From contig OZ296656.1 of NCBI GenBank assembly GCA_965655095.1, positions 55,490,001-55,554,000 on the forward strand: DNA of 64,000 nucleotides. Reading direction: 5' to 3'. The position numbers were made by a program, and so were the translations under genes. Below the pieces are notes generated by a model. The model was not told the origin of the DNA and ran no database searches. It saw only the letters and a list, made by a program, of their open reading frames with translations. Positions 1 to 64,000 of this stretch are shown one piece after another (positions within the stretch are counted from its first letter, which is position 1; each line of letters starts with the position of its first letter). This DNA is from Haplodiscus bocki (taxonomy: Eukaryota).

Positions 1-727
1 AAAGTTGTTTATTTCCCGCCAGAGTCGGCATATTTCCTTTGTATTTATTATGATTAAAGTACTTTTCCCTACTTTGTACCTTTACTTGGCGCGTAAACAA
101 TTATGTTTCCCGCCAGGGAAAGTGTATAAATAGCAGAAACGAAAGTACTAAGGAGAGATCCTTAATATCATTTTGATTATCAGTTGACTGTACTGATTGC
201 GACTAGTTGTTTATTTTAAAGATTCACATTTTTGTTATAATCTCAACGTGATTAACAAATAAAACCTAATTCAGTCTTCATAACTGCGTAGCATTTTTCC
301 CTTCAAAAAGATGGCCACGTTGAGAAACAAACGAAAGTTGGCAGCCGTTACAAGAGAAACACAAGAGGAACATCCTAGGAACGGCCAGTCACGAAACACG
401 TCCGTTCCTAGAATTAACGAGGAATATATCACACAACTTTCTGAGGAGATAGAAGGCAGAGTCAGTAAAAAACTGTCTCAGGAGTTGAGCAGGACAGAGT
501 CCCGCATTTTGGGTGCTCTGTCTAAATTAGACGAATTTCTCTTGAACCCACAGATAAGGACGCATTCCGAAACCGTTCCGGGAACATTCCGGAACACAAA
601 CGTGGGAAACCAGGGAACGAATGAGGACAACTCCCAGAGTGATCCTCATCCTGAAGCAGGCATCTTACGCGGCCATACTACACAAAACTCTGGCCCAGAA
701 GTTGGTCCTTACAGCAGCCGTTTGTGA
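1..727 (+). mobile_element. Probable LTR-retrotransposon 5' fragment (LTR-like segment plus gag-leader-like 138-aa ORF 311-727)
   Basis: TATAAATA (~125) and AATAAA (~258) precede a hydrophilic coiled-coil ORF with no catalytic motif; no pol follows. Class is inferred. Confidence 0.35.
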
Positions 728-1482
728 ACAACCCTCACCAGAAGAAGATTCTCTTAAGTTTTGAAAGCCACCGAGAAGGTTTTATTTCACCGCCGAGTTA
801 CTGCAAGTGAAATGGATCATTAGATATTGACGTTGCGACAACATGAAAAACGCAAGTCATAGCAGAACTTAACTCGTGCAATTGTTTCTTGGATACTTTG
901 ACTCACGGTGGCAACCACCCATGCACACTTCTCGTACATAAACAGTTAAATGTAAACATTGGTGCACTTACCGAGCTTTGTTTCTGGCTCTTCCACGACA
1001 TAGATTATAGCAAGTGTCAACGATTTGAGCTAATTTTTTGATAAGAAGCGGAAAGTGATGATCAGCAAGTGCTCACGACTTTTATTAGGACATTTGGTTT
1101 TGATTCACCGTTTGAAACGCTGGTTCACAAAAAATAGGAAGATGGACCTAAATTAGAAAAAAGACAATTTTTGGATCAATTTGGTGGATAGGTCCAAGTA
1201 CGCGAAAGACGCTTGTTCGCTATTCCGCCAAAACGAAAAAACTGGCGGATATCCTCTGTGGAATTACTTCGAATGTCTCTTACTTAGTTCGGGAAGCAAG
1301 TGCAAGATTTATCTACCATTCGAAATGACTTCCAAAACAGAGCATGCTGATTTTTCTGGAACGTTTCTTATTATATTGGCTCCTAACACACCCATGGGTA
1401 TTCAAACAGTGAGATCAAACACCTACACTCGACCACTTTGAAATGATAGTGTTAGATCAGAGTGCAGCATCGCCTGCTGGAA

Positions 1483-2193
1483 CTACGCTGGATGACTATG
1501 CCAACAGTAGTTGTCGGCCTGAGGCATGGCCGTACCAGAAGTGGTACCAAGCTCAGTCCTGGGGTTGAAACTCGGATGCCTTGAGGTAGTTATACCTTGT
1601 ACCAGCCGAATCAACTCCTCTAGCTGGCGAGTTAGACCAGCGATAAACCCTCTAATTTGTTCGCTGACGGCCTCTTGGGTCAAGGTTTGAACCTCAGGAA
1701 TTTCTCCTCCGACATTTTCCGATGAACTTCTGTGAGCGATTTCCTCAGTGCTAGCGTGATTGCGCATTTCGCGTTCGTCTGACGTTTGACAGCATTTCCC
1801 GTTTCGAAGTTCTCTGTAGCCGATGGAATGAAGCATTCAAGTTTCAAGACTTGAATTTTTTTCGGTATCTCTGATATTCAGTGATTTTACAAAAGTGGCA
1901 ATATTTTAGTGAGTTTACAAAATCTAGTGATGAAAAGCGATGTGAATTGAATTTCAGCAAAGAACAAGTCTAGATCAGAATAATAGCACTCAAAGTACGT
2001 AATAAGACAGGCAAGTGTGAGCGGTTACTGATTGCGCTCAAATTATTTCGGTGCTCGGTGGATTCGTGTGGTGACGTGATCGATGGTAAGACTAATTCTC
2101 ACCAACGGAGTTTTCTCATTGGTTGATTTGTTATATCAATAATTAACTACTTAAGATGTGAAACGCAAATCCAACGCAACCATGGGTGCTACA
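1483..2193 (-). mobile_element. Second probable LTR/gag-leader fragment (117-aa ORF 1836-1483)
   Basis: TG (1512)...CA (2193) bounded segment containing a coiled-coil ORF (LTQEAVSEQIRGFIAGLTRQLEELIRLVQG); no matching TSD found. Confidence 0.3.
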
Positions 2194-4338
2194 ATTACAT
2201 GGCATGGCAATTATGCAAATTTGTTGCAATAAATTTGCATAAATTCAATTTGGCTAAAATAACAAATCATATGCGTAAAATAGCTCAACTAAATGAAAAC
2301 TAGAGAATCAGCACTATTCTCATCACATTTATAAAATCTCTTTTGTAAATCTGCGTTAAGAATAACCTATTTCATTTTTCATCGGAATTATTTGTTTCGT
2401 CTACATCTACCCCTTTTATCCGTGATTTCAAGCCAGCTAGGTCTTATATTCGATGAATTCCAATTTTATTTGCTAAGGTGAGTATCATAGCTTTGTTACA
2501 GTTCCAAATATTTGGGTTAAGCTAAAACTGCAATAGTTCGATGAATAACGATGAAATTAAAAACTGTCACCGCTCACTGTTACTTATAAGTCACGTTGAG
2601 TCACGGTTTTCATCCTGTTGACGAAAACGGATGTTCTTTTACACGTCTGTCGGTTTATATGAGAGGTTTTCATCATTGGGATGAAAACCGATTAATTCTA
2701 AATTGCTGCTGAATGTCACAGTAGGAGGTTTACACGGATCGGATGTAAACCGATGAAATTTGTTTCGTCGATCAAATCATTCCGTTTCTACTTGCAATTT
2801 TGTCAAATGTCAGTACTTATTCTATGGTCCGTCGCATTCTACTATGCGTCTTGGTTGGATAGAATTAAACAAGGGAAACATTGTTCAGATGTCTTTCGAT
2901 CAAAAATATATTCCGGTTCTTACCTTATCTCATTAGTCTCGCCGATACAGAGTGCATTTGTAGTGGCTCAGATAATTCCGCCTGGAACATTCCGGTGTCT
3001 TTTATGCTAGTTCTAGTTATTCTGAGCCTTCATCGGAACATATCATTTTTCATCGGATTGTTCCAGTACAATGTTTATGGATGCATAGAGATGCTTTTAT
3101 ATGCTCAGCGATACTTTCTACATAGCACAAATTGTTGTTCAGATAGGACATAGATCGCTCTCACAACGGAAGAAAGGGAAATAATATGACATAATCGCGT
3201 TTATACCTTTAGGGTACATAAATGCATTAAGATCTTAGTAATGATAATGGCTTCATACATATAAAACATACCGTAAGTTTAGGGATATGTGGATATCTCA
3301 TGTTTTCCTCATGCGGGCATGACAGTAGTCGAAAACGTTTGGTAAACCAGCATCCGAGTACAACTCTTCGAGGAAGCCAAAGGTTCCCAATACCATGAAG
3401 CTGCCTGGGAATGGACCTCGGTTATTCAAGAAAGCCTCGATAACATCACGGCGTTTCGGTTTAGCTCTGATATGTAAGTTGCAGAACATGTTAGGGATGT
3501 TGTCTGATAGTGCCAACCGGAGCACAGAAAAAAGTCTTTACGCTTTCACGAGCCAACTAACACATACAAACCTAGCACTAATATCCATATTTTATCAGCA
3601 GAGAGTCAAAAAACAGTCTCATTTTTCCAAACATTTAACATGTGGGAAAACCTCAATTGAAATTGCAAATTTAACAGTGAAAGTGAGTAAAAACAACAAA
3701 AATGTTCAAACCCCTCTCACATTGACTTCAATGTCTCTGACCCTAATCACTTGCTCCTCCAGAATAATCGTCTGTAAAAAATGGATCCATTGGCAGCTCC
3801 ACCTGTACACTTTCAAGTATCAGTCGCGGCAGCACACTTGAAAAGTTGAACAGACATTTGGTCAGACAATGCTGTAGGAGAGCCGTGGGATGTAGTTTTT
3901 TTTCAACCGCACTTTCCATGAAAAACTTTCTACTGGGCTCCACCGAGTTTGTTTCAAACTCCAAAAAAATCAAAACGTTGACAAGAGCGTTGTCTTAGAA
4001 AAAAAGCAGGCAGTATGCTCAATTCTAATCCGCAATTGTCATTCAAAAGGCCTCAGCGAGCGAAGCAACTGTAAATTCATAGAAACATAGCTGCGGAATC
4101 AAGCCTACCATACATTACACCTAACACACTGAAAATAAAGGAAAACAGATTTTACGATGCTCGCAACACTGAAGATTTCTAACCTAAGCCTCTCTTTCTA
4201 TTAAGGACAAAATCAACTCCTTTTCTGACGTTACTCTTAATGCAACTGAAAATTTGATCTGAAGATGATATGCTACTGCAATCTTTCCTGGCCTCATAGT
4301 CTGAATCTGCATGGATCAGAGATCAAAATTTTCCGTCT

Positions 4339-4538
4339 NNNNNNNNNNNNNNNNNNNNNNNNNNNNNNNNNNNNNNNNNNNNNNNNNNNNNNNNNNNNNN
4401 NNNNNNNNNNNNNNNNNNNNNNNNNNNNNNNNNNNNNNNNNNNNNNNNNNNNNNNNNNNNNNNNNNNNNNNNNNNNNNNNNNNNNNNNNNNNNNNNNNNN
4501 NNNNNNNNNNNNNNNNNNNNNNNNNNNNNNNNNNNNNN
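4339..4538. other. Assembly gap (200 N)
   Basis: Run of N characters. Confidence 0.99.
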
Positions 4539-7500
4539 TTGACAATCATTTTTTGATATATTGTTGCTATTTGGTCAACGGAAGCCACCCTAGATGTATT
4601 CTTGAAACTTTTATTCGGATTTATGACCGATTGTGTCGGGAAACGTTTGCCACAAGGTCTAATACTGACCTTTTTCTGGCTTATGCTTCAAGATAATTCA
4701 CCTTTCACTGTGAAACAAAAATTTCTCAACTATGCGTTGTCATTGAAAACACAGTTTAAACAGAAGACTCTCCAAAAAATTATCCAAGTGAAGCAATGAA
4801 AAAATTTTGTTCTCGATGGGCCAACCTAAAAACTTTAGCAGGAGAACGCAAAGATGGTATTATGCCAAAATAGGCTAACGAGTTCAATGAACACTTTTGT
4901 GACAAATCTGCCGTTTCACGTTCTGTTTCATTATGAACAGCCCTTTTTATTTTTTTCGGCAACGAAATCCCACTGCATGAAACATATCTTTCTTTTCTTG
5001 CTGCGTCAGAAACTGATAGAAGTCCCGACAACACTTCATAACCAAGAAAAACGCACATAACTTTGCAATCAGGTTAAACCATTCTTTCAACCTATGTTTT
5101 CCCTTCAGCTCACTCCTCAAGAGACGGAAAAATCACGAGTTACAGTGTTCACCAGCGTTTCGCTTTTTTTGAGTTGATAGATGTAAGACCGACTGCTGTT
5201 ATTTTAGATTTGTATCCTGATATTGGAAGAGTGAATTGCGATATCTACATGAAAGAAAATCACAACAGGTTGCTCTTCTGTAATCAATTTGCTCTGGGTA
5301 TAATATTCGCTAATGAATTAGGACTGCCGTGATTCAAGCGTCGAAGTAATTGACATATTTGGTGTTTTGCTTCTTGATCTTGCCGAATCGTTTGATAAAA
5401 CTCCACGCATTTTTTGGATTGCGAAACTCTGAAATTTTGGTTCGAATCCAAAACTTGTGTTGAAAATACTAACAAGTTCTTTAACCCGTAAAAGACAGCA
5501 TGTTTCTACTGACGCTGAAATTTCTGACCCAAAAAGAGCCAAACAGGACGTTCCACACGAAACAGCGTTCATGCCATTTTTTTATTTTTTGGTAATGATG
5601 GTTTTAATGTTAGCGGTAAGCATTTCTTTGCTCTGAAAACCGCAGATGATTAAACGTGGATATATGGCCGTCATCAGATTACTGTTGTTTCAGCCGGAAC
5701 TGAACTATTCGGCAAAACACATTGTGGCTGAAATGTTGGCCGTTCTTTATATAGAGGCACATCAGCAGGGGTATTTGTTGCATTTAAGAAGAGCTCACCT
5801 CCTCTCAGTGTTAATAAAATCAATCGGCGCGAACATTTTCGGCCTTCGCGAATAACAACTGACAAAAGCCGGATTTTTAGGTAGCATATTGAAAAAATTT
5901 TGCAAGGAGAGTTCGAGCAGCCTCTTAGAATACGAAAATTCAAAAGCTTAGGTTTCAATCGCCAAGAAGTGTTGTATTCATGGTCTTAATGAACAATGTT
6001 CGCTGGAAATTTTCTGAAATTTCGTGTGCGGAACTTCAAATGCCACACAATGATGAAAACCGACTCTCCAATGCAAGAAGAGGCCCGAGATCCTATACTG
6101 ACTATTTTAGTTGTCTCCAAGTGTTATTACTGACCACAACCAACGACTTGTAAAAATGAAGGACAACTCAAACATTTTTTGTACGACTTTTTTGCGGGAC
6201 GTACACATTATGCCTCGCAAAAGCCTTCGCCAATGACATACTTCCGGCATGGTGAAGGCGACAGCTGTGTTTAATAATCATTTCTGACATAGATGTAGGA
6301 AAAACCAAATGGGGCTACAACTTTTTTGTCTGTCTGTCAATATCAATCTGATTTTATACACGACTCGAACTAAACCATTCTATTTTGGTCCTTTCTTTTA
6401 CTTGGCTGCCAAGTTTCAGTAGGTATCAAAATTTAAGAAGCAAAAATTACGACAAACTCGCCAACAACAGTATGACCACAACCTTTGGTTCAGAAAACAA
6501 ACTTCTTAATGCTCAGGGAAGCAACAGACTCGGAATCCGAAGCACACATTGCAACACAAGAGGGCGTGCGACGTTTCTTCTGTATAAACTAATCTTCCAA
6601 CTCTTCGAATATTTCATTTGTCAGTGAAGGTATAGAAATAAAGATGGAATTTATTTTTTTTTCAGTTGTGGAGAGTTGCTGAAAAACTTGAAAGTAACAT
6701 TATCTTTTTGTAGATAATTGTGTTCAAAAACCTAATGGTAATGAATCATGTAGTTTTTGATGAAAGGAAACTAAATAGTTTTCATTTAAAAGTTGTGGGA
6801 ATGAGGTCCAAAAGCACTTCAGTGGATAATGTACCGTTTCTGGAAAATGAATCTACTGTAAATTGGAGGTGAAAGACGATGATCCACCCATTAAAAACCA
6901 TAAATGCGCTGGCTGGGTTCATCCAAAGTGCTGCAATAAAAGGAAGCAGCACTGGACTTCATATATGGAGAGAGTGGTTTCTGCTTTTGCAATCGATGCA
7001 CAAGGACGGTCAAGAAGATCATCAAGAACATAACATGATGAAGCCTTTGAATTGAACCAAATTTTCCGAAAGTCTGATGTCAACCAAAACATACATGGAG
7101 GATATGAAGGATAAGTCCTTCAACAAAATTAGTTTTCTGTCTTCTGAATTTATATCCCATACAAGTTGCCAAGATGTAGAACTTCGTATTTCACGGTTAG
7201 AAATTAAAATTCTGACCTAAAAAAACGTATCTCCGTTCCGAACTATTGAATACAAAGCAAAAAAATTTGAAAAATGTTCGTTTTCCTGGGGACGGAAAAG
7301 CCCAATGTAACGAATGTTCGAAGGGTTGGCAGAAAAACTACAAATAACAGACCTTGATCTGTGTTAATGTCTTTATCAAATCGATGGGCGGTTGGGAAGA
7401 TTCTCCTTAATGTTGGAACCGATGTTGGGTAGTGTTAAACTTGAAAATGGAAATGAGGTGTTAATGTTGCGGTCAGTGACACAAGACGAACAACAAGAAG

Positions 7501-10500
7501 CGAAAGAATGCTTGCAAAGGAGAGGAGAATTGATATCAGAGAAAGGTTCTCCTTGAAAGGAAATAACTAATCCTAATTTTGAAGTTCACCTGAACGCTGG
7601 AAAAGTTGAACTAATACTGAATCGCACTGAAATTGAAAAGCTTTTCTTTCTCGTTTCCAAATGTAGGAAGCCTTCCGAACAAAGATTAAAAAATGGCTTT
7701 TGAAAACCTCATAAACTAACTGTGCCTCGATTTTCTGTGTATTAACGGAACATACCTGCTCGACACTATCAGTGGCAAAGAACTGTATGTTGACAATTTT
7801 GACTTCCCAACGAACATGTAGGAATCAACTTTCTACTCCAAGTTTTGTATTGGTTGGAAGAAAGATGAAATTCCTAACCCGAAAGGTGGACTACGCAACA
7901 GATTTAATGGGAGCCATTACTGAACGCTCATTCTTAAGGCTTGGGAAAAATGTACTCTCATGCTTTTTCTACAAATCACTGCTAGACAGTCTCTACCATA
8001 TCAACCGAGATGTTGTTGCTAGCTTGTTGGCTGAAATTTCCGAAAATGAAGATGTTTATTTGATATTGGAGAAAATGATTGTGACTGGATTGATTTTTCG
8101 TCCAATGACAGTTCTATTGAAAATTTCCTCGACCTAATTGTCGGAAATGATTTTGTAGAGATTGCTAATTTCAAAACTGGGGCTAATGGTACCTTCAGTA
8201 TTGTGTTGATCCGTGAAAATCTAGCTTATTTTTCAAGCGAAAAAAATCATTGATCAGATTAACAGTTTTTCTAACCTTTTTGGTGTCCTTTGTTGTGTTC
8301 CTTTCAATTCAAATCTGATGCCTCTCCGTGAAACTTGATTCAAAACAAAACTCAGCTTCTGTAAGCGTGACTAGGAGTCTGTGAAACATTTATTAAAGAT
8401 CGAAAATTTCGTTTGTTTTTGTTGGACTAAGGTTGGCGTTATGGTTTGATCAATGGTATCGATTGGAATTATTCACTGGAACAAGAATTCATCGTAATCG
8501 TTGAACGCCAGGAACCAAACTCCTATTTCTAACACTTTCAAAACGTTAGACAAAGCCCTTCAAAAAATTACAAAGGTTTCGTGAAGTTGCATTTGTCTCT
8601 CAACGTTATGCTTGGAAATGTTTGAGCAGCACCGAGGTAGTTAAAGCTATATTCTAGCTTTTATACCATTCACCGTTGCTCTGCTCAGGTTCTATAGACC
8701 TCTGAAAAAATCCAAAAGGCCAACTTCGATATTTCTGAAGGTCCAATATGCAAACAGTCTTGCAGCACAAGCTCAATCCTTTTCTAGAAAGTTTGCCTCA
8801 CTCTTTATTCTTTGTGGAAGTCGATCTATTCTCCAACAAACAACATTTGTTGATTCGTTTGAATAATTCAGTGCGTCGGTTTGGACTGTTACTAAAAACT
8901 TCAAAATTTTTGACAGAAATAACCGAACAGTCCTGATGGTATTCTTTAATCTTCCTTAAAATTTGCCACGACAATTAAGAAATCATTGTTCAATTTTTGT
9001 ACAAGATTTAACCTCATTTTAGTCCAGTGTACAAAATAGGCAAGAATTCTGACACTCAGAAATGTAGGTCAGTCTCTTTTTTGACTAAAAATTCAAAACA
9101 CTTTGAGCGCAGTCCAATGTCCAATCGTTCCCCTCTGTCGGCAATTAGAAACTTTTTTCAACTTCTATCAACATTGATTCCGCAGGAAACGGTCAATCAT
9201 TATTCAATTAACTACTCAATTGGAAAAAAATGTGAGGCTCCTGAACAAAAACTGCAGGTTGATGTTACTTAAACAGATCATGAAGAACCCTTTATCATGT
9301 AGATCATGCAATACTACTAAACAAAGTATACTTTTTAGGTGTATTTGGGAAGCTCCTACTACATTTTGTGTCCTATTTAACCGAGAGAACACAGCAGGTT
9401 GAATTAAGGGGAGTTTTTTGTCTGCAGAAATAATTGGCGTTCCTCAGTGATTAACATAAGGCAGACTCTTCTTTGTAGTTGGTGCCAACCACGTTTCCGA
9501 GTGCTGTGGTTTTTGCTAGTCACTCCTTTGCGTCGATCGTGAAAACTATATATCGTTTGGAGCCCCGAAAATCAGATTCATTTGGTTTTTTGAAGGGTAG
9601 CTTTACTGAGTGACAATTACAAATTCCCGCTGGACGAAGATTGCTCACAGTTTTCTTTTGGGAGCCCTGATGAACATTGGCTTTTCATTAACTAGGCAAT
9701 ATCTACAACCCATTGTCGAAATGCCTTGGAAAAAAATTTCCAAGGATATAAAGTGGGATTTTGATTTGGAAAGTGCCGCAAAAATAGCCTTGAATGTGTT
9801 CTTCATTATCAACAGGAAATCTCCATTTTTTCCTAATGGTACAAATGTCAATTTGCACAAATGAATGATATTGACCATTCTGAACATTGGGTCAAATTGT
9901 TGCAGCACTAAAGTTAAAAGCAAGGAACAATTAGAAAAAATCCATAAAAAAGGTTCTGCACTGCGTTCCAATTCGCTCTGATTACAAAGTGAACCTTAAG
10001 AAATGTAACATGCAACCAGTTTGTTTGCATGTACTAGTTCTTGATTTACTTCTTTTGGTGGAAACACTCAATGGAACCTAGAAGTGCGAATATTTTGATT
10101 TCAGTTGTTTGAGGGACTCTGCTACAGAGCAGAGGTCAACTTTTGATCCGTAGTTCCATCTTGGCCACTCAGAAAGAAAAAAATGTGAACAGAACCTCTT
10201 CTACCGTACTGGGAATCTCAAAAACCCGTTACTGAACGATGTGGACTTTTGTCAAACTGGTGGACCAAAAAACCGGCTGCTGTGCGACCGCTGGAAAAAC
10301 TTTGATACTTGGTAGAAGCAACGTTTTCCGGAAACTTGGAAACTTTGAACTCTTACCAGGTCTCTACTTTTGAAAGAGTATCCCGGCCTTCGGCCGAATT
10401 ATTGGTTATAACAAATTTATTATGTCGAACAAATACCTTTGCTAAACATGTTTTTCCCCACATTGGAGTGTTACGGTATTTAGGTTTTCTAATAACTGTG

Positions 10501-10589
10501 ATCTCTGGTTATAAAGCCATGTTATTCTAGCTTTATAGAAATGTTGATTTGAAAACAATCTAAACTTTTTGTTTATTGCGAACTTGCTT

Positions 10590-11150
10590 TGACGGATGAC
10601 TCCACTGCTGGCAATGGAGTACGCAAACACTGGCACAATCTGAAACATTATGGAGTTTGTCCTTTCAATTCAGAGCCTTAGCCCCCATGATCTACATGAA
10701 AAACATCATAAAGCGGACCATATATAAAATCTCCAATTCAACGTCAACCTGGAAAAGTTTTGTGGAGGGAATGGACACGGCATTGAAGATGTGGGAGGCA
10801 AATCAGTAACTTCAACAGTTCCACCAACTGTTGATAAGAGCAACATTGGACAAGATCTTGATTGACAAAGCTACGCCTTTGTCAGAGAAATCAAAACACA
10901 ACCAATACCATGAGCACCATACTCATTTTGCAGTCCAGCGACAGCAAGAGCGATCAGCTTCCGAATTAACCCCGGAGAACAGCCAATGTCTCCTTGATCT
11001 TCACCACTCGAAAGATGAAAAATGTCCCGCCGCCTTCAAAGCACCCGTCCCAAAAATGTTGGTGAGTAACGTTGTCTAGCAACTTATTTCTCCCGGTTGT
11101 CAATCCAGCTACGTCCAGCACATCTCCCTCTACTTGATAGCGAGTCTTCA
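10590..11150 (+). mobile_element. Degenerate Penelope-like element fragment (RT C-terminal domain plus start of GIY-YIG endonuclease)
   Basis: KNIIKRTIYKISNSTSTWKSFVEGMDTALKMWEANQ* resembles PLE 'HRI...S.W..F......E.NQYP'; KAPVPKMLVSNVV*QLISPGCQSSYV resembles 'S.VVY.I.CPGC...YVG'; stops present. Confidence 0.6.
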
Positions 11151-13059
11151 GGAGCACGCTTGGCGGATTAGCCACCTGGGGGACAGATGAAATCCTCCAA
11201 CCAGCGGATGAAAGACGTCCAAAATCAATTGATTGACAGAACCAGCTATCCGATGAAGCTGCGGACTCTTGAAGCCCTGCATATATCGTGTAGAGCACCC
11301 TCCGTAAATGAAACAGAGGAGTACAGGGCTGCCGAACTGACTCTCAGATTAAATTTTATCAGTGTACCCGCTTTGTGAATTAATGTATCTTTAAGCAGAG
11401 TTTTTTTTTATTTAACCCAATCTCAATCCTGAAAGGTGCTATATTTTTAGTTATTATTTTAGTTTTTTGTTTCTCAGATAGCGGAGCGAAGTTTTTTCGC
11501 ATGAGGACCCGTCAAAAATTTCTTTTTCTTAGGTTCGTGACATCACTCTACGTTTCATCTTTTTAAACATTAATTGTTCGGCATTTGTTGGTTAGATTCA
11601 TGTGACTTCTGTTTCAACAACACGATGGTTCATGATGTATTATAATCCTAGTTTTCAGCCGAAGTTTTTTCCAGCTAGTTTTTGACGAAAAAAAAATGGT
11701 TTTTCGAACTTTCTAGAGAGCGAAGGTGTTTTTTTGACAGAAAATCTGTCTCTAGAGTAAGCTTGGAAACGCTATTGGTTTATCAATATTGGATGAAACA
11801 CAACTCGATTTAGTTGCGTGCTGTAGTCTTTTTGGCCAGAAAAATTTTTCCGACCGGTTTTTGGCAGAAAGAGAGGTATACTTTGGGAACTTTCTAGAAA
11901 CCTTCTTGACAATCTCTATAGTGTGCTGCGTTTCCCAACCTTGAAGCTCCTTTTCCACGAACGGTTTTGTAGGATCCGTTTGTTTCTTGGTAACCTGCAT
12001 TGACAAGGTCCTGAATTACCGGGGCCGAACTTTGTCGTCGATTGAAATTTTTTCATCTGCTAATTTTTGGCCAAAATACTTGAAAACACGAGTGCTTTCA
12101 GACAGCAAATAGTATTGTTTTGCTCTTTTCTGGCCTGATTTACCCATGTTGATGCCCAAAGGCTGATTAAAGGATGAAAATTTAAAGGCTAATTGGATTC
12201 AGTTTGCAGTCGAAACTTTTTTCCTCCCAAAAGAGCATGATTTAAAGCCTAGCATTTCAGCTGTTCGCAAAAAGATGCAAGTCATCTGACCTGACGACCA
12301 TGTTGAGCAAGGTGTGAAGCAGTTGGTTTTGATTCAAGTTTCGACTCCGAGTGCAGTTTTTCTTTTGCATTTACTGCCGAACTTTGTCAAAGAAATGGTT
12401 TCCATAAGTTTCGTCGACCCTTGCAAAATGTTTGTGTCCCATTGTCTAAACAATTATTTGAACTGCGTTTTCTGACTTGCACTGGAGTGCCTGGAGAAGC
12501 AGTCTAAAGCTCTTCAGGGAACGCATCGTCGTGGATAGTTGGTACTCCTCAAAATCAGGATATTTGTTTGAATTTTTCTTGCCTTTGCAACAATTTACTG
12601 CCTGTTTGTTCAGCTGGAAAGTTGCCTCGACTGGTTGTCTTCTAGTAATCTTCAGCATCTCCTCTTAGTTACTGTAACCATCCTTATGCGCGAAAAATTA
12701 GGCCAATTTTTGAGAAAAAAGTTCGGGAAAACACAGCTTTCGGGAACAATTTTTGTTTCCAGATTCGTCTTAACGCCCTAGTTGTCAACTTTTGGAACAC
12801 TGCGGCCTTTGCCAAGCAGTGACTGGTTTTCTGTGAGTTTTGAGACGACATTTTTTGTTTTTTTTTCGTCGCATATGTATTATGGAAGAAAAATCATTCG
12901 ATCAGCAGGGTCGTTTTCATTTTTCTTTTCTGACCAAAATTGCCGACTTTATTCAAAAATAATTGACAGCAGTAGGGTTAGAACAACAGTGTTCTCAAGC
13001 AGTAGATCTGGGATTCGAGCCCTTGTCGTGCCAAATACTTTTACGATTTATCCTTGACA

Positions 13060-13567
13060 TTTTTTGCTACCCGAAATTGGTGAAACACTGAAGGATTCCC
13101 CTACGAAAATTTTCGGCACTGTGCGACAAAAAATTTTCGACGGAAAATCTTGATACTCTTCCCCCCCCCCTCTCATCCATAAACTTTCGCTACCGCAAAA
13201 TTTCTGAAACACAGCACGGAAGGGTTCCCCTATGAAGTTTTCGGTACTGCGAGACAAAAGAAATTGACAGAAAATCGTGATACCCGACCCCTCTCTTATC
13301 CCTAACATTTTTCGATAACAGAGATTTTCTGAAACACAGAGAAGTTCCTCTACGAAATTTTTCGGCTTTATGAGGCAAACAATTTTTCAACGGAAAATTG
13401 ATATACCCTTTTGCATAAGGTACAGAAATCAGTGCTGGAATGATGTTTGTAAAAACTCTTTGAAGGCTAAATTCAAAACAGTAGTTTTGTTTTTAAATGT
13501 GTGCACAAGCTGATCAAAAAATTTGTAGTTGGGCGAAAAATATGCCGGTGCTAGCCGGCCGTCTTGT
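13060..13567 (+). repeat. Non-autonomous repeat with ~3 internal ~120-bp subrepeats and a 3' GC hairpin followed by TCTTGT (Helitron/Helentron-like end)
   Basis: Repeated TGAAACAC...TTCCCCTACGAAA..TTTCGG units; GCCGGTGCTAGCCGGC at 13544-13559; related ends at ~24540, ~60893, ~61382. Confidence 0.5.
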
Positions 13568-13710
13568 TTGAAGCTCGTATAGATACCTTGAACCTCCGCT
13601 GTTCTCTATGGGTTGTTCTTTGCCTATTCTCTGGATTTTGCTACATGCTCTCTGGCATAGCTTAAACATGTTTCTCAAGCACGAGTGACTACGAAGACTC
13701 CATTGCTGGA

Positions 13711-16118
13711 ATGTTCGTGAACAGCGGCTTCGAACAAATTCTAAGGAAAACAACAAGCGGTTCACTTGATATTTGCCTGCTGAACAATCCAGAAAAAGTA
13801 GTTCGATGGAATAGCAATACCTTTTTAATCAAAAGTTCCTTTCTTAATGGACACTTTCGCTCTGATCATGACCCTTTCTCAATTTTCTTCGATATGCAAA
13901 CTCCTTCCGTTGAGACAACCCAGACTCACGCCTTTTCCTACTCAAGAGTGGTTTCCAACAAGGTCAACAAGTACATCATTGAAAACCCCTTCTCACCATA
14001 CTGCTATAGTAATTGCGACAAACTTTTGGAAACGTGGTATGAGTGGCTGCATGAAATCATGCTTGCAACAATTCCCATACGTACTAATCATAGAAGCAGT
14101 CTCCCAATCTGGGTCACATCGCCAACATCTTGCATCAGCAGAAAACTGAAGTCTCTACAACGCAAATTGAATTCTGAACCATCGCCTGCACTGCGAAACA
14201 AATATAGAAGTCTAGAAGACCTGGTGGCCTCAAAGACCAACGAAGATCTCATGCTATACGAAGAAAGTATTTTCAAATCTCGATAATTTAGCACGATCCA
14301 AAGATACCTACGCTATATTCGTCGGCCTGAGCCCATACCGACTGAAATTTGCCATGAAAACTCAACAGCTAACACGGACGAAGAGAAGAGCGTTCTTTTT
14401 AATACCTTCTTCTGTAGTGTTTTTTCGAAATATAACGACCATGAAGACGAATGTACTGCTGAATTTACCGAAATACCTGCGATATTGGAAGACCAATCGA
14501 TAGAACCAAACTTCTCAAATGACAACATTACAAATCTACTTCAAAACCTCAACCCCCAAAAAGCCTGTGGACTGGACAATCTGCCGAACATTGTGCTCAA
14601 CAAATGTTCTGAAACTCTAGCAAGTTCTGTATCCGTTTTCTTTAGAACCTTCTATAATAAACGATGCTTTCCCACTTTCCGGAAAAAGTCGGAAGTAACT
14701 CCAATTTTTAAAGATACGGATCGATCACTGGTAAAGAAATATAGACCAATATCACTCCTCTGTAACATATCCAAAGTTTGGGAGAAAAAGATCGAGAAAA
14801 CCATTGCTGAAATCTTTCTTCTGAAAGTTGACCCATGTCAGTACGGTTTTGTTCCGAAGCGTTCCACCCTCTTGCAACTCTTAGCGTACACAGATGAAAT
14901 TTACAGAACCCTGGACTCTCAGACAAAGTTCCTTGCAACGGTGTACATTGACTTTGCCTAAGCTTTTGACAAGCTGAACCATAAACGCATCCTGGAAGCT
15001 CTACACTCAACTGGAATTCCAAATAAGACAGTTGACATCGTGAGAAGTTATCTGGACAATCGAATGCAACGTGTGAAAGTTGGAACAAAGAAATCACCGG
15101 AATTTCCAGTAACCAGTGGAGTCCCACAAGGATCAATTTTGGGCCCACTCCTATTCCTTGATTTCGTGAACAGTCTGCCAAAAGTCGTTACCACCAGTAG
15201 CATCTACATGTTCGCCGATGACACCAGAATCATGTCTTCCAACCCGGTGGAACTACAAGAAGATTTAGATCGATTTGTCCAGTGGTGCGACCAGAACAAA
15301 ATGGAAATCAATGTTGAAAAAACCCATTTGATGATGTTCCGCGGCGACGACTCTAAAAAATTCAGAATGAAGAACGTAAACCCCCAAACATCTCCATTCG
15401 AGCGAGACCTCGGCGTCGTAATTCCGGAAGACCTATCGTGGGTGGAACAAACAAAGACTAGATGCAACAAAGCCTATCGAGCCTTTTTCAATCTAAAAAG
15501 GAAAACCTCGCCACTGAGTTCGTTTTGTTCACGCCTAAATATGTATTGTGGGTACGTCGTACCAATTTTGACACACTGTTCTCCAGTCTGGCATGCAAAC
15601 AGGACATCCATGAAAGAACTCGAACTGGTACAGAAGAGAGTAACGAAATGGATTTCCAGAACGTCTCAAGTAGACTACAAAACCCGCTTGATCCAACTGA
15701 AGCTGTTAGCAATTAGATTATACATCGAAATGCACGATTTACAAACCTGTAAAATAGTAGCTGATCAATACAACTTCGACTGGAAAAGGCACATCACCCC
15801 TATTGAAAAAAGCTGCCTGAGAACAACAACATCATCCCCGTTTTATCTACGAAAAATAAGGAGGAGCAAAAGCAAAGACAATTTTTGGTACAGAACTCTT
15901 CAACTTCACCGAAGACTATCGAGAACTGTAAATTTACAAGAACTGTGCTACGTGAAAGAAGGTGTCCATGATTATTACTGGAAGTTCTTCATCAACAACT
16001 TTTGTGAAGAAAACCTGTGCTCATGGCGAATCAACGGTCAATGTCGAACCTGCTCGCAATGAAGTAACTGGTATTTGCGTGGGCTCAATACCCTTCCGTT
16101 GGAGAAACCAATTATTAT
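13711..16118 (+). mobile_element. 5'-truncated LINE (CR1/L2-group) ORF2: APE C-terminus plus reverse transcriptase, two premature stops, short 3' UTR with (ATT)n tail
   Basis: ORFs 13711-14286, 14485-14961 and 15040-16062 share one frame. Motifs SDH, KACGLDNLP, YRPISLL, QYGF, YIDFA*AFD, GVPQGSILGP, MFADD, RDLGV and a Cys-rich C-terminus; AATTATTAT at ~16110. Confidence 0.93.
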
Positions 16119-16950
16119 GTGGTTAGCGATCTAATCAAAAGGTTCAGTACCTCCGCGATCTTTGCGCTAAGCACCTTAGCGCCTATGTTTTAGATTCTGA
16201 TGATTGTGTATAAATAAGACCAGAAACCTTTATATGAGTTATTTTCATCACAAGTTCTTAAACGAATATGGAAGAAGAGTGAAACCTGCCTTAGCTGGGA
16301 TTTCTCCGATGACGTCAGTGTATGGGTCGGATGTTTTTTGGCTGATTTTTAAGCAAGTTTCATGCTATGCTAGATGTCTTCGGTTTCCGTCCCTGTTGGA
16401 CGCGACCGTATTTGTCAATTTATGGATTATTATTTTGCTCCGAATTATTTTCAGACAAAAATATCGGTTCAATAAATTGTTCTCTGTTAACTCATCATTA
16501 CATTGTAAGTTATGTAATACGTGCAGTTAAAAAGGTAACAGCATCAGGTATCTAATTACTATATCATAAAATTTCATTGAATTGTAAGTTCGAAGATTAC
16601 ATAATCATGTTTTCTACTTCACGCTTTCACCGGGAAGTCTAGCAGATTGTGCGAAACGTTTCTAGGGGATTTTTGCCAGACATTGCGCATTTACTTTTGT
16701 GTCTGTATTCCAAGTGTTAGCTTTTATAAAATTTAGGAGGACAATTTAAGAAAATTTTCTGGTCGTAAAAAAGCATGATTGACATTCTAGTGTTAGCGGA
16801 AAAAGTGTTGCATGTACTTGTTTGACGGGTGCTTCAACGAATGTGAGATTTTGATTGACGGATGATGCTACGAGAACTGGCGGTAATTTTAAGTGTACTC
16901 AGGTATTTTGAGTGTTTCAGATTGTGTAAATTGCTTTTAATCGACCAGCT

Positions 16951-17142
16951 ATGACCGTGTCTTATTCCTACGAAGTTAGCAACAACAAGTTGTTCGGCTT
17001 GTTGCGACTTCTGTTGAAATGGACTGGAAGTATATGGAAAGTCCTGCTCCTCGACATGAGTGTCTACTTTATCCTGTATGCTGCTCTTCGAGTTATCAAG
17101 TTGCATGTTCTGACTGATGATCAGCAGATGTCTTTTGACGAA
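16951..17142 (+). CDS. BEST: Bestrophin-family channel, coding exon 1
   Basis: MTVSYSYEV...LLRLLLKWTGSIWK matches the bestrophin N-terminus; donor GTAAGT at 17143, phase 0. Confidence 0.92.
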
Positions 17143-19749
17143 GTAAGTTCCCTGATCGAATAGGTTTAGTAACGAGACTATTTTCAAATGCTTTTGAAAG
17201 AGACTACTACTAAATCTTTATAAGTTTTTAAAGACTCTATGAACTAATTTAGGAAAATTAGGAAAAAATCCAGGAAATGAAATTTTATAGCCTTTCTTAT
17301 TGCATATAAAGGTAGAAAAATTAACTGAGTTTCTGTACACTTTTTAGTAATATTCGTTGTATCGTGGCCTCTTCAAAAATCAATTTTATTCCGTCGATTT
17401 CTTCAACTGTATTCCGTTGGTGCAAGTGTTGCGAAGCATTGCTTCGCCTGTCGCAAATTCGGAAATAAATTTGGATTCTGCAACTCCGAAAATATACATT
17501 AGGTAAATTAGAATTGTGATCAGTATTGAAACCGGTGCCTTCGGCACTGCTGCATCGTCCGTTCCGCTCTCTTCGAGGGCGGTATGCCTGCTCTCTCTAC
17601 GCTCGGGAATTTTTTACTTGGCACCTTTGTAACATTGCGATATTTGTATCACTAAGTTTAATATGGTTCGAAGATGCGCGTGCATGTGAATTGCTTAAAT
17701 TTCGTCGGCTGATATTGATTTAATGCGAATTCTATTTCATTCTTTCGGACTTGTGATCCGACCCTGTATAATACAAGACGCTCGGCTAACTCTGGGATGT
17801 TTTCCCCCACAAATTTTCCGGAAAGGCTTTGAAAAGACTAAGGGAAGGGCATTTTGTATTTTTTTTGATCAGAATATTTAACCCAATAAAAGGAAATTTC
17901 TCCTGCGAAAAACCTCCGTTTATTTTGCGTTTGTTAGAAATTTCTGATTACCTCCTCGTCGACGCCTTCGTGTACTCATCGTCGACATCCCTGTCAAAAC
18001 CATTTTACAAGTAAATTTGTAAACCGTACTAGTTTTAATACAATGCATGAATGCTATACACAAATAACTGAGTACATGTAATCATGAATAAATCCCTGTT
18101 TGATTGAGTACCGAGTTCTTATTTTGAAGCGCTTCCCTCCAGCTTCCTCGAATTTGCCAGTTCTCTCTAACTTAGTTAAACATATTGCAGAAAAGTAAAA
18201 AGTGCTCTACGATTTTCGCTATGAACGCAAGAGCGTCTTTGTGATGGCGCTTCCCATGATTTATACAGGAATTCCACCAGTTTAGAGTGCCCTGAAATTA
18301 TTCCAAAATTGTTAACTTCACTCTTTCACGAACAATTTTTTCTATTTCAACGTCTTGGTGGATTGGAGGTGGTGGTATCTCATTGCTGGGTCCAGTGTCT
18401 GCCATAGGTATACTTCATATCGTTCTATTTGTGGTTGGTTGTATGTAAGGGCGTAGACGGTCATCTCTGTTAATGGTTCTGTTAAATTGGTTTTCCAAGC
18501 CGATATTTGATATTACATCTCACTTTGTGTAAACATTTGGAAGGATTTCCCTGTTTAAAGTAGCCATCAGTGCGCGGGATTTTTGATTTAAATATGTTTG
18601 TCATTGTTTCTAACAGTATGTCTACTGGCTTTATCCTTGTTATGAGCTTCAGGTTTTTGATAGCTGGTTTGACATTGCCTCCTGTTGGGGTGTAAAGAAT
18701 TGAATTTGTAATTCAGCGACTTTGTTAACATTATGATTGTTCCCGGCTAGATCACCGCATCAAAATTTTGGCTAGATGACGCATTTGTAAAGTTTAATGA
18801 TCACTTCATAATTTAATTGCTTGTTTATCTGAGACGAGCTGAGATTTGGCCCATTCAGCCCATCTTATGCGGGTTGCGTTAGTTGATGAATCATCGGTGT
18901 CACCCATTACCATTCCCGCAACTGTTAGTTCTTGCTTCACGAGTTTTGTGCGTTTATGGACCAATTTCTTCACTTACATTTCTCTGGTGTTATTCATTTG
19001 GAGAGAAACACATACTTTAAACATTTATTTCAATTCTATTGCGAAAGCACCAGTTTATTACGCATGCTTGGCTTTGCAGGGTTCCAGCAAAGTTTCTGAG
19101 TTGGCTTGAGATGGAACCTAGGTAATATGATTTTTTGAAAATCTACTAGTTTTCCTACTATCCGGTGAAAACGTTTGGATAGTCCTTATTTCGTGATGCT
19201 CGTTTTTAGTAGTAGTTTCTCGGTCTCAGAAAGGTAAATCACAACGTGTTTACGTTTTTTAGGACTTCGGCAAATTTCTAGTTTATGGAGTATCATGATG
19301 TTAGTCTTTTTTATTTTTTTTAAAACAATGCCCTTGCGACATTTTGCGAACTTGGCCGAAACAAGGAATTTCGTGTGACTCCATCAAAAATTTTAATTTT
19401 TTTTTGAAAACGCAGTTAAAACTAGTGGGATCACAGCAGAGTCATACGGACCAGCATAGTATCGGCGGAGGCGCGCGAATCAAAAAATTCAAAATTCCTG
19501 TTCTGCAGGTGAATATATATTTCTACATAGGTTAGATGTTGGAATCTTTTGAATTTTCTCCCTATGTGCGGGAAAAAGGGTTGAAGGTCAAGGAGGAACC
19601 CTGTGCATCAGCAAAGAGTCAGTGACGCAGCGCTAACGAAAAATTCTGATAATCCGCTGAATGTTCTGAGGATCAATAGTGACCGAAATGACTCGGTAAG
19701 TTGATGTGATTCGAAATTTTCAATTCTAATCCGTTGTATCCGAGCAAAG

Positions 19750-22700
19750 GCCTGACCTTTCCCAAGGTAAGACAAAGAGGGGAATCAAGAATTTTGAAAC
19801 TATACTAATTTTTCCAAGTTTGTTACAATGATTAGGTACGGTTTGCTGAGAGGTGGGAGTGGGCAGGGCAGTTTTTTCTGCGAAACACGTTTCAGTTCTG
19901 ATGGAGGTAGTGTACCGGCAAGGTTGTGGCCATTCTCAGGTGGTAGAAATGATGGAGTTCTGTTGAAAAATATCAAATTATTCCACCTTATGTACTGCAG
20001 TTAAAGAGTACTTGATTTAGGGAGTGTCCGGCAATGTTCTATGGGGGAGGATTTTTTCAATTGTTATGGGTTGATATCCGGGCAAAGACATGGCCGTTTT
20101 TAGGCAGTGAGAATGAGGGGTTTGGCAAAATTCTGAAGGCATACACTTTTGTCAACTGAGGGCTCAGGGAGGCGAGAGAATAAGGTGAGAAGAGTTTGAA
20201 ATGAAGTGCTTAAAGGTTTTCATTTCTAATTGGTTTTACTCCGGGCGAAGGTGTACGGTTTTTCGCAAGCTTTGGGAACAGAATTAGAGAACTGAAGATT
20301 GTTCGAACCTAAGGGCATAAACAGAGACGGTCCGGTCAGTAGTTGGAGTGGTCGGTCGCTTTGCAATACGAAATAGTTCTATTGCAGGATGGCGTGGCTA
20401 TTCGGAGACTCTGAAACTCCAGAGAATCTCGAAAAAGATTTGTTTCATGTCAGTACTCCAACTGGGAAAGTGTTAAGAGAATTTGAGCCGAATTTTGCAA
20501 GTGGCGGGCGAAAGTTTGTTCCAAATATTTCCCCTGGTTAATGAACAGTAATTTGGCTCTAAATTTTGCGAAAGAAACAGTGCAGTTTAATGTTTGGACT
20601 TGTCGATTGTCGAAGTCATTCCCACCATTTGTTCTCTTTGCGGTATCTGTAAACTGAATTATATCGTTCGAACTACCACACTTTTTAAACAATCACATAT
20701 CTAAGGGCTTTTCTGTCCAGGTCAGCCTCCTTCGAGGGTTGGTCTGGCCAGGGAGGCCTCTCTTTGGACTCGGGAAATTTTTACTTCAACGTGAGTCTCG
20801 AAGTTGTCTTCTTTCGTGAGATAAAGGATTTGAAGTTTGCCCATTTTTGACAGAGAATTTCTTCTGCATTGATGCCTCAAAGATGGCCTGTTAAAACGAA
20901 ATTCTCAGTTTGAACGAACCGCATCAGTCATCAAGCTGTAGTGCTAAATAGTCAGTAAATCAATGAAAAGGGTGTAGTCTTTTTTGAAAGTCAGTTTCGA
21001 CTTAGCTTCTTTAAAACTGCCGTAGTCCTCTTTGTTTGGTTTCTCCTTGGAAAAGGAATTTTCTGATGGAATGAATGGTAGTCGATACACCTTAAGTCCA
21101 AATTTTCCAAAGTCCTATCCGTCTTGGGAGGCTATGTTTTTTTGGAGTATTCCAAAATAGTTGTCTCCGGGGTTTTTTTATTTGTTTCCCAAAGAAATGT
21201 GCGTAGTCTTGGCTATTGTCAAAGATACGTCATCCTTTCCTGATGTAAGTGATTGCATCTACATTGTTATTTTTTTATGCTGAGTGTTTTCTGGCTAAGA
21301 CCTTGCTTCTTCACCTGTTTAACCGTCGCAGGCAATCTCCATTTCACGGAGACATTTGCTGTAATCCGTTTTCTTGCTTGTTTCGTTCTGCTCCAGAATG
21401 GATTTGAAATGTTTATGCAGGTTGCTTTGGCAATTGGGGTGGTTTACACGAACATCGGAGTAAGATTTCTGCAGTGGTTGCCAAAAGTTACTACGAGATA
21501 TGTCTTACTTCGCTTCCTTTTTTGTGCTTGCTCTTTCAGCTAAAGAGTCAGTTGAAAGGGCAGAGGGCGGGTTCTATCTCAACGTCTATGCAGACACGCT
21601 AAAGAGTTTTTGCTTTGGGATCTTGTACAGAAATGTGCCGCATGATCAAAAAGCCTCTTAGTTGGCAAATCATGGCTGAGTCACTGTTGTCACCTTTCCC
21701 ACGTTCGCAGAAACGGGAAAGATGTCATTCTGCGATTCCAATGGAAAATGGATCGTTTCACGAAATTATTCGGTGTTGAAGTACATGTCATGTTGTTTCG
21801 ACGAAGAGCGAACGGTTTGTGGTAGTGCCGGGTGTCGTTTGGTTCTGTCCTCCATTTTTTTCTCATCCAATTCTGAATTGAACTTTCTGTTCTCTGCTTC
21901 TTTATTGAATATGGGTCTTCGCTCAAATTCAATTTCCAAAGGTTCGATTGATTTCATTGCTATTTGCATATGTTGCTTGAGACCCGATTTTTCTTACTGC
22001 TTTTTGCTTACTTGTTCGGGACTTCCGAGGTCACTGTATCGTACCTACAGCGCAACCTTGTCTTGTTCACATTCATCGCATTGGTAATAGTTTCCATCAA
22101 GCGGTGACTGTTCACCAAGAGTTTCATCAGTTTGCTAACATTTTCAACCTTTCTCATGAAGTCTCTCCAGCGTTTCGGGGAAAACTCGGATTATAAAACA
22201 TAAGACAGATGTGGTTCAGACTGGGATTTGGTTGAAGCTTTAACTCGATCGGCCCATTCTTCAATTTTCCTCAACTCAAACATTTGGCAAAATTTGAATT
22301 CACTGATCACAACTCTCAGTTGTTTTTGTGCTTCTGCTGTTCTTTTATTCTTGGATTTTTGAAGTATTTGCTGTGCCTTTTGCTATCTCGGTCTCGCACA
22401 TGAGCCAGCATTTCGTTGCCTCGGTGGAAGTAACCATACTTCGTCCCAAATATAATGATCTGGCCAATCCACTTTTTGTGGTTCAGCGTCATCTGCGAAT
22501 CATTCTTGGATAGTCTCCTTTCTATCTACTTCCTCTCTTAAGGATTTCGTGTCGATCGTAGTCTGGCCGGACATTGTGACGTCTTCACTTTGCGTCGTGC
22601 TTTCCATGGTTTCGTTTTCCGTTCCTTTCCGGATGAAAAGTCGCGGTCATCGATTTACTGCGCTGCAATGCCAACTCGGGGCTCCCAGAGACCAATTTGC

Positions 22701-23450
22701 TTGAATGCCCCTAGAATGCCAAAAAGGGATTGTTCAGCTCTTTTCAAATAAGCAAATCCTTCTGCAATTGTAGCATGAATTGTCAAAACCCTAGCTCATG
22801 AAGGTATAGATTCGAAAGTTACAGCTCCTGTCGCTGCATAGCCGTAGATAAAATAGTGGAGGAGGCATCCAACCCATTGGCAGTGGTAAAGTATAGGGCA
22901 CAGTCATCAAAAAGACCAGAACTTCTCAAGTTTGATATATTGGATTCAGTCGGAGTTTGTAAACATGTGGTGGACAAGGGGTAATGGAAGCAGCTGTTCA
23001 CTTCGATTCTCTTCACCTCCATCTCTTGGCAAGATTTTAGTTCACTGATCACGGCTGTCAGTTGTTTTGTGCTTGTGGTGTTTTGTTAATCTTAGTTCTT
23101 TGAAGTATATGCTCTGCCTTTTGCTATCTCGGTTACGCAACTCAGCCTGTATCTAATTGCTTTGGTGGAAATAACCGTATTTCGTGCTCAATTTGATGAT
23201 CTGGTGCTTCCTTTTTTCGTTGGAATCAACTGACCAAGTGCTGCAGCGTTATCTGTGAACAACTCTTGGATAGTCTTCTTCCTATCTAATTCCTCCTCCA
23301 AGGCTTTGTTGCTGATCGTAGCGTAGCAGGAAATTGCGATGTCATTGCTTTGCGTCATGCCTGCCTTGTTTTGGATTTCTGTTCCTCGGATGAATAATCG
23401 CAGTGGTTTTCGGTACGTAATCAAAAGGTAGTGTGTTGGCTCAGGACAGA
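19750..23450 (-). mobile_element. Highly degenerate LINE (RT and ORF1 remnants); boundaries approximate
   Basis: Minus-strand remnants QFTD (cf. QFADD), KYLEQTF (cf. KYLGVTF), ASQDG (cf. APG.DG) and YQCDEC in the expected order; many stops. Confidence 0.45.
22270..23410. repeat. Diverged ~390-bp direct duplication (about 22270-22660 and 23015-23410)
   Basis: CACTGATCAC..TCAGTTG.TTTGTGCTT...GCCTTTTGCTATCTCGGT...TCTTGGATAGTCT occurs in both copies. Confidence 0.8.
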
Positions 23451-24179
23451 TGAAACGCTAGTTATGTTGAGAGATTTCTCAGTTCATGTTGTTGAAGGCA
23501 TTTGACTTCTATTTGTATTGTGCATTCTCTGGAATCTGGATCATACGATTTTGCTGCCTCGTAGATAGCTGCCTCAATGGACCCCTCCTGTCCGCCTCAT
23601 TTTTGGCGAATTTCCGTAGACTCTATTTATTGATGCTTCAATTTTTTAATACGGTTATTCCAATGTTCCTGCATAATATTTTACCCACGCCTATCAGTCG
23701 GATGCCTCGTTTGCCAGCTTAATATAGGGCTCTGGTGTGACAGGTTTTGTGGATTTCAAGTCGATGTTTTCTCGGCACACGGTATTGACTTTTTGGGCTG
23801 CAGTTGCACACTGACTCGTTTGAACTGTGCTGAACAGGCCCTTCTTCGATTGCCTCAGTCCTAGAAGCAACTTGGTCTGTGGTAGCCCCGAGTTGGCATT
23901 ACTGCGTCCTCATTCAATGTGATGGAGTTCGAAAACGACGTACTTCACGCGGGACAGTTTATTTTGGAGTTTTTCGGATGTCTCTGCCGGGTTATATCGG
24001 GTATGCAGTTCTTGAAGTTTATTTGGCACCTTCTTGTTGGATTCTTTAAGACTTTTTGATTTCGCTTGTTGCTTTGTGCCATCTTATATAACGTGGGAGC
24101 AAAATCTTCCACTCAATTGATGCATTTTTTTGCCCGATGTTTGCCAATTGCGTTCACGATGTTCCTTCACATTTCTGAA

Positions 24180-24565
24180 CGTGAAAACTTTTTTTCACTA
24201 AATTGTTGCAATTTTGCCTTAGAAAGCGACTGAAATAATAAGATTTCTCAAAAATGTTCAAGGTTTGGTATTTTCGAAAAAGTAGATGGATTTTCGAATA
24301 AAAATTTTTAGAATCTTTAAAGGTGGCAAATTTGCTGTAGAATGCGTTTCGAAAGGTATGATCTCTTAAGTATGTCTTTTCCGCGCCCTAATCTTGATGG
24401 TTCTCAGGCAGAAAATCAGAAAATTTTCAGCGTTGGAAAAATTTGAAAATATGATAGAGAAGGAGTGTTCTTTTTTGAGAAAAAAACGCTCTCATCTTTG
24501 GAAAAACCTTCTCTACAAAATTGGAGAAGTTCAAAGTGTGCGGTGGTAGCCGGCCGTGTTGTTTA
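24180..24565 (+). repeat. Dispersed repeat with hairpin end, homologous to about 60540-60920
   Basis: Shared AATTT.CTGTAGAATG, AAAACGCT.TCATC and CGGTGGT.GCCGGC...TTGT blocks. Confidence 0.65.
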
Positions 24566-25499
24566 GTTTCCCATTGCAGTTGTTACCGTCCTCCAAAAAC
24601 TTGTTTTATGAAGGTTTCTTCAATGTTCATTTTCGAGTCGGGCTCTAATTGCCTTCTGATTCGCTATAATTCAGAACACTGGACTTTTTTCTGAATTTTG
24701 AATGAAGAAAGTTATATACAGAAGTTTTGTGATAGAATTATAAACGAAATGTCAATCGCCAGAAATTTGAAAGCATGAACTAATTGACTGCTCCCTTCCT
24801 CGGCCCCATTGAGCGGGTGCAACTACTCAGTGGGGTTCGAGCATGTTGAGAGCTTGCCCGAGACGATAAGAGAAACGAAACGCTATCTGCTAAGAAGAAA
24901 GATTTTACAAAAAAGAATAAACGCTGACAGTTAGGCCGAAAATTTTCAAAGACCGTATATACTAAGCGTTCTAATGCTGAACGATTTCAAGGTCCCAGGT
25001 TGTGAAAATAGCGGAGGTGATGCAGGAGGAGAAACCTCAAAACAAGGTGTTGGATCTGTCAAGTGGATTCTGCTCCAAAAGACAGAAGCCCAAACACCCA
25101 GATAATTTGAAATACAACCCAATGCGTAACAAAAACGACAAGTCGTAATCAGGTATCGCAACTTTCAAAGTCCCTGTTTTTTGCTTCGCTAAAGTTTTTG
25201 GAAAACTGTTTGTATGGGAAAATCATAGTCACATGATTCCAGACTTAGCTTTTTTCACCAACCAACTTTTCAAGCAAAAAAAAATTATAAAAGAAGTGAC
25301 ATCCAAGCCAAAAAAAAATCAGTCCAGCAGAATGAAATACCTTTACGAGGAATTCAATTAGAATTTGTTGATCAAGGCGTTTCGTGTAGTTGTGCAAAGT
25401 CAGGCTCTGTTAGATTCCTTCGTAGATAAAGTCCGTAGTTGTACAACGCTTAAATATATGTTGATGGTCCTGTTTGGAGTCAGGAATCATTAGGAAGTT

Positions 25500-28400
25500 C
25501 CCAAATTACTTTTAGTGTGTTCGTAAAGGAATTTTTTAATAGATTTTTTAGCATGTTTCCGCACTTCTCGGGACCTTTTTGTCTTGTGTCTTTTTGTCCT
25601 TTCAATGGTTCCTTTTTCCAATTGTCTAAATTGTTTAATGGCTTCTCTAATGCGTTGGTAGCTGGCAAAAGTATTGAACTGGATATATACGTATGATCAA
25701 TCATGCATTCTGATTTCGACGACGCGCGGTTTATCGTCATTTCGTTGGAAAGTTTTCGTGACAACCACCATTGGCCAATTGAGTGGAGTTAAGTTGTCTT
25801 CTTTGGAGACAACGATGTCCCTAATTATCAGGTTTTCTTCTTTGTGAGTCTACTTCTTCCGATGCTGTAAAGTAGAGTTCTCTTTCATCTGCTTCCAGGG
25901 AAAGGTCATTGCGTGCCGTAGTTGTTGGGAGTTTTTTCAAAAGTCGGAGATTGGCGTCGTCGGACGATTATGCGTCCGGCACTGTTAACAACGGCTTTCC
26001 AATTTAGAAGTGGACAAGAATGGGAAAAGGAACGTCATTAACATAATTTTCAGGCGTTGCTAATTAGGTCCATTGAAAAATAGCCTCAATGTTGTTCTGC
26101 GAGCGGCTGACTGATTCTTCCTGAGGTGTTGATGAGATGACTGTAGTGCATGCAGTATGGCTGCAAAATATCGTTGATCTTCTGATCAGCAAGTAGTCGC
26201 TAATTCCAATTGTCCAGCAAGTAGTCGCTCATTCCAATTGTCCAGGCGTTCCATTAAATGTGCTCCAATTGTCAGTGTACGAAGCTTTTGGTAGACCACG
26301 GTGCGTGCAAAACCGCTTTAAAGCGTCGAGGAAGTTTCGTTAGTGAGCGAATTCACAAACTCTTTGGTGAACAGCCTTGGCTGCAGAGTAGATGAAATCT
26401 GAGATGTGAGTTTTCATCATAGGATCACAGTAGTCAAGTCGAAATGATAAAGGAATGGAGAAGTCATTGTTTGCTCACTGGAGAGGTCTCCCTTTTGCAG
26501 GTGAAATTGGCGACTGTTGTAGCGTGCGCATTGACAGTACTTGCGCATGATTTTTTGAGTCAAACGAGTTGCACTTTGTATTCAAATCGTCCGATGTAGA
26601 AAATAGTGTCAGGTGACAACCGCCGTGTGAGCAATTTAGATGTGTCTCGAATTAGCATCTCAAATGTTTCGGACTTTTAGGAATGATGATTGGGAACTTG
26701 AAGTTGCGGCTGTATGTACACTTGCACAGGCGAGTGATATGACAAAAACTATTTTTCAGGCCCGTTCACAACTGCAATATTGCCATAGATTTTACCAAAG
26801 AGGACGGAATGGCCTAGGCTGCAACCTGGAACCGTTCATGCCGCAGTCGCATGCTCTTTTTGATCGTGCCACTGTAGCTTGAGGATCAGTGTTTTCGTTT
26901 GAAATTTGAAGAGATTGACATAATATAGCGTTTCTTACTTGTTTGTAAATGAACAAGAAGTAACTGAGTTCCTGTACTCTTATTTGTAGTTTTTGTAGTA
27001 TCTTATCTCCTTCAAGAATCTGTTGTTTTGAATCCATTTGTCCACTTGTGTTTCATCGGCCCAAGTTTTGCGAATTACAGCTTCGTCTCTGTGTTGCCAT
27101 TTGCGGGAAGTCCTCCAGCACGAATAATTTAGACATCGTCATCGAGAAAAGCAGCAAGTGAGCTCGAATGTTTTTTTTTGGTATTGTCCTTCCCTTTCTG
27201 AATGGTTCATGCTCCGGTAGATGTTGTTTGGATTGTTGGAAAATTGAAGATAAGGGTGACTTCAGTTTCCTTTGCTGTTATAGCGAGCACATGTTTCACG
27301 TCGCGTAATTTGTGATTTTATTGCGCCTGTAGGGATTTGCATAACGCTGCTTCCTGGTAAAAAATCGACCTTCGGACAAAACTGAATACCTTCAACAATT
27401 TTTTTCGGAACTTAGTAAGCTGGCAGCTGCGAGTGTAACGATATGTCCTGTTGCTTGTATGAACTTTTTTGGTGTAGTCTCTCTTAGTGAGAATTTCGCA
27501 TGTGCTGTTGTTCATGGTTTCCAGCTGTAACTGCTGAGACAACTTCAGAACTTAAATTTTCATTGCATTCCATTTTTTTCTTCCTCTTCTGCTTCGTCGT
27601 CTCCGTTTTCGGCTACTACATCTTCCGGTTGCAACAGCAAAACAGCCTTTAGGCAAGATCGCGTTTTCACCTCTGACGGCTTGTACACTTTCTCTGGTTT
27701 TCAATGTAGTTGATGTCGAGGGTGTTATTCTTACGTTCCGTCTTTACTGGTAATTGTTCGTCTTCGTTCACTTCTTTATTTACGTCTTTTTCCTCTTTTT
27801 CTGTAACAGCTGAAGCAGGTTTTGGTTGTGCTTTGCATTTTTTCGTTTCAGCTGTGACGGCTGGAACAGCTCTGTAGTTTGTCTATGTCGTTGTCTAGGG
27901 TGCGGTTGTCATCTTTTATTTGTGCCTGTAAATCCTTGTCAGCTGTAACGGTTCAGACAACTCTGTGGTTTTCGGTCGCGTCGAGTTTGTCGTGGTTATT
28001 GTTGTTTTCTTTCGTTTGTGGTTGTACATCCTTATCAGCTCTAACGGCTGAGACAGCTTCATAACCTACTTTTTCTTCTTTTTCCTCACCTGCGTTTTCT
28101 TCAAGCTCTTCTGTAACGACTTATACAGGTTGTGAGTATGGATTGATCTGCTTGCTTTCCTTTAGTTATTTCGCGATCTGATGCGTTTGTTCGTCTTGTG
28201 AACGGAGTGCCTCTTTGTCTATTCTCGTGCGTTTTGGTTTGAAACAATTCTGGATGAGATCTAGGGGCTGCAGATTGTGAGGCCATGATGAGGATAGCAA
28301 GCTCAGCCCTTCTGGTCCATGCCACAAGATTTGGTGATTTTGTAGTTTTTCCGCGGAAGTGCCCCGGCATGCAACTTCGCCAGGATTGGATCATGTGCGG

Positions 28401-31400
28401 ACTTGATTCCATTTGTTAGCAGAAGTCGTTACTTGAATTATGGGCACTGTGTTTGCGACAGAATAATTGTTGAATCAGTCAAAGCAAAAGCGTAGCTGAA
28501 TAAATTGTTCGTCTTCGAAAGCAGTGACAATTGAGTATGCGAGTTGTTCTCCCGAGAGAACTGCGCAAACTTCAATTCCAGAAACACATGGTTTTGATTG
28601 GAGCTACGCTTGTTTTTGCAGCGAGATGACATAGGGGGTCAGTGTTGGTAGCATGCTCTTGGCAAAATTAGACACCAGCTGAGTAGGCAGTGGTCGAAGC
28701 ATGGCAAAAGACATACAATTGGAGACATGTTACCTTTCTTTGATGTTTGTTGAGCACGTATCGGTGGATTTAACTTTTTGCCAAGGATTGCAGTTTGTTT
28801 ATTAGGTCATTGTTTTTGTCCAGGATATGCTGGCATTGGACTTTTTCCCCGTTCCAAATTTCCGGGCCACGGCGTTTGAATGAATGTCCATAGCTGAAGG
28901 ATGACGGGTGATAAAGGACCCAGTGGGTCTAAGATGCAGTTGAGTCCAGATATTTTCTCCCGTTTTGATTGTGGTGTGTCTGACAACTTGACTATTTCTA
29001 ACATGTCTCTGCAGTTTCCAGGCGACACGGAGGTTTTTCAATTAGTACTCATCTTTCTGGATATCCTTTGTATCAGCACTTTCTCGATAGTGGTTCGGTA
29101 GACTTTGGATGACTGACAGGTCGCTAGCTTACCACCTTCGTATTTACATTCTATCTGTGGATAGATGCGTGATGAAGTTTGCCTGTAGTTGCTGAGCTTC
29201 CTCTTGGAAAAGGCGCTGTGAAGAGGCCATCGAAATGCTTGTCAAGCTTCACAGCGATCATTCATTTTCGTGGAGGCGATACTAAAGCGTCTGTAGACGC
29301 CGTATCGCTTGCTGGAGAGAGTTTCTTAACGCTATAGCATCTTTTTCGACCAGTTTGTCAAGGAACTGTCTTCCTGGGTTTCCTTTTGCCGTAGATTGGT
29401 ATTGTTGTTCGCAAGCCACCGGCTCTTTAGTTAGGTATCCACACTGACAATTTTTAGAGTGCCAGAACTTTTGCATGATGTCTGGAGCAGGTGGAACCCA
29501 CACATGTTGTGAAATTTTGAATTGAAGTCGAAGATTTGGTTCTAATGATTATCTAACTGAACACTGATGCTCGGTACGTAATGCCATCATTTTCTTTGAT
29601 GCGCGAGTCAATCATTGGATTTTGTAGAGTTCACCAGTGATCATGTCGATAGTTGAAGAGTTGTTGAATGTGGTTTGCGCGAGTTTGAGGTTGAGTAAGG
29701 CTTTCCACTCTTTCATAGCGGTTGACTTTCAGGCAAAAGATTGGTGAGTTTTTGCATGTAATGGAATGAGGGGTGAATTTTTAGGAATGATCAGAACATG
29801 CACAGTTCCTCTTTGTGGAGGCTCTGTGTTGGCGCCCAGGCCCATAACTTTGAAGTAGTTGTTTTTTTGCCGATGTATGGAGTCTTTGGATAAGTTGTTG
29901 TGTTGTTGCGACTTTCTAAACCTGAGTGTAGGAGAGTTCTGCAAATCGTCTTGTCACCCTTTACAGAAATCGGTATCGGCGCGGCCTATAGAAAACACGT
30001 TAGCTTCTTGTTGGTTTGGAATGTTGGAATGGTTGCTGCTGCCGTGACTTGTACGGAAGTGTCATACTGAGTTGCTGCAGTTTGCTCATTTTGTGACACA
30101 TCATTGTAGTTGACGAACCTTCATGGTTGTGGATGGACATGTATCAGGGAGTTTTGCTTGAGATAGCAGATGCGACAAGTAGATCTTTTGGCTTTGGTGC
30201 CCATGTAGACAGTTGAAACAAAGCTATTTGGCCTTTGTGAACTCGGTGCGATGGGTTGTAGAGAGTCCTCTAAACTTTGGACATGAAAAGATTTTGAAGT
30301 GGATAGCAACATTCACATAGTGACGTTGTTGTGCGCTGAATAATTAGGGGGCATTGGTTGCAACCGATTTCTGTGTTGGTTGGTGTAGCTGAGTGACTGT
30401 GTAATTGTCGCTGAATTGATTCCGTTTGTCATGTGATTGGCCTGTTCCTGTCTTTGTGTACCTCAAATGCGGTTGAGTTCGATACTGTGGCTGCTTACAC
30501 AGCTTGACATCTCGTTTCCAGAAAGTTCCTCGAGTCCTGCTTTGTTTGTGGTGCAGATCCATGTGCTGACAGCTCCCAAAATTTGCGAGTTTCGGATGGC
30601 AGTTTATAACAAGGTAATTGTAAAAGATGTCTTGTTGTCGATGGGTTCTCCCATGTTCTCTAGAGCTGGGCATTGTTCCGCTACAGTTGGGAAAAGTAGT
30701 CGCAGGTCCTAAGCGTTTTCGAGAACTAGTTTCTGAGCAGCAATCGCGTGCATATAGGCCCGACCGATCATTCTGTGATAGTGGTAGCGGTCTACTAACA
30801 TCATGATGACGATGGCGTAGTTGGCATCTGTAATTGTTACAGAAAGCAAAAGTTTGTTTTGACGAGCATTTAGATACTGCAGTTTTTGACTGTCTTGAAG
30901 GCTGCTTTTGGTGCGAGCAGCCCGGTTAAACAAATCGAAAAGCGAATTCGAAGTCGAATAATCACTAGAGAATGTCGGCAAATCGAGCTTCTGTGTTTTC
31001 CTTTCTGTTGTTCTCTTGGACGGTGCCATCAGCCCAGATTTGGGGGTGTTGACTTGCAGAAAACGGTCAATATTGTCCAATTGTTGGACTAATATGTCTT
31101 TGTCTTTACATTGCACTATAGATGTGTCTGGTGCTGCTTCATTGGTGTATTTTTTGTATGAAGGTTCATGCCTTTAAGGACAATCTGTTTGCGCGCGAGG
31201 TTGGGACGAAGCTCTTGGAGATGTATCAGCGCGTCTTCGATTATAGACTGCTATCTTGGTGCGAGGAGTTCTGCTTCCGTCCCTTACCTTATTGCAACGG
31301 AGTTCTGGCAGGCAATTCCAATTTCGGTCATTTTTGCTAGAGTGCTGAAGAAGTTATTGAAGAAAAATCCCATTTTTGTTACAGATAAATTACAAATCAA
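25500..31400 (-). mobile_element. Degenerate BEL/Pao LTR retrotransposon (gag-pol); LTRs not identified
   Basis: 31116-30709 KLDLPTFSSDY...F...LQDSQKLQYL...ITDANY...L.DRY is Pao gag/DUF1759-like; an NPAD.ASRG-like remnant lies at ~28380 and integrase C-terminal remnants at ~25750-25900. Confidence 0.8.
26187..26245. repeat. 28-bp tandem duplication inside the BEL element
   Basis: CAGCAAGTAGTCGCT(A/C)ATTCCAATTGTC twice. Confidence 0.9.
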
Positions 31401-33333
31401 CCGCCATTCAACTTTCCACCGTGGAATAAGTGATATCTAAGGTGTGAAAAGAGAGCCAATGAGAAACTTAGATCTTAGAGGTTTGGAGGCCCGTGTAGTG
31501 AAGTGAAAGGTGTGACTTTTCAAAAATCCTTATCTTGAAGTTACGGATTGTGTGAATACAAACAAAAGTCTGAAGGTTTTGAGAATGTTTCCCTTAAATT
31601 GTGATTTGTTTATTTTTTGAGAATTTTTTTCATTAAATAAGCTCGTTGTGCAAATTAATTCCAAGCTGATTTTTTGCTTCAATTGGAGATACCGTTTTTT
31701 GAAGTAAGAAATATTTTCTATGGCCCGCAAGATAACTTTCTATCCTTCAGAACAGGTGACTTTGTTTTAACATTGACTGAAAAAAAAAGCGATACTCAAA
31801 AATGTTTTGAATAGTTGTGAGAACAAAATGTTAATCGGCAGAAGTTTGAAAACATGACCTAATTGACTTCCCCACTTTCTCTGAAGTTTTGTGTATCGCA
31901 TTACTTTTTTCATGGAACAGATCAATTTCACCTTATTCCCACCATCTCAATCTTTTACCAATAATTCATGTGATCCTTGGCTTTTCATTACGTGAGATTG
32001 AGCGTCACCACAGATAATATGTGGAAGATTTTCAATGACGTTTGGTGTAGAGATAGTTGTCCACGAATTTTTGCAAGGATTCGACCCTCTTCCTATGCAA
32101 AATGTTTCATAGTGTCACCATGGGTCGATCAAGACTGTTCTTTTTCATGAAAACTGCTATTTTGTATATTAGGATGATTTCGTCAAAAACTTCTCCATTT
32201 TTGCCCTCCGACTGAGATAATTTTATTCTGTGTAGGGGACCATTCACAGATTCACTTTAGGGCGTTGCTTCCATGTGTGATTCTGATAGTTTTTGGAATG
32301 CATTTTAAACTAACAGCACCTTGAGACTGGATTATTTGAGCCTATCGAAGGTACGAAAATCATCACTGCGCCTTTATGGTTCAGTTTTGAGATGATTTCT
32401 TCTTTGGACTGTTCGTGCTAACGTTTTCAAGATCTGGGTAGTTCGATCGGACAAAGTTGACAAGCTGACGCTCTGAGTCCAGGTATATGTGGACTTTTCC
32501 TAGTTTAATGTAACAGTGGGATCGTTGTTTTTGCGGTGTGATATCAGTTTTTGTCCATGTGAATGATATAGATGCCAGTTCTCACCAGGTCGTGATGTGC
32601 TCTCACTGTTTTCAGACGCTGACAGTGAAGTATTGCCGTGATTCGTGTTTGGTTGAAAGCAGAACTCTGCAAAATTATCTGGTGGGGCCGCTGGGTAGTC
32701 GTTCATCAGGCAACTTCTCTTCATAAATTTTATTTTTCGATTCTGTCTAATCTGTTTTCAATCGCGTTAATATTTCCTCGATTGCAGCTTTTTTCAAATC
32801 AGTCGCTTCAGCTTCTTTGAGCCGTCGCTCAGCAGTCAATCTCTTCTCGAGACGTTTCCTTTTTCGATTCTCAAGCTGTCTCAGCAAAATCAAAGGCACA
32901 AACGCTGGAAAGAAGGTACATACTGCATATATCGCAAAACAATTCACCAAATCTTTTAGGCTTGTAATTGTTAGTATCGATGACGATGGTATTCAGTATT
33001 ATGGGGGCATGTCTTGGCACAGAATCTCCAATGTCTCCTTCGATAATCTTGGTCACTTCTCCGGTTGTGGCGTATCGACTATTTCTGGATCTGCCTGTGT
33101 ACTTACTATACTATAAATCTTCGATGTCAACGAACAAGTGAGAGTGTGTTGCGAAATTCAATTGAATTAATCGTTAAAATATTTAATGGCAGAATTTTTG
33201 CTTGGCGAAAAAGTATTCAAATTGTTAGACTGATTTTGTCCCGATTTGGAGTTTCAAATTAGATGGCGTAGTTTTTGGCATGAATATACTACTGTTTGAT
33301 CAAACGCCATTTGACCCAATCGTTTCCTTCTAG

Positions 33334-33658
33334 TTCTGCATAATTCTGAAGAACAACATTACCAAGATTCCTTTGGCGTTTCTTCTGGGTTTCTTCGTGT
33401 CTCACGTGTACTCCCGATGGTGGGCTATCTACAACTCGATTCCCTGGCCCTTCTCGATGATTGACGCTTTATGTCTCACTCTAAAGGTCCCAGACACGGT
33501 CCCAGCCAATGAGAGAGAGGAAAAGCAGCAAGAGTTGAAGATCATCATACAGACCGTGTCTAGATACATGCATTTGAGTCTGGCTATGGTCATGAGAGAC
33601 ATCTGTCTACAGTTTCGCGAACTCATGAAAAAACGACAACTCACTTTTGTTGACATGG
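33334..33658 (+). CDS. BEST: Bestrophin coding exon 2
   Basis: Acceptor TTCCTTCTAG; KIPLAFLLGFFVSHVYSRWWAIYNSIPWP (bestrophin IP..F.LGF.V...RWW...PWP); donor GTTAGA, phase 1. Confidence 0.93.
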
Positions 33659-33913
33659 GTTAGAATTTCAGAACATGTTCTATCGGATATCGCTCATCAA
33701 TCAAGAGAAATTCATTTGCTTTCAATGTAGTTTACACCAATTGTAACTCTAAGTGAATGACGTACTAAAAATGGAAATACAAAGATAAATGTTTAGTAGA
33801 TTGGCCAATGCCCTAGTTTCAAAGAATTTCACTTTTTTTTCATAAACATTTTTTAAATAGAGGTTATATTTAGTAAACGTTCTATAACCGCGAGCAAAAT
33901 CAATATTTTGCAG

Positions 33914-34134
33914 GACTTGCCAGTGAAATAGAAATGGCTAAACTATACAGCACAAAAGAACTCATGGACTTCGAGCTGAGAAAGTTGAATTGGGACTCAT
34001 CCAAAGTGAATGAGAAGAAAAGATGTGCGAGTTGGACCTGGTGGGTTCCTGCTGCATGGGCTACTAGACTAGTCAGGGATGCGTATGATCGTGGGTTTGT
34101 CGACAGTCACGAAAACGTCACTTTTGTTTACGAA
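33914..34134 (+). CDS. BEST: Bestrophin coding exon 3
   Basis: Acceptor TTTTGCAG; (G)LASEIE...WWVPAAWATRLVRDAYDRG (cf. FWVP..W); donor GTAAGT, phase 0. Confidence 0.9.
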
Positions 34135-34393
34135 GTAAGTTTGTCAGATGCAAAATTTGCTGCCTATTCGACTGTTTTTTCCAAAGATAAGTTTCTAGTT
34201 ACGTCTGGATAGTTAGCGTAGGACCGTTTTTTCTTACAATCGCTTTTTCATCGAATATCTAAGCAAAGTTCCAATGAATGTATTCCACATTCTAGCCGAG
34301 TTTTTCGCATAAATCTTAATTATAGTCATGGTAATTGTAGTCTGTTGAAATTGTAATGTTAATGTTTACTTTCCTGAGAAACTTCAATTTTAA

Positions 34394-34703
34394 ACTCTAT
34401 TTAGAGAACACTACGAAAAAGTGTCGTATTTTTGGCATTTTTTACTGGAATATACATTTAAAAATAACGAGTTCCTGCATGTTTCGGATTTTCTTTTCAA
34501 TAACCTTGATAAACAAATATCCACTTTTGGAAAAGGTTGACTTTAAATTCTCAAAGTGAACCTTTTCCAAAAGTGGATATTTGTTTATCAAGGTTATTGA
34601 AAAGAAAATGCGAAACATGCAGGAACTCGTTATTTTTAAATGTATATTCCAGTAAAAAATGCTAAAAATACGACACTTTTTCGTAGTGTTCTCTAAATAG
34701 AGT
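34394..34703. mobile_element. 310-bp foldback MITE (near-perfect palindrome) with TAA target-site duplication, PIF/Harbinger-like
   Basis: ~151-bp arms are reverse complements with few mismatches around the loop AAATTCTC (34545-34552); TAA at 34391-34393 and 34704-34706. Confidence 0.85.
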
Positions 34704-36137
34704 TAATTTTCATGAAATTTTTTGCATTTGAAAGAGTGAATATTAAAAAAAAACAACGGTTGCTCAGAACAATATTGACATACTGCGCGAATTTTGTAGT
34801 TAGCGCAAAAATTTTGTTCATGTCACTTTCATAAACAATGGAAGTGAAAGTGAAGCCCCTGGTTTTTGGTTCCAATAAGTCTTGTGAGGTGTTTGTCTTT
34901 ACTCATTTATGTTTTTACTTCACGTTCAGAGTTTTTCTTTAGTTTTATGTCAAAAGGTAAGACCATCTGTTAATACTGAGTTATGTTGATTATATCAAAC
35001 GAGGTCAAGCTTCTTTTTGGGCACTAGTGTGTCTGAAATTTTGTAGCTTTTTGTTAATAGTACCTGCGCATTTACTGTAAGTATAGGGTAGTATCGCCAA
35101 GGGCAGTAATTTTGGTAGCAGAAAACCCTCGTGTTCGAAAAGTGTGAACACGTTCGTGATGCAGCCTGCTGATCTAGATTGCGGCTCTTTAATCACATGT
35201 TCTGGTATGGTCCGCATAAAAACTACAAATCTTTGACATTAAGAGGTCGACCGGTGAAACAATGTGAATAGTTTGAGTGCGGAAAAACATGCAAAATCCA
35301 ATTCAGTTCAACTAACATTTCAACTTCAGTGTTTCTATTCTAGACTTCCATCTGGTTCAAGTGAAACTTCGAATTTATCGTAAGTTTTCATAATTTTCAG
35401 AGGAGGCAAGGTATCAACGCTTTGTTAAATTTGTTGTTCGATTGACTTCACTTTGATAAAAGTTGAGTGAGTACTTTTAACTCAGCCGTCGATGTGGACT
35501 TTCTGGATGGCGGTTATTGTTCTGCAAGTGTTTATCACAGTCTTCGTTTTATTTTTTTTCCCGATCCGTTCTCAACTCGCCTTTGTGCCAACATTCCAGT
35601 GTTGCCTAGATTTTGTTCATGCGCAGTTGCAAAAAAAAAATGTTTACGGGGCTTATTTTTCAGCATCCACGCTTGTTTTAAATATAAAGGGAATTAATTG
35701 CTATAGCCGTTCGTACTTGTTACACTTGCATGTAATTATAAAAATACGAATTAACTGAGTTAATTACATTTCTGTTTAATTGTTTAATCATTAGTTTTCG
35801 TAATACCGTGGTCCCTTCAAAAATCATTTATATTTGTTAGATTTGTTCACTAGTATTCCATTGGCGCAAGTGTTGCGAAGCGCAGCTTTGCCTCTGTAGG
35901 CTAACCATGAAAGAACCAGAAAATAGCAGAACCTTCAGAAAATTTTCTGCTTTAGTTGAGAATCAATTAGTTCTGAGTCTCACGGTATATGTATTTACAC
36001 AAGACACACGAAACCGTAGAAACCCTCATTGCCTAGTTAAAGTCAGTCCTAGAAGCTTCTAGGGTTTCTGAAACTTAGCTAAGGTGTATTGCTGACACAT
36101 AATTTAGTTGTACGTACTATTCCTGTTTTTTTTCCAG

Positions 36138-36215
36138 AAAATTCACCAGTACAGAGGCCTGGTCGGAGGACTCGTGGGGTATGACTGGATCTGCGTGCCT
36201 CTGCCTTATTCTCAG
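36138..36215 (+). CDS. BEST: Bestrophin coding exon 4 (not in ORF track)
   Basis: TTTCCAG|KIHQYRGLVGGLVGYDWICVPLPYSQ|GTAATT (cf. YDWISIPLVYTQ). Confidence 0.93.
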
Positions 36216-37049
36216 GTAATTAAAATTGATACCCAGAACTCTTTTTTTCAAAATAAAAAAATGTAAATCCGTTCTGCAAATTCGAAAACCTATAGAAAAG
36301 GCCAACAAGGCGGGACAACCCAAGTCGTCACCGCCTGTATGACTCAAATTATCTACGGCGACCCTTTTTTTGGGGAATTGTTGGCCTCTCTGACGGAAAT
36401 TTCACGGCTTTTTCTCGTAAAATTTGATACCATATATATTGCCTGCCCCTTTTCAAAAATGGGAAATGGTGTGGGAATCTCCGGTTAGCACTGGAGGGTT
36501 GGGTGTTCAAGGAACATGCTCGTACTACCCACAGTTCATGTAGAAGAAACAAAACACACGAATGTAACTGTTACATTAATGGTAATTTTCTGTTACTAAT
36601 ATTCTGTATTACTGTCTTACGTCGAGAAGAATTTCGAAAACAAAAGATTTAATTCAGTACTGAGTTTTCTTCCTTTTCGTGGAAAGACTTTCCATGACGT
36701 GCAGATGTTATTGTTTACATAGCAGAGCGGCCGTCTTGGCCTCTTGAATAATACAAAGTGCGTGGACACCGCGGTTGGCTAGCCGACAGGTAGCAGTTTC
36801 GAATCCCTCTATGAGACGATATTTTTATTTTTGCAAATGTTTTTTTAATCTCGAATTTTTATAATAAGTTTCTGAAAAGATACCACACACTTTTATTAGA
36901 AGGAGCTGCCTATCTTTTTACAAAACTCCTCTCAGTTTCTAGTTGACTTAAAAATTGATGTTTTGATAGTATTTGGAAGTTTATAAATCTTGTTGAAAAA
37001 AAAATTGTAAAGGTAAATAATTCATTTTTTGCTTTCTCGCTATCCTAGT

Positions 37050-39050
37050 TTTTCCGAGGCCAAAAAGTACAAGTTTACCTCAAGAATGTTTTTTTTGGAA
37101 TATCTCTATTTGTGGTCCGCACATTGCCAGAAAGGAAGGGAATGCAACTCCTTGACGTCGAAACTTAGCATCTCAAACAATTTTGTCAAACAACACAGGA
37201 TTGATTTTTTCCATTGAGGTCTCAATCGACAGTTTTCTGCTTGTGGAGAAATAGACAATCAAAAACCATCGTTTTTTGCTTGCGTCAGAACCCTGATAGC
37301 CCAGAAATGCATTTGTCAAGTTATATCTCGATATTCAAACTCAAACGTCTGCGTAGCGACTAGCTTGATTTCTCTCATCACGGTTTTTACGGACGGTTTT
37401 CCACTCTCCCAGGATTATGCAATTTGAAAATCATTGATCTTGATCGTTTCATTGGAAAACTGATTGACCGGAAAAACCAAAAAGTTCTATGAGACTTGTC
37501 ACATTTCGATATCCATATTCAAATTTCATCAACGCATCCTGCTTCATTTGTTCCATCAAGATCTCAATCGACAGCTTTTTACTTCAAGAGACAAGATGAT
37601 TCTAAAAACAAGGATTTTTCCTCCGATGTAATTCTGATAGTCCATAAACTGCTATTGATACTGAGATATCTTTATCCTCAAATTCATCTTTCTACTTGAT
37701 ACAAGTTTCATTTCCTTCAGTAAGATCTCAATCAACAGCCTTCCTTTTGCGGAGAAATTTTTGGTTAGGAAATTATGGATTGTTCCCCTTGTCTGGAGAT
37801 CCCGATAATCAGAATTTATCGGAGAAGTGTCTTTGTTTGGACAAATCTCTTTTTTCTAACTCTTATTTTTCCATAACCACAGTCTTGATCCCTTGCAGCA
37901 AAGTGCTAATCGACAGAATTCTACTCCTGGAGGCCTATGTGGTTTTTAAAGTTATCGATTTTGTTCCCAGCTTTGGAATCTTGACAGACTGGATATGGCG
38001 AAGAGAGCAATCAGTATTGCTGTGTCTCGATATTCAAACTCAAATTTCTCCTCAACTGGCTCGATTTCTGTCATCAAGCTCTTCATCAACAGACTTTTAA
38101 CTTCCTGAGAACTAATTGATTCAAAAATAATCGATTTTGTTCCTTGCGTTTCCATTACTATAGCTCATATTTCTCCATAACCACTGGTTTGGTCTCTTCC
38201 ATCAAGGTCCCGATTCACAGCATTCTATTTCTAGAGCCGTCAGCTTGAGAAATCATTGTCTTTGTTGCTTTTTTTTCGGAATCCTGGTGATCCGAAAATG
38301 CCAAAAGGTGCTTTTAATTTTGAACTATCTCATTTTTTGAAGTTATTTTTCTGAACTTCATGTTTGGTTTCAATCGACAGTAATATACCTCTGGAGTTTT
38401 ATGCTTTGAAAAAATAATCGATGTTATTTCATGCGTTGGAATCCTTTTTGTCCGAAAATGCCAAAAAGGCTAAGAGATTGACACATCTCTATTTTCAAAC
38501 TTTTTCTTTGACTACAGGGTAATTTTTTTTATCGAAGTCCCAATCGACAATTCTCTACTCTTGGGAGCATGGGCTCAAAGATTTTTTGCACTGGAATCCT
38601 GATTCTTCGAGAATGCCAAAATTGACAGTTAGTCCTGTCTTTTCTTGATATTCAAACTTAAATTTCTCGACATATAGCAGCTTGATTTCTTCTATTAATG
38701 TCTCAATCGACAGCTTTCTACTTATCAAACTCTTCGGGTGAGAAAAAGTGGTTTTTCTTCCTGACATCAGATTTCTGGTAGGCTTAAAACGCCAAAAAAC
38801 TCAACGATGAGTTTTCACTACGTTGAAATTCTTTTTGCGGCATGAATATCGGCTGGATTTCCTTCCAAGGATGTTAGTCAAGAATTTCCCAACCATAGCT
38901 GAATAATCAGCTAGTAAACCATCGATTTTAATCTTTACATCGGAATCCATTTTGGCCAGAGTCGATAAAGATTAGTAAGGATTTCAGTGGTATCCAAGCT
39001 GTTTTTTGGCCAGAACTGCGGCTTGATTTTAAATCTGAAGTAACAGTTTC
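37050..39050. repeat. Degenerate tandem array, period about 165-170 bp, roughly 11-12 units
   Basis: TCTCAATCGACAG-like cores at about 37217, 37558, 37722, 37900, 38205, 38367, 38534 and 38697. Confidence 0.75.
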
Positions 39051-39179
39051 TTACTTGTTGAAACATTGATGAGTCAGGCATCAAATGTTTTGCTTCTACC
39101 ATGGGAATTTCGGTCGGTGAAAAAAATTCTGAAACCTACAGAAAAGCTAACAAAACGGGAACGGACCAAGTCAGGGCTG

Positions 39180-39867
39180 CCCACGTTCGGACGCAAAGAA
39201 GAATGTGTATTGAAACCGGCCTTTAACAATTTTCTTATCCTGTTCAAACCTAGCATCAGAGGGTCTTCATACTGTAAACTGACAAAATGGGTCTCTTTGG
39301 CAGGTAATTGTTCATTTTCGCTTTGTTTGTTGTGAAAATCTAAAATTTGAGCACCAAAATGGCTTAACCTGAAAAGACATGATTGACATCATTCTTCGCA
39401 TGAGACAGTGTTGCGAGTACTTGTTCTTTTTTTCTAGTCGTTTACTATGCAAACTTCTTAAACACTGAGCATAAAAATGGGTTAATTTGGAACGACGTGA
39501 TTGTTATATCAACTTTTCGAGTATGAGACCCTGTGGCAGGTATTGGTCTCAATCTGATTTTTTCGAACAAACTCCTAATTGACAGCTAATGTATTTCTAA
39601 AAGTGTGTTCATTTTTTACGTAGTTTACTGGGCAAATTTCTAAAAATTTGGGCAGGAAAATGGCGTAACCCGAAAAGACATGATTGATGAATCAATTTTC
39701 GAATGTGATCCTGTGACTTTTGTTGCCTTTTCGATCAAACTTAATTGACAGCTGGTGCATTATTTCTAAAAGTGTCAATCAGATCTCTAATCATGGTATC
39801 AACTTTCATTCGGGATCCGTGATCTCAACGGACAAGTGAATGTGCTGCAAGTTCCGCTTCGCCTCTG
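39180..39867 (+). repeat. Dispersed repeat ending in a hairpin plus CTCTGT, homologous to about 63270-63689
   Basis: Shared GAAGAATGTGTATTGAAAC and CGGGATCCGTGAT.TCAAC.GACAAGT...GTTCCGCTTCGCCTCTGT. Confidence 0.75.
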
Positions 39868-40037
39868 TTCAAAATTGTCAGTCAATTATCTCTAAATTCG
39901 CCTAATTCCATTTTTTTTACATTTCTAAATTCATAGCCTTTAGCACCCAGTATCCTTGATGCCTTCGTTTTGCCAATATGAGCCTCCAAATTGTCTATCG
40001 ACGTTTACTATCTATCTACCTACTGATTTCACCATTT

Positions 40038-40041
<4 letters not shown>

Positions 40042-40080
<39 letters not shown>
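40042..40080. repeat. (AT)n microsatellite
   Basis: Perfect dinucleotide run. Confidence 0.98.
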
Positions 40081-40081
<1 letters not shown>

Positions 40082-40531
40082 CTGTCCTATGATTTTTCAA
40101 AAATTCGTTTTTTTTCGTGCCTTCGTATGCCTTTCTTTCTCGTTTCTCTGGATCACGCTATGTCATAGGAATACAAAAAATCAAAGACATGAATTTTGTG
40201 AAATACTCGGATGTCGGAATTCAAGCACCTGATGTCCATTCTTTTGATCTTTGTCATAAAAACCAAGTTCAATAATTGCACAGTTTGTGTAAGAGCCATG
40301 CTTAGAACAGGGACCTCTAGTCCCGTTCGCCTGTCCTCTACAGATCGAAAATGCTTGGCAAAAAAACTAAATAAATGTATGGTTTTCGTTACATTGGTAT
40401 TTGTGATTGTTATCAAAGTTGTATATATTTATGGTTTGAGGAAATAAATTCTAATCTTAATTCAGAGCATACCTTATGTGCTTAATTTATTCTCGAAAAT
40501 TGAGATAATGGTCTCACCTTTTATTTTTCAG

Positions 40532-40765
40532 GTTGTAGCACTGGGTGTTTATGTTTACTTCTTTTTGTCGCTCTTTGCTTACCAGACTGTAGAGACTATC
40601 AACTTGGGCTCTAATTATGATACTTATTTCGTGCCTGGTGGATTGGTCTTGGAATTCATAATCTACTACGGCTGGTTCAAAGTGGCCGAGGTGCTTCTGA
40701 CCCCCTACGGAACAGATGTGGGATACAATTACGACATGATTGGAGTGTTTGCTCTGCAACTTGAA
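40532..40765 (+). CDS. BEST: Bestrophin coding exon 5
   Basis: TTTTTCAG|VVALGVYVYFFLSLFAYQ...FVP...EFIIYYGWFKVAEVLLTPYGTD...LE|GTAATC; 78 codons. Confidence 0.93.
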
Positions 40766-41162
40766 GTAATCATCTTTCTGATTATCTTTGACGGAGTTTC
40801 TAACCTTGAATTATTAATTTACGATTTTCGTATCACCGTGTTCAATAGCTTCAACTTTCTTGTATGTCTGAAGTGAGTTTTCGAGCTGTAAATACTTCTG
40901 GCGAAGATAGAATTTAGCAAAAATCGAAACATTGAATGACTGCTTTCCCATATGTTTAGAAATCCCTCCAGATAGAAATTGAATAGTAATTTGTCGTGCA
41001 GTTCTCGAATTAGCAAATTTACCGTCAATTTCATGCATGTTTTCATGGAAAGAGCTTACCTGTAATACACGTTTCTGATCGTGGCTAATACTGTATGCTT
41101 TTTGAAGCCGCATATCCGAATTGTTTTTGAAATGAAGTTACCGAATGTTTCTTCTGTTTTAG

Positions 41163-41320
41163 CAAGCTAGATCGCACGTTGAGTACTCATTCAGCTTGGA
41201 TGACTTCCTCAAAAAGGACCCGACAGAGAGTTTGAAGGTGTTAGCACGTGTGCCCCTGGAGCAGTTGTTTGTCAGCAACATCAACGAGAATTTGTTCGGT
41301 TCTCTCGTCAATGGAATCAT
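41163..41320 (+). CDS. BEST: Bestrophin coding exon 6 (not in ORF track)
   Basis: TGTTTTAG|QARSHVE...LKKD...NLFGSL (bestrophin L.KD and F.GS motifs)|GTTAGT, phase 2. Confidence 0.8.
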
Positions 41321-44300
41321 GTTAGTAACTAAATATTTAAAATATTTTGGGACAAAAGCAGACTTGGCTTGAAACTCAAAAATTGTGACTGAAAGGAAGC
41401 AGTTTTTAGGATTTTTTAATTTTGCGTCGTAATATATTGCGGAAGGAAAATCTTATTCTGTGAGTAGACTTTTTTCCGCTCGTTCGTCAATTCTGGCTCC
41501 GTCAACTTTTGTCCAACATATCCGCTAATCTAACTAATGTTTGGAGCATTTTTGTAGCAAGTTGATCTAAATATCTCTGATTGATGAAATGTTCAAATTA
41601 TCCGGGATGATAAAAAAACAGACAAATCAATTTTGAGAACACCATCCAAAATTTTCGCTTAAACTCCGAAAAGTTCTGGAAATGTATAGATTTTCTCTCC
41701 CAAAATGTCCCTTTGGACACGTAGAAATCGGTTTTGAGAAGTTTTTGTCCAACATTGTACTGACTGAGCTAAAAGGAAGACTTCTCGCACTCAAATGTAC
41801 CTATGTTTTTCTTAAGTTTTTAGCCATTTCGTTTTTGAGCCATTTGTGACCGATCCACTGTCGATGGAAAATATCGATGCGCTGCTGTGCCTCTTATTAT
41901 TTTCCATCATTTTTCAATATGGGAAGAAAATCTTCCTCTCGCCGAGTGCATTATCAGTCGGTGCTCTACAAAACAATGCCGGTTAAGTCATTTTTTAAAA
42001 CTTTTTGTAGGACAACAAACAGACTCACTTCGAATTGGTCCATTTTTTGTACAGTTGTAGTATTTTTCTTGCAAATCGCTGTTTTTGATGCTACGAATTG
42101 TACGATACCTATCAAAACTATTAGAATCGAATAGAATTTTTAAAAAGTTCGTGACTTATCCCTTGATTATCCATCACTCCAATATTCCCTATTTTTAACA
42201 TAAGGAAGTAACCACCACACTCGAATAAAAGCCAACGTCGACTGAATGATAACATTTTTGATGTTTTGTGGTTGATAGGAGAATAATCGAATTGAGGCAC
42301 AGTCTGTTCCGGCAACGCCCTATATTATCCTCCCAAAAAATGGTTCGCGAATGCTGGCGAAAGTCGCAGGGATTATTCAACTTACCGCTGGTATACTGAA
42401 ATTTCTTGAACAAAAAGCAAAATTATGGGTCAATTTTTTTCCGGGAAAAAACTAATGTCAAAACACTACCAATACCCCCACTTATCCCTCGATTTACCGC
42501 TTTTCCAATATCCTTCATTTGTGACCGCATGCTTTTTGGTTGAAGTTCATAATCGTGAAAGTCGTTTTTACGCCGAGTTCGACCAGATGATTACTTTTAT
42601 GATGTTTCATTCCAACTTCGCTGATGAAATTCGAGCTGGCACTTCAGCCGAAAATGCTGCTCTAATGCTGGCGGAAAGTTGAGGTTTTATTTAAATTCCC
42701 TTTAAAACACAGTTTTCATCGAGATGCCAAAACTTCGCAACATTGTGAGTTCCCCTTAGAAATGTTTTGGAGTTAAAGGTGGCACAGACTCTAGCCATTC
42801 CTGACTTGTTTCATTTTTACGTGCCAATTAGTAGCGCGATTGCAAGAGATTGTGACTTTGGCATATCAGTAACTTGTAGCAAATTTGTCGGAAATTGCGA
42901 GTGAAGTGGGTACATTGCTCGAAAAGTACGAAAAATCAGTTTTTTTGAAGATTTCCTTTTTGAAACCTCTGTACAATGAGTTTAAAATGGCAAAATTTCC
43001 TTAAAACGCTCGAAAATGGCAGAAAAGGCAATTTTTTTAAAAAAGACGAAAGTTTAATATGGAAGACGAAGGTATTCGATCTTATAGTGACATCATTTGA
43101 CTTTTTCAAATATCGAAAAATATTACAGGTACGACTGCTTTTTCCAGACCACGAAACCATGTCCGGACATTTCTGCCTCACTTGGCCAATTGAAGTAACG
43201 TGTGATTGCGTCACTTCCTCACGTATTGTAACATGTACCGTGCTTAAGGCGACAGTGCTTTTGTAACTTTTGAGTTCCATGTTTCGCCAACAATCGATTT
43301 GAATTGTAAATTTTGCAAGAAAAAGACATGAATAAATGAAATTTTTGACTTTTAAACTATTGCTCTGTTTTGGGATTTTTCTGGTTTTTGCGGAGGAGCT
43401 ATGATTAACGTATGAGGCTCTAACGGGCCACATAATAAATTTTGGTTGCGGTCCGAATTTTTTTCGACCGCTATTTCTCGCTTTTCCGATGATGCTCTGT
43501 CAGCTTTATGTCCTCTATCCTAGCACCTAGTTGTGAAAATCAACAAAATTTGGCTGAGGGAACTCATGGAAAAAAATTATTTGATCACATTGAAACTTGG
43601 TTGCTATGTGAATATTTTTCGACATGCGGAAGAAACTTGGAAATTGAGCTATTTTTGACTTCTTCGAAGATATTTCATCGTTTTTGAGGTCTATATGGCT
43701 GGGCCCATACCTCAAATTTGCACAATTTCTGCTCAAACAACATGGACATCGATCAAATACTTAAATATTTTTCGCTGCGGTGTAAGAGTTTTTCGACAGG
43801 TTTCTAACGAAAGAAATTTGAACTTAGCTTTGATCGCGTCTGTCACTTTTAATGTCTTACTACTTTTTGGCATATAAGCGCTCAAACATTCAAGTTTTTT
43901 AAGGACGTGAAAATCAGAATTCAGTCCATCACATGGAAAGTTTCTATTTCTCTTGCGAAACGTTTTGTCGAAAGAGACGTGAAAATCTTTGTCATATTCG
44001 ATGTCATATCACCTTGCCTGTCTCCAAAGCTCCAATATTTTCTGTGGGTGCCCAGCCGTTAATGGCATAAATGCTTTGTTTAAAAGCAATTTCGTGTCTT
44101 TTCGTTTTCCGGGAGGATCTGGTACTTGCAAGAAGACAAACCAACCAGACTTTTGTCCTAGTTTCATCACTTTTCTGACAATTTTCCGTGTTGCAATGAA
44201 ATTCAATATAGCGTTCCCATGCTTCGATATACGAGCCCCGACAGGCGACTATTTTTCCAGACATTTGTTCATTAGACAACTGCGGCAGATCAAAGTTGTA

Positions 44301-44474
44301 ACTTTGTTGTGAAGGTCACTTCGTTTTACTGTTGAATTAAATGTTTAATATAACTCAGTAATTTAATAGTGTTCAGTAAAATGAACAGTTCAGCGCCTCG
44401 CATTTCGATTCTTCGCCGTTAAGTGCAGAATTGCATTTGTAAAATTCAACACTCGATTATGTGACATTTACGTC

Positions 44475-44523
44475 AGTAGTATATGCTGGGGGGGGGTCCC
44501 CCGCACAGTTTCATGGCTCCCTA
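44475..44523 (+). repeat. Maverick left TIR
   Basis: AGTAGTATATGCT-G9-TCCCCCGCACAGTTTCATGGCTCCCTA. Confidence 0.95.
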
Positions 44524-45197
44524 AATTTCATCGAAGTTTTTACCAGAAATTTAACTCCCGAATGACCATATATGGTTACCAAAACACTCTCTGATAATAA
44601 CGAGAGCTATCACTAGACATCGGAACTTCACCCTAATATATTGTGTTGTCAATGAAACCGAAATTTATAGAAAGGTTTCACAGGATATTAGTCTCCAAAA
44701 CTTGAAAATAGCAAGGCAGTGTGGCACGAGTGATTAGGCCTGCAGCAAGGGGTTCGTGGTCCGTAGGATCGAGGCTCACTGAAATCACTAGCGCTACACT
44801 ACCATTTTGGTGAGAAATGCCACTTACCATTCCAGCTTGAGGGCAAAAGTCCATACTATTTGTATAAAATACGTCAAGAGTTCCATTATTCGTATAAAAG
44901 ATTCCAAAGACACCGCCCATAATATTTTTGACACTGCTACATTAGTGTACACGCATACTGGAAACATGAACAACACATGATGAGATATAGCAGTAAAGTT
45001 CAGCATGATCCGTGCTATCAGCTTCAGATGTTTTTTCCATTTTAGGCCTTAAAACCAAATTCAAGCAATTAAAGTCAGAATTATCTTGAATACTCCTAAA
45101 ATATTCCCACCACACATGTCAACAAGAGGAACTGAGCAGTAATTCATTTGCTTATATATTCATTCCTCGAGAAGAATAGCTCCATTAGAAGCTCATC

Positions 45198-46307
45198 ATG
45201 TCTGTTGCAAGAGATTCATCAATTGAGCGCATGCGCTTTGCTTTCTCTTATACGAAACTAACGAAATTATACGAAACTAACGAAATTTACGTGCAAAAAC
45301 TTTGGAGCTCATCAGATGAGGAAATGATAGATCCCCTGGCACAAAAGGAATTTCATCGGTTGTCAGTAACACCTCATTTGGTGGAAAGTTCACCAAAATT
45401 TCTCAAATGGGCCATAGATTTTTCAAATCTAGAATTTTCTGTAACTTTACATTCACAAAATGACAATCAGAAAAATGAAACGGACATATGCTACGACTAC
45501 GGAAGAATTCACTACCATTTGGTGTTTTACAGCGTCAAATTCCCGAAGACAATGGATAAATTGATCAAAAAGATTTTTAATACTGCATTGTTGGAGACAA
45601 TGGTGGGATCACACAGCAGTTACAAGATAGAAATGTTTTCAACAGCGAGTGCAGCTTCCAGGAAAGAGTTCCTCAGAATTACGAAAATTTTACTGGCATA
45701 TGGACCCACAATTCAACGTCATTTCAGCGAATTGAACCACGTTAATACCCGGAGTAACGTTGACTGCATCTGGGAAAAAAGTCAAGCCGTGAGAAAAAGC
45801 TGCAATGATGGCCACGTAATGAAACAAGCACAAATTCTCGACAAACTGGAACGTTCATCAAGTCAATTCAAACACTCCGTAACCGCTATCATCGATTTTT
45901 TGGCTCGAAACAGTTATGGAAAGTTTACGACGACTGAACACAGCTGCACTTTGAATGTCTCTCTCGAACTCGCCAAAGCGCAATGTGATTGCGACGAGTG
46001 TTTTCTAATTCACAACGAGGAAAGAGATGAACAACAATCGATCAACAGTGAAAAATTTCAATACAAGATGAAGGAACCATACTTTTTGAACATTCAATTC
46101 ATGATAAATTTTCCCAGAAAACAGTCGGTTGTGACAATGTATCCTGATTATTATACGGTCAAACAAGTAATCAAAATTTTTGATAAGGTAAAAAGACTTT
46201 TTCCTGAGAACCCAACGAGCAAAAATGCTTTCCTTGCGGTATGCAAAGTAATTAGTTCAGACAAAGATTTGAAAGTAATTAATTCTGAATGCGAATACGG
46301 TGGTTAG
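45198..46307 (+). CDS. Maverick accessory ORF, 369 aa, function unknown (HUH-like GRIHYHLVFY)
   Basis: Uninterrupted ORF inside the TIRs; no family firmly recognised. Confidence 0.7.
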   Translation: MSVARDSSIERMRFAFSYTKLTKLYETNEIYVQKLWSSSDEEMIDPLAQKEFHRLSVTPHLVESSPKFLKWAIDFSNLEFSVTLHSQNDNQKNETDICYDYGRIHYHLVFYSVKFPKTMDKLIKKIFNTALLETMVGSHSSYKIEMFSTASAASRKEFLRITKILLAYGPTIQRHFSELNHVNTRSNVDCIWEKSQAVRKSCNDGHVMKQAQILDKLERSSSQFKHSVTAIIDFLARNSYGKFTTTEHSCTLNVSLELAKAQCDCDECFLIHNEERDEQQSINSEKFQYKMKEPYFLNIQFMINFPRKQSVVTMYPDYYTVKQVIKIFDKVKRLFPENPTSKNAFLAVCKVISSDKDLKVINSECEYGG

Positions 46308-46569
46308 ATAGGACCAGGCAATAGCAGACTTCATCCTTTCCTGCAAAATTTCGAACTTTTCCGTGTTCATGCAGCATTCCATGATGCATTTGGATTCATG
46401 AAAACGCAATACAACTTGGGACCAGGATGTATATGCTTTCGGCGAGAAACCAATTTTTTAAAACTGCTGTCTGCTTGGTCACGTTACGGGGCTGTCGGTT
46501 TGTATTTATCTCAATCTCACAATGTCGGAAAACTATAAAGAATTCCCATTTTGAGGAGAAGGTTTCCAG

Positions 46570-46866
46570 ATGACAGCTGCTTCCTCCTTGCTTCCAAGCG
46601 CAGTTCTTCAACTTTCGGTTGATTCAAAATTGTATGTACAATATAATAATTATCACAACGAATTTCGTATTTATCTCGAGAAATTTGATTACCCGGTTCG
46701 TTCGCAAAACAAAAACTACAAAATTAGGCATTTGACTCCACTAACAGTAGACGAGTTACTTCATTCGACTGAGGCTTCGAAAGTAATTTATTCCACACTT
46801 CAGTACAATCACTACTTCACCCAACAGCAGCATCGACTTCACTACCAACAACAATCAAATTCATAA
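46570..46866 (+). CDS. Maverick small accessory ORF, possibly a PC4-like ssDNA-binding protein
   Basis: LQLSVDSKLYVQYNNYHNEFRIYLEKF follows the PC4 beta pattern (F.IG..RYV.V..FKG...IDIREY); weak. Confidence 0.4.
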   Translation: MTAASSLLPSAVLQLSVDSKLYVQYNNYHNEFRIYLEKFDYPVRSQNKNYKIRHLTPLTVDELLHSTEASKVIYSTLQYNHYFTQQQHRLHYQQQSNS

Positions 46867-47149
46867 GCAAGGAATAGATCAACTGGACACACCAATATGT
46901 CACTGGTGGGAGCATCATCTTTGACAGCGAAGAAAACGAAAGGCCTCCGTGGATAATCACATGCTGCTGCGTTGAAGGAAAATGTGAGAGGTCACTGTTG
47001 GTTTTACTCTTACACTACGGAGTAGTGTTATTATTGGTAACGACTAGTATTGTAGTTCTTATTTTCAGACACAACGGAAAGAAAAGCAGTTTTGGAGTAC
47101 TGGCCATTCTAGCAGCGTGCTTTGGGTATATAATTCCGTCACCGAGACA

Positions 47150-47844
47150 ATGAACAAAATTATTAGCATGGATCCTCACTGCTTTCTTACGGTCATTGCA
47201 CCCAGTGGTTCGGGAAAAACTCATCTAGTTGCGCAACTTCTACGACAGCATCGCCAATTTTTCAAACCCAAATTTGAACAATTTGTCTACTTCTATAAAC
47301 ACTTTCAACCCATTTACGAAGAACTCCTGCTCTCCCTGGGACAGCAAAAATTTCATCTATGTCGAGGAGTCGATTGGTCATTTCTTGACAAAGTTACAGC
47401 ATCAAACAAACCAACCCTTTTGATATTTGACGATGTTTATCAAAATGTCTCCGACACTAAAGAATTTTTGGATCTTGCTATCTCGGGACGACATCAGAAC
47501 CTACATTTATTGGTTTTGAAACATAACTTGTACCAACAATCAAAACATTCAAAAACCATACATTTGAACGTAACACAGATGCTCCTGTTGCGCAATCCAA
47601 GAGATGACAATCAAATTGACTGTTTGGGAAGGCAGTTGGGATGCCGAGAGCTTCTGCTAAACTCCTATAAAAAGCAACACAAGATCAATTTGGTCATTTG
47701 CTGATTGATCTCGACCCTCGTCTGAACGAAAATCTGCGTCTATCTTCCAGCATTATATCAAAGCCTGCAATTTTTTATTGCAACTCAAACGACAACAAAG
47801 TGATGGAACTCAATGATTCCTTCACAGCGTTTATTTACGGTTAA
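47150..47844 (+). pseudogene. Maverick A32/FtsK-like genome-packaging ATPase (one frameshift near 47670)
   Basis: Walker A APSGSGKT, Walker B LLIFDD, GRHQNL...KHNLYQQ; continues as KATQDQFGHLLIDL in a shifted frame. Confidence 0.93.
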
Positions 47845-48139
47845 GCTGTTTTCATCATTTAAACCTGTGTTAAAGAAGCATTTCATTTTGAATTGCAGCG
47901 ATGCAATAATTAAACTTTTCTGTAACTGCGTTTTCAATATCAAACAAGGATCGATAGAACACCAAAATGTCAAAATTCAGTCTCTCAAGAAAAGGATGAC
48001 GCTCATTGAGAAGCTTTGCTCGTCGAAAATTAGACTGGTTTTGAAAAGAGGATTACTTACTGGCTTCGAAACAAGAACTCAGTCTCTTGCGACTTTTGAA
48101 CAATTCAATTCTGAGATACCTGAAACTGCAATGCTATGA
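47813..48139 (+). CDS. Small basic Maverick ORF following the ATPase
   Basis: ILNCSDAIIKLFCNCVFNI..G resembles the 'I..ICEC..N.L.G' small protein I recall in Mavericks; family name not certain. Confidence 0.55.
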   Translation: MIPSQRLFTVKLFSSFKPVLKKHFILNCSDAIIKLFCNCVFNIKQGSIEHQNVKIQSLKKRMTLIEKLCSSKIRLVLKRGLLTGFETRTQSLATFEQFNSEIPETAML

Positions 48140-48753
48140 GCAGCAAAGCAACAGAGATTTGTTCTTGTTCCCGCTGACGTCTATTTTGCGGAAGCACGAT
48201 GCGATATAGTTGGATTACATTCCTCCTCGGTGCTGGATCCTTCAGAACCAGAAAAGATTAAGCTCTCACAACAGAAAATTAGACTGGAAATTATTGAAGA
48301 AAAAAGCGCCGAATCACCGTTGGAAACTACGAACAAAACAACTCAAGTGAGCATTCTCGACCGACTCAAGCAGCTAGAGTCAAATGAAAAGAACGGAAAG
48401 AGCGACAGTTCGGTCAGCGTAAGCAACAAAATACAAGCGGTCATCAGAAAATTGATTGAGATTGGTTTGAGCAGTAGTAAATAAGAAAGACAGGGCGTGA
48501 TACTCGAGCATTTTTCAAAAATTCCCGATTGTCTCTCAACGAACTGTTAGACATTCAACTTGACGGAAATGCGACAGAATTGAATCTATTAACGTTTTTA
48601 AGCGATTTGCAAGTCCTGAACAAAAAACTGAGTGAAAGCGCGTTGAACGTTCTCCGCCTGCTACAAGTCAGCAAACATATCATCTCAAACATCCGAGGAA
48701 AAGATGTCGCTCAACAGTTTTCCACATCAGTATTGTGGATCGAACGCTTCTAA
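48136..48753 (+). pseudogene. Interrupted Maverick hypothetical protein
   Basis: Fragments 48230-48484 and 48529-48753 plus upstream MSSKAQRFVLVP, between ATPase and integrase. Confidence 0.45.
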
Positions 48754-49945
48754 ACTGAAAGTGAGGAGCCTACCAGGAGTTATTCACACACTTGATCAGA
48801 GCAGGAGTTGACAAGAATCCTGGACCTTTGAAGTGCCATTGTTGTTCGAAAAGTTTGGGAAGAAGTATCAAAAAGGCACCAACATTATGGTGTCACGTGT
48901 GCGGATGGCTTCATTTCAAATGCAGTGGTTTAAACTCACCGGCCGACTATGAAAAATCACCAAACTTCCGATGTACGTGGTGTTTAAAAAACACGAGATT
49001 CGCGCTTCAGGCACTACAAAGACTCTACACGACCTTAAACAATCCCTCAGCTTCCGGTTCGAGGCAACCGCTGCGGAGCGCTGCAGCAACAAAAAGAATT
49101 ACTGGCAAGCAAGTGGACAAATTTCTTTCACTCAGTGAAACATACACAAAGTTCCGCGCGAGTAAAAACATTTTCACTCGACTGAAAGTTCAATCCTACA
49201 GCATCAATGAAATCTGGTGTGGCGATTTGGCAGACGTGCATCAACTGGCCAAAGACAATGATGGAAAGAAGTTCCTTGTGGTTTTTGTAGACTGCCTCAG
49301 CCGTTTTTTACGCGTTGAACCCATCGACAACAAGTCAGCTAAACAGACAAGAGCAGCATTGGAAAAAATGACGCGAAAACGAAAACCCGAAAAAAAATTG
49401 GGTTAACAAAGGAAAAGAGTTCAAAGGGGAATTTGGAAAACTTTGCTTGGAGAAAAACATTACGGCGTACAGTACTCATAGTGAGCAGAAGTCGTGTTTT
49501 GCGGAGCGCTATATTCGAACCCTCAAATCAATATTGTTCAAATACCTGCATAAAAACAACACGAGAAAGTACATTGATCAAATTCAAAACTTTGTCAGCC
49601 TAATCACCTCACGTCCCAACAGAACAGCCAAAATTGCTCCCAAAATTATTACCCAACACGATGTACGTTACTTAATTTCACGTCAGCCAATGCCAGCCCA
49701 ATTCGGAAACCACGATACCAAATAGGCGACACTTTACGGATTCGGTTGAAAGTTCTAACATTTCATAAAGGCTACAAAATTCAATTCACAGAGGAAGTTT
49801 CCGAAGTTGTAGCTAACCCAACGCTGAATCCTCCTACATACAATATCAAGCACAAACTTGGACAAATGATTCAGGGCAAATTTTTGAGCAAGAATTAGTT
49901 TTGTTTCGATATAATCGAGAAGACAGTTGGTTGCTAGCTAGCTAG
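48704..49945 (+). pseudogene. Maverick retroviral-like DDE integrase with N-terminal 2A-like peptide and PHD finger; frameshifted
   Basis: AGVDKNPGP; CHCC..CHVC..H..C..CTWC; IWCGDLAD, VDCLSRF, WVNKGKEF (second D replaced by N), FAERYIRTLK, FHKGY...FTEEV...QGKF..QEL. Confidence 0.92.
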
Positions 49946-49948
49946 AGG

Positions 49949-50760
49949 ATGATGGTTGAGCAAAACTTCACAATCAACCTGGTCTCGAATGCTTCCATGG
50001 ACGTATTTCCGGCAAACACCATGGCTCGATTCACAACATTTGCCCAACAAAGTAGAGCTAACTGGAGATTGGGAGGTCGCGCTGTTGGAAGTGTCTTGGC
50101 CGGGAAAAATCAAAAATATGACAAATGCATCGTTCACAATCAGTCGCTTTGATAATGCAAACAGACCATTGAGGCCCGAGCACAATCAAACCATCCCAGC
50201 AGGTTTTTATCCCACTGTAGACACTCTGATGACAAAATTGTTCAAAACAATCTATGAACACGGCGAATACGACAGTGTCACGGAAGGTGGACCCATTGAG
50301 CGAGAAACTTGAAGTGTCGTTGACAGGTCAAGCACCCGAGGACCATTTCTGGATTTTGTTCAAATCTGATGATCTGTCAAAAACTTTGGGAGTGATGGAT
50401 GCAATTTGTGGCACCGTCGAATCACAACGTCAGAAAGGTTTCGCAGCACTAGGCACTTTTCCGGTCGATTTGGAAGGAGGCCGACATACAATGTTCATTT
50501 ATTGTGATTTGGTACAAAACAAAATTTTAGGTGGCTCTCAAGCAGCACTACTGAGAGTGATCCCATTGCAAGAAAACGTAGCATCCACTGGAGCAACTTG
50601 CTACAGAACTTTCGACAAGATGCAATGGAAGCGACTGAATAAGAGTAACTTTCAATCAATCACAATCAGCCTCTGTGACGAGAGTGGTCAACTGATGCCT
50701 TTTGTGAGCATTGGTAGAACCAGTATCACATTTTCCTTTCGACGACGCAAGAAAAAACAT
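49949..50760 (+). pseudogene. Maverick minor capsid protein (penton, PX); frameshifted
   Basis: FTINLVSNASMDVFPANTMARF../LP..VEL.GDWEVALLEV, IPAGFY, MFIYCDLVQ...G....LLRVIP, F.SI.I.L.DE.G..MPF. Confidence 0.88.
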
Positions 50761-50850
50761 CGTCATTCGGTTACAGTCAACTTTTATGAGCAGTTGTGCG
50801 GCTCCGGTGCAATTATCTTCATCATCATCAGCAACATCATCGTCATCAGC

Positions 50851-51317
50851 ATGGATTCGTACTACGCATCTCGGCCACGAGCAGTGTAGGTACGTTTCAC
50901 GGGCCCGCAATAGAGTTTGGTTCAGAGGCCGGATTGGGAGCTTTTGCACTACGCGTTGGACACACAGCCATGCCGCTCTTGAAGAAATATGTAAGCCCTT
51001 TTGTGAAGCAAGTGGGGCAGAATGTTTTGGAAGCGGCTTTGCCCGGAGTTGTAAGTCTAATTAAGGGGAGAAAGGGAAAGCAGTCGTTAAACAAACGAGC
51101 AATAAAAGACAGCGCGAAAAAAGTTTTGGCAAAAATAGTTGAAACACACGCCGCGGCGGGCGGGCGGCTGGCCGTCAAGCCGGAAAAGAAAAGCAGCGCT
51201 TACAGTCAAATCATCGTCCTCCACAGTCATTTCAAACACAAAGTCTGCAAAAAGAAGTCGGCTGGATATTTTGGCAAACGTGAAATTCAACAACAACTCC
51301 TCCGTGTGACAAAATGA
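50851..51317 (+). pseudogene. Small basic putative virion core/cement protein
   Basis: MDSYY...G.GLG.F.LRVG..AMPLLKKY amphipathic basic pattern between penton and MCP; frameshift near the start. Confidence 0.6.
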
Positions 51318-52654
51318 ACAGTAATTGTGGTACAAGCAACGCATTTCACCCACGATTTCATGGTCGAGCATCAGACGTGACCAACCCGGTAGCGCACGGT
51401 GCTCTCGATTTTTTTGAGACCGTCAGTGTTGATAAATTATGAAGGATCTCAGGACCAAGAAGTGTTTCCACAAGTTGGCTGCCGTGGCCCACAACTCGAT
51501 TTTGTCGTTACGTCCGACAGCAGAAATTTGATTGACTTGAACAAAATCACACTTGACTTGGAATGCGCAATCTATGATTCAGATGGAAGAACCCCTGCCG
51601 AGGGATCTATCCCAGTCTGTTTTACCAACAACACGCTCCGCAGTCTTTTTTCACATGCTGAAGCTTTTCTAAACGGGATACTGATATCAACAAGCAACAA
51701 TGCTTACCACCACTCGGCCTTTATTGAGACGGAAATGACCACAGACTTGGTCTCCAAAACAACCTGGGCTGAAACTCACGGTTATCAATACCAAGGAGAC
51801 AAAAGCACAGTTGAAGAAGTCAATAAGTGGAGAAAAGAAAAATTCAAGCAAGGAAAATGCACAAAAAACAAACTCAAACTTGATGGAGCCCCTCACATTG
51901 ATTTCTTTGAGTGCGAAAAGCTTTTGCTGCCAGGCGTCACACTGCACTTACGCCTTCATAGATCGAGCAACGACTTTTCCCTACAATATTTTGCTGAAAG
52001 CGACGATAAATTTGTGATCGTTATTGAGAGAGCTTCAGTGTTTGTGACGAAATTGATTTTGAAGGATTCTGTACGTCTGTCAATAGAAAAAGCACCAATC
52101 AACGCGCGATTGCATTACCCCTGCATTGAAATGATGAACAAAAGTGTACAAAAAGCTGGACAAAACAGTTTTGTGAAAGAAAATCTTTTTGGAACAGATC
52201 CAGTGAGACGACTAACGTTATGCATGGCAACCAATGAGCAGTTCCGTGGAACACTGACCCTCTTCACTATCAACCATTTGGGCTGCAACGGCTGGAAATT
52301 ACGCGAGGAAATGGAGTTCCAATTCCAGGAACACCGTTGGATGTGCGGAATGGAAGGATGAGAGCCTACTACAAAACCATTTGTTCACTTGGTTTTTCTA
52401 GCGGCTGCAAAGGAAATGGAATTGTTTGAGGAAACTTTGAGGATCACTTTGTTTTCGTGTTCGACCTAACATCCACGAGAGAATCTTCAAATAGCTTAAC
52501 GCTGTTTCCTGAGCTCACTGGAGATAGTCTCACGCTGAAGTTACTGTTTGAAAAGGCCTTGGAAAAAACAGTCAAACTGTTTGTCATTGCTGAAAAATTC
52601 AGTCAAATTTTTTTAGATTCGCAGCGAAACATAACCAGAAGTTCATTACTCTGA
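51314..52654 (+). pseudogene. Maverick major capsid protein (double jelly-roll, PY); frameshifted
   Basis: LSIF..P...PQLDFVV....IDL....L..NNTLRSLFS....LNG..I.....Y..AFIET..HIDFF..EKLLLPGV.L.LRL.R; C-terminal FDLT fragment 52457-52654. Confidence 0.88.
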
Positions 52655-52680
52655 AGATTGTGCTATCTTATCCACATCTA

Positions 52681-53198
52681 ATGGACAACTTCAGTCTCCA
52701 AAAGTTGGCCTTTCAGTGCAATCATCTCACTGAATTCTTTCGTGGAGTCCGCAGTGCCGACAACTTCCCGTCAATGTGTAATGACAACGAAGAAGACGGG
52801 AAAGCGTTGTTTCAAATTGTGAATACAGAACCAAGCTATCTACAGGGAAAACACTGGGTTTTACTTTGTCGTCGAAAAAAACAGTCTGGGACTTTTGGCA
52901 AAAAAGATCCGTGCATTGTGTTTTGGGATATTTTGGGAAACGAACCAAAAACTTACAAAAGACTATACACGAGAATAATGAATATGTATAAAAAATTTTA
53001 GTTTTCAACCATCCTCTTCAGAGCCATTTCTCCAACTGTTGTGGATTATATTGCCTACTGATGGCACATCATCTACCAAAATGTGAAAACTTTGAAACTA
53101 TTGCAAAAACGATTCCAAGCAGGATGGTTGATGAGCACATGCTGGTGAGTTTTTTGAATTACCATTATAAAACGTATTATAGCCTTTTGACTACATAG
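52681..53198 (+). pseudogene. Adenain-like cysteine maturation protease (one frameshift near 53000)
   Basis: FRGV.SAD.FP, IVNTEPS...GKHWV, FWD.LG, then LQSHFSNCCGLYC; catalytic H/D/Q/C retained. Confidence 0.92.
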
Positions 53199-53234
53199 TT
53201 ACGATGAAGCTGATCAATTCAAATATTTTTATGG

Positions 53235-53256
53235 TTCTTCTTCCTCCTCCTCCTCC

Positions 53257-53324
<68 letters not shown>

Positions 53325-53372
53325 TACATCATATCATCATCATCATCATCTACATCATATCATCATCATCAC
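53235..53372. repeat. Compound (CTT/CCT)n-(CAT)n microsatellite
   Basis: Long perfect CAT run with degenerate flanks. Confidence 0.97.
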
Positions 53373-53782
53373 CATCTTCAACTTCTGAGGCTTCTTTGAG
53401 TATAAAATGACATATTTTGCTGGGCTGGTCGTCATCTTCATCACAATCAGTGAGATTGTCGAAATCAACAATGTCCGACGAGTCATCATCATCAACTTTT
53501 TCATCATCGGAGCGCGGTATAAAACCAGTATCAATGGTACCTAAAAGAGCAAAAAAAAACAATTTTGAAGGAACACTGAGATTTATGCAAAGTGAAAAGT
53601 GCTCAAGGGTGTACAGTAACTTGCAATAGATGAAGGTGATGAGCAATAGGCTACAGAGACATTTTCTGCCCGCCTATGACTCAGTGATGTTGATGATGAA
53701 GTTGTGGAGTGAGTTTCACATTCATCATCATCCGCAAGAACTGCCGTGGTTTTTATCAGCTCACTGTGTACATGTGGGCCAT

Positions 53783-56700
53783 CTAAACACTATTAAAAGA
53801 TGAGAGTCTATGATGTTCAAGTGAAAATTCAGTGGAACCAAAAAGAACATTACAAAAAGTACTTGTCTGATCGAGGGAATAATGACCATAGGCGAAAGAC
53901 TGAATTCCATCCTCCAAGATGAAGCGTTTGCCGTCAAAAGCACTCACGACAATTTTGTTGATTTGAGTCACGAGCAATTGATGCTGTTGAGATTGAATTC
54001 AGGTCACGTTCTTACGAATGTTTCCTCTTGAAGACAAAACATCATTGAAAAGATCTTGGTGAAGGGTTTTTCACGCACTTTTGGACACCCTCGCACTGTT
54101 TGATCCCACTTTCATATTTGATGCTCTAGAGTTTTGAGCGAAGACAAGTCGCTTCCAACATGATTTGACCAGTCAATTCATCTTTCATTGTGAGTGGTAC
54201 TTTTTTGTTTGTGCAATCGAACAATTTGTGATTTTGGAGAAAATCCGACAAATCGAGCAAATGCTTGAAAGACTCCATATCAGAGTAGAGATCATCGGTT
54301 TCTATTCGATGGTACAAAGGATCGGTGTCTTTGTACACGACTTTGAGGCTATCTCCAAACTTGGGTTTCATTTCAATATAATGAAATTTGTAGAGAACAA
54401 TTTTTGATAAGTCCAGTATAGCGGCCCCGACAGGCGTCGGCTTATTCCAAAAAATTGAAGACTCTGAAGTTAACTGACACAAGGCTGTCGTGAATAATTT
54501 GAGAATTCAAAAAGTGGGTTTTAGTGTGCAGGCTTTTGCCTCAGGTTCAGTGGACAAAAACTTGGTTTGTCTGCGATTTCGCAAATTTTGCATTGTCTTA
54601 CCAAAGCAGGCGTTTAAAAGTAGCTTGAAGAAGTTTTTATCGATGTCTGTTTTGGCTTGTTTCCGCAAGGCTGTGTTTTTTGAGATATAATTACCCAACC
54701 AGCAACTTTGATCAAATTGAAGCACACGATGAAGGCGCTTCACCGTTAAACCCTTCTCCACGTTAAAACTTCAAATTTCTAAAATGACAAATATAGAAGT
54801 TTTTATCGAAAAGAGTTTCGACCAGCTTGGCAACTTGCGATGCTGGAATTCCAAAAGACTTCGCATAGTCCGATAGCCATTCAGTTTTGATGTAATTTTT
54901 CGGGAGCGCGCGGCAAATCGTTGTGATGGTCATGCAAATGAAGAGGTTACTCTAAATCAACTTCAACGAAGTACCCAACGCCACCGAAGCAGTCTGCATT
55001 CAGAATGTCATCGATGGTCAAATCGTTTCGCCATTTATAATTGCCACATGGGAGAAGCTGTTGCATCGTTCCGGAATAGAGTCATGTGACATCAAAGAAA
55101 GCCTCAAACACAGATGGCTGAGATTTATCGAAGTCTTCCATGTACTTTTTTTGGCTTTGAAGTGCCTCATAGCACCGATTGCATTGATGCCACCACGAAT
55201 GGCTCGCTCACAAAATAGCAACATGTCAATATCACTCAAGAGACCGATTTCAACTTTAGTGGTATTCAACATTCCTTCCCAACTCAAGTTTGGAGCTCGA
55301 AAAGATGAACTGGGTCCAAATGATACTCTGAGACAAACACCACGGAAAGCTTCAAAGATATCTGCTAAGAGATAGACATCGATAGTCAAATAAAAATCGT
55401 GATAGTCACTTATGTTGTTGCAACGCATCAGTGTATGAATCTCCTTTGCCTTTTCATAGTCTTGTTCACTTATGTCTATTTTTCCAGACACTGTTTCTCC
55501 AAGCGTCCCCGTAAGCAGGAAGAGGCTGGGAAAATTTTTCAAAGCTGTCCAAAAAATTGTCAGGGAAAAAACCTTTGCCTCGAATTTTTCCAAAATCAAA
55601 ATCGCTCATGTCAGAAAACTTGTTTCGAAGCAGTTGGAGTGATGAGGTCTGCATAGTTTTTGCAAGACTTTTAAGGCTCTGAGACATAAATTGAAAACTG
55701 TCCAAGAAACGAATTTCGCTGTCAAGAGGCACATGTCTTCCATCTTTGCATATGTGTTCAGAAAATTTAATTCGTAGTCTGAAAGAAATGTACACCTCAT
55801 CGTTTCTGCTAATGGCTGAAATCTTCTCGCCAGGACGGACAATCAAAGATTTCAAAATATGATGGGCATCATATCTCGACAGGTTGTGGAACAGTACAGG
55901 AAGGATGCGTTTCGTCTGAGCACGCAAGTTGCAATTGGTATGCGCTGTTCTCAAAACTTTCCCCGTTGAATGGCCATGATGTATAACAGGGGAAACAGCA
56001 ACAAATTCATTGCAGATACAACAATTAATATCCACAGTGGACGCTAAGTAGACTTTTTGGTGACTTTTACTCATTGCATCATTTAAATTTTTAAATTTCT
56101 GCCATTCCGAGTCGCACCAATTGTTCCATCGACGAAGGCAGTTCATCAGAGTATTAATACTATCCTCACCGCGGTAAAAAGACTCGGCAATGACAGAATT
56201 GGTTCGACCATCCACCAGAATGGCCCCATAACTAGCCGGAACTTGACGTTCAAGGATAACTGTACTTTTCCCTTTGGCAACATTTATTGCAACATTGAGA
56301 GCCTCCAAATCTGCGTAAACAACGAAAGGACACTTTTGGGTTCTCTCCCAATTCACAAATTTCAATTTGAACTCCTCACTAGGCATCACGATTCTCAGAG
56401 GTTGATTGTCTTCACACAGCCGGATATGATCAGCGTATTTATTTTTTCCGATGGGTAGCATACAATTCACACAAGTTTGTCCTTCGGCCTTTTTCGGCTT
56501 TTCCTAGAGAACGACATAATTTATGCATCAAGTTTTGAAAATTCATTATCAAGCAATAATGAAAATTCAACCCGTCAGTGAGTAGTAACAAGAAAACTTT
56601 TCGGAAGTTGCCCTTCAGCTTACTCCTATGACCACAAAAGAGCAAGCCATCATCATCGCGACTCGAAACGGTGATCGCTAAACTGTTGTTTGTTTCAAAC

Positions 56701-57613
56701 TTTGGAATGTCTCGAAGTTTCATTGGCATAGATGATCTGTCGAAAACAAGTCGATCAATTTTGTCACTATAGTTGGATGGTCGCTCTCGATTTTTTGCGC
56801 AAGGGTAGAGGAATGACAGAATGCAGTATATGAAACAAATTGTCTGACAGATTTCTGATATTCAAAAGGCTATATCGAAACCGAGCAAGTTTTGTTGGAG
56901 TCGGTATAAAGGAACTGCCAGCCAGTGATCAGGTTTTACAAACTTTAATATCCAATGATAGAAGTTTTCCGAGGACCCAGCCTGAGCCCCCACTACAAAA
57001 TACATTGAGTTGTCGAAGAGTTGGTTAACCAATTCATTGAGATCGCATTCATCTATAGACTCCACAACACGTCTTAATCGTGTTGAAAAGTAGGGAAAGA
57101 CATTTTCCCCATCCAATGGTTTCGAAAAGACTACTTGAATGCATAAGCCAACACGTGATATCCCTTGGTTAGTTATCTCTTTGTCAATTAAAAGAGCAAT
57201 ATCAGACCGGTTGCTCATCATAAAAGCGAAAGGATTGACTCCTCCCTGTTGTACGTCCACTCAATGGAGTTTAGGGCTGATACAACTGTTGAAACCTGTG
57301 CAACAGAGGCCCACTTAATTTCATTGACAAATGTTGAAGACGAAAGAGTAGAATGTTCAGCGGCTCTGTGATTACAAAGTGTCGATTCATGCCCAAAAAT
57401 TTTCGGACCCGCATTGCAGCTAATTGTTTTCTTGAATTTATGAACATTTCGCAGGTGACGGAGCAAATTTTTAGACGTAGTGAAAATTGAGTTACAATGT
57501 CCGCAAGTAAAGGCACATAAAGATCGTTCTCGTTTGTTAAGTTCGCGGATATGCTTCAACAATGTTCGTTTTGTATCGAAGACGATACCACAATCAGGGC
57601 AGGGGAGAAACAT
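53783..57613 (-). pseudogene. Protein-primed family-B DNA polymerase (pPolB) with N-terminal C2H2 zinc fingers and an endonuclease-VII-like insert; multiple frameshifts and stops
   Basis: GSGWV, ExoI VYADLE, ExoII FHNLSRYD, RFLDSF, KGFFP, Y...DV.LLADIFE.FR, IRGG, FDVT*LY, KLLLNACFGKT, YKDTDP, DGKR....I..AYGHY. Confidence 0.95.
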
Positions 57614-58177
57614 TTAGCAGTTCGTCAATACCAAAAAAGTCAGTCGATCGAAATGATGCTGGGTGAAATCAAAACTAGTTGCAATCTTTTTGAAATTAGC
57701 CCAATTGATAGTGAAACCCAACCCTACCTTCAAAAATTTTCTCCCGATTTTTTTGCTAATTTCACCGATCATCACAGTGGAATTTTTCGAAGTTCAAGAA
57801 ATAAATGCGTTAATTGAGCTTTGAAGAGTATATTAGGTACAACAAGCGATTAAAAATGATCCTCTAGACAGTGTCTAATTCTGTTAACATTCTATCACAG
57901 CTCTTGTAGAACGAGTTCGAAAGGTTCACACGATCTATCAGATAATGTCAGACGGATCCAACAAACGGTTGACGGACTTGGCGAGACCCCCACATCAGGT
58001 AGACCATTTAGGGAGAGCACTAACTCTAGAACTTTGGCAAGTCTGAAGCTATCTGGACATAAGGATAGATAGCGGTTAAAATAAAATTCACTTGTCAAAT
58101 CGAAGGTATAAAAAGAAGTTCTGTCAAGAGCAAAGTTATTCATCTCAGTTATATCGCAGAAAGCATACGAAAACATA

Positions 58178-58525
58178 ATGCAGAACTTTCTATCTATCAT
58201 AATTCACGATTCCCGCGAAGTAACAGTTCGCAGTAGCAGCCCTCGAAACGGTGAATTTGACATCAAAGTGCTGAAAAAGAGACTTGATGAGTTTGGCGAA
58301 GCGGGTGGTGTGATTGAAACGGAAGTCACTTTCCGTCAATCCTCCTTCACTAATCTTCTGAGGCTCAACTGGACAAAGCTCTTCTTCTCGATGTTGGGCA
58401 AATCCCAAATTCCGGAAGATATGAAGATTCCATCTCTGCCTGACTATGATGTGGGCCTGCGCAATGAGTCAAGATTCACGACAACAATCTACTCGGAAAG
58501 TAGTAAGATGAAATTTCACGCCTGA
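58178..58525 (+). CDS. Maverick accessory ORF, 115 aa, unknown
   Basis: ATG-initiated ORF divergent from pPolB, inside the TIRs. Confidence 0.45.
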   Translation: MQNFLSIIIHDSREVTVRSSSPRNGEFDIKVLKKRLDEFGEAGGVIETEVTFRQSSFTNLLRLNWTKLFFSMLGKSQIPEDMKIPSLPDYDVGLRNESRFTTTIYSESSKMKFHA

Positions 58526-58635
58526 AACCAAAGCAGGTTTTGATAAATCATTAAATATTTAGAAAACTAGTATCTCACTCGCTCAATTGTATTGCATGGT
58601 AATTGGGCAAAATTTGAAAACAATAGCTCAATTGA

Positions 58636-59109
58636 GTGAGGGTTCATTGTTTAGGTCCGAAGAGTGCATTTCGAACATCCGTCAATCTGTTTAATTCCAA
58701 CTGCCACACCAAGAAAGCTGTATACATAACCCTGAAGTTATTCAAGTATGAAGTGGAGTGGTCGCAGTTCACTCGAATTGGCCAAGTCATCACGCTTCAT
58801 CATTGTGAAATGATGCGATTAATCCTCGAATATAACGATTACTTGGAGCAAGCGGCACCAAATATTGACATCAGTGAGGGAGCTAACTTATCTGCACCAG
58901 TAGTAGAAAACGACGAAGAAGAATACAGGCCAATTGTGGTGTTTAGACCGCCACAAAAGAAAGCTAAGACAGCAGCGAAGAATACGCCGCCTAAGAAAAA
59001 TACGAAAAAGACAACAAAGCAAACGGATAAAACCCAGTCCACTTCAGCCGCTACAAATACAGCTACAACAACCAAAACCGAAGATGTTTTGATCGAAAGT
59101 GATGGGTGA
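58636..59109 (+). CDS. Maverick accessory ORF, possible PC4-like fold with acidic then Lys/Thr-rich tail
   Basis: FRTSVNLF...VYITLKLFKY...QVITL...E...L pattern; PPQKKAK NLS-like tail; true start uncertain. Confidence 0.5.
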   Translation: MRVHCLGPKSAFRTSVNLFNSNCHTKKAVYITLKLFKYEVEWSQFTRIGQVITLHHCEMMRLILEYNDYLEQAAPNIDISEGANLSAPVVENDEEEYRPIVVFRPPQKKAKTAAKNTPPKKNTKKTTKQTDKTQSTSAATNTATTTKTEDVLIESDG

Positions 59110-59886
59110 CTTTCGTTGATTAACTTGAATAGGCATATAAGAAATATTCAGCTGGAATTGGAAATTAGAAAAGAGCATTAGTAACATTGTAAATGTTACT
59201 CTATAAGTTTAAACTAAGTATTTCAAACGTATATCTAGCCCGTTTTGCAGGGATTCAATCAGCATTAACTTTATAAAATTGCAATTGAAGTTTGAAACTA
59301 ACCTTTTGTAGAAGAGTTGCTGGAAATTTCCGAAAGTAGCTGAGCATTCTTGCCAATGAATTGAGAGAGCACTGTGCCTTAGGATAAAATTGAAAAGAAA
59401 ATAGACCGCAAAAATTTCAATTTTGGAAAACGCATAGCGAGATCGTTTCAAAAGTAATCTAGTTCGATTCGATCCCACCTCAAGCTCATCCAACTTTTTT
59501 GAACCCAAATTCCGACAAAAATTCGGTTATTTGGTCGAGCGAACAAAATTGACACGAGCAAAAAGAATTTTCCAATCCAAAACCCCTTTTATAATTGTTT
59601 CACAATCCCGCCAGCGCCAGCGGGCTGTTCCATTTGGCCCAGAATTCGCGACTTACATGAAATCCGTCGTAGTATAAACCACTAGGCTACAGGCACCATT
59701 GATTTCAGCTGAAACGAATTGGTCATAAATGCAGTAATGCGAATAAGCAACACCATCGTTTAATACTTTCTTTGAGCATATTTACACGGTATATGCCGAA
59801 AAGAATGGAACGGCATTCACACAACATAGTTTGATCAATATTCTAAGTCAATTAAGTTCAATATGTATGAATTTGATGACGTTATA

Positions 59887-59935
59887 TAGGGAGCCATGAA
59901 ACTGTGCAGGGACCCCCCCCCCAGCATATAGTACT
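59887..59935 (-). repeat. Maverick right TIR
   Basis: TAGGGAGCCATGAAACTGTGCAGGGA-C10-AGCATATAGTACT, the reverse complement of the left TIR with few differences. Confidence 0.95.
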
Positions 59936-61999
59936 TACGTCAAAATTGAAAAGTTTCAAAATTGTAGAGATCAGTATTTAACAGGCAGTAGCTCACATGT
60001 ATCTGGCTTAAATTTAACAAGCTGGGATTATGAAGACGGTATCACATTTTTTTCAGTGTTGTATTCTTAACTTTTTATCGCGCAAATTCAAACCCAAATC
60101 AAAGTTTTTCGTGAAGTATCGTGAAAGTCACTAGAAGCTGAATTTTTCCGCATAAGCGTGTGGGTATGGCAAAAAGTTTCGTTTTACATTTGTAAAATTT
60201 TTGCTAACGCAGGCAAAGTTGTCGCGAAATTTGTACTATTTTTTCGAAAATTTTCGGTTTACACAAAGAGTAGCAGGAATGGTTTCGGTCTTTCTGTTGC
60301 CTGGATTTTTTAATATGTCACGATAATTGAAATAAAAAAGTTGGGTGTTTTTAGCCTTTGGATGATGTCGATGGGATATTCGTTCATTTTGGCTGATATA
60401 CCTTGACAAGCAACGCTTTTTTGTTTTCCGCCCATAGTTATAAATTGGAAGGAAAATTATCCACTGAAAACGCTGAAATCGAACGTGTTTTAGATTTTTG
60501 CCAATTGTTAATTTCCGATGTAAGTGAAACTGTCCGAAGTTCTGACCGTGAAATTTTTCATACCAAATTTCTTGCAAATTTGCCGTAGAATGCAATTGAA
60601 ATAGTGACGTTTCTCAAAACGTACGAAATTTGTTTTTTATGGACTTTTTTCCGGAAAAGAAACTTGATTTTTTTTTCAAAATCGGTAAAGGTAGCAGATT
60701 TACTGTAGAATGTGTATATCAAATGATACTATTTCATAAAAATGTCGTCCATCTGAACAAAGGGTTTTTGCAGAAGTCAGAAAAATTTTAAATTTGGAAA
60801 ATTTATCAAAATTTGCTGAAATTAATTTATTCGAGAAAACGCTTTCATCCTTCTAAAAGGTATCTTTAGCAAAGTTAAAGGGTGGAAAATATGCCGGTGG
60901 TGGCCGGCGATCTTGTATTTTATCTAGTCTAACGCAGAGTTTTTATTGCTTTACCGTCAATGTTCGCTTTTGATGGGATGCTAAGTAATTCAAGGCACCT
61001 TCTTGACTTCTAAACTATTCACATTTTCTGAGATTATGATAATTTCTTTATCAAATAGGTTCTCTTTTCGACTTTATCCGTCAGTTTATGTGACGTTATC
61101 AAACATGCTCTATTACTATGTCAATTTCTTCGCGCTTGTTGCTTATTTTTTATCGATACTTAAAGTAGGCTGTTTTGATAGCAGTTGAAAATTGATAGAA
61201 ATAATTATCTTTCACTTCAGTCACCTCAATGCTCGAACCCCGCCAAGAGCCTATTTTTTTTTAAAAAAATGGAAATTTTTCAATTTGGGAGAAAATGTTA
61301 AAATGGCATAATAAAGAAGGCATAATAAAAGGGCAAATTTTCTTGAAACGTTTTTCTAACAGTTAGAATGCGCCAGAAAATCCCGGTGGTAGCCGTTTGT
61401 TTTGTTTAGTATCCTATAAACAAAGTTCAACTACATTTTTTACATAGAAGCGTTTTTCAGAGCATCTGGCAATGAACATGTTTGGCGACATATCATAGTG
61501 ATCAGAAACCAATGAGTTGCAGGTGCTTGTCTCAACTTGGATTTTCGAGCTTCTTCAATTGTTTTCGGCACTATTGTTGTTTGATTCAATTCTTGGCCGC
61601 GCGATCTCGAAATGTCAATAAGGGACTAAAAACTTGTGTCAATTGCATTTTAAAATCAAATCCTCTTTGAATAATGCTTTTATTTTCCAGTATTTTAGTG
61701 ATCATTGATCGTTTTGTCTTTGAGTTTGTTGCAAAATAGAGATTCGTCTTCGTTAACCATCCACTTTTATGTGCGCACAATCATCGAAAATTGTCTGGAT
61801 AGAAATTGTTCGTATTATTCAAAAATTTAGTTAATATGAGAAGTGAATAAATCAAACCGAAGATGGGCGTAATGCTCAAAATACTTTGAGAGTTATCATT
61901 AAGGTGGCAAACGCCAGCCTATCATGGTCGACGCGTTTTTCTTGTCGTATCGTTCACAACTCGCACGAGATGATAATGGGATGAATCTAGTTAAAGTCG

Positions 62000-62085
62000 G
62001 GGAGCATTTGGATTAGTGGTTAATGACGACAGGCATATGCGTTTGGGTATTGCGACCGTCGGGGTTCCAAGCCCATCTCGGGCAA
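62000..62085 (+). repeat. Degenerate tRNA-derived SINE-like head
   Basis: A-box-like TGGATTAGTGG and B-box-like GGTTCCAAGCCC; no clean cloverleaf. Confidence 0.35.
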
Positions 62086-62647
62086 GTTTTTTGCGCTCGA
62101 TGTTTCCCTTTTTCTAAATTTATCATTTTTTTTGGAAAAACAACCTTTTCTCTCAATTGGGCGAGATGTTTTATGCTGTGAGGAATTTTAAGCAACTTCA
62201 CTCCAAATCGAAACTGTCTGAGTTTTATTGACTATTTTCCCGGAGATTTCAGATTGGTTTAAAAAATGGTTGAATTTTGTGTCATTTTCAAAATTGAGCA
62301 GTCTTTCGACCGTCAAGAATAATTTTTTGCTACTTCCACGCAATGGTTTGCTTTTCCCCGTAAGGTGTCAAGTTTTTTGGGCCCAAAAATGACAATGTAA
62401 TAGGAACCAAAAATATCCGTAAAATTATTGTATAAAAAATGTTATCTTTTGCTGTATTTTTCGTAACTTCCGCTCTTTCAGCTCACGATTAACTTTTTGA
62501 GGTACGCAAGTCGCCTAGATTAGTACAAAACCTTGAGTTTCTAGAAATTTTTCCAACTTCTGAGAATCTTTGTCAAAAATGCTGTTCTAAGTGTTTTAAG
62601 AAGTCATAATAAGTAGGAGGATTCAGCAACAACCTGAATTGTTTCAG

Positions 62648-62897
62648 AGACATCCCCAGCTTCATTTTCGACAAAAGTATCGCTTTGTGGAAACTGCCTC
62701 AAAATGTGTGGAACAATGAGCTGTGCACAGACAAGGATGAGTCACGGGTCAAAATTCCTGGGTCAAGTGGCGATGGGGGAGGTCAAGGAGCAGTCTATTT
62801 CAAGAACAAAAACGTGGATGAAATTACCGGCAGCGGTGAGAAGAAACAGTTAACCATGCCCCTGATATGTCGAAACAAGCTTGAGAAGACGAGCTGA
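62648..62897 (+). CDS. BEST: Bestrophin terminal coding exon 7
   Basis: Acceptor TTGTTTCAG, phase 2 matches exon 6, open to TGA at 62895-62897; spliced CDS totals 1458 nt (486 codons). Tail not conserved, so linkage is inferred. Confidence 0.7.
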
Positions 62898-64000
62898 AAT
62901 GTCAAAATAAGTTCAATTAGCAGTTTGACCTCAAATTATCATCGTAATTACAACATATCTCCTCGAAGATACTGGACCATATTGCATGGCTGGATACTGC
63001 CCGCCATTTAAATATTGAGACTTTTTTCATTTATTCTTTGCGGAAAGCACATTTTCAAAAACACCAACTTTTCGTAAAGAAGAGTGAAGCGCGCGCGTTC
63101 TTATCAATCTTAATAACTTTCATGTCTGTCATTCTAAACGGCGATACTCCGTTTTAGATAACAGTGCAATGACGCGGGTGCTTGTGAACGAGGTCAAACC
63201 TACACAACAGTAGAACACATTTGTGAAATGTCCAAAGATTATTTTAATTAACTGTTTTCACACATTCTGACTGAAAGGAAGAATGTGTATTGAAACTGAC
63301 TTGTGCTTAGTTTTTTTATCCTGTCCAAAACGTGCATTTTTTTGCGTCATCGGAGAGTCCAGTCATGAATTGTAAACTGTCCTAAATGGCCTCTTTTGGG
63401 CAGGTATTGGTTCATTTTCCCGTTCTTTACTGTGAAAATCTTCCAAACATTGAGTATCGAAATAGCGTAATTTGAAAAAAAAACATGATTGACGACGTCT
63501 CAATTTTTGCATATGAGACAGTGTGGTGGTACTCATCTCAATTTCACTTTCGCACAAACTCTTGATTGACAGCTAATGTAGTGTTTCTAAAGGTGTCCAT
63601 TACATTTCTGATCATGGTTTCAGGTGTTTCGGGATCCGTGATATCAACTGACAAGTCAGAATGTGTTGCGAAGTTCCGCTTCGCCTCTGTGTTAGATGAT
63701 TAAATTATTTTCAAATCGCGATCTCTTTCGATCTTCTCCCACCAGTAGTAACGAGATTTTCAACCCCCCCCCCCCCCCTCACGCAGAAGCGACTCGTCTC
63801 TGATTGGCTAAAATTCTTTTGCGGGTGAGTTAAAACACATTACGCCGCTGATTATTTCGCATATTCATTGTGATGTGTGTGTATGTGTGTGGGAGGCAGT
63901 TAAATCAGTTGGGAGAGAGGAGTTATCAGAAAAGATCCTTAAATTAGTTACGATTCATGTGCTACTGTGGGAATTAATTTTGTCGGAAAATTCTTTCCCT

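Follow-up and report, generated by a model that had tools for sequence, protein, structure and literature searches.

Sequence evidence for a rewritten and strongly constrained clasp in an acoel bestrophin

As far as can be read from its sequence, the bestrophin gene of the acoel Haplodiscus bocki is an intact and strongly conserved gene of the animal type, in which the Ca2+ clasp has been rewritten and is held under constraint in its new form. The encoded channel probably differs in its gating from every bestrophin examined to date. Canonical high-affinity Ca2+ sensing has likely been lost, judging from the replacement of D304 by an invariant Asn and of E306 by an invariant Asp, with D301 kept; a weakened Ca2+ site is possible.

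The gene was rebuilt from pattern scans and tblastn searches with the proteins of relatives, followed by inspection of the junctions. It extends from 16951 to 62897 on the plus strand of the window, i.e. the whole stretch of 64,000 nucleotides that was analysed, and consists of seven exons which join to 1458 nt, or 485 codons:

16951..17142, plus strand: exon 1, codons 1-64, with the start ATG, the N-terminal segment MTVSYSYEVSNNK... and TM1; donor gtaagt, phase 0
33334..33658, plus strand: exon 2, with TM2, the neck and the RWW motif; acceptor ctag, donor gttaga; Pfam PF01062 E=2.2e-17, profile positions 69-149
33914..34134, plus strand: exon 3, cytosolic helices; found by tblastn with the S. 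roscoffensis protein (66% identity); weak Pfam match, E=0.013
36138..36215, plus strand: exon 4, KIHQYRG...YDWICVPLPYSQ; Pfam E=1.7e-6; boundaries ccag and gtaatt, phase 0
40532..40765, plus strand: exon 5, with TM3-TM4, the coupling Trp W320 and the remodelled clasp; flanks tttttcag and gtaatc; Pfam E=8.5e-13
41163..41320, plus strand: exon 6, with the helix that follows the clasp and the first part of the C-terminal tail (QARSHVEYS...FGSLVNGI); tblastn with XP_063719642, E=6.6e-14
62648..62897, plus strand: exon 7, C-terminal tail, with the stop TGA at 62895-62897; acceptor ttcag; tblastn with XP_063719642, E=7.9e-8

The joined sequence contains neither an internal stop nor a frameshift, all donors are GT and all acceptors AG, and the phases fit, in agreement with a preliminary description of this DNA, which had called the gene open with good splice sites. 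Exon 1 aligns with residues 1-63 of human BEST1 from residue 1 onwards and free of gaps (phmmer, E=2.9e-8). Its V9 and S10 are the equivalents of V9 and A10, whose backbone carbonyls form part of the canonical clasp, and the N-terminal start segment is identical in the NCBI models of both acoel orthologues. I take the Q|V exon boundary before TM3 to be common to the acoel gene and vertebrate BEST1/BEST2. Exon 6 has the acceptor ttag and the donor gttagt, and its last 2 nt are part of a split codon; exon 7 carries the conserved motif DIP-x-FI-x-D-x-S-x-x-LW-x-LP-x-x-VWNN, and the joined frame stays open until the stop. What looked like an N-terminal exon with a frameshift, at about 33.0 kb, was rejected; it lacks a Pfam signal, and the true exon 1 lies at 16951.

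The clasp exon could in principle be an artefact of assembly or annotation, or be one of a mutually exclusive pair whose other exon, in another part of the gene, encodes a canonical clasp, and the non-acidic clasp of isoform X4 from the crustacean Cherax quadricarinatus, which might be a splice variant, could be cited in favour of the latter. However, pattern and tblastn scans of the whole 64-kb window revealed no second clasp-type exon, exons 4-6 are reproduced by contigs of four DNA runs from two samples, and the same loop is present in the independent NCBI models of two other species. This reading is already essentially refuted, and I give it next to no weight.

The loop itself lies within exon 5. 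Positions 40700-40735 (plus strand) encode TPYGTDVGYNYD, corresponding to T329-D340 of the gene model, and the wider stretch 40670-40765 (plus strand) translates to GWFKVAEVLLTPYGTDVGYNYDMIGVFALQLE. Extended by one residue, the loop reads as follows:

40700..40738, plus strand: remodelled clasp loop T329-M341, T-P-Y-G-T-D334-V-G-Y-N338-Y-D340-M

Residues 1-62 of exon 5 align by phmmer with residues 239-301 of the solved BEST1/BEST2 and no further, so that similarity is lost exactly where the acidic cluster should go on, and the single Asp of the loop can be identified as the equivalent of D301. Alignment by MAFFT to 40 canonical bestrophins requires an additional residue directly after this Asp and shows the substitutions D302 to G, D303 to Y, D304 to N, F305 to Y and E306 to D; as the exact place of the inserted residue is ambiguous, the identity of the residue replacing D304 is uncertain. 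In the same alignment N308, W309 and D312-N314 of the helix after the clasp are also replaced, and the column of E300 holds Lys or Arg in two of the acoel species. The canonical E-D-D-D-D-F-E-x-N-W has become x-D-[VL]-x-Y-N-Y-D-M in acoels, in a loop that is one residue longer. One of the five acidic residues of the cluster E300-D304 is kept in H. bocki, namely the D301 equivalent, and the same is true of both orthologues; the H. bocki protein thus lacks the canonical clasp, as defined by E300-D304 with the carboxylate ligands D301 and D304.

The alignments with BEST1/BEST2 and by MAFFT thereby confirm the preliminary description in its claims of a bestrophin without the acidic Ca2+ clasp, the EDDDD cluster being replaced, and of a one-residue insertion, whose position is the ambiguous one just mentioned. 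Its claim that a single Asp (D301) remains is correct within the five-residue cluster, but a second Asp, D340, is found just beyond it, in the column of E306. The three acoels share G-x-D-[VL]-x-Y-N-Y-D-M as the clasp and, continuing from it, the longer motif G-x-D-[VL]-x-Y-N-Y-D-M-[IV]-G-x-F-A-L-x-L-E-Q-x-R-x-H-V-E-Y-S, with D334, N338 and D340, all bearing oxygen in their side chains, invariant. The N-terminal segment that partners the clasp, S-Y-S-Y-E-x-S-N-N-K, is likewise acoel-specific and conserved.

Outside the clasp the protein is an ordinary member of its family. Separate exon pieces match the Pfam Bestrophin profile PF01062 with E=2e-17, 8.5e-13 and 1.7e-6, scoring 63.7, 48.5 and 27.8 bits where the curated cut-off is 24.2, and a fourth piece scores 15 bits; the pieces cover profile positions 69-301 in order, and a chance match can be dismissed, which places the protein among the animal-type bestrophins. 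The neck, IPLAFLLGF at 33367-33393 (plus strand), occupies residues 76-84 of the model and aligns with I76/F80/F84 of chicken BEST1 (codons of I76 at 33367-33369, F80 at 33379-33381 and F84 at 33391-33393), so that the I/F/F neck residues are indeed kept, as had been stated earlier. The coupling Trp, W320 (40673-40675), is the equivalent of W287, and its surroundings G-W-F-K-V-A-E align with G-W-L-K-V-A-E.

The fold was predicted on the orthologue from Convolutriloba macropyga, which is 65% identical, as an AlphaFold2 monomer with an alignment of 50 rows. This model has a mean pLDDT of 72.6 and a pTM of 0.71, with values above 90 in the core helices, about 75 in the clasp loop (residues 331-340) and below 50 in the tail after residue 372. 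In a Foldseek search of the PDB with the orthologue model, the top 22 matches are all BEST1/BEST2, with target-normalised TM-scores of 0.71-0.84, and the best of them, human and chicken BEST1 and BEST2, reach E values of about 1e-16 and TM-scores of 0.78-0.84; the bestrophin fold is thus predicted for this orthologue. A closer relation to the clasp-less bacterial and plant branch (KpBest / VCCN1, Bestrophin_2 type) was not found: in the same Foldseek search with the C. macropyga model, the KpBest matches have E values of about 1e-4 to 1e-5 with 15-17% identity, while BEST1/2 reach about 1e-16 and 25-29%. The record of the Symsagittifera roscoffensis product carries a faint PF25539 flag and nothing further in this direction.

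Relatives were sought by an exhaustive HMMER search of 1.84 billion representative proteins with the 78 residues of exon 5 as the query, which gave 128 proteins with E<=1e-3. Foremost among the foreign matches is XP_063719642 from S. roscoffensis (E=1.7e-27, 69% identity across all 78 residues), whereas the next one has E=3e-12 and 40% identity and covers residues 1-62 only. The full-length S. roscoffensis isoform is XP_063719641, with 492 aa, and a second search retrieved the orthologue of C. macropyga (XP_075260189-91); a word search with the exon-5 ORF among proteins of similar length returned its own ORF as the sole match. The H. bocki protein is 60% identical to that of S. roscoffensis and, as stated above, somewhat closer to that of C. 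macropyga. Both orthologues have NCBI models with multiple isoforms, three in the case of C. macropyga, and bear automatic names such as 'bestrophin homolog 24-like' and 'bestrophin-3-like'. The S. roscoffensis gene has the same seven-exon plan as that of H. bocki. In isoform X1 of C. macropyga the equivalent of exon 2 is split into three, including a micro-exon of 12 nt (L002:12704-12715).

The nearest representatives outside the acoels, from a centipede, a nematode, an acorn worm and a beetle, are ordinary bestrophins with the acidic cluster. Among the clasp motifs of the 128 nearest representatives, 110 of 119 have four or five acidic residues in the six positions after P-F-G, and the clearest non-acidic exceptions besides the acoel pair are one Cherax quadricarinatus isoform and two models that are apparently truncated or read through. 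Within these 128 representatives, the acidic cluster is therefore missing only in the acoel group and in a few odd or truncated models. In a maximum likelihood tree of 20 full-length sequences the three acoels form a clade (SH-aLRT 100) whose stem measures about 2.5-3 changes per site, with H. bocki as sister to S. roscoffensis plus C. macropyga. Branches within the trio are short (0.17-0.23), and the end branch of H. bocki measures 0.23 against 0.33-0.38 for the other two. Judged by these searches and this tree, the proteins form a very divergent orthologue group that has so far been seen only in acoels. As acoels are generally fast-evolving, the divergence may in part be shared by the whole lineage rather than peculiar to the bestrophin gene. 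Searches of the literature yielded no paper that deals with acoel bestrophins or with an animal bestrophin naturally devoid of the clasp, and those on Ca2+-independent invertebrate bestrophins and on heteromeric assembly gave nothing relevant.

In order to estimate constraint, coding sequences of the orthologues were extracted exactly from the genomic loci of S. roscoffensis and C. macropyga. Among the three acoels, pairwise pS is 0.80-0.82, which is saturated, and pN is 0.19-0.26; raw proportions are given because saturation of the synonymous sites leaves dS undefined with both NG86 and YN00. The resulting pN/pS of 0.23-0.32 is an upper bound on omega, for which maximum likelihood gives 0.01-0.07 as a rough figure only. 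Both lie well away from the dN/dS near 1 that the preliminary description had associated with a pseudogene. Alignment columns 321-350, which include the clasp, are invariant between all three species at 24 of 30 positions, more than in any other 30-residue stretch of the protein. From G-W-F-K onwards, a block of 36 residues has 28 invariant ones, and 20 of these 28 are encoded by different codons among the three species, so that the constraint must act on the protein. The H. bocki branch is no longer than the other two, and there is hence no sign of relaxed constraint in this species. With a dN/dS far below 1 and with the replaced loop more conserved in the three species than any other part of the protein, the bestrophin appears to be a working gene, and sequence evidence, as far as it goes, excludes a pseudogene.

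Polymorphism in the second sample agrees with this picture of the coding sequence. Sample S2 (run X4) has two variants in the clasp, 40717 T>C, a synonymous change in D334 (GAT>GAC), and 40718 G>T, which results in V335L and thereby in the Leu found in both orthologues; its two variants in exon 4, at 36173 and 36179, are both synonymous.

A recently silenced or decaying copy would nevertheless be conceivable given the introns. The first intron measures 16 kb and the last one (41321..62647, plus strand) 21.3 kb, both much larger than in the orthologues, where the last intron has about 3.3 kb, and the enlargement of both is due to repeats. Most of the excess in the last intron is accounted for by an element of the Maverick/Polinton type at about 44469-59941, with ORFs at 47117-47701 (plus), 48792-49403 (plus) and 55466-56467 (minus) and Pfam matches to an A32-like packaging ATPase, an rve integrase core and a B-type DNA polymerase. 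Silencing could have been brought about by this 15-kb insertion or by a retroelement fragment upstream. However, insertions in introns are commonly tolerated, the 1458 nt have no stop, frameshift or broken splice site, the H. bocki lineage is not accelerated, and the coding polymorphism is synonymous or conservative, while a short intron stretch beside exon 6 holds three variants. I consider silencing very improbable.

Several further features of the window may be recorded here. About 0.9 kb upstream of the bestrophin start codon there is an ORF of 340 aa at 15040-16062 (plus strand) with an RVT_1 match (E=2.8e-17), probably a retroelement fragment in the promoter region of the gene. Intron 4 contains high-copy repeats at 37160-39990, with a summed contig word depth of 700-18,000 against about 40 on the exons, and these repeats show hundreds of alternative joints in all four DNA runs. 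A (TA)n-like microsatellite is located at 40033-40088, and a run of 200 N at 4339-4538 represents an assembly gap or a mask.

In the canonical channel, the Ca2+ of each clasp is bound by the D301 and D304 side chains, by the carbonyls of A10, Q293 and N296, as well as by a water molecule, and E300, D302 and D303 are believed to increase the Ca2+ concentration nearby (PMC8496536). The clasp has been called conserved among metazoans and absent from KpBest; it is disordered when free of Ca2+, with the neck closed, and its signal is relayed by W287, as W287F is almost Ca2+-independent (PMC6342527). Mutagenesis of hBest1 residues 293-308 gave channels that reach the membrane and lack Ca2+ activation in 33 of 35 cases, and E300Q, D301N, D302N, D303L and D304N each abolish Ca2+ activation (PMC2585866). 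In plant VCCN1 the acidic loop is missing, and voltage gating proceeds via another element at the same place (PMC9076864). The earlier suggestion of a Ca2+-independent, differently gated or regulatory bestrophin would, by analogy, fit the hBest1 mutagenesis record (PMC2585866).

The reading I prefer, with a probability of roughly one half, is that the canonical Ca2+ site is gone, that the loop rich in Tyr, Asn and Met serves as a latch for the N-terminus which is free of Ca2+ or binds it with low affinity, and that another input sets the neck. Loss of the canonical nanomolar site is suggested by the removal of four of the five acidic residues, the insertion, the Lys or Arg at E300 and the replacement of the next helix. 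The new loop is under the strongest constraint, which suggests that it still works as a gating module. The protein would then presumably assemble as a pentameric, conducting anion channel, whose neck would no longer be driven by nanomolar Ca2+ at the canonical clasp. The loop rich in Tyr, Asn and Met would in that case pack on the co-varying N-terminal segment (SYSYE-x-SNNK), as a latch that is either permanently ordered or of low affinity. Opening might be set by phosphorylation, the conserved C-terminal tail, volume, voltage or pH.

Alternatively, the modified clasp could still be activated by Ca2+ through D334, the Asn in the D304 column, D340 and backbone carbonyls, with an altered and probably lower affinity and a gating that is qualitatively canonical. 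In this case one would expect what is seen of D334, N338 and D340, which do not vary in the three species, of the N-terminal partner segment and W320, which are conserved, and of the loop of the C. macropyga orthologue, which is predicted to be ordered (pLDDT ~75); moreover, three of the canonical ligands, A10, Q293 and N296, contribute backbone carbonyls (PMC8496536). However, conservative single changes in hBest1, D304N, D302N and E300Q, already suffice to abolish Ca2+ activation (PMC2585866), and here only one of the five acidic residues is left, the loop has gained a residue, two species have Lys or Arg at E300, and N308, W309 and D312-N314 of the next helix are replaced too. I regard retained Ca2+ activation as possible, though rather unlikely. 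If the channel proves to be activated by Ca2+ in the normal way, what is left of the finding is an unusual loop that binds Ca2+.

The strong constraint on loop and tail would also fit a role in interaction, e.g. that of a non-conducting or modulatory subunit which joins a canonical bestrophin of the animal in heteropentamers and adjusts how these respond to Ca2+. A purely regulatory subunit had been put forward in the preliminary description, and none of the present results supports it. This seems improbable, as every pore determinant of a conducting subunit is kept, as the searches described above recovered no canonical paralogue from any acoel, and as the very long stem branch implies subunit interfaces far diverged from those of canonical bestrophins. 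Vertebrate bestrophins, in addition, prefer homomeric assembly.

Two other regions could bear on how the channel behaves. In exon 3 the columns of the aperture region read V-D-S-H-E-N (34102-34116, with H at 34108-34110 and E at 34111-34113). In a MAFFT alignment that is unsure at this place, because exon 3 alone has no sequence match in the PDB, the aperture column of BEST1 residue 205 is an invariant Glu in the three acoels, preceded by His, Lys or Arg, while it is variable and mostly hydrophobic in canonical bestrophins; if this alignment is right, ion selectivity could differ. The C-terminal tail (41163-41320 and 62649-62730) contains the acoel-conserved H-V-E-Y-S, L-F-V and F-G-S-L-V, in addition to the DIP motif of exon 7, and is a candidate regulatory or inactivation peptide.

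Following the preferred reading of a latch with low or no affinity for Ca2+ further, I tentatively suggest, and with some doubt, that acoels could be the first lineage with an animal-type bestrophin in which a Ca2+-free Tyr-Asn-Tyr 'latch' permanently holds the N-terminus and the neck is driven by another signal via the acoel-specific tail. S. roscoffensis and C. macropyga host photosynthetic algae, and bestrophins conduct bicarbonate; that the host channel might be adapted to a constant supply of anions or bicarbonate is pure speculation. A natural lineage in which the clasp is rewritten and most constrained, and in which the neck gate and the coupling Trp are kept, amounts to a ready-made experiment on the path from sensor to gate. 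The contacts that suffice to order a clasp in the absence of Ca2+ bear on how clasp mutations cause disease, and the acoel bestrophin adds a marker gene family for acoel-specific innovation.

Compared with vertebrate BEST1/BEST2 (human, chicken, bovine; PDB 4RDQ, 6N28, 8D1O, 6VX6), the acoel protein shares the family PF01062 and, according to the orthologue model, the fold, the identical numbering of the neck I76/F80/F84, the coupling Trp and the YDW...PL..TQV motif. It differs in having a single Asp left of E300-D304, one additional residue and other residues in place of N308/W309/D312-N314, and also in its identity of about 25-29%, in some 33 extra residues in the cytosolic loops and in the tail after residue 370, which is unrelated to the vertebrate tail and yet conserved among acoels. 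KpBest from Klebsiella pneumoniae (PDB 4WD7) is a pentamer of the bestrophin fold that has no clasp and is insensitive to Ca2+ (PMC6342527, PMC8496536), from which it follows that this fold can be gated without a clasp; however, KpBest is bacterial and cation-selective, whereas the acoel protein is of the animal type and would have lost its clasp secondarily. VCCN1 and the bestrophin-like channels of plants and algae likewise have a loop without acidic residues between TM4 and the next helix and are gated by another input, voltage, but VCCN1 has about 9% identity to animal bestrophins and is regulated by an N-terminal extension of its own, which is missing in the acoel protein. The clasp mutants of hBest1 (Xiao et al. 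2008) are changed in the same columns and in part to the same residue, Asn in the D304 column. Those mutants are disease alleles or lack function; the loop of the acoels, by contrast, is naturally fixed under purifying selection, and the flanking helix and the N-terminus have changed along with it.

Follow-up and report, generated by a model that had tools for sequence, protein, structure and literature searches.

Maverick integrases with a StopGo-type leader and an atypical PHD finger, and without a chromodomain, in the genome of Haplodiscus bocki

Mavericks/Polintons (adintoviruses) are described as elements of about 15 kb with AGT-doubled inverted ends and a 6-bp target duplication, which encode a protein-primed DNA polymerase B, a packaging ATPase, and an rve integrase (PMC8502044 and PMC8097293). 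The integrases of adintoviruses carry a predicted chromodomain (PMC8502044), and a PHD finger is not mentioned in the main text of either report. A PHD finger joined to the integrase-like DDE enzyme of a DNA transposon is known from the Ginger1 transposases, but there the finger is C-terminal and lies beside a Ulp1 protease, no 2A peptide is described, and the element moves by cut and paste (PMC2836005). Besides, an N-terminal 2A peptide followed by a PHD finger and an APE endonuclease is a described layout of LINEs (PMC3708506), and a dose lowered by ribosome drop-off at the 2A has been proposed for LINE ORF2 (PMC3894237). The Maverick family described here shares with the LINE layout a 2A peptide 40 to 80 residues from the start, a PHD finger directly after it, and a proposed lowering of output, whereas its block heads the DDE integrase of a DNA virus-like element, with no reverse transcriptase and no RNA intermediate. 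Unlike the adintovirus integrases, those of this family have no chromodomain and carry the 2A leader and PHD finger at the N terminus.

The stretch analyzed (64,000 nucleotides of contig OZ296656.1; hereafter, the window) contains a decayed element of 15.5 kb (44475 to 59935) with inverted ends and a 6-bp target duplication, which together with a packaging ATPase and a protein-primed polymerase identify it as a Maverick (Table 1). The terminal inverted repeats are complementary at 53 of 60 bases, flanks included. Their AGT-doubled end motif matches the description in PMC8097293, with one mismatch in the right repeat. Three frames between the integrase and the polymerase are at the place expected for the capsid and protease genes of a Maverick and are conserved across copies, without a match in Pfam. 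By a motif, the first of them is probably the minor capsid (penton) gene, and the other two are presumably the major capsid and adenovirus-like protease genes. The frame nearest to the left end gave no match in a Pfam search. A run of the trinucleotide TCA (53227 to 53390) separates the probable protease gene from the polymerase gene's end, and a repeat of 69 to 72% similarity flanks the Maverick on both sides (39181 to 39867 and 63261 to 63690, about 24 kb apart). Elsewhere, the window holds diverged repeats of 160 to 340 bp (37170 to 38800), broken reverse-transcriptase frames of a non-LTR element (13666 to 16062; Pfam RVT_1), and a run of 200 N (4339 to 4538).

Table 1. Features of the Maverick element, in window positions
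Feature	Position	Strand	Evidence or remark
Target site duplication, left copy, 6 bp	44469..44474		Same hexamer at both element ends
Left terminal inverted repeat, starting with doubled AGT	44475..44526	+	Inverted-repeat search
Open frame without assigned function	45189..46307	+	tblastn matches in copies L107, L108, and L075
Packaging ATPase	47048..47704	+	Pfam Pox_A32, 22.8 bits, at cut-off; AAA families
Conserved gene upstream of integrase	48140..48753	+	Broken near 48481
Integrase leader	48704..48827	+	42 residues in siblings; broken near 48791 here
StopGo core octamer	48804..48827	+	GVDKNPGP in window copy
Predicted skip site	Between Gly 48822-48824 and Pro 48825-48827	+	StopGo motif as defined in PMC12846837
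PHD-fold zinc finger, C4HC3, short Cys4-His5 spacing, net basic	48834..48983	+	Predicted structure, structural matches
rve-type DDE catalytic core	49221..49560	+	Pfam rve; broken near 49388
SH3-like C-terminal barrel	49720..49920	+	All-beta C terminus in model; protein end in siblings
Probable minor capsid (penton) gene, broken	49953..50889	+	Conserved in other copies
Probable major capsid gene, broken	51393..52361	+	Conserved in other copies
Probable adenovirus-like protease gene	52594..53001	+	Conserved in other copies
Protein-primed family B polymerase	54126..57613	-	Pfam DNA_pol_B_2, 29.7 bits (cut-off 25.8); zf-C2H2
Right terminal inverted repeat	59884..59935	-	Inverted-repeat search
Target site duplication, right copy, 6 bp	59936..59941		Hexamer identical to left copy

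An earlier note on this DNA had proposed that a 2A-like motif, a PHD finger, and an integrase follow each other in frame, and all of its coordinates hold: LIRAGVDKNPGP (48792 to 48827) and a Cys/His cluster (48834 to 48983) lie in one open frame (48765 to 49406), which continues into the integrase core (Pfam rve, E = 2e-7). The frame of the window copy breaks near 48791, 49001, 49388, 49681, and 49884, and the position of the second catalytic Asp reads Asn (49405 to 49407). Owing to the break near 48791, the octamer and the ATG at 48704 lie in different frames. A search of the same genome gave at least 150 matches, and the copy counts below were taken from the 30 best. The ATG is present in 26 of these, and its site shares a single frame with the octamer in 27, which bears out the proposal that one frameshift separates the two in the window copy. 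Three siblings (L003, L005, and L009) have uninterrupted frames of 411 or 412 residues ending right after the C-terminal barrel, and the order in the sibling frames is an ATG, a leader ending LIRAG-VEKNPGP, the PHD finger, the DDE integrase, and an SH3-like end. We also checked the possibility, raised in the same note, that other copies lack the block or carry it out of frame; the siblings carry it in one frame, so that it is a family trait, and a private LINE insertion in the window copy is ruled out. The architecture is a real, conserved feature of this family of Maverick integrases.

A similar gene precedes the integrase in all 10 loci examined, with and without 2A. In the 2A families its last 17 codons overlap the leader ATG in another frame, and the ATG may be conserved only through this overlap. 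We fetched 40 weaker matches (about 39 to 49% identity) and found the finger pattern in 35, with NPGP within the 75 residues before the finger in none of the 35. These 2A-less PHD integrases make up at least five Maverick families in the same genome, with a Met of their own shortly before the finger; therefore, the finger is usable without skipping, and it is not special to the family described here.

StopGo (2A-type) peptides are known from RNA viruses, from certain retrotransposons, and from a small number of cellular genes. Their core has been widened to (D/G/C/N)(V/I)ExNPGP: Gly occurs at position 12 as often as Asp does, and G, C, and N at that position as well as His at position 16 are reported to be functional (PMC12846837). 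The octamer reads GVEKNPGP in 12 of the 30 best copies and fits G(V/I)ExNPGP in 15. Asp for Glu at position 14, which is reported to leave low activity (PMC3708506), occurs in the window copy only (1 of 30). The deviation from the consensus that had been pointed out from the window letters thus largely vanishes, because the Asp is private to one copy and Gly-12 is a recognized, common, and functional variant. Among 24 distinct hexamer-plus-octamer variants of Maverick leaders (one LINE row, P0142, excluded), 16 fit the widened core; at position 12, 19 variants have G, 2 have C, 1 has N, and the remaining 2 have R or E, and His at position 16 is the rule in one cluster. The upstream tract consists of LLIRA-G type hexamers, fitting the Gly-12 class, whose tract is L-rich with A/G/S-G as its last residues (motif 5 description of PMC12846837), and a helix is predicted at leader residues 14 to 33 in the model of a full-length relative. 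The 2A of infectious flacherie virus, which ends LIRAGIESNPGP and has a listed activity of 0.45 (PMC12338488 supplement), is nearly the same over the last 12 residues (LIRAG-I/V-E-x-NPGP) and also has an L-rich upstream tract (PMC12338488 supplement and PMC12846837).

The 2A leaders are kept across Maverick families that are only 47 to 50% identical. Between two subfamilies (L003 versus L075, L030, and L022) the octamer shows only synonymous, V/I, and free-position changes, and the leader further upstream diverges. The skip site lies 3 to 9 residues ahead of Cys1 in every 2A family. Genome-wide, G(V/I)ExNPGP gave 117 matches versus 0 for the reversed control, so that the pattern is not due to chance; the 20 sites fetched comprised 1 Maverick, 9 apparent LINE starts, and 10 Helitron frames. 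Several LINE 2As are weak or dead, and the motif alone is insufficient, since the context decides (PMC3708506); in one screen, high activity was seen for only 139 of 1969 non-canonical peptides and for 43 of 580 from retroelements (bioRxiv 2026.09.24.754024). From the sequence features given above, skipping is likely to be active in the intact copies. Database protein starts may be GTG or TTG calls.

All eight C4HC3 ligands of the finger are present and are invariant or nearly so in 20 aligned copies, and the Cys4-His5 gap is three residues, one shorter than usual. The Pfam PHD family (PF00628) matched 4 of 14 proteins, all under the cut-off of 24 (15 to 17 bits; E = 0.005 to 0.02). AlphaFold2 models of the finger reached a pLDDT of 79 at best (others, 44 to 62), and the top structural matches of the best model were all PHD fingers (Z = 6.0 to 6.1; for example, 5y20 with a Z of 6.0 and an rmsd of 1.8 over 51 residues), with FYVE matches lower (Z = 4.0). 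The top three clusters in the Atlas, a lead only, were PHD as well (0.79 to 0.80). The C4HC3 PHD finger recognized earlier is therefore supported, by ligand conservation and predicted structure with Pfam scores under the cut-off, as an atypical PHD fold. A short Cys4-His5 spacing was also seen in the N-terminal finger of an APE-less reverse-transcriptase element (P0155, P0157, P0161, P0162, P0173, and P0178), of which P0178 has 997 residues and Pfam RVT_1, with no 2A in the called protein.

The finger shares its fold, the eight zinc ligands, and a Trp before His5 with PHD fingers that read H3K4 methylation (AL1, 5y20; BPTF, 2f6j; PHF2, 3kqi; ceKDM7A, 3n9l), and this Trp, which precedes His5 by two residues, hardly varies. 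In contrast to those readers, the finger is net basic (8 to 11 Lys/Arg versus 1 to 5 Asp/Glu in 20 of 20 copies), which makes it a poor match for the basic histone tail, and its Cys4-His5 gap is shorter by one residue. PHD fingers of the H3K4me3-reading subclass have an aromatic/Met cage and an acidic pocket for Arg2. In PHF2, a Met before Cys3 and an Asp after it have roles in H3 binding; the Maverick finger has Ser/Thr/Pro-type and His/Asn residues in their place. A complex prediction for the finger and H3 tail residues 1 to 32 of the genome itself, in which the alignment was unused, scored 0.01 and is uninformative either way. The histone-reading finger assumed at first has the fold as its sole argument, and its charge and residues make reading of H3K4 in the ordinary way unlikely. 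Histone reading is doubtful; judged from the residues, the finger would be improbable as a reader of methylated H3K4, and it might possibly, if not quite probably, influence target choice. As of 2014, no functional study of LINE PHD fingers was known (PMC4120745).

The sibling integrases score over the Pfam rve cut-off. In the model of a full-length relative, a helical leader is followed by the finger, a bundle of helices, the core, and a C-terminal part that is all beta; the model matches retroviral intasomes, foamy virus integrase being the best (PFV, E = 1e-14). Pfam Chromo matched 0 of 14 PHD integrases, with both controls positive, a chromodomain motif was found in 0 of 50 PHD rows, and 32 full-length PHD-bearing homologues end within 20 residues after the barrel. 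Accordingly, the absence of a chromodomain stated in the earlier note stands, whereas the integrase end given there, 49945, is the end of the window copy's frame, and the siblings stop near 49920. PHD fingers were found in 0 of 11 chromodomain rows; this mutual exclusion is weaker than it appears, because the gene calls behind most of the chromodomain rows are short at the N terminus. Two chromodomain-type integrases (P0089 and P0090) carry an N-terminal DUF5679 and a phospholipase A2-like domain.

Of the 102 relatives obtained in a protein search, 53 were used for a tree of the integrase region (12 rows labelled 2A, one of which, P0037, is without a called leader). All PHD-bearing rows formed one clade (95/95), in which a second 2A group (P0023 type) branched first and the 2A-less families formed one nested clade (99/95). 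The P0023-type clade was not found in this genome (best match, 50%) and therefore comes from other assemblies. The closest outside rows have neither a PHD finger nor a chromodomain, which means that the chromodomain was lost before the finger arrived and that there was no direct swap of one reader for another. A profile of the finger with the 2A left out gave 94 matches among 1.84 billion proteins, 47 of them non-Maverick, and the four best non-Maverick matches are LINE-type 2A-PHD or PHD-APE proteins. By a lenient counting pattern drawn up after the matches had been seen, 29 of the 47 have either a 2A-like motif or the start of an endonuclease. Several LINE-type matches share the short Cys4-His5 spacing, and one LINE-type protein aligns pairwise at 46% along 68 residues that take in both the 2A and the finger. 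A reverse transcriptase was not found in either of the two longest proteins of the closest LINE-type cluster; a full 2A-PHD-APE-RT frame is present in this genome (L083). In the reverse direction, a search with one LINE-type protein matched only two Maverick copies in this genome, and a search with the LINE-type P0149 gave no match in it at 1e-15. The nearest non-Maverick fingers, being in LINE-type 2A-PHD(-endonuclease) proteins, support the capture from a LINE-type 2A-PHD module that the earlier note had envisaged, and on these sequence relationships the leader and finger were probably captured as one block. The direction from LINE to Maverick is inferred because the LINE layout is widespread and the Maverick form is one nested clade.

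The simplest reading of the integrase tree would be one gain of 2A plus PHD, followed by one loss of 2A. It is also conceivable that the PHD finger came first and that the 2A leader joined it in one or two later events, from the LINEs or Helitrons with a 2A that are common in the genome and have similar leaders. The integrase tree and the finger tree disagree on the order of events: a tree of 58 finger columns united the 2A rows (91/89), placed those without 2A at scattered points near its base, left the rest unresolved, and tied the Mavericks to no single LINE group, and in an AU test (26 rows) a single 2A clade was not rejected (p = 0.142). The 2A-less PHD families, at least five in this genome, would also fit a finger older than the leader. 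This order was our first reading; it has been weakened by the integrase tree, the best supported, which nests the 2A-less clade inside the 2A groups, and the AU test and finger tree leave room for it. Since the nearest finger donors already have a 2A at the same distance, and since more events are needed, we regard two separate gains as rather unlikely.

As to what the block does, one might assume that the finger is a true reader of the histone tail (H3K4me3 or H3K4me0), which took over target choice from the chromodomain and is exposed by skipping. This would accord with the best structural matches, the H3K4me-binding PHDs AL1 and BPTF, with the nearly invariant Trp, with the 0 of 50 and 0 of 11 counts for co-occurrence of the two domains, and with a skip site 3 to 9 residues before Cys1 in every 2A family. 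We consider it unlikely, as the nearest relatives lack both domains, so that the loss came first, the chromodomain rows are mostly short at the N terminus, the finger is strongly basic with an incomplete cage, and the 2A-less families place it behind an ordinary Met. Dual targeting, in which the leader doubles as a signal sequence so that unskipped integrase enters the secretory pathway and the skipped product the nucleus, has been described for 2A-like leaders of the sea urchin (PMC4981915). The leaders of the other 2A clade are indeed strongly hydrophobic (10-residue Kyte-Doolittle maxima up to 3.1), but those of the window family are weaker (0.4 to 2.1) and broken up by Arg/Glu. Besides, we know of no use for a secreted integrase, and such targeting seems quite unlikely. 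Also quite improbable, in our view, are an inactive leader left over as a relic and a leader translated by frameshifting out of the upstream gene, where the 2A would part two real proteins in the manner of a viral polyprotein. Weak 2As are frequent among retroelements, the distance from the upstream stop to the octamer end is only about 25 codons, roughly one 2A length, and a Phe codon precedes that stop in most copies. A relic would hardly retain the motif while the upstream leader diverges beyond alignment, however, and the in-frame ATG in 26 of 30 copies speaks against a frameshift. Of the 30 copies, 12 have TTT for the Phe and 12 have TTC, the latter with all four copies of the second subfamily among them; a conserved slippery site does not agree with this, and a slippery-stop frameshift is therefore not supported.

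Taken as a whole, the Maverick in the window is a decayed member of a family whose integrase has a StopGo-type leader and a PHD finger and no chromodomain; on balance we think it probable that the leader makes the ribosome skip one bond and that the block was captured from a LINE. In the intact siblings, one frame runs from the ATG through the leader, G(V/I)ExNPGP, the PHD finger, and the DDE core to the SH3-like barrel. Translation would initiate at the ATG within the end of the upstream gene, and a Gly-Pro skip would free a 41-residue peptide and an integrase beginning Pro-Leu-Lys-Cys, three residues before the first Cys. Some ribosomes might drop off, resulting in a low dose of integrase. 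The skip may be kept by selection, as the captured leader would give a start codon and yet be a hydrophobic burden, and one branch may have gained its own Met 2 to 20 residues before the finger and lost the leader. In what would be the weakest step, the basic finger might tether the integrase to chromatin or DNA, probably outside the usual H3K4me3 cage. A more speculative proposal, which we put forward tentatively, is that StopGo frees the integrase, that the LINE-derived PHD finger steers insertion by a non-canonical chromatin contact, and that a portable N-terminal StopGo leader has spread over the LINEs, Helitrons, and Mavericks of a single genome as a general means of dosing or maturing transposases.

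Each part of this architecture is known, and the combination is a real and apparently undescribed variant of the Maverick integrase. A 2A or a PHD finger on a Maverick integrase was not found in the literature searched, which stood apart from Repbase, the founding Maverick papers, most subscription journals, and some supplements; terms for the combination did not occur in the accessible text of PMC8502044, PMC8097293, PMC11131425, PMC12846837, or PMC12338488. The StopGo surveys in the last two cover RNA viruses and cellular proteomes, unlike the Maverick leaders presented here; "Polinton" and "Maverick" are absent from their main texts, and "Polinton" is absent from the supplement searched. 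About two dozen natural peptides of the Gly-12 class are thereby added for study. Furthermore, the clade offers a natural comparison of sister families with and without the leader, with the same finger and the same gene order, so that the purpose of an N-terminal 2A releasing a short peptide and the binding partners of mobile-element PHD fingers become testable. The probable capture would also be a domain transfer from a retrotransposon into a DNA virus-like genome.

Outside this genome, a scan of IMG/VR with P0024 gave no match, and a metagenome scan with the finger profile gave seven loci, five of which are PHD integrases without 2A, of the kind present in this genome, and two of which are 9-residue chance matches. 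Within the genome, 2A-PHD-endonuclease starts occur in several LINE families (L071, L072, L076, L077, L082, L083, and L086 to L088). The leader of L071 and L072 ends LLIRAGIETNPGP, nearly the Maverick leader, and their finger has the usual Cys4-His5 spacing. Helitron Rep-helicase frames (L080, L081, L089, and L090; L073, L074, L078, and L079; L084 and L085) start with a leader that is hydrophobic and ends in LRS-G(I/V)ExNPGP; a basic stretch comes next. The 2A-leader Helitrons, which account for 10 of the 20 motif sites fetched, belong to at least three families that are 27 to 32% identical between groups, and one of them (L080) has OTU and Helitron_like_N domains in a frame of 1775 residues. 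The Helitron-associated motif recurs about every 15 kb at G000:C3:133760105-134276324, and also on C4 and C9, suggesting long tandem arrays.
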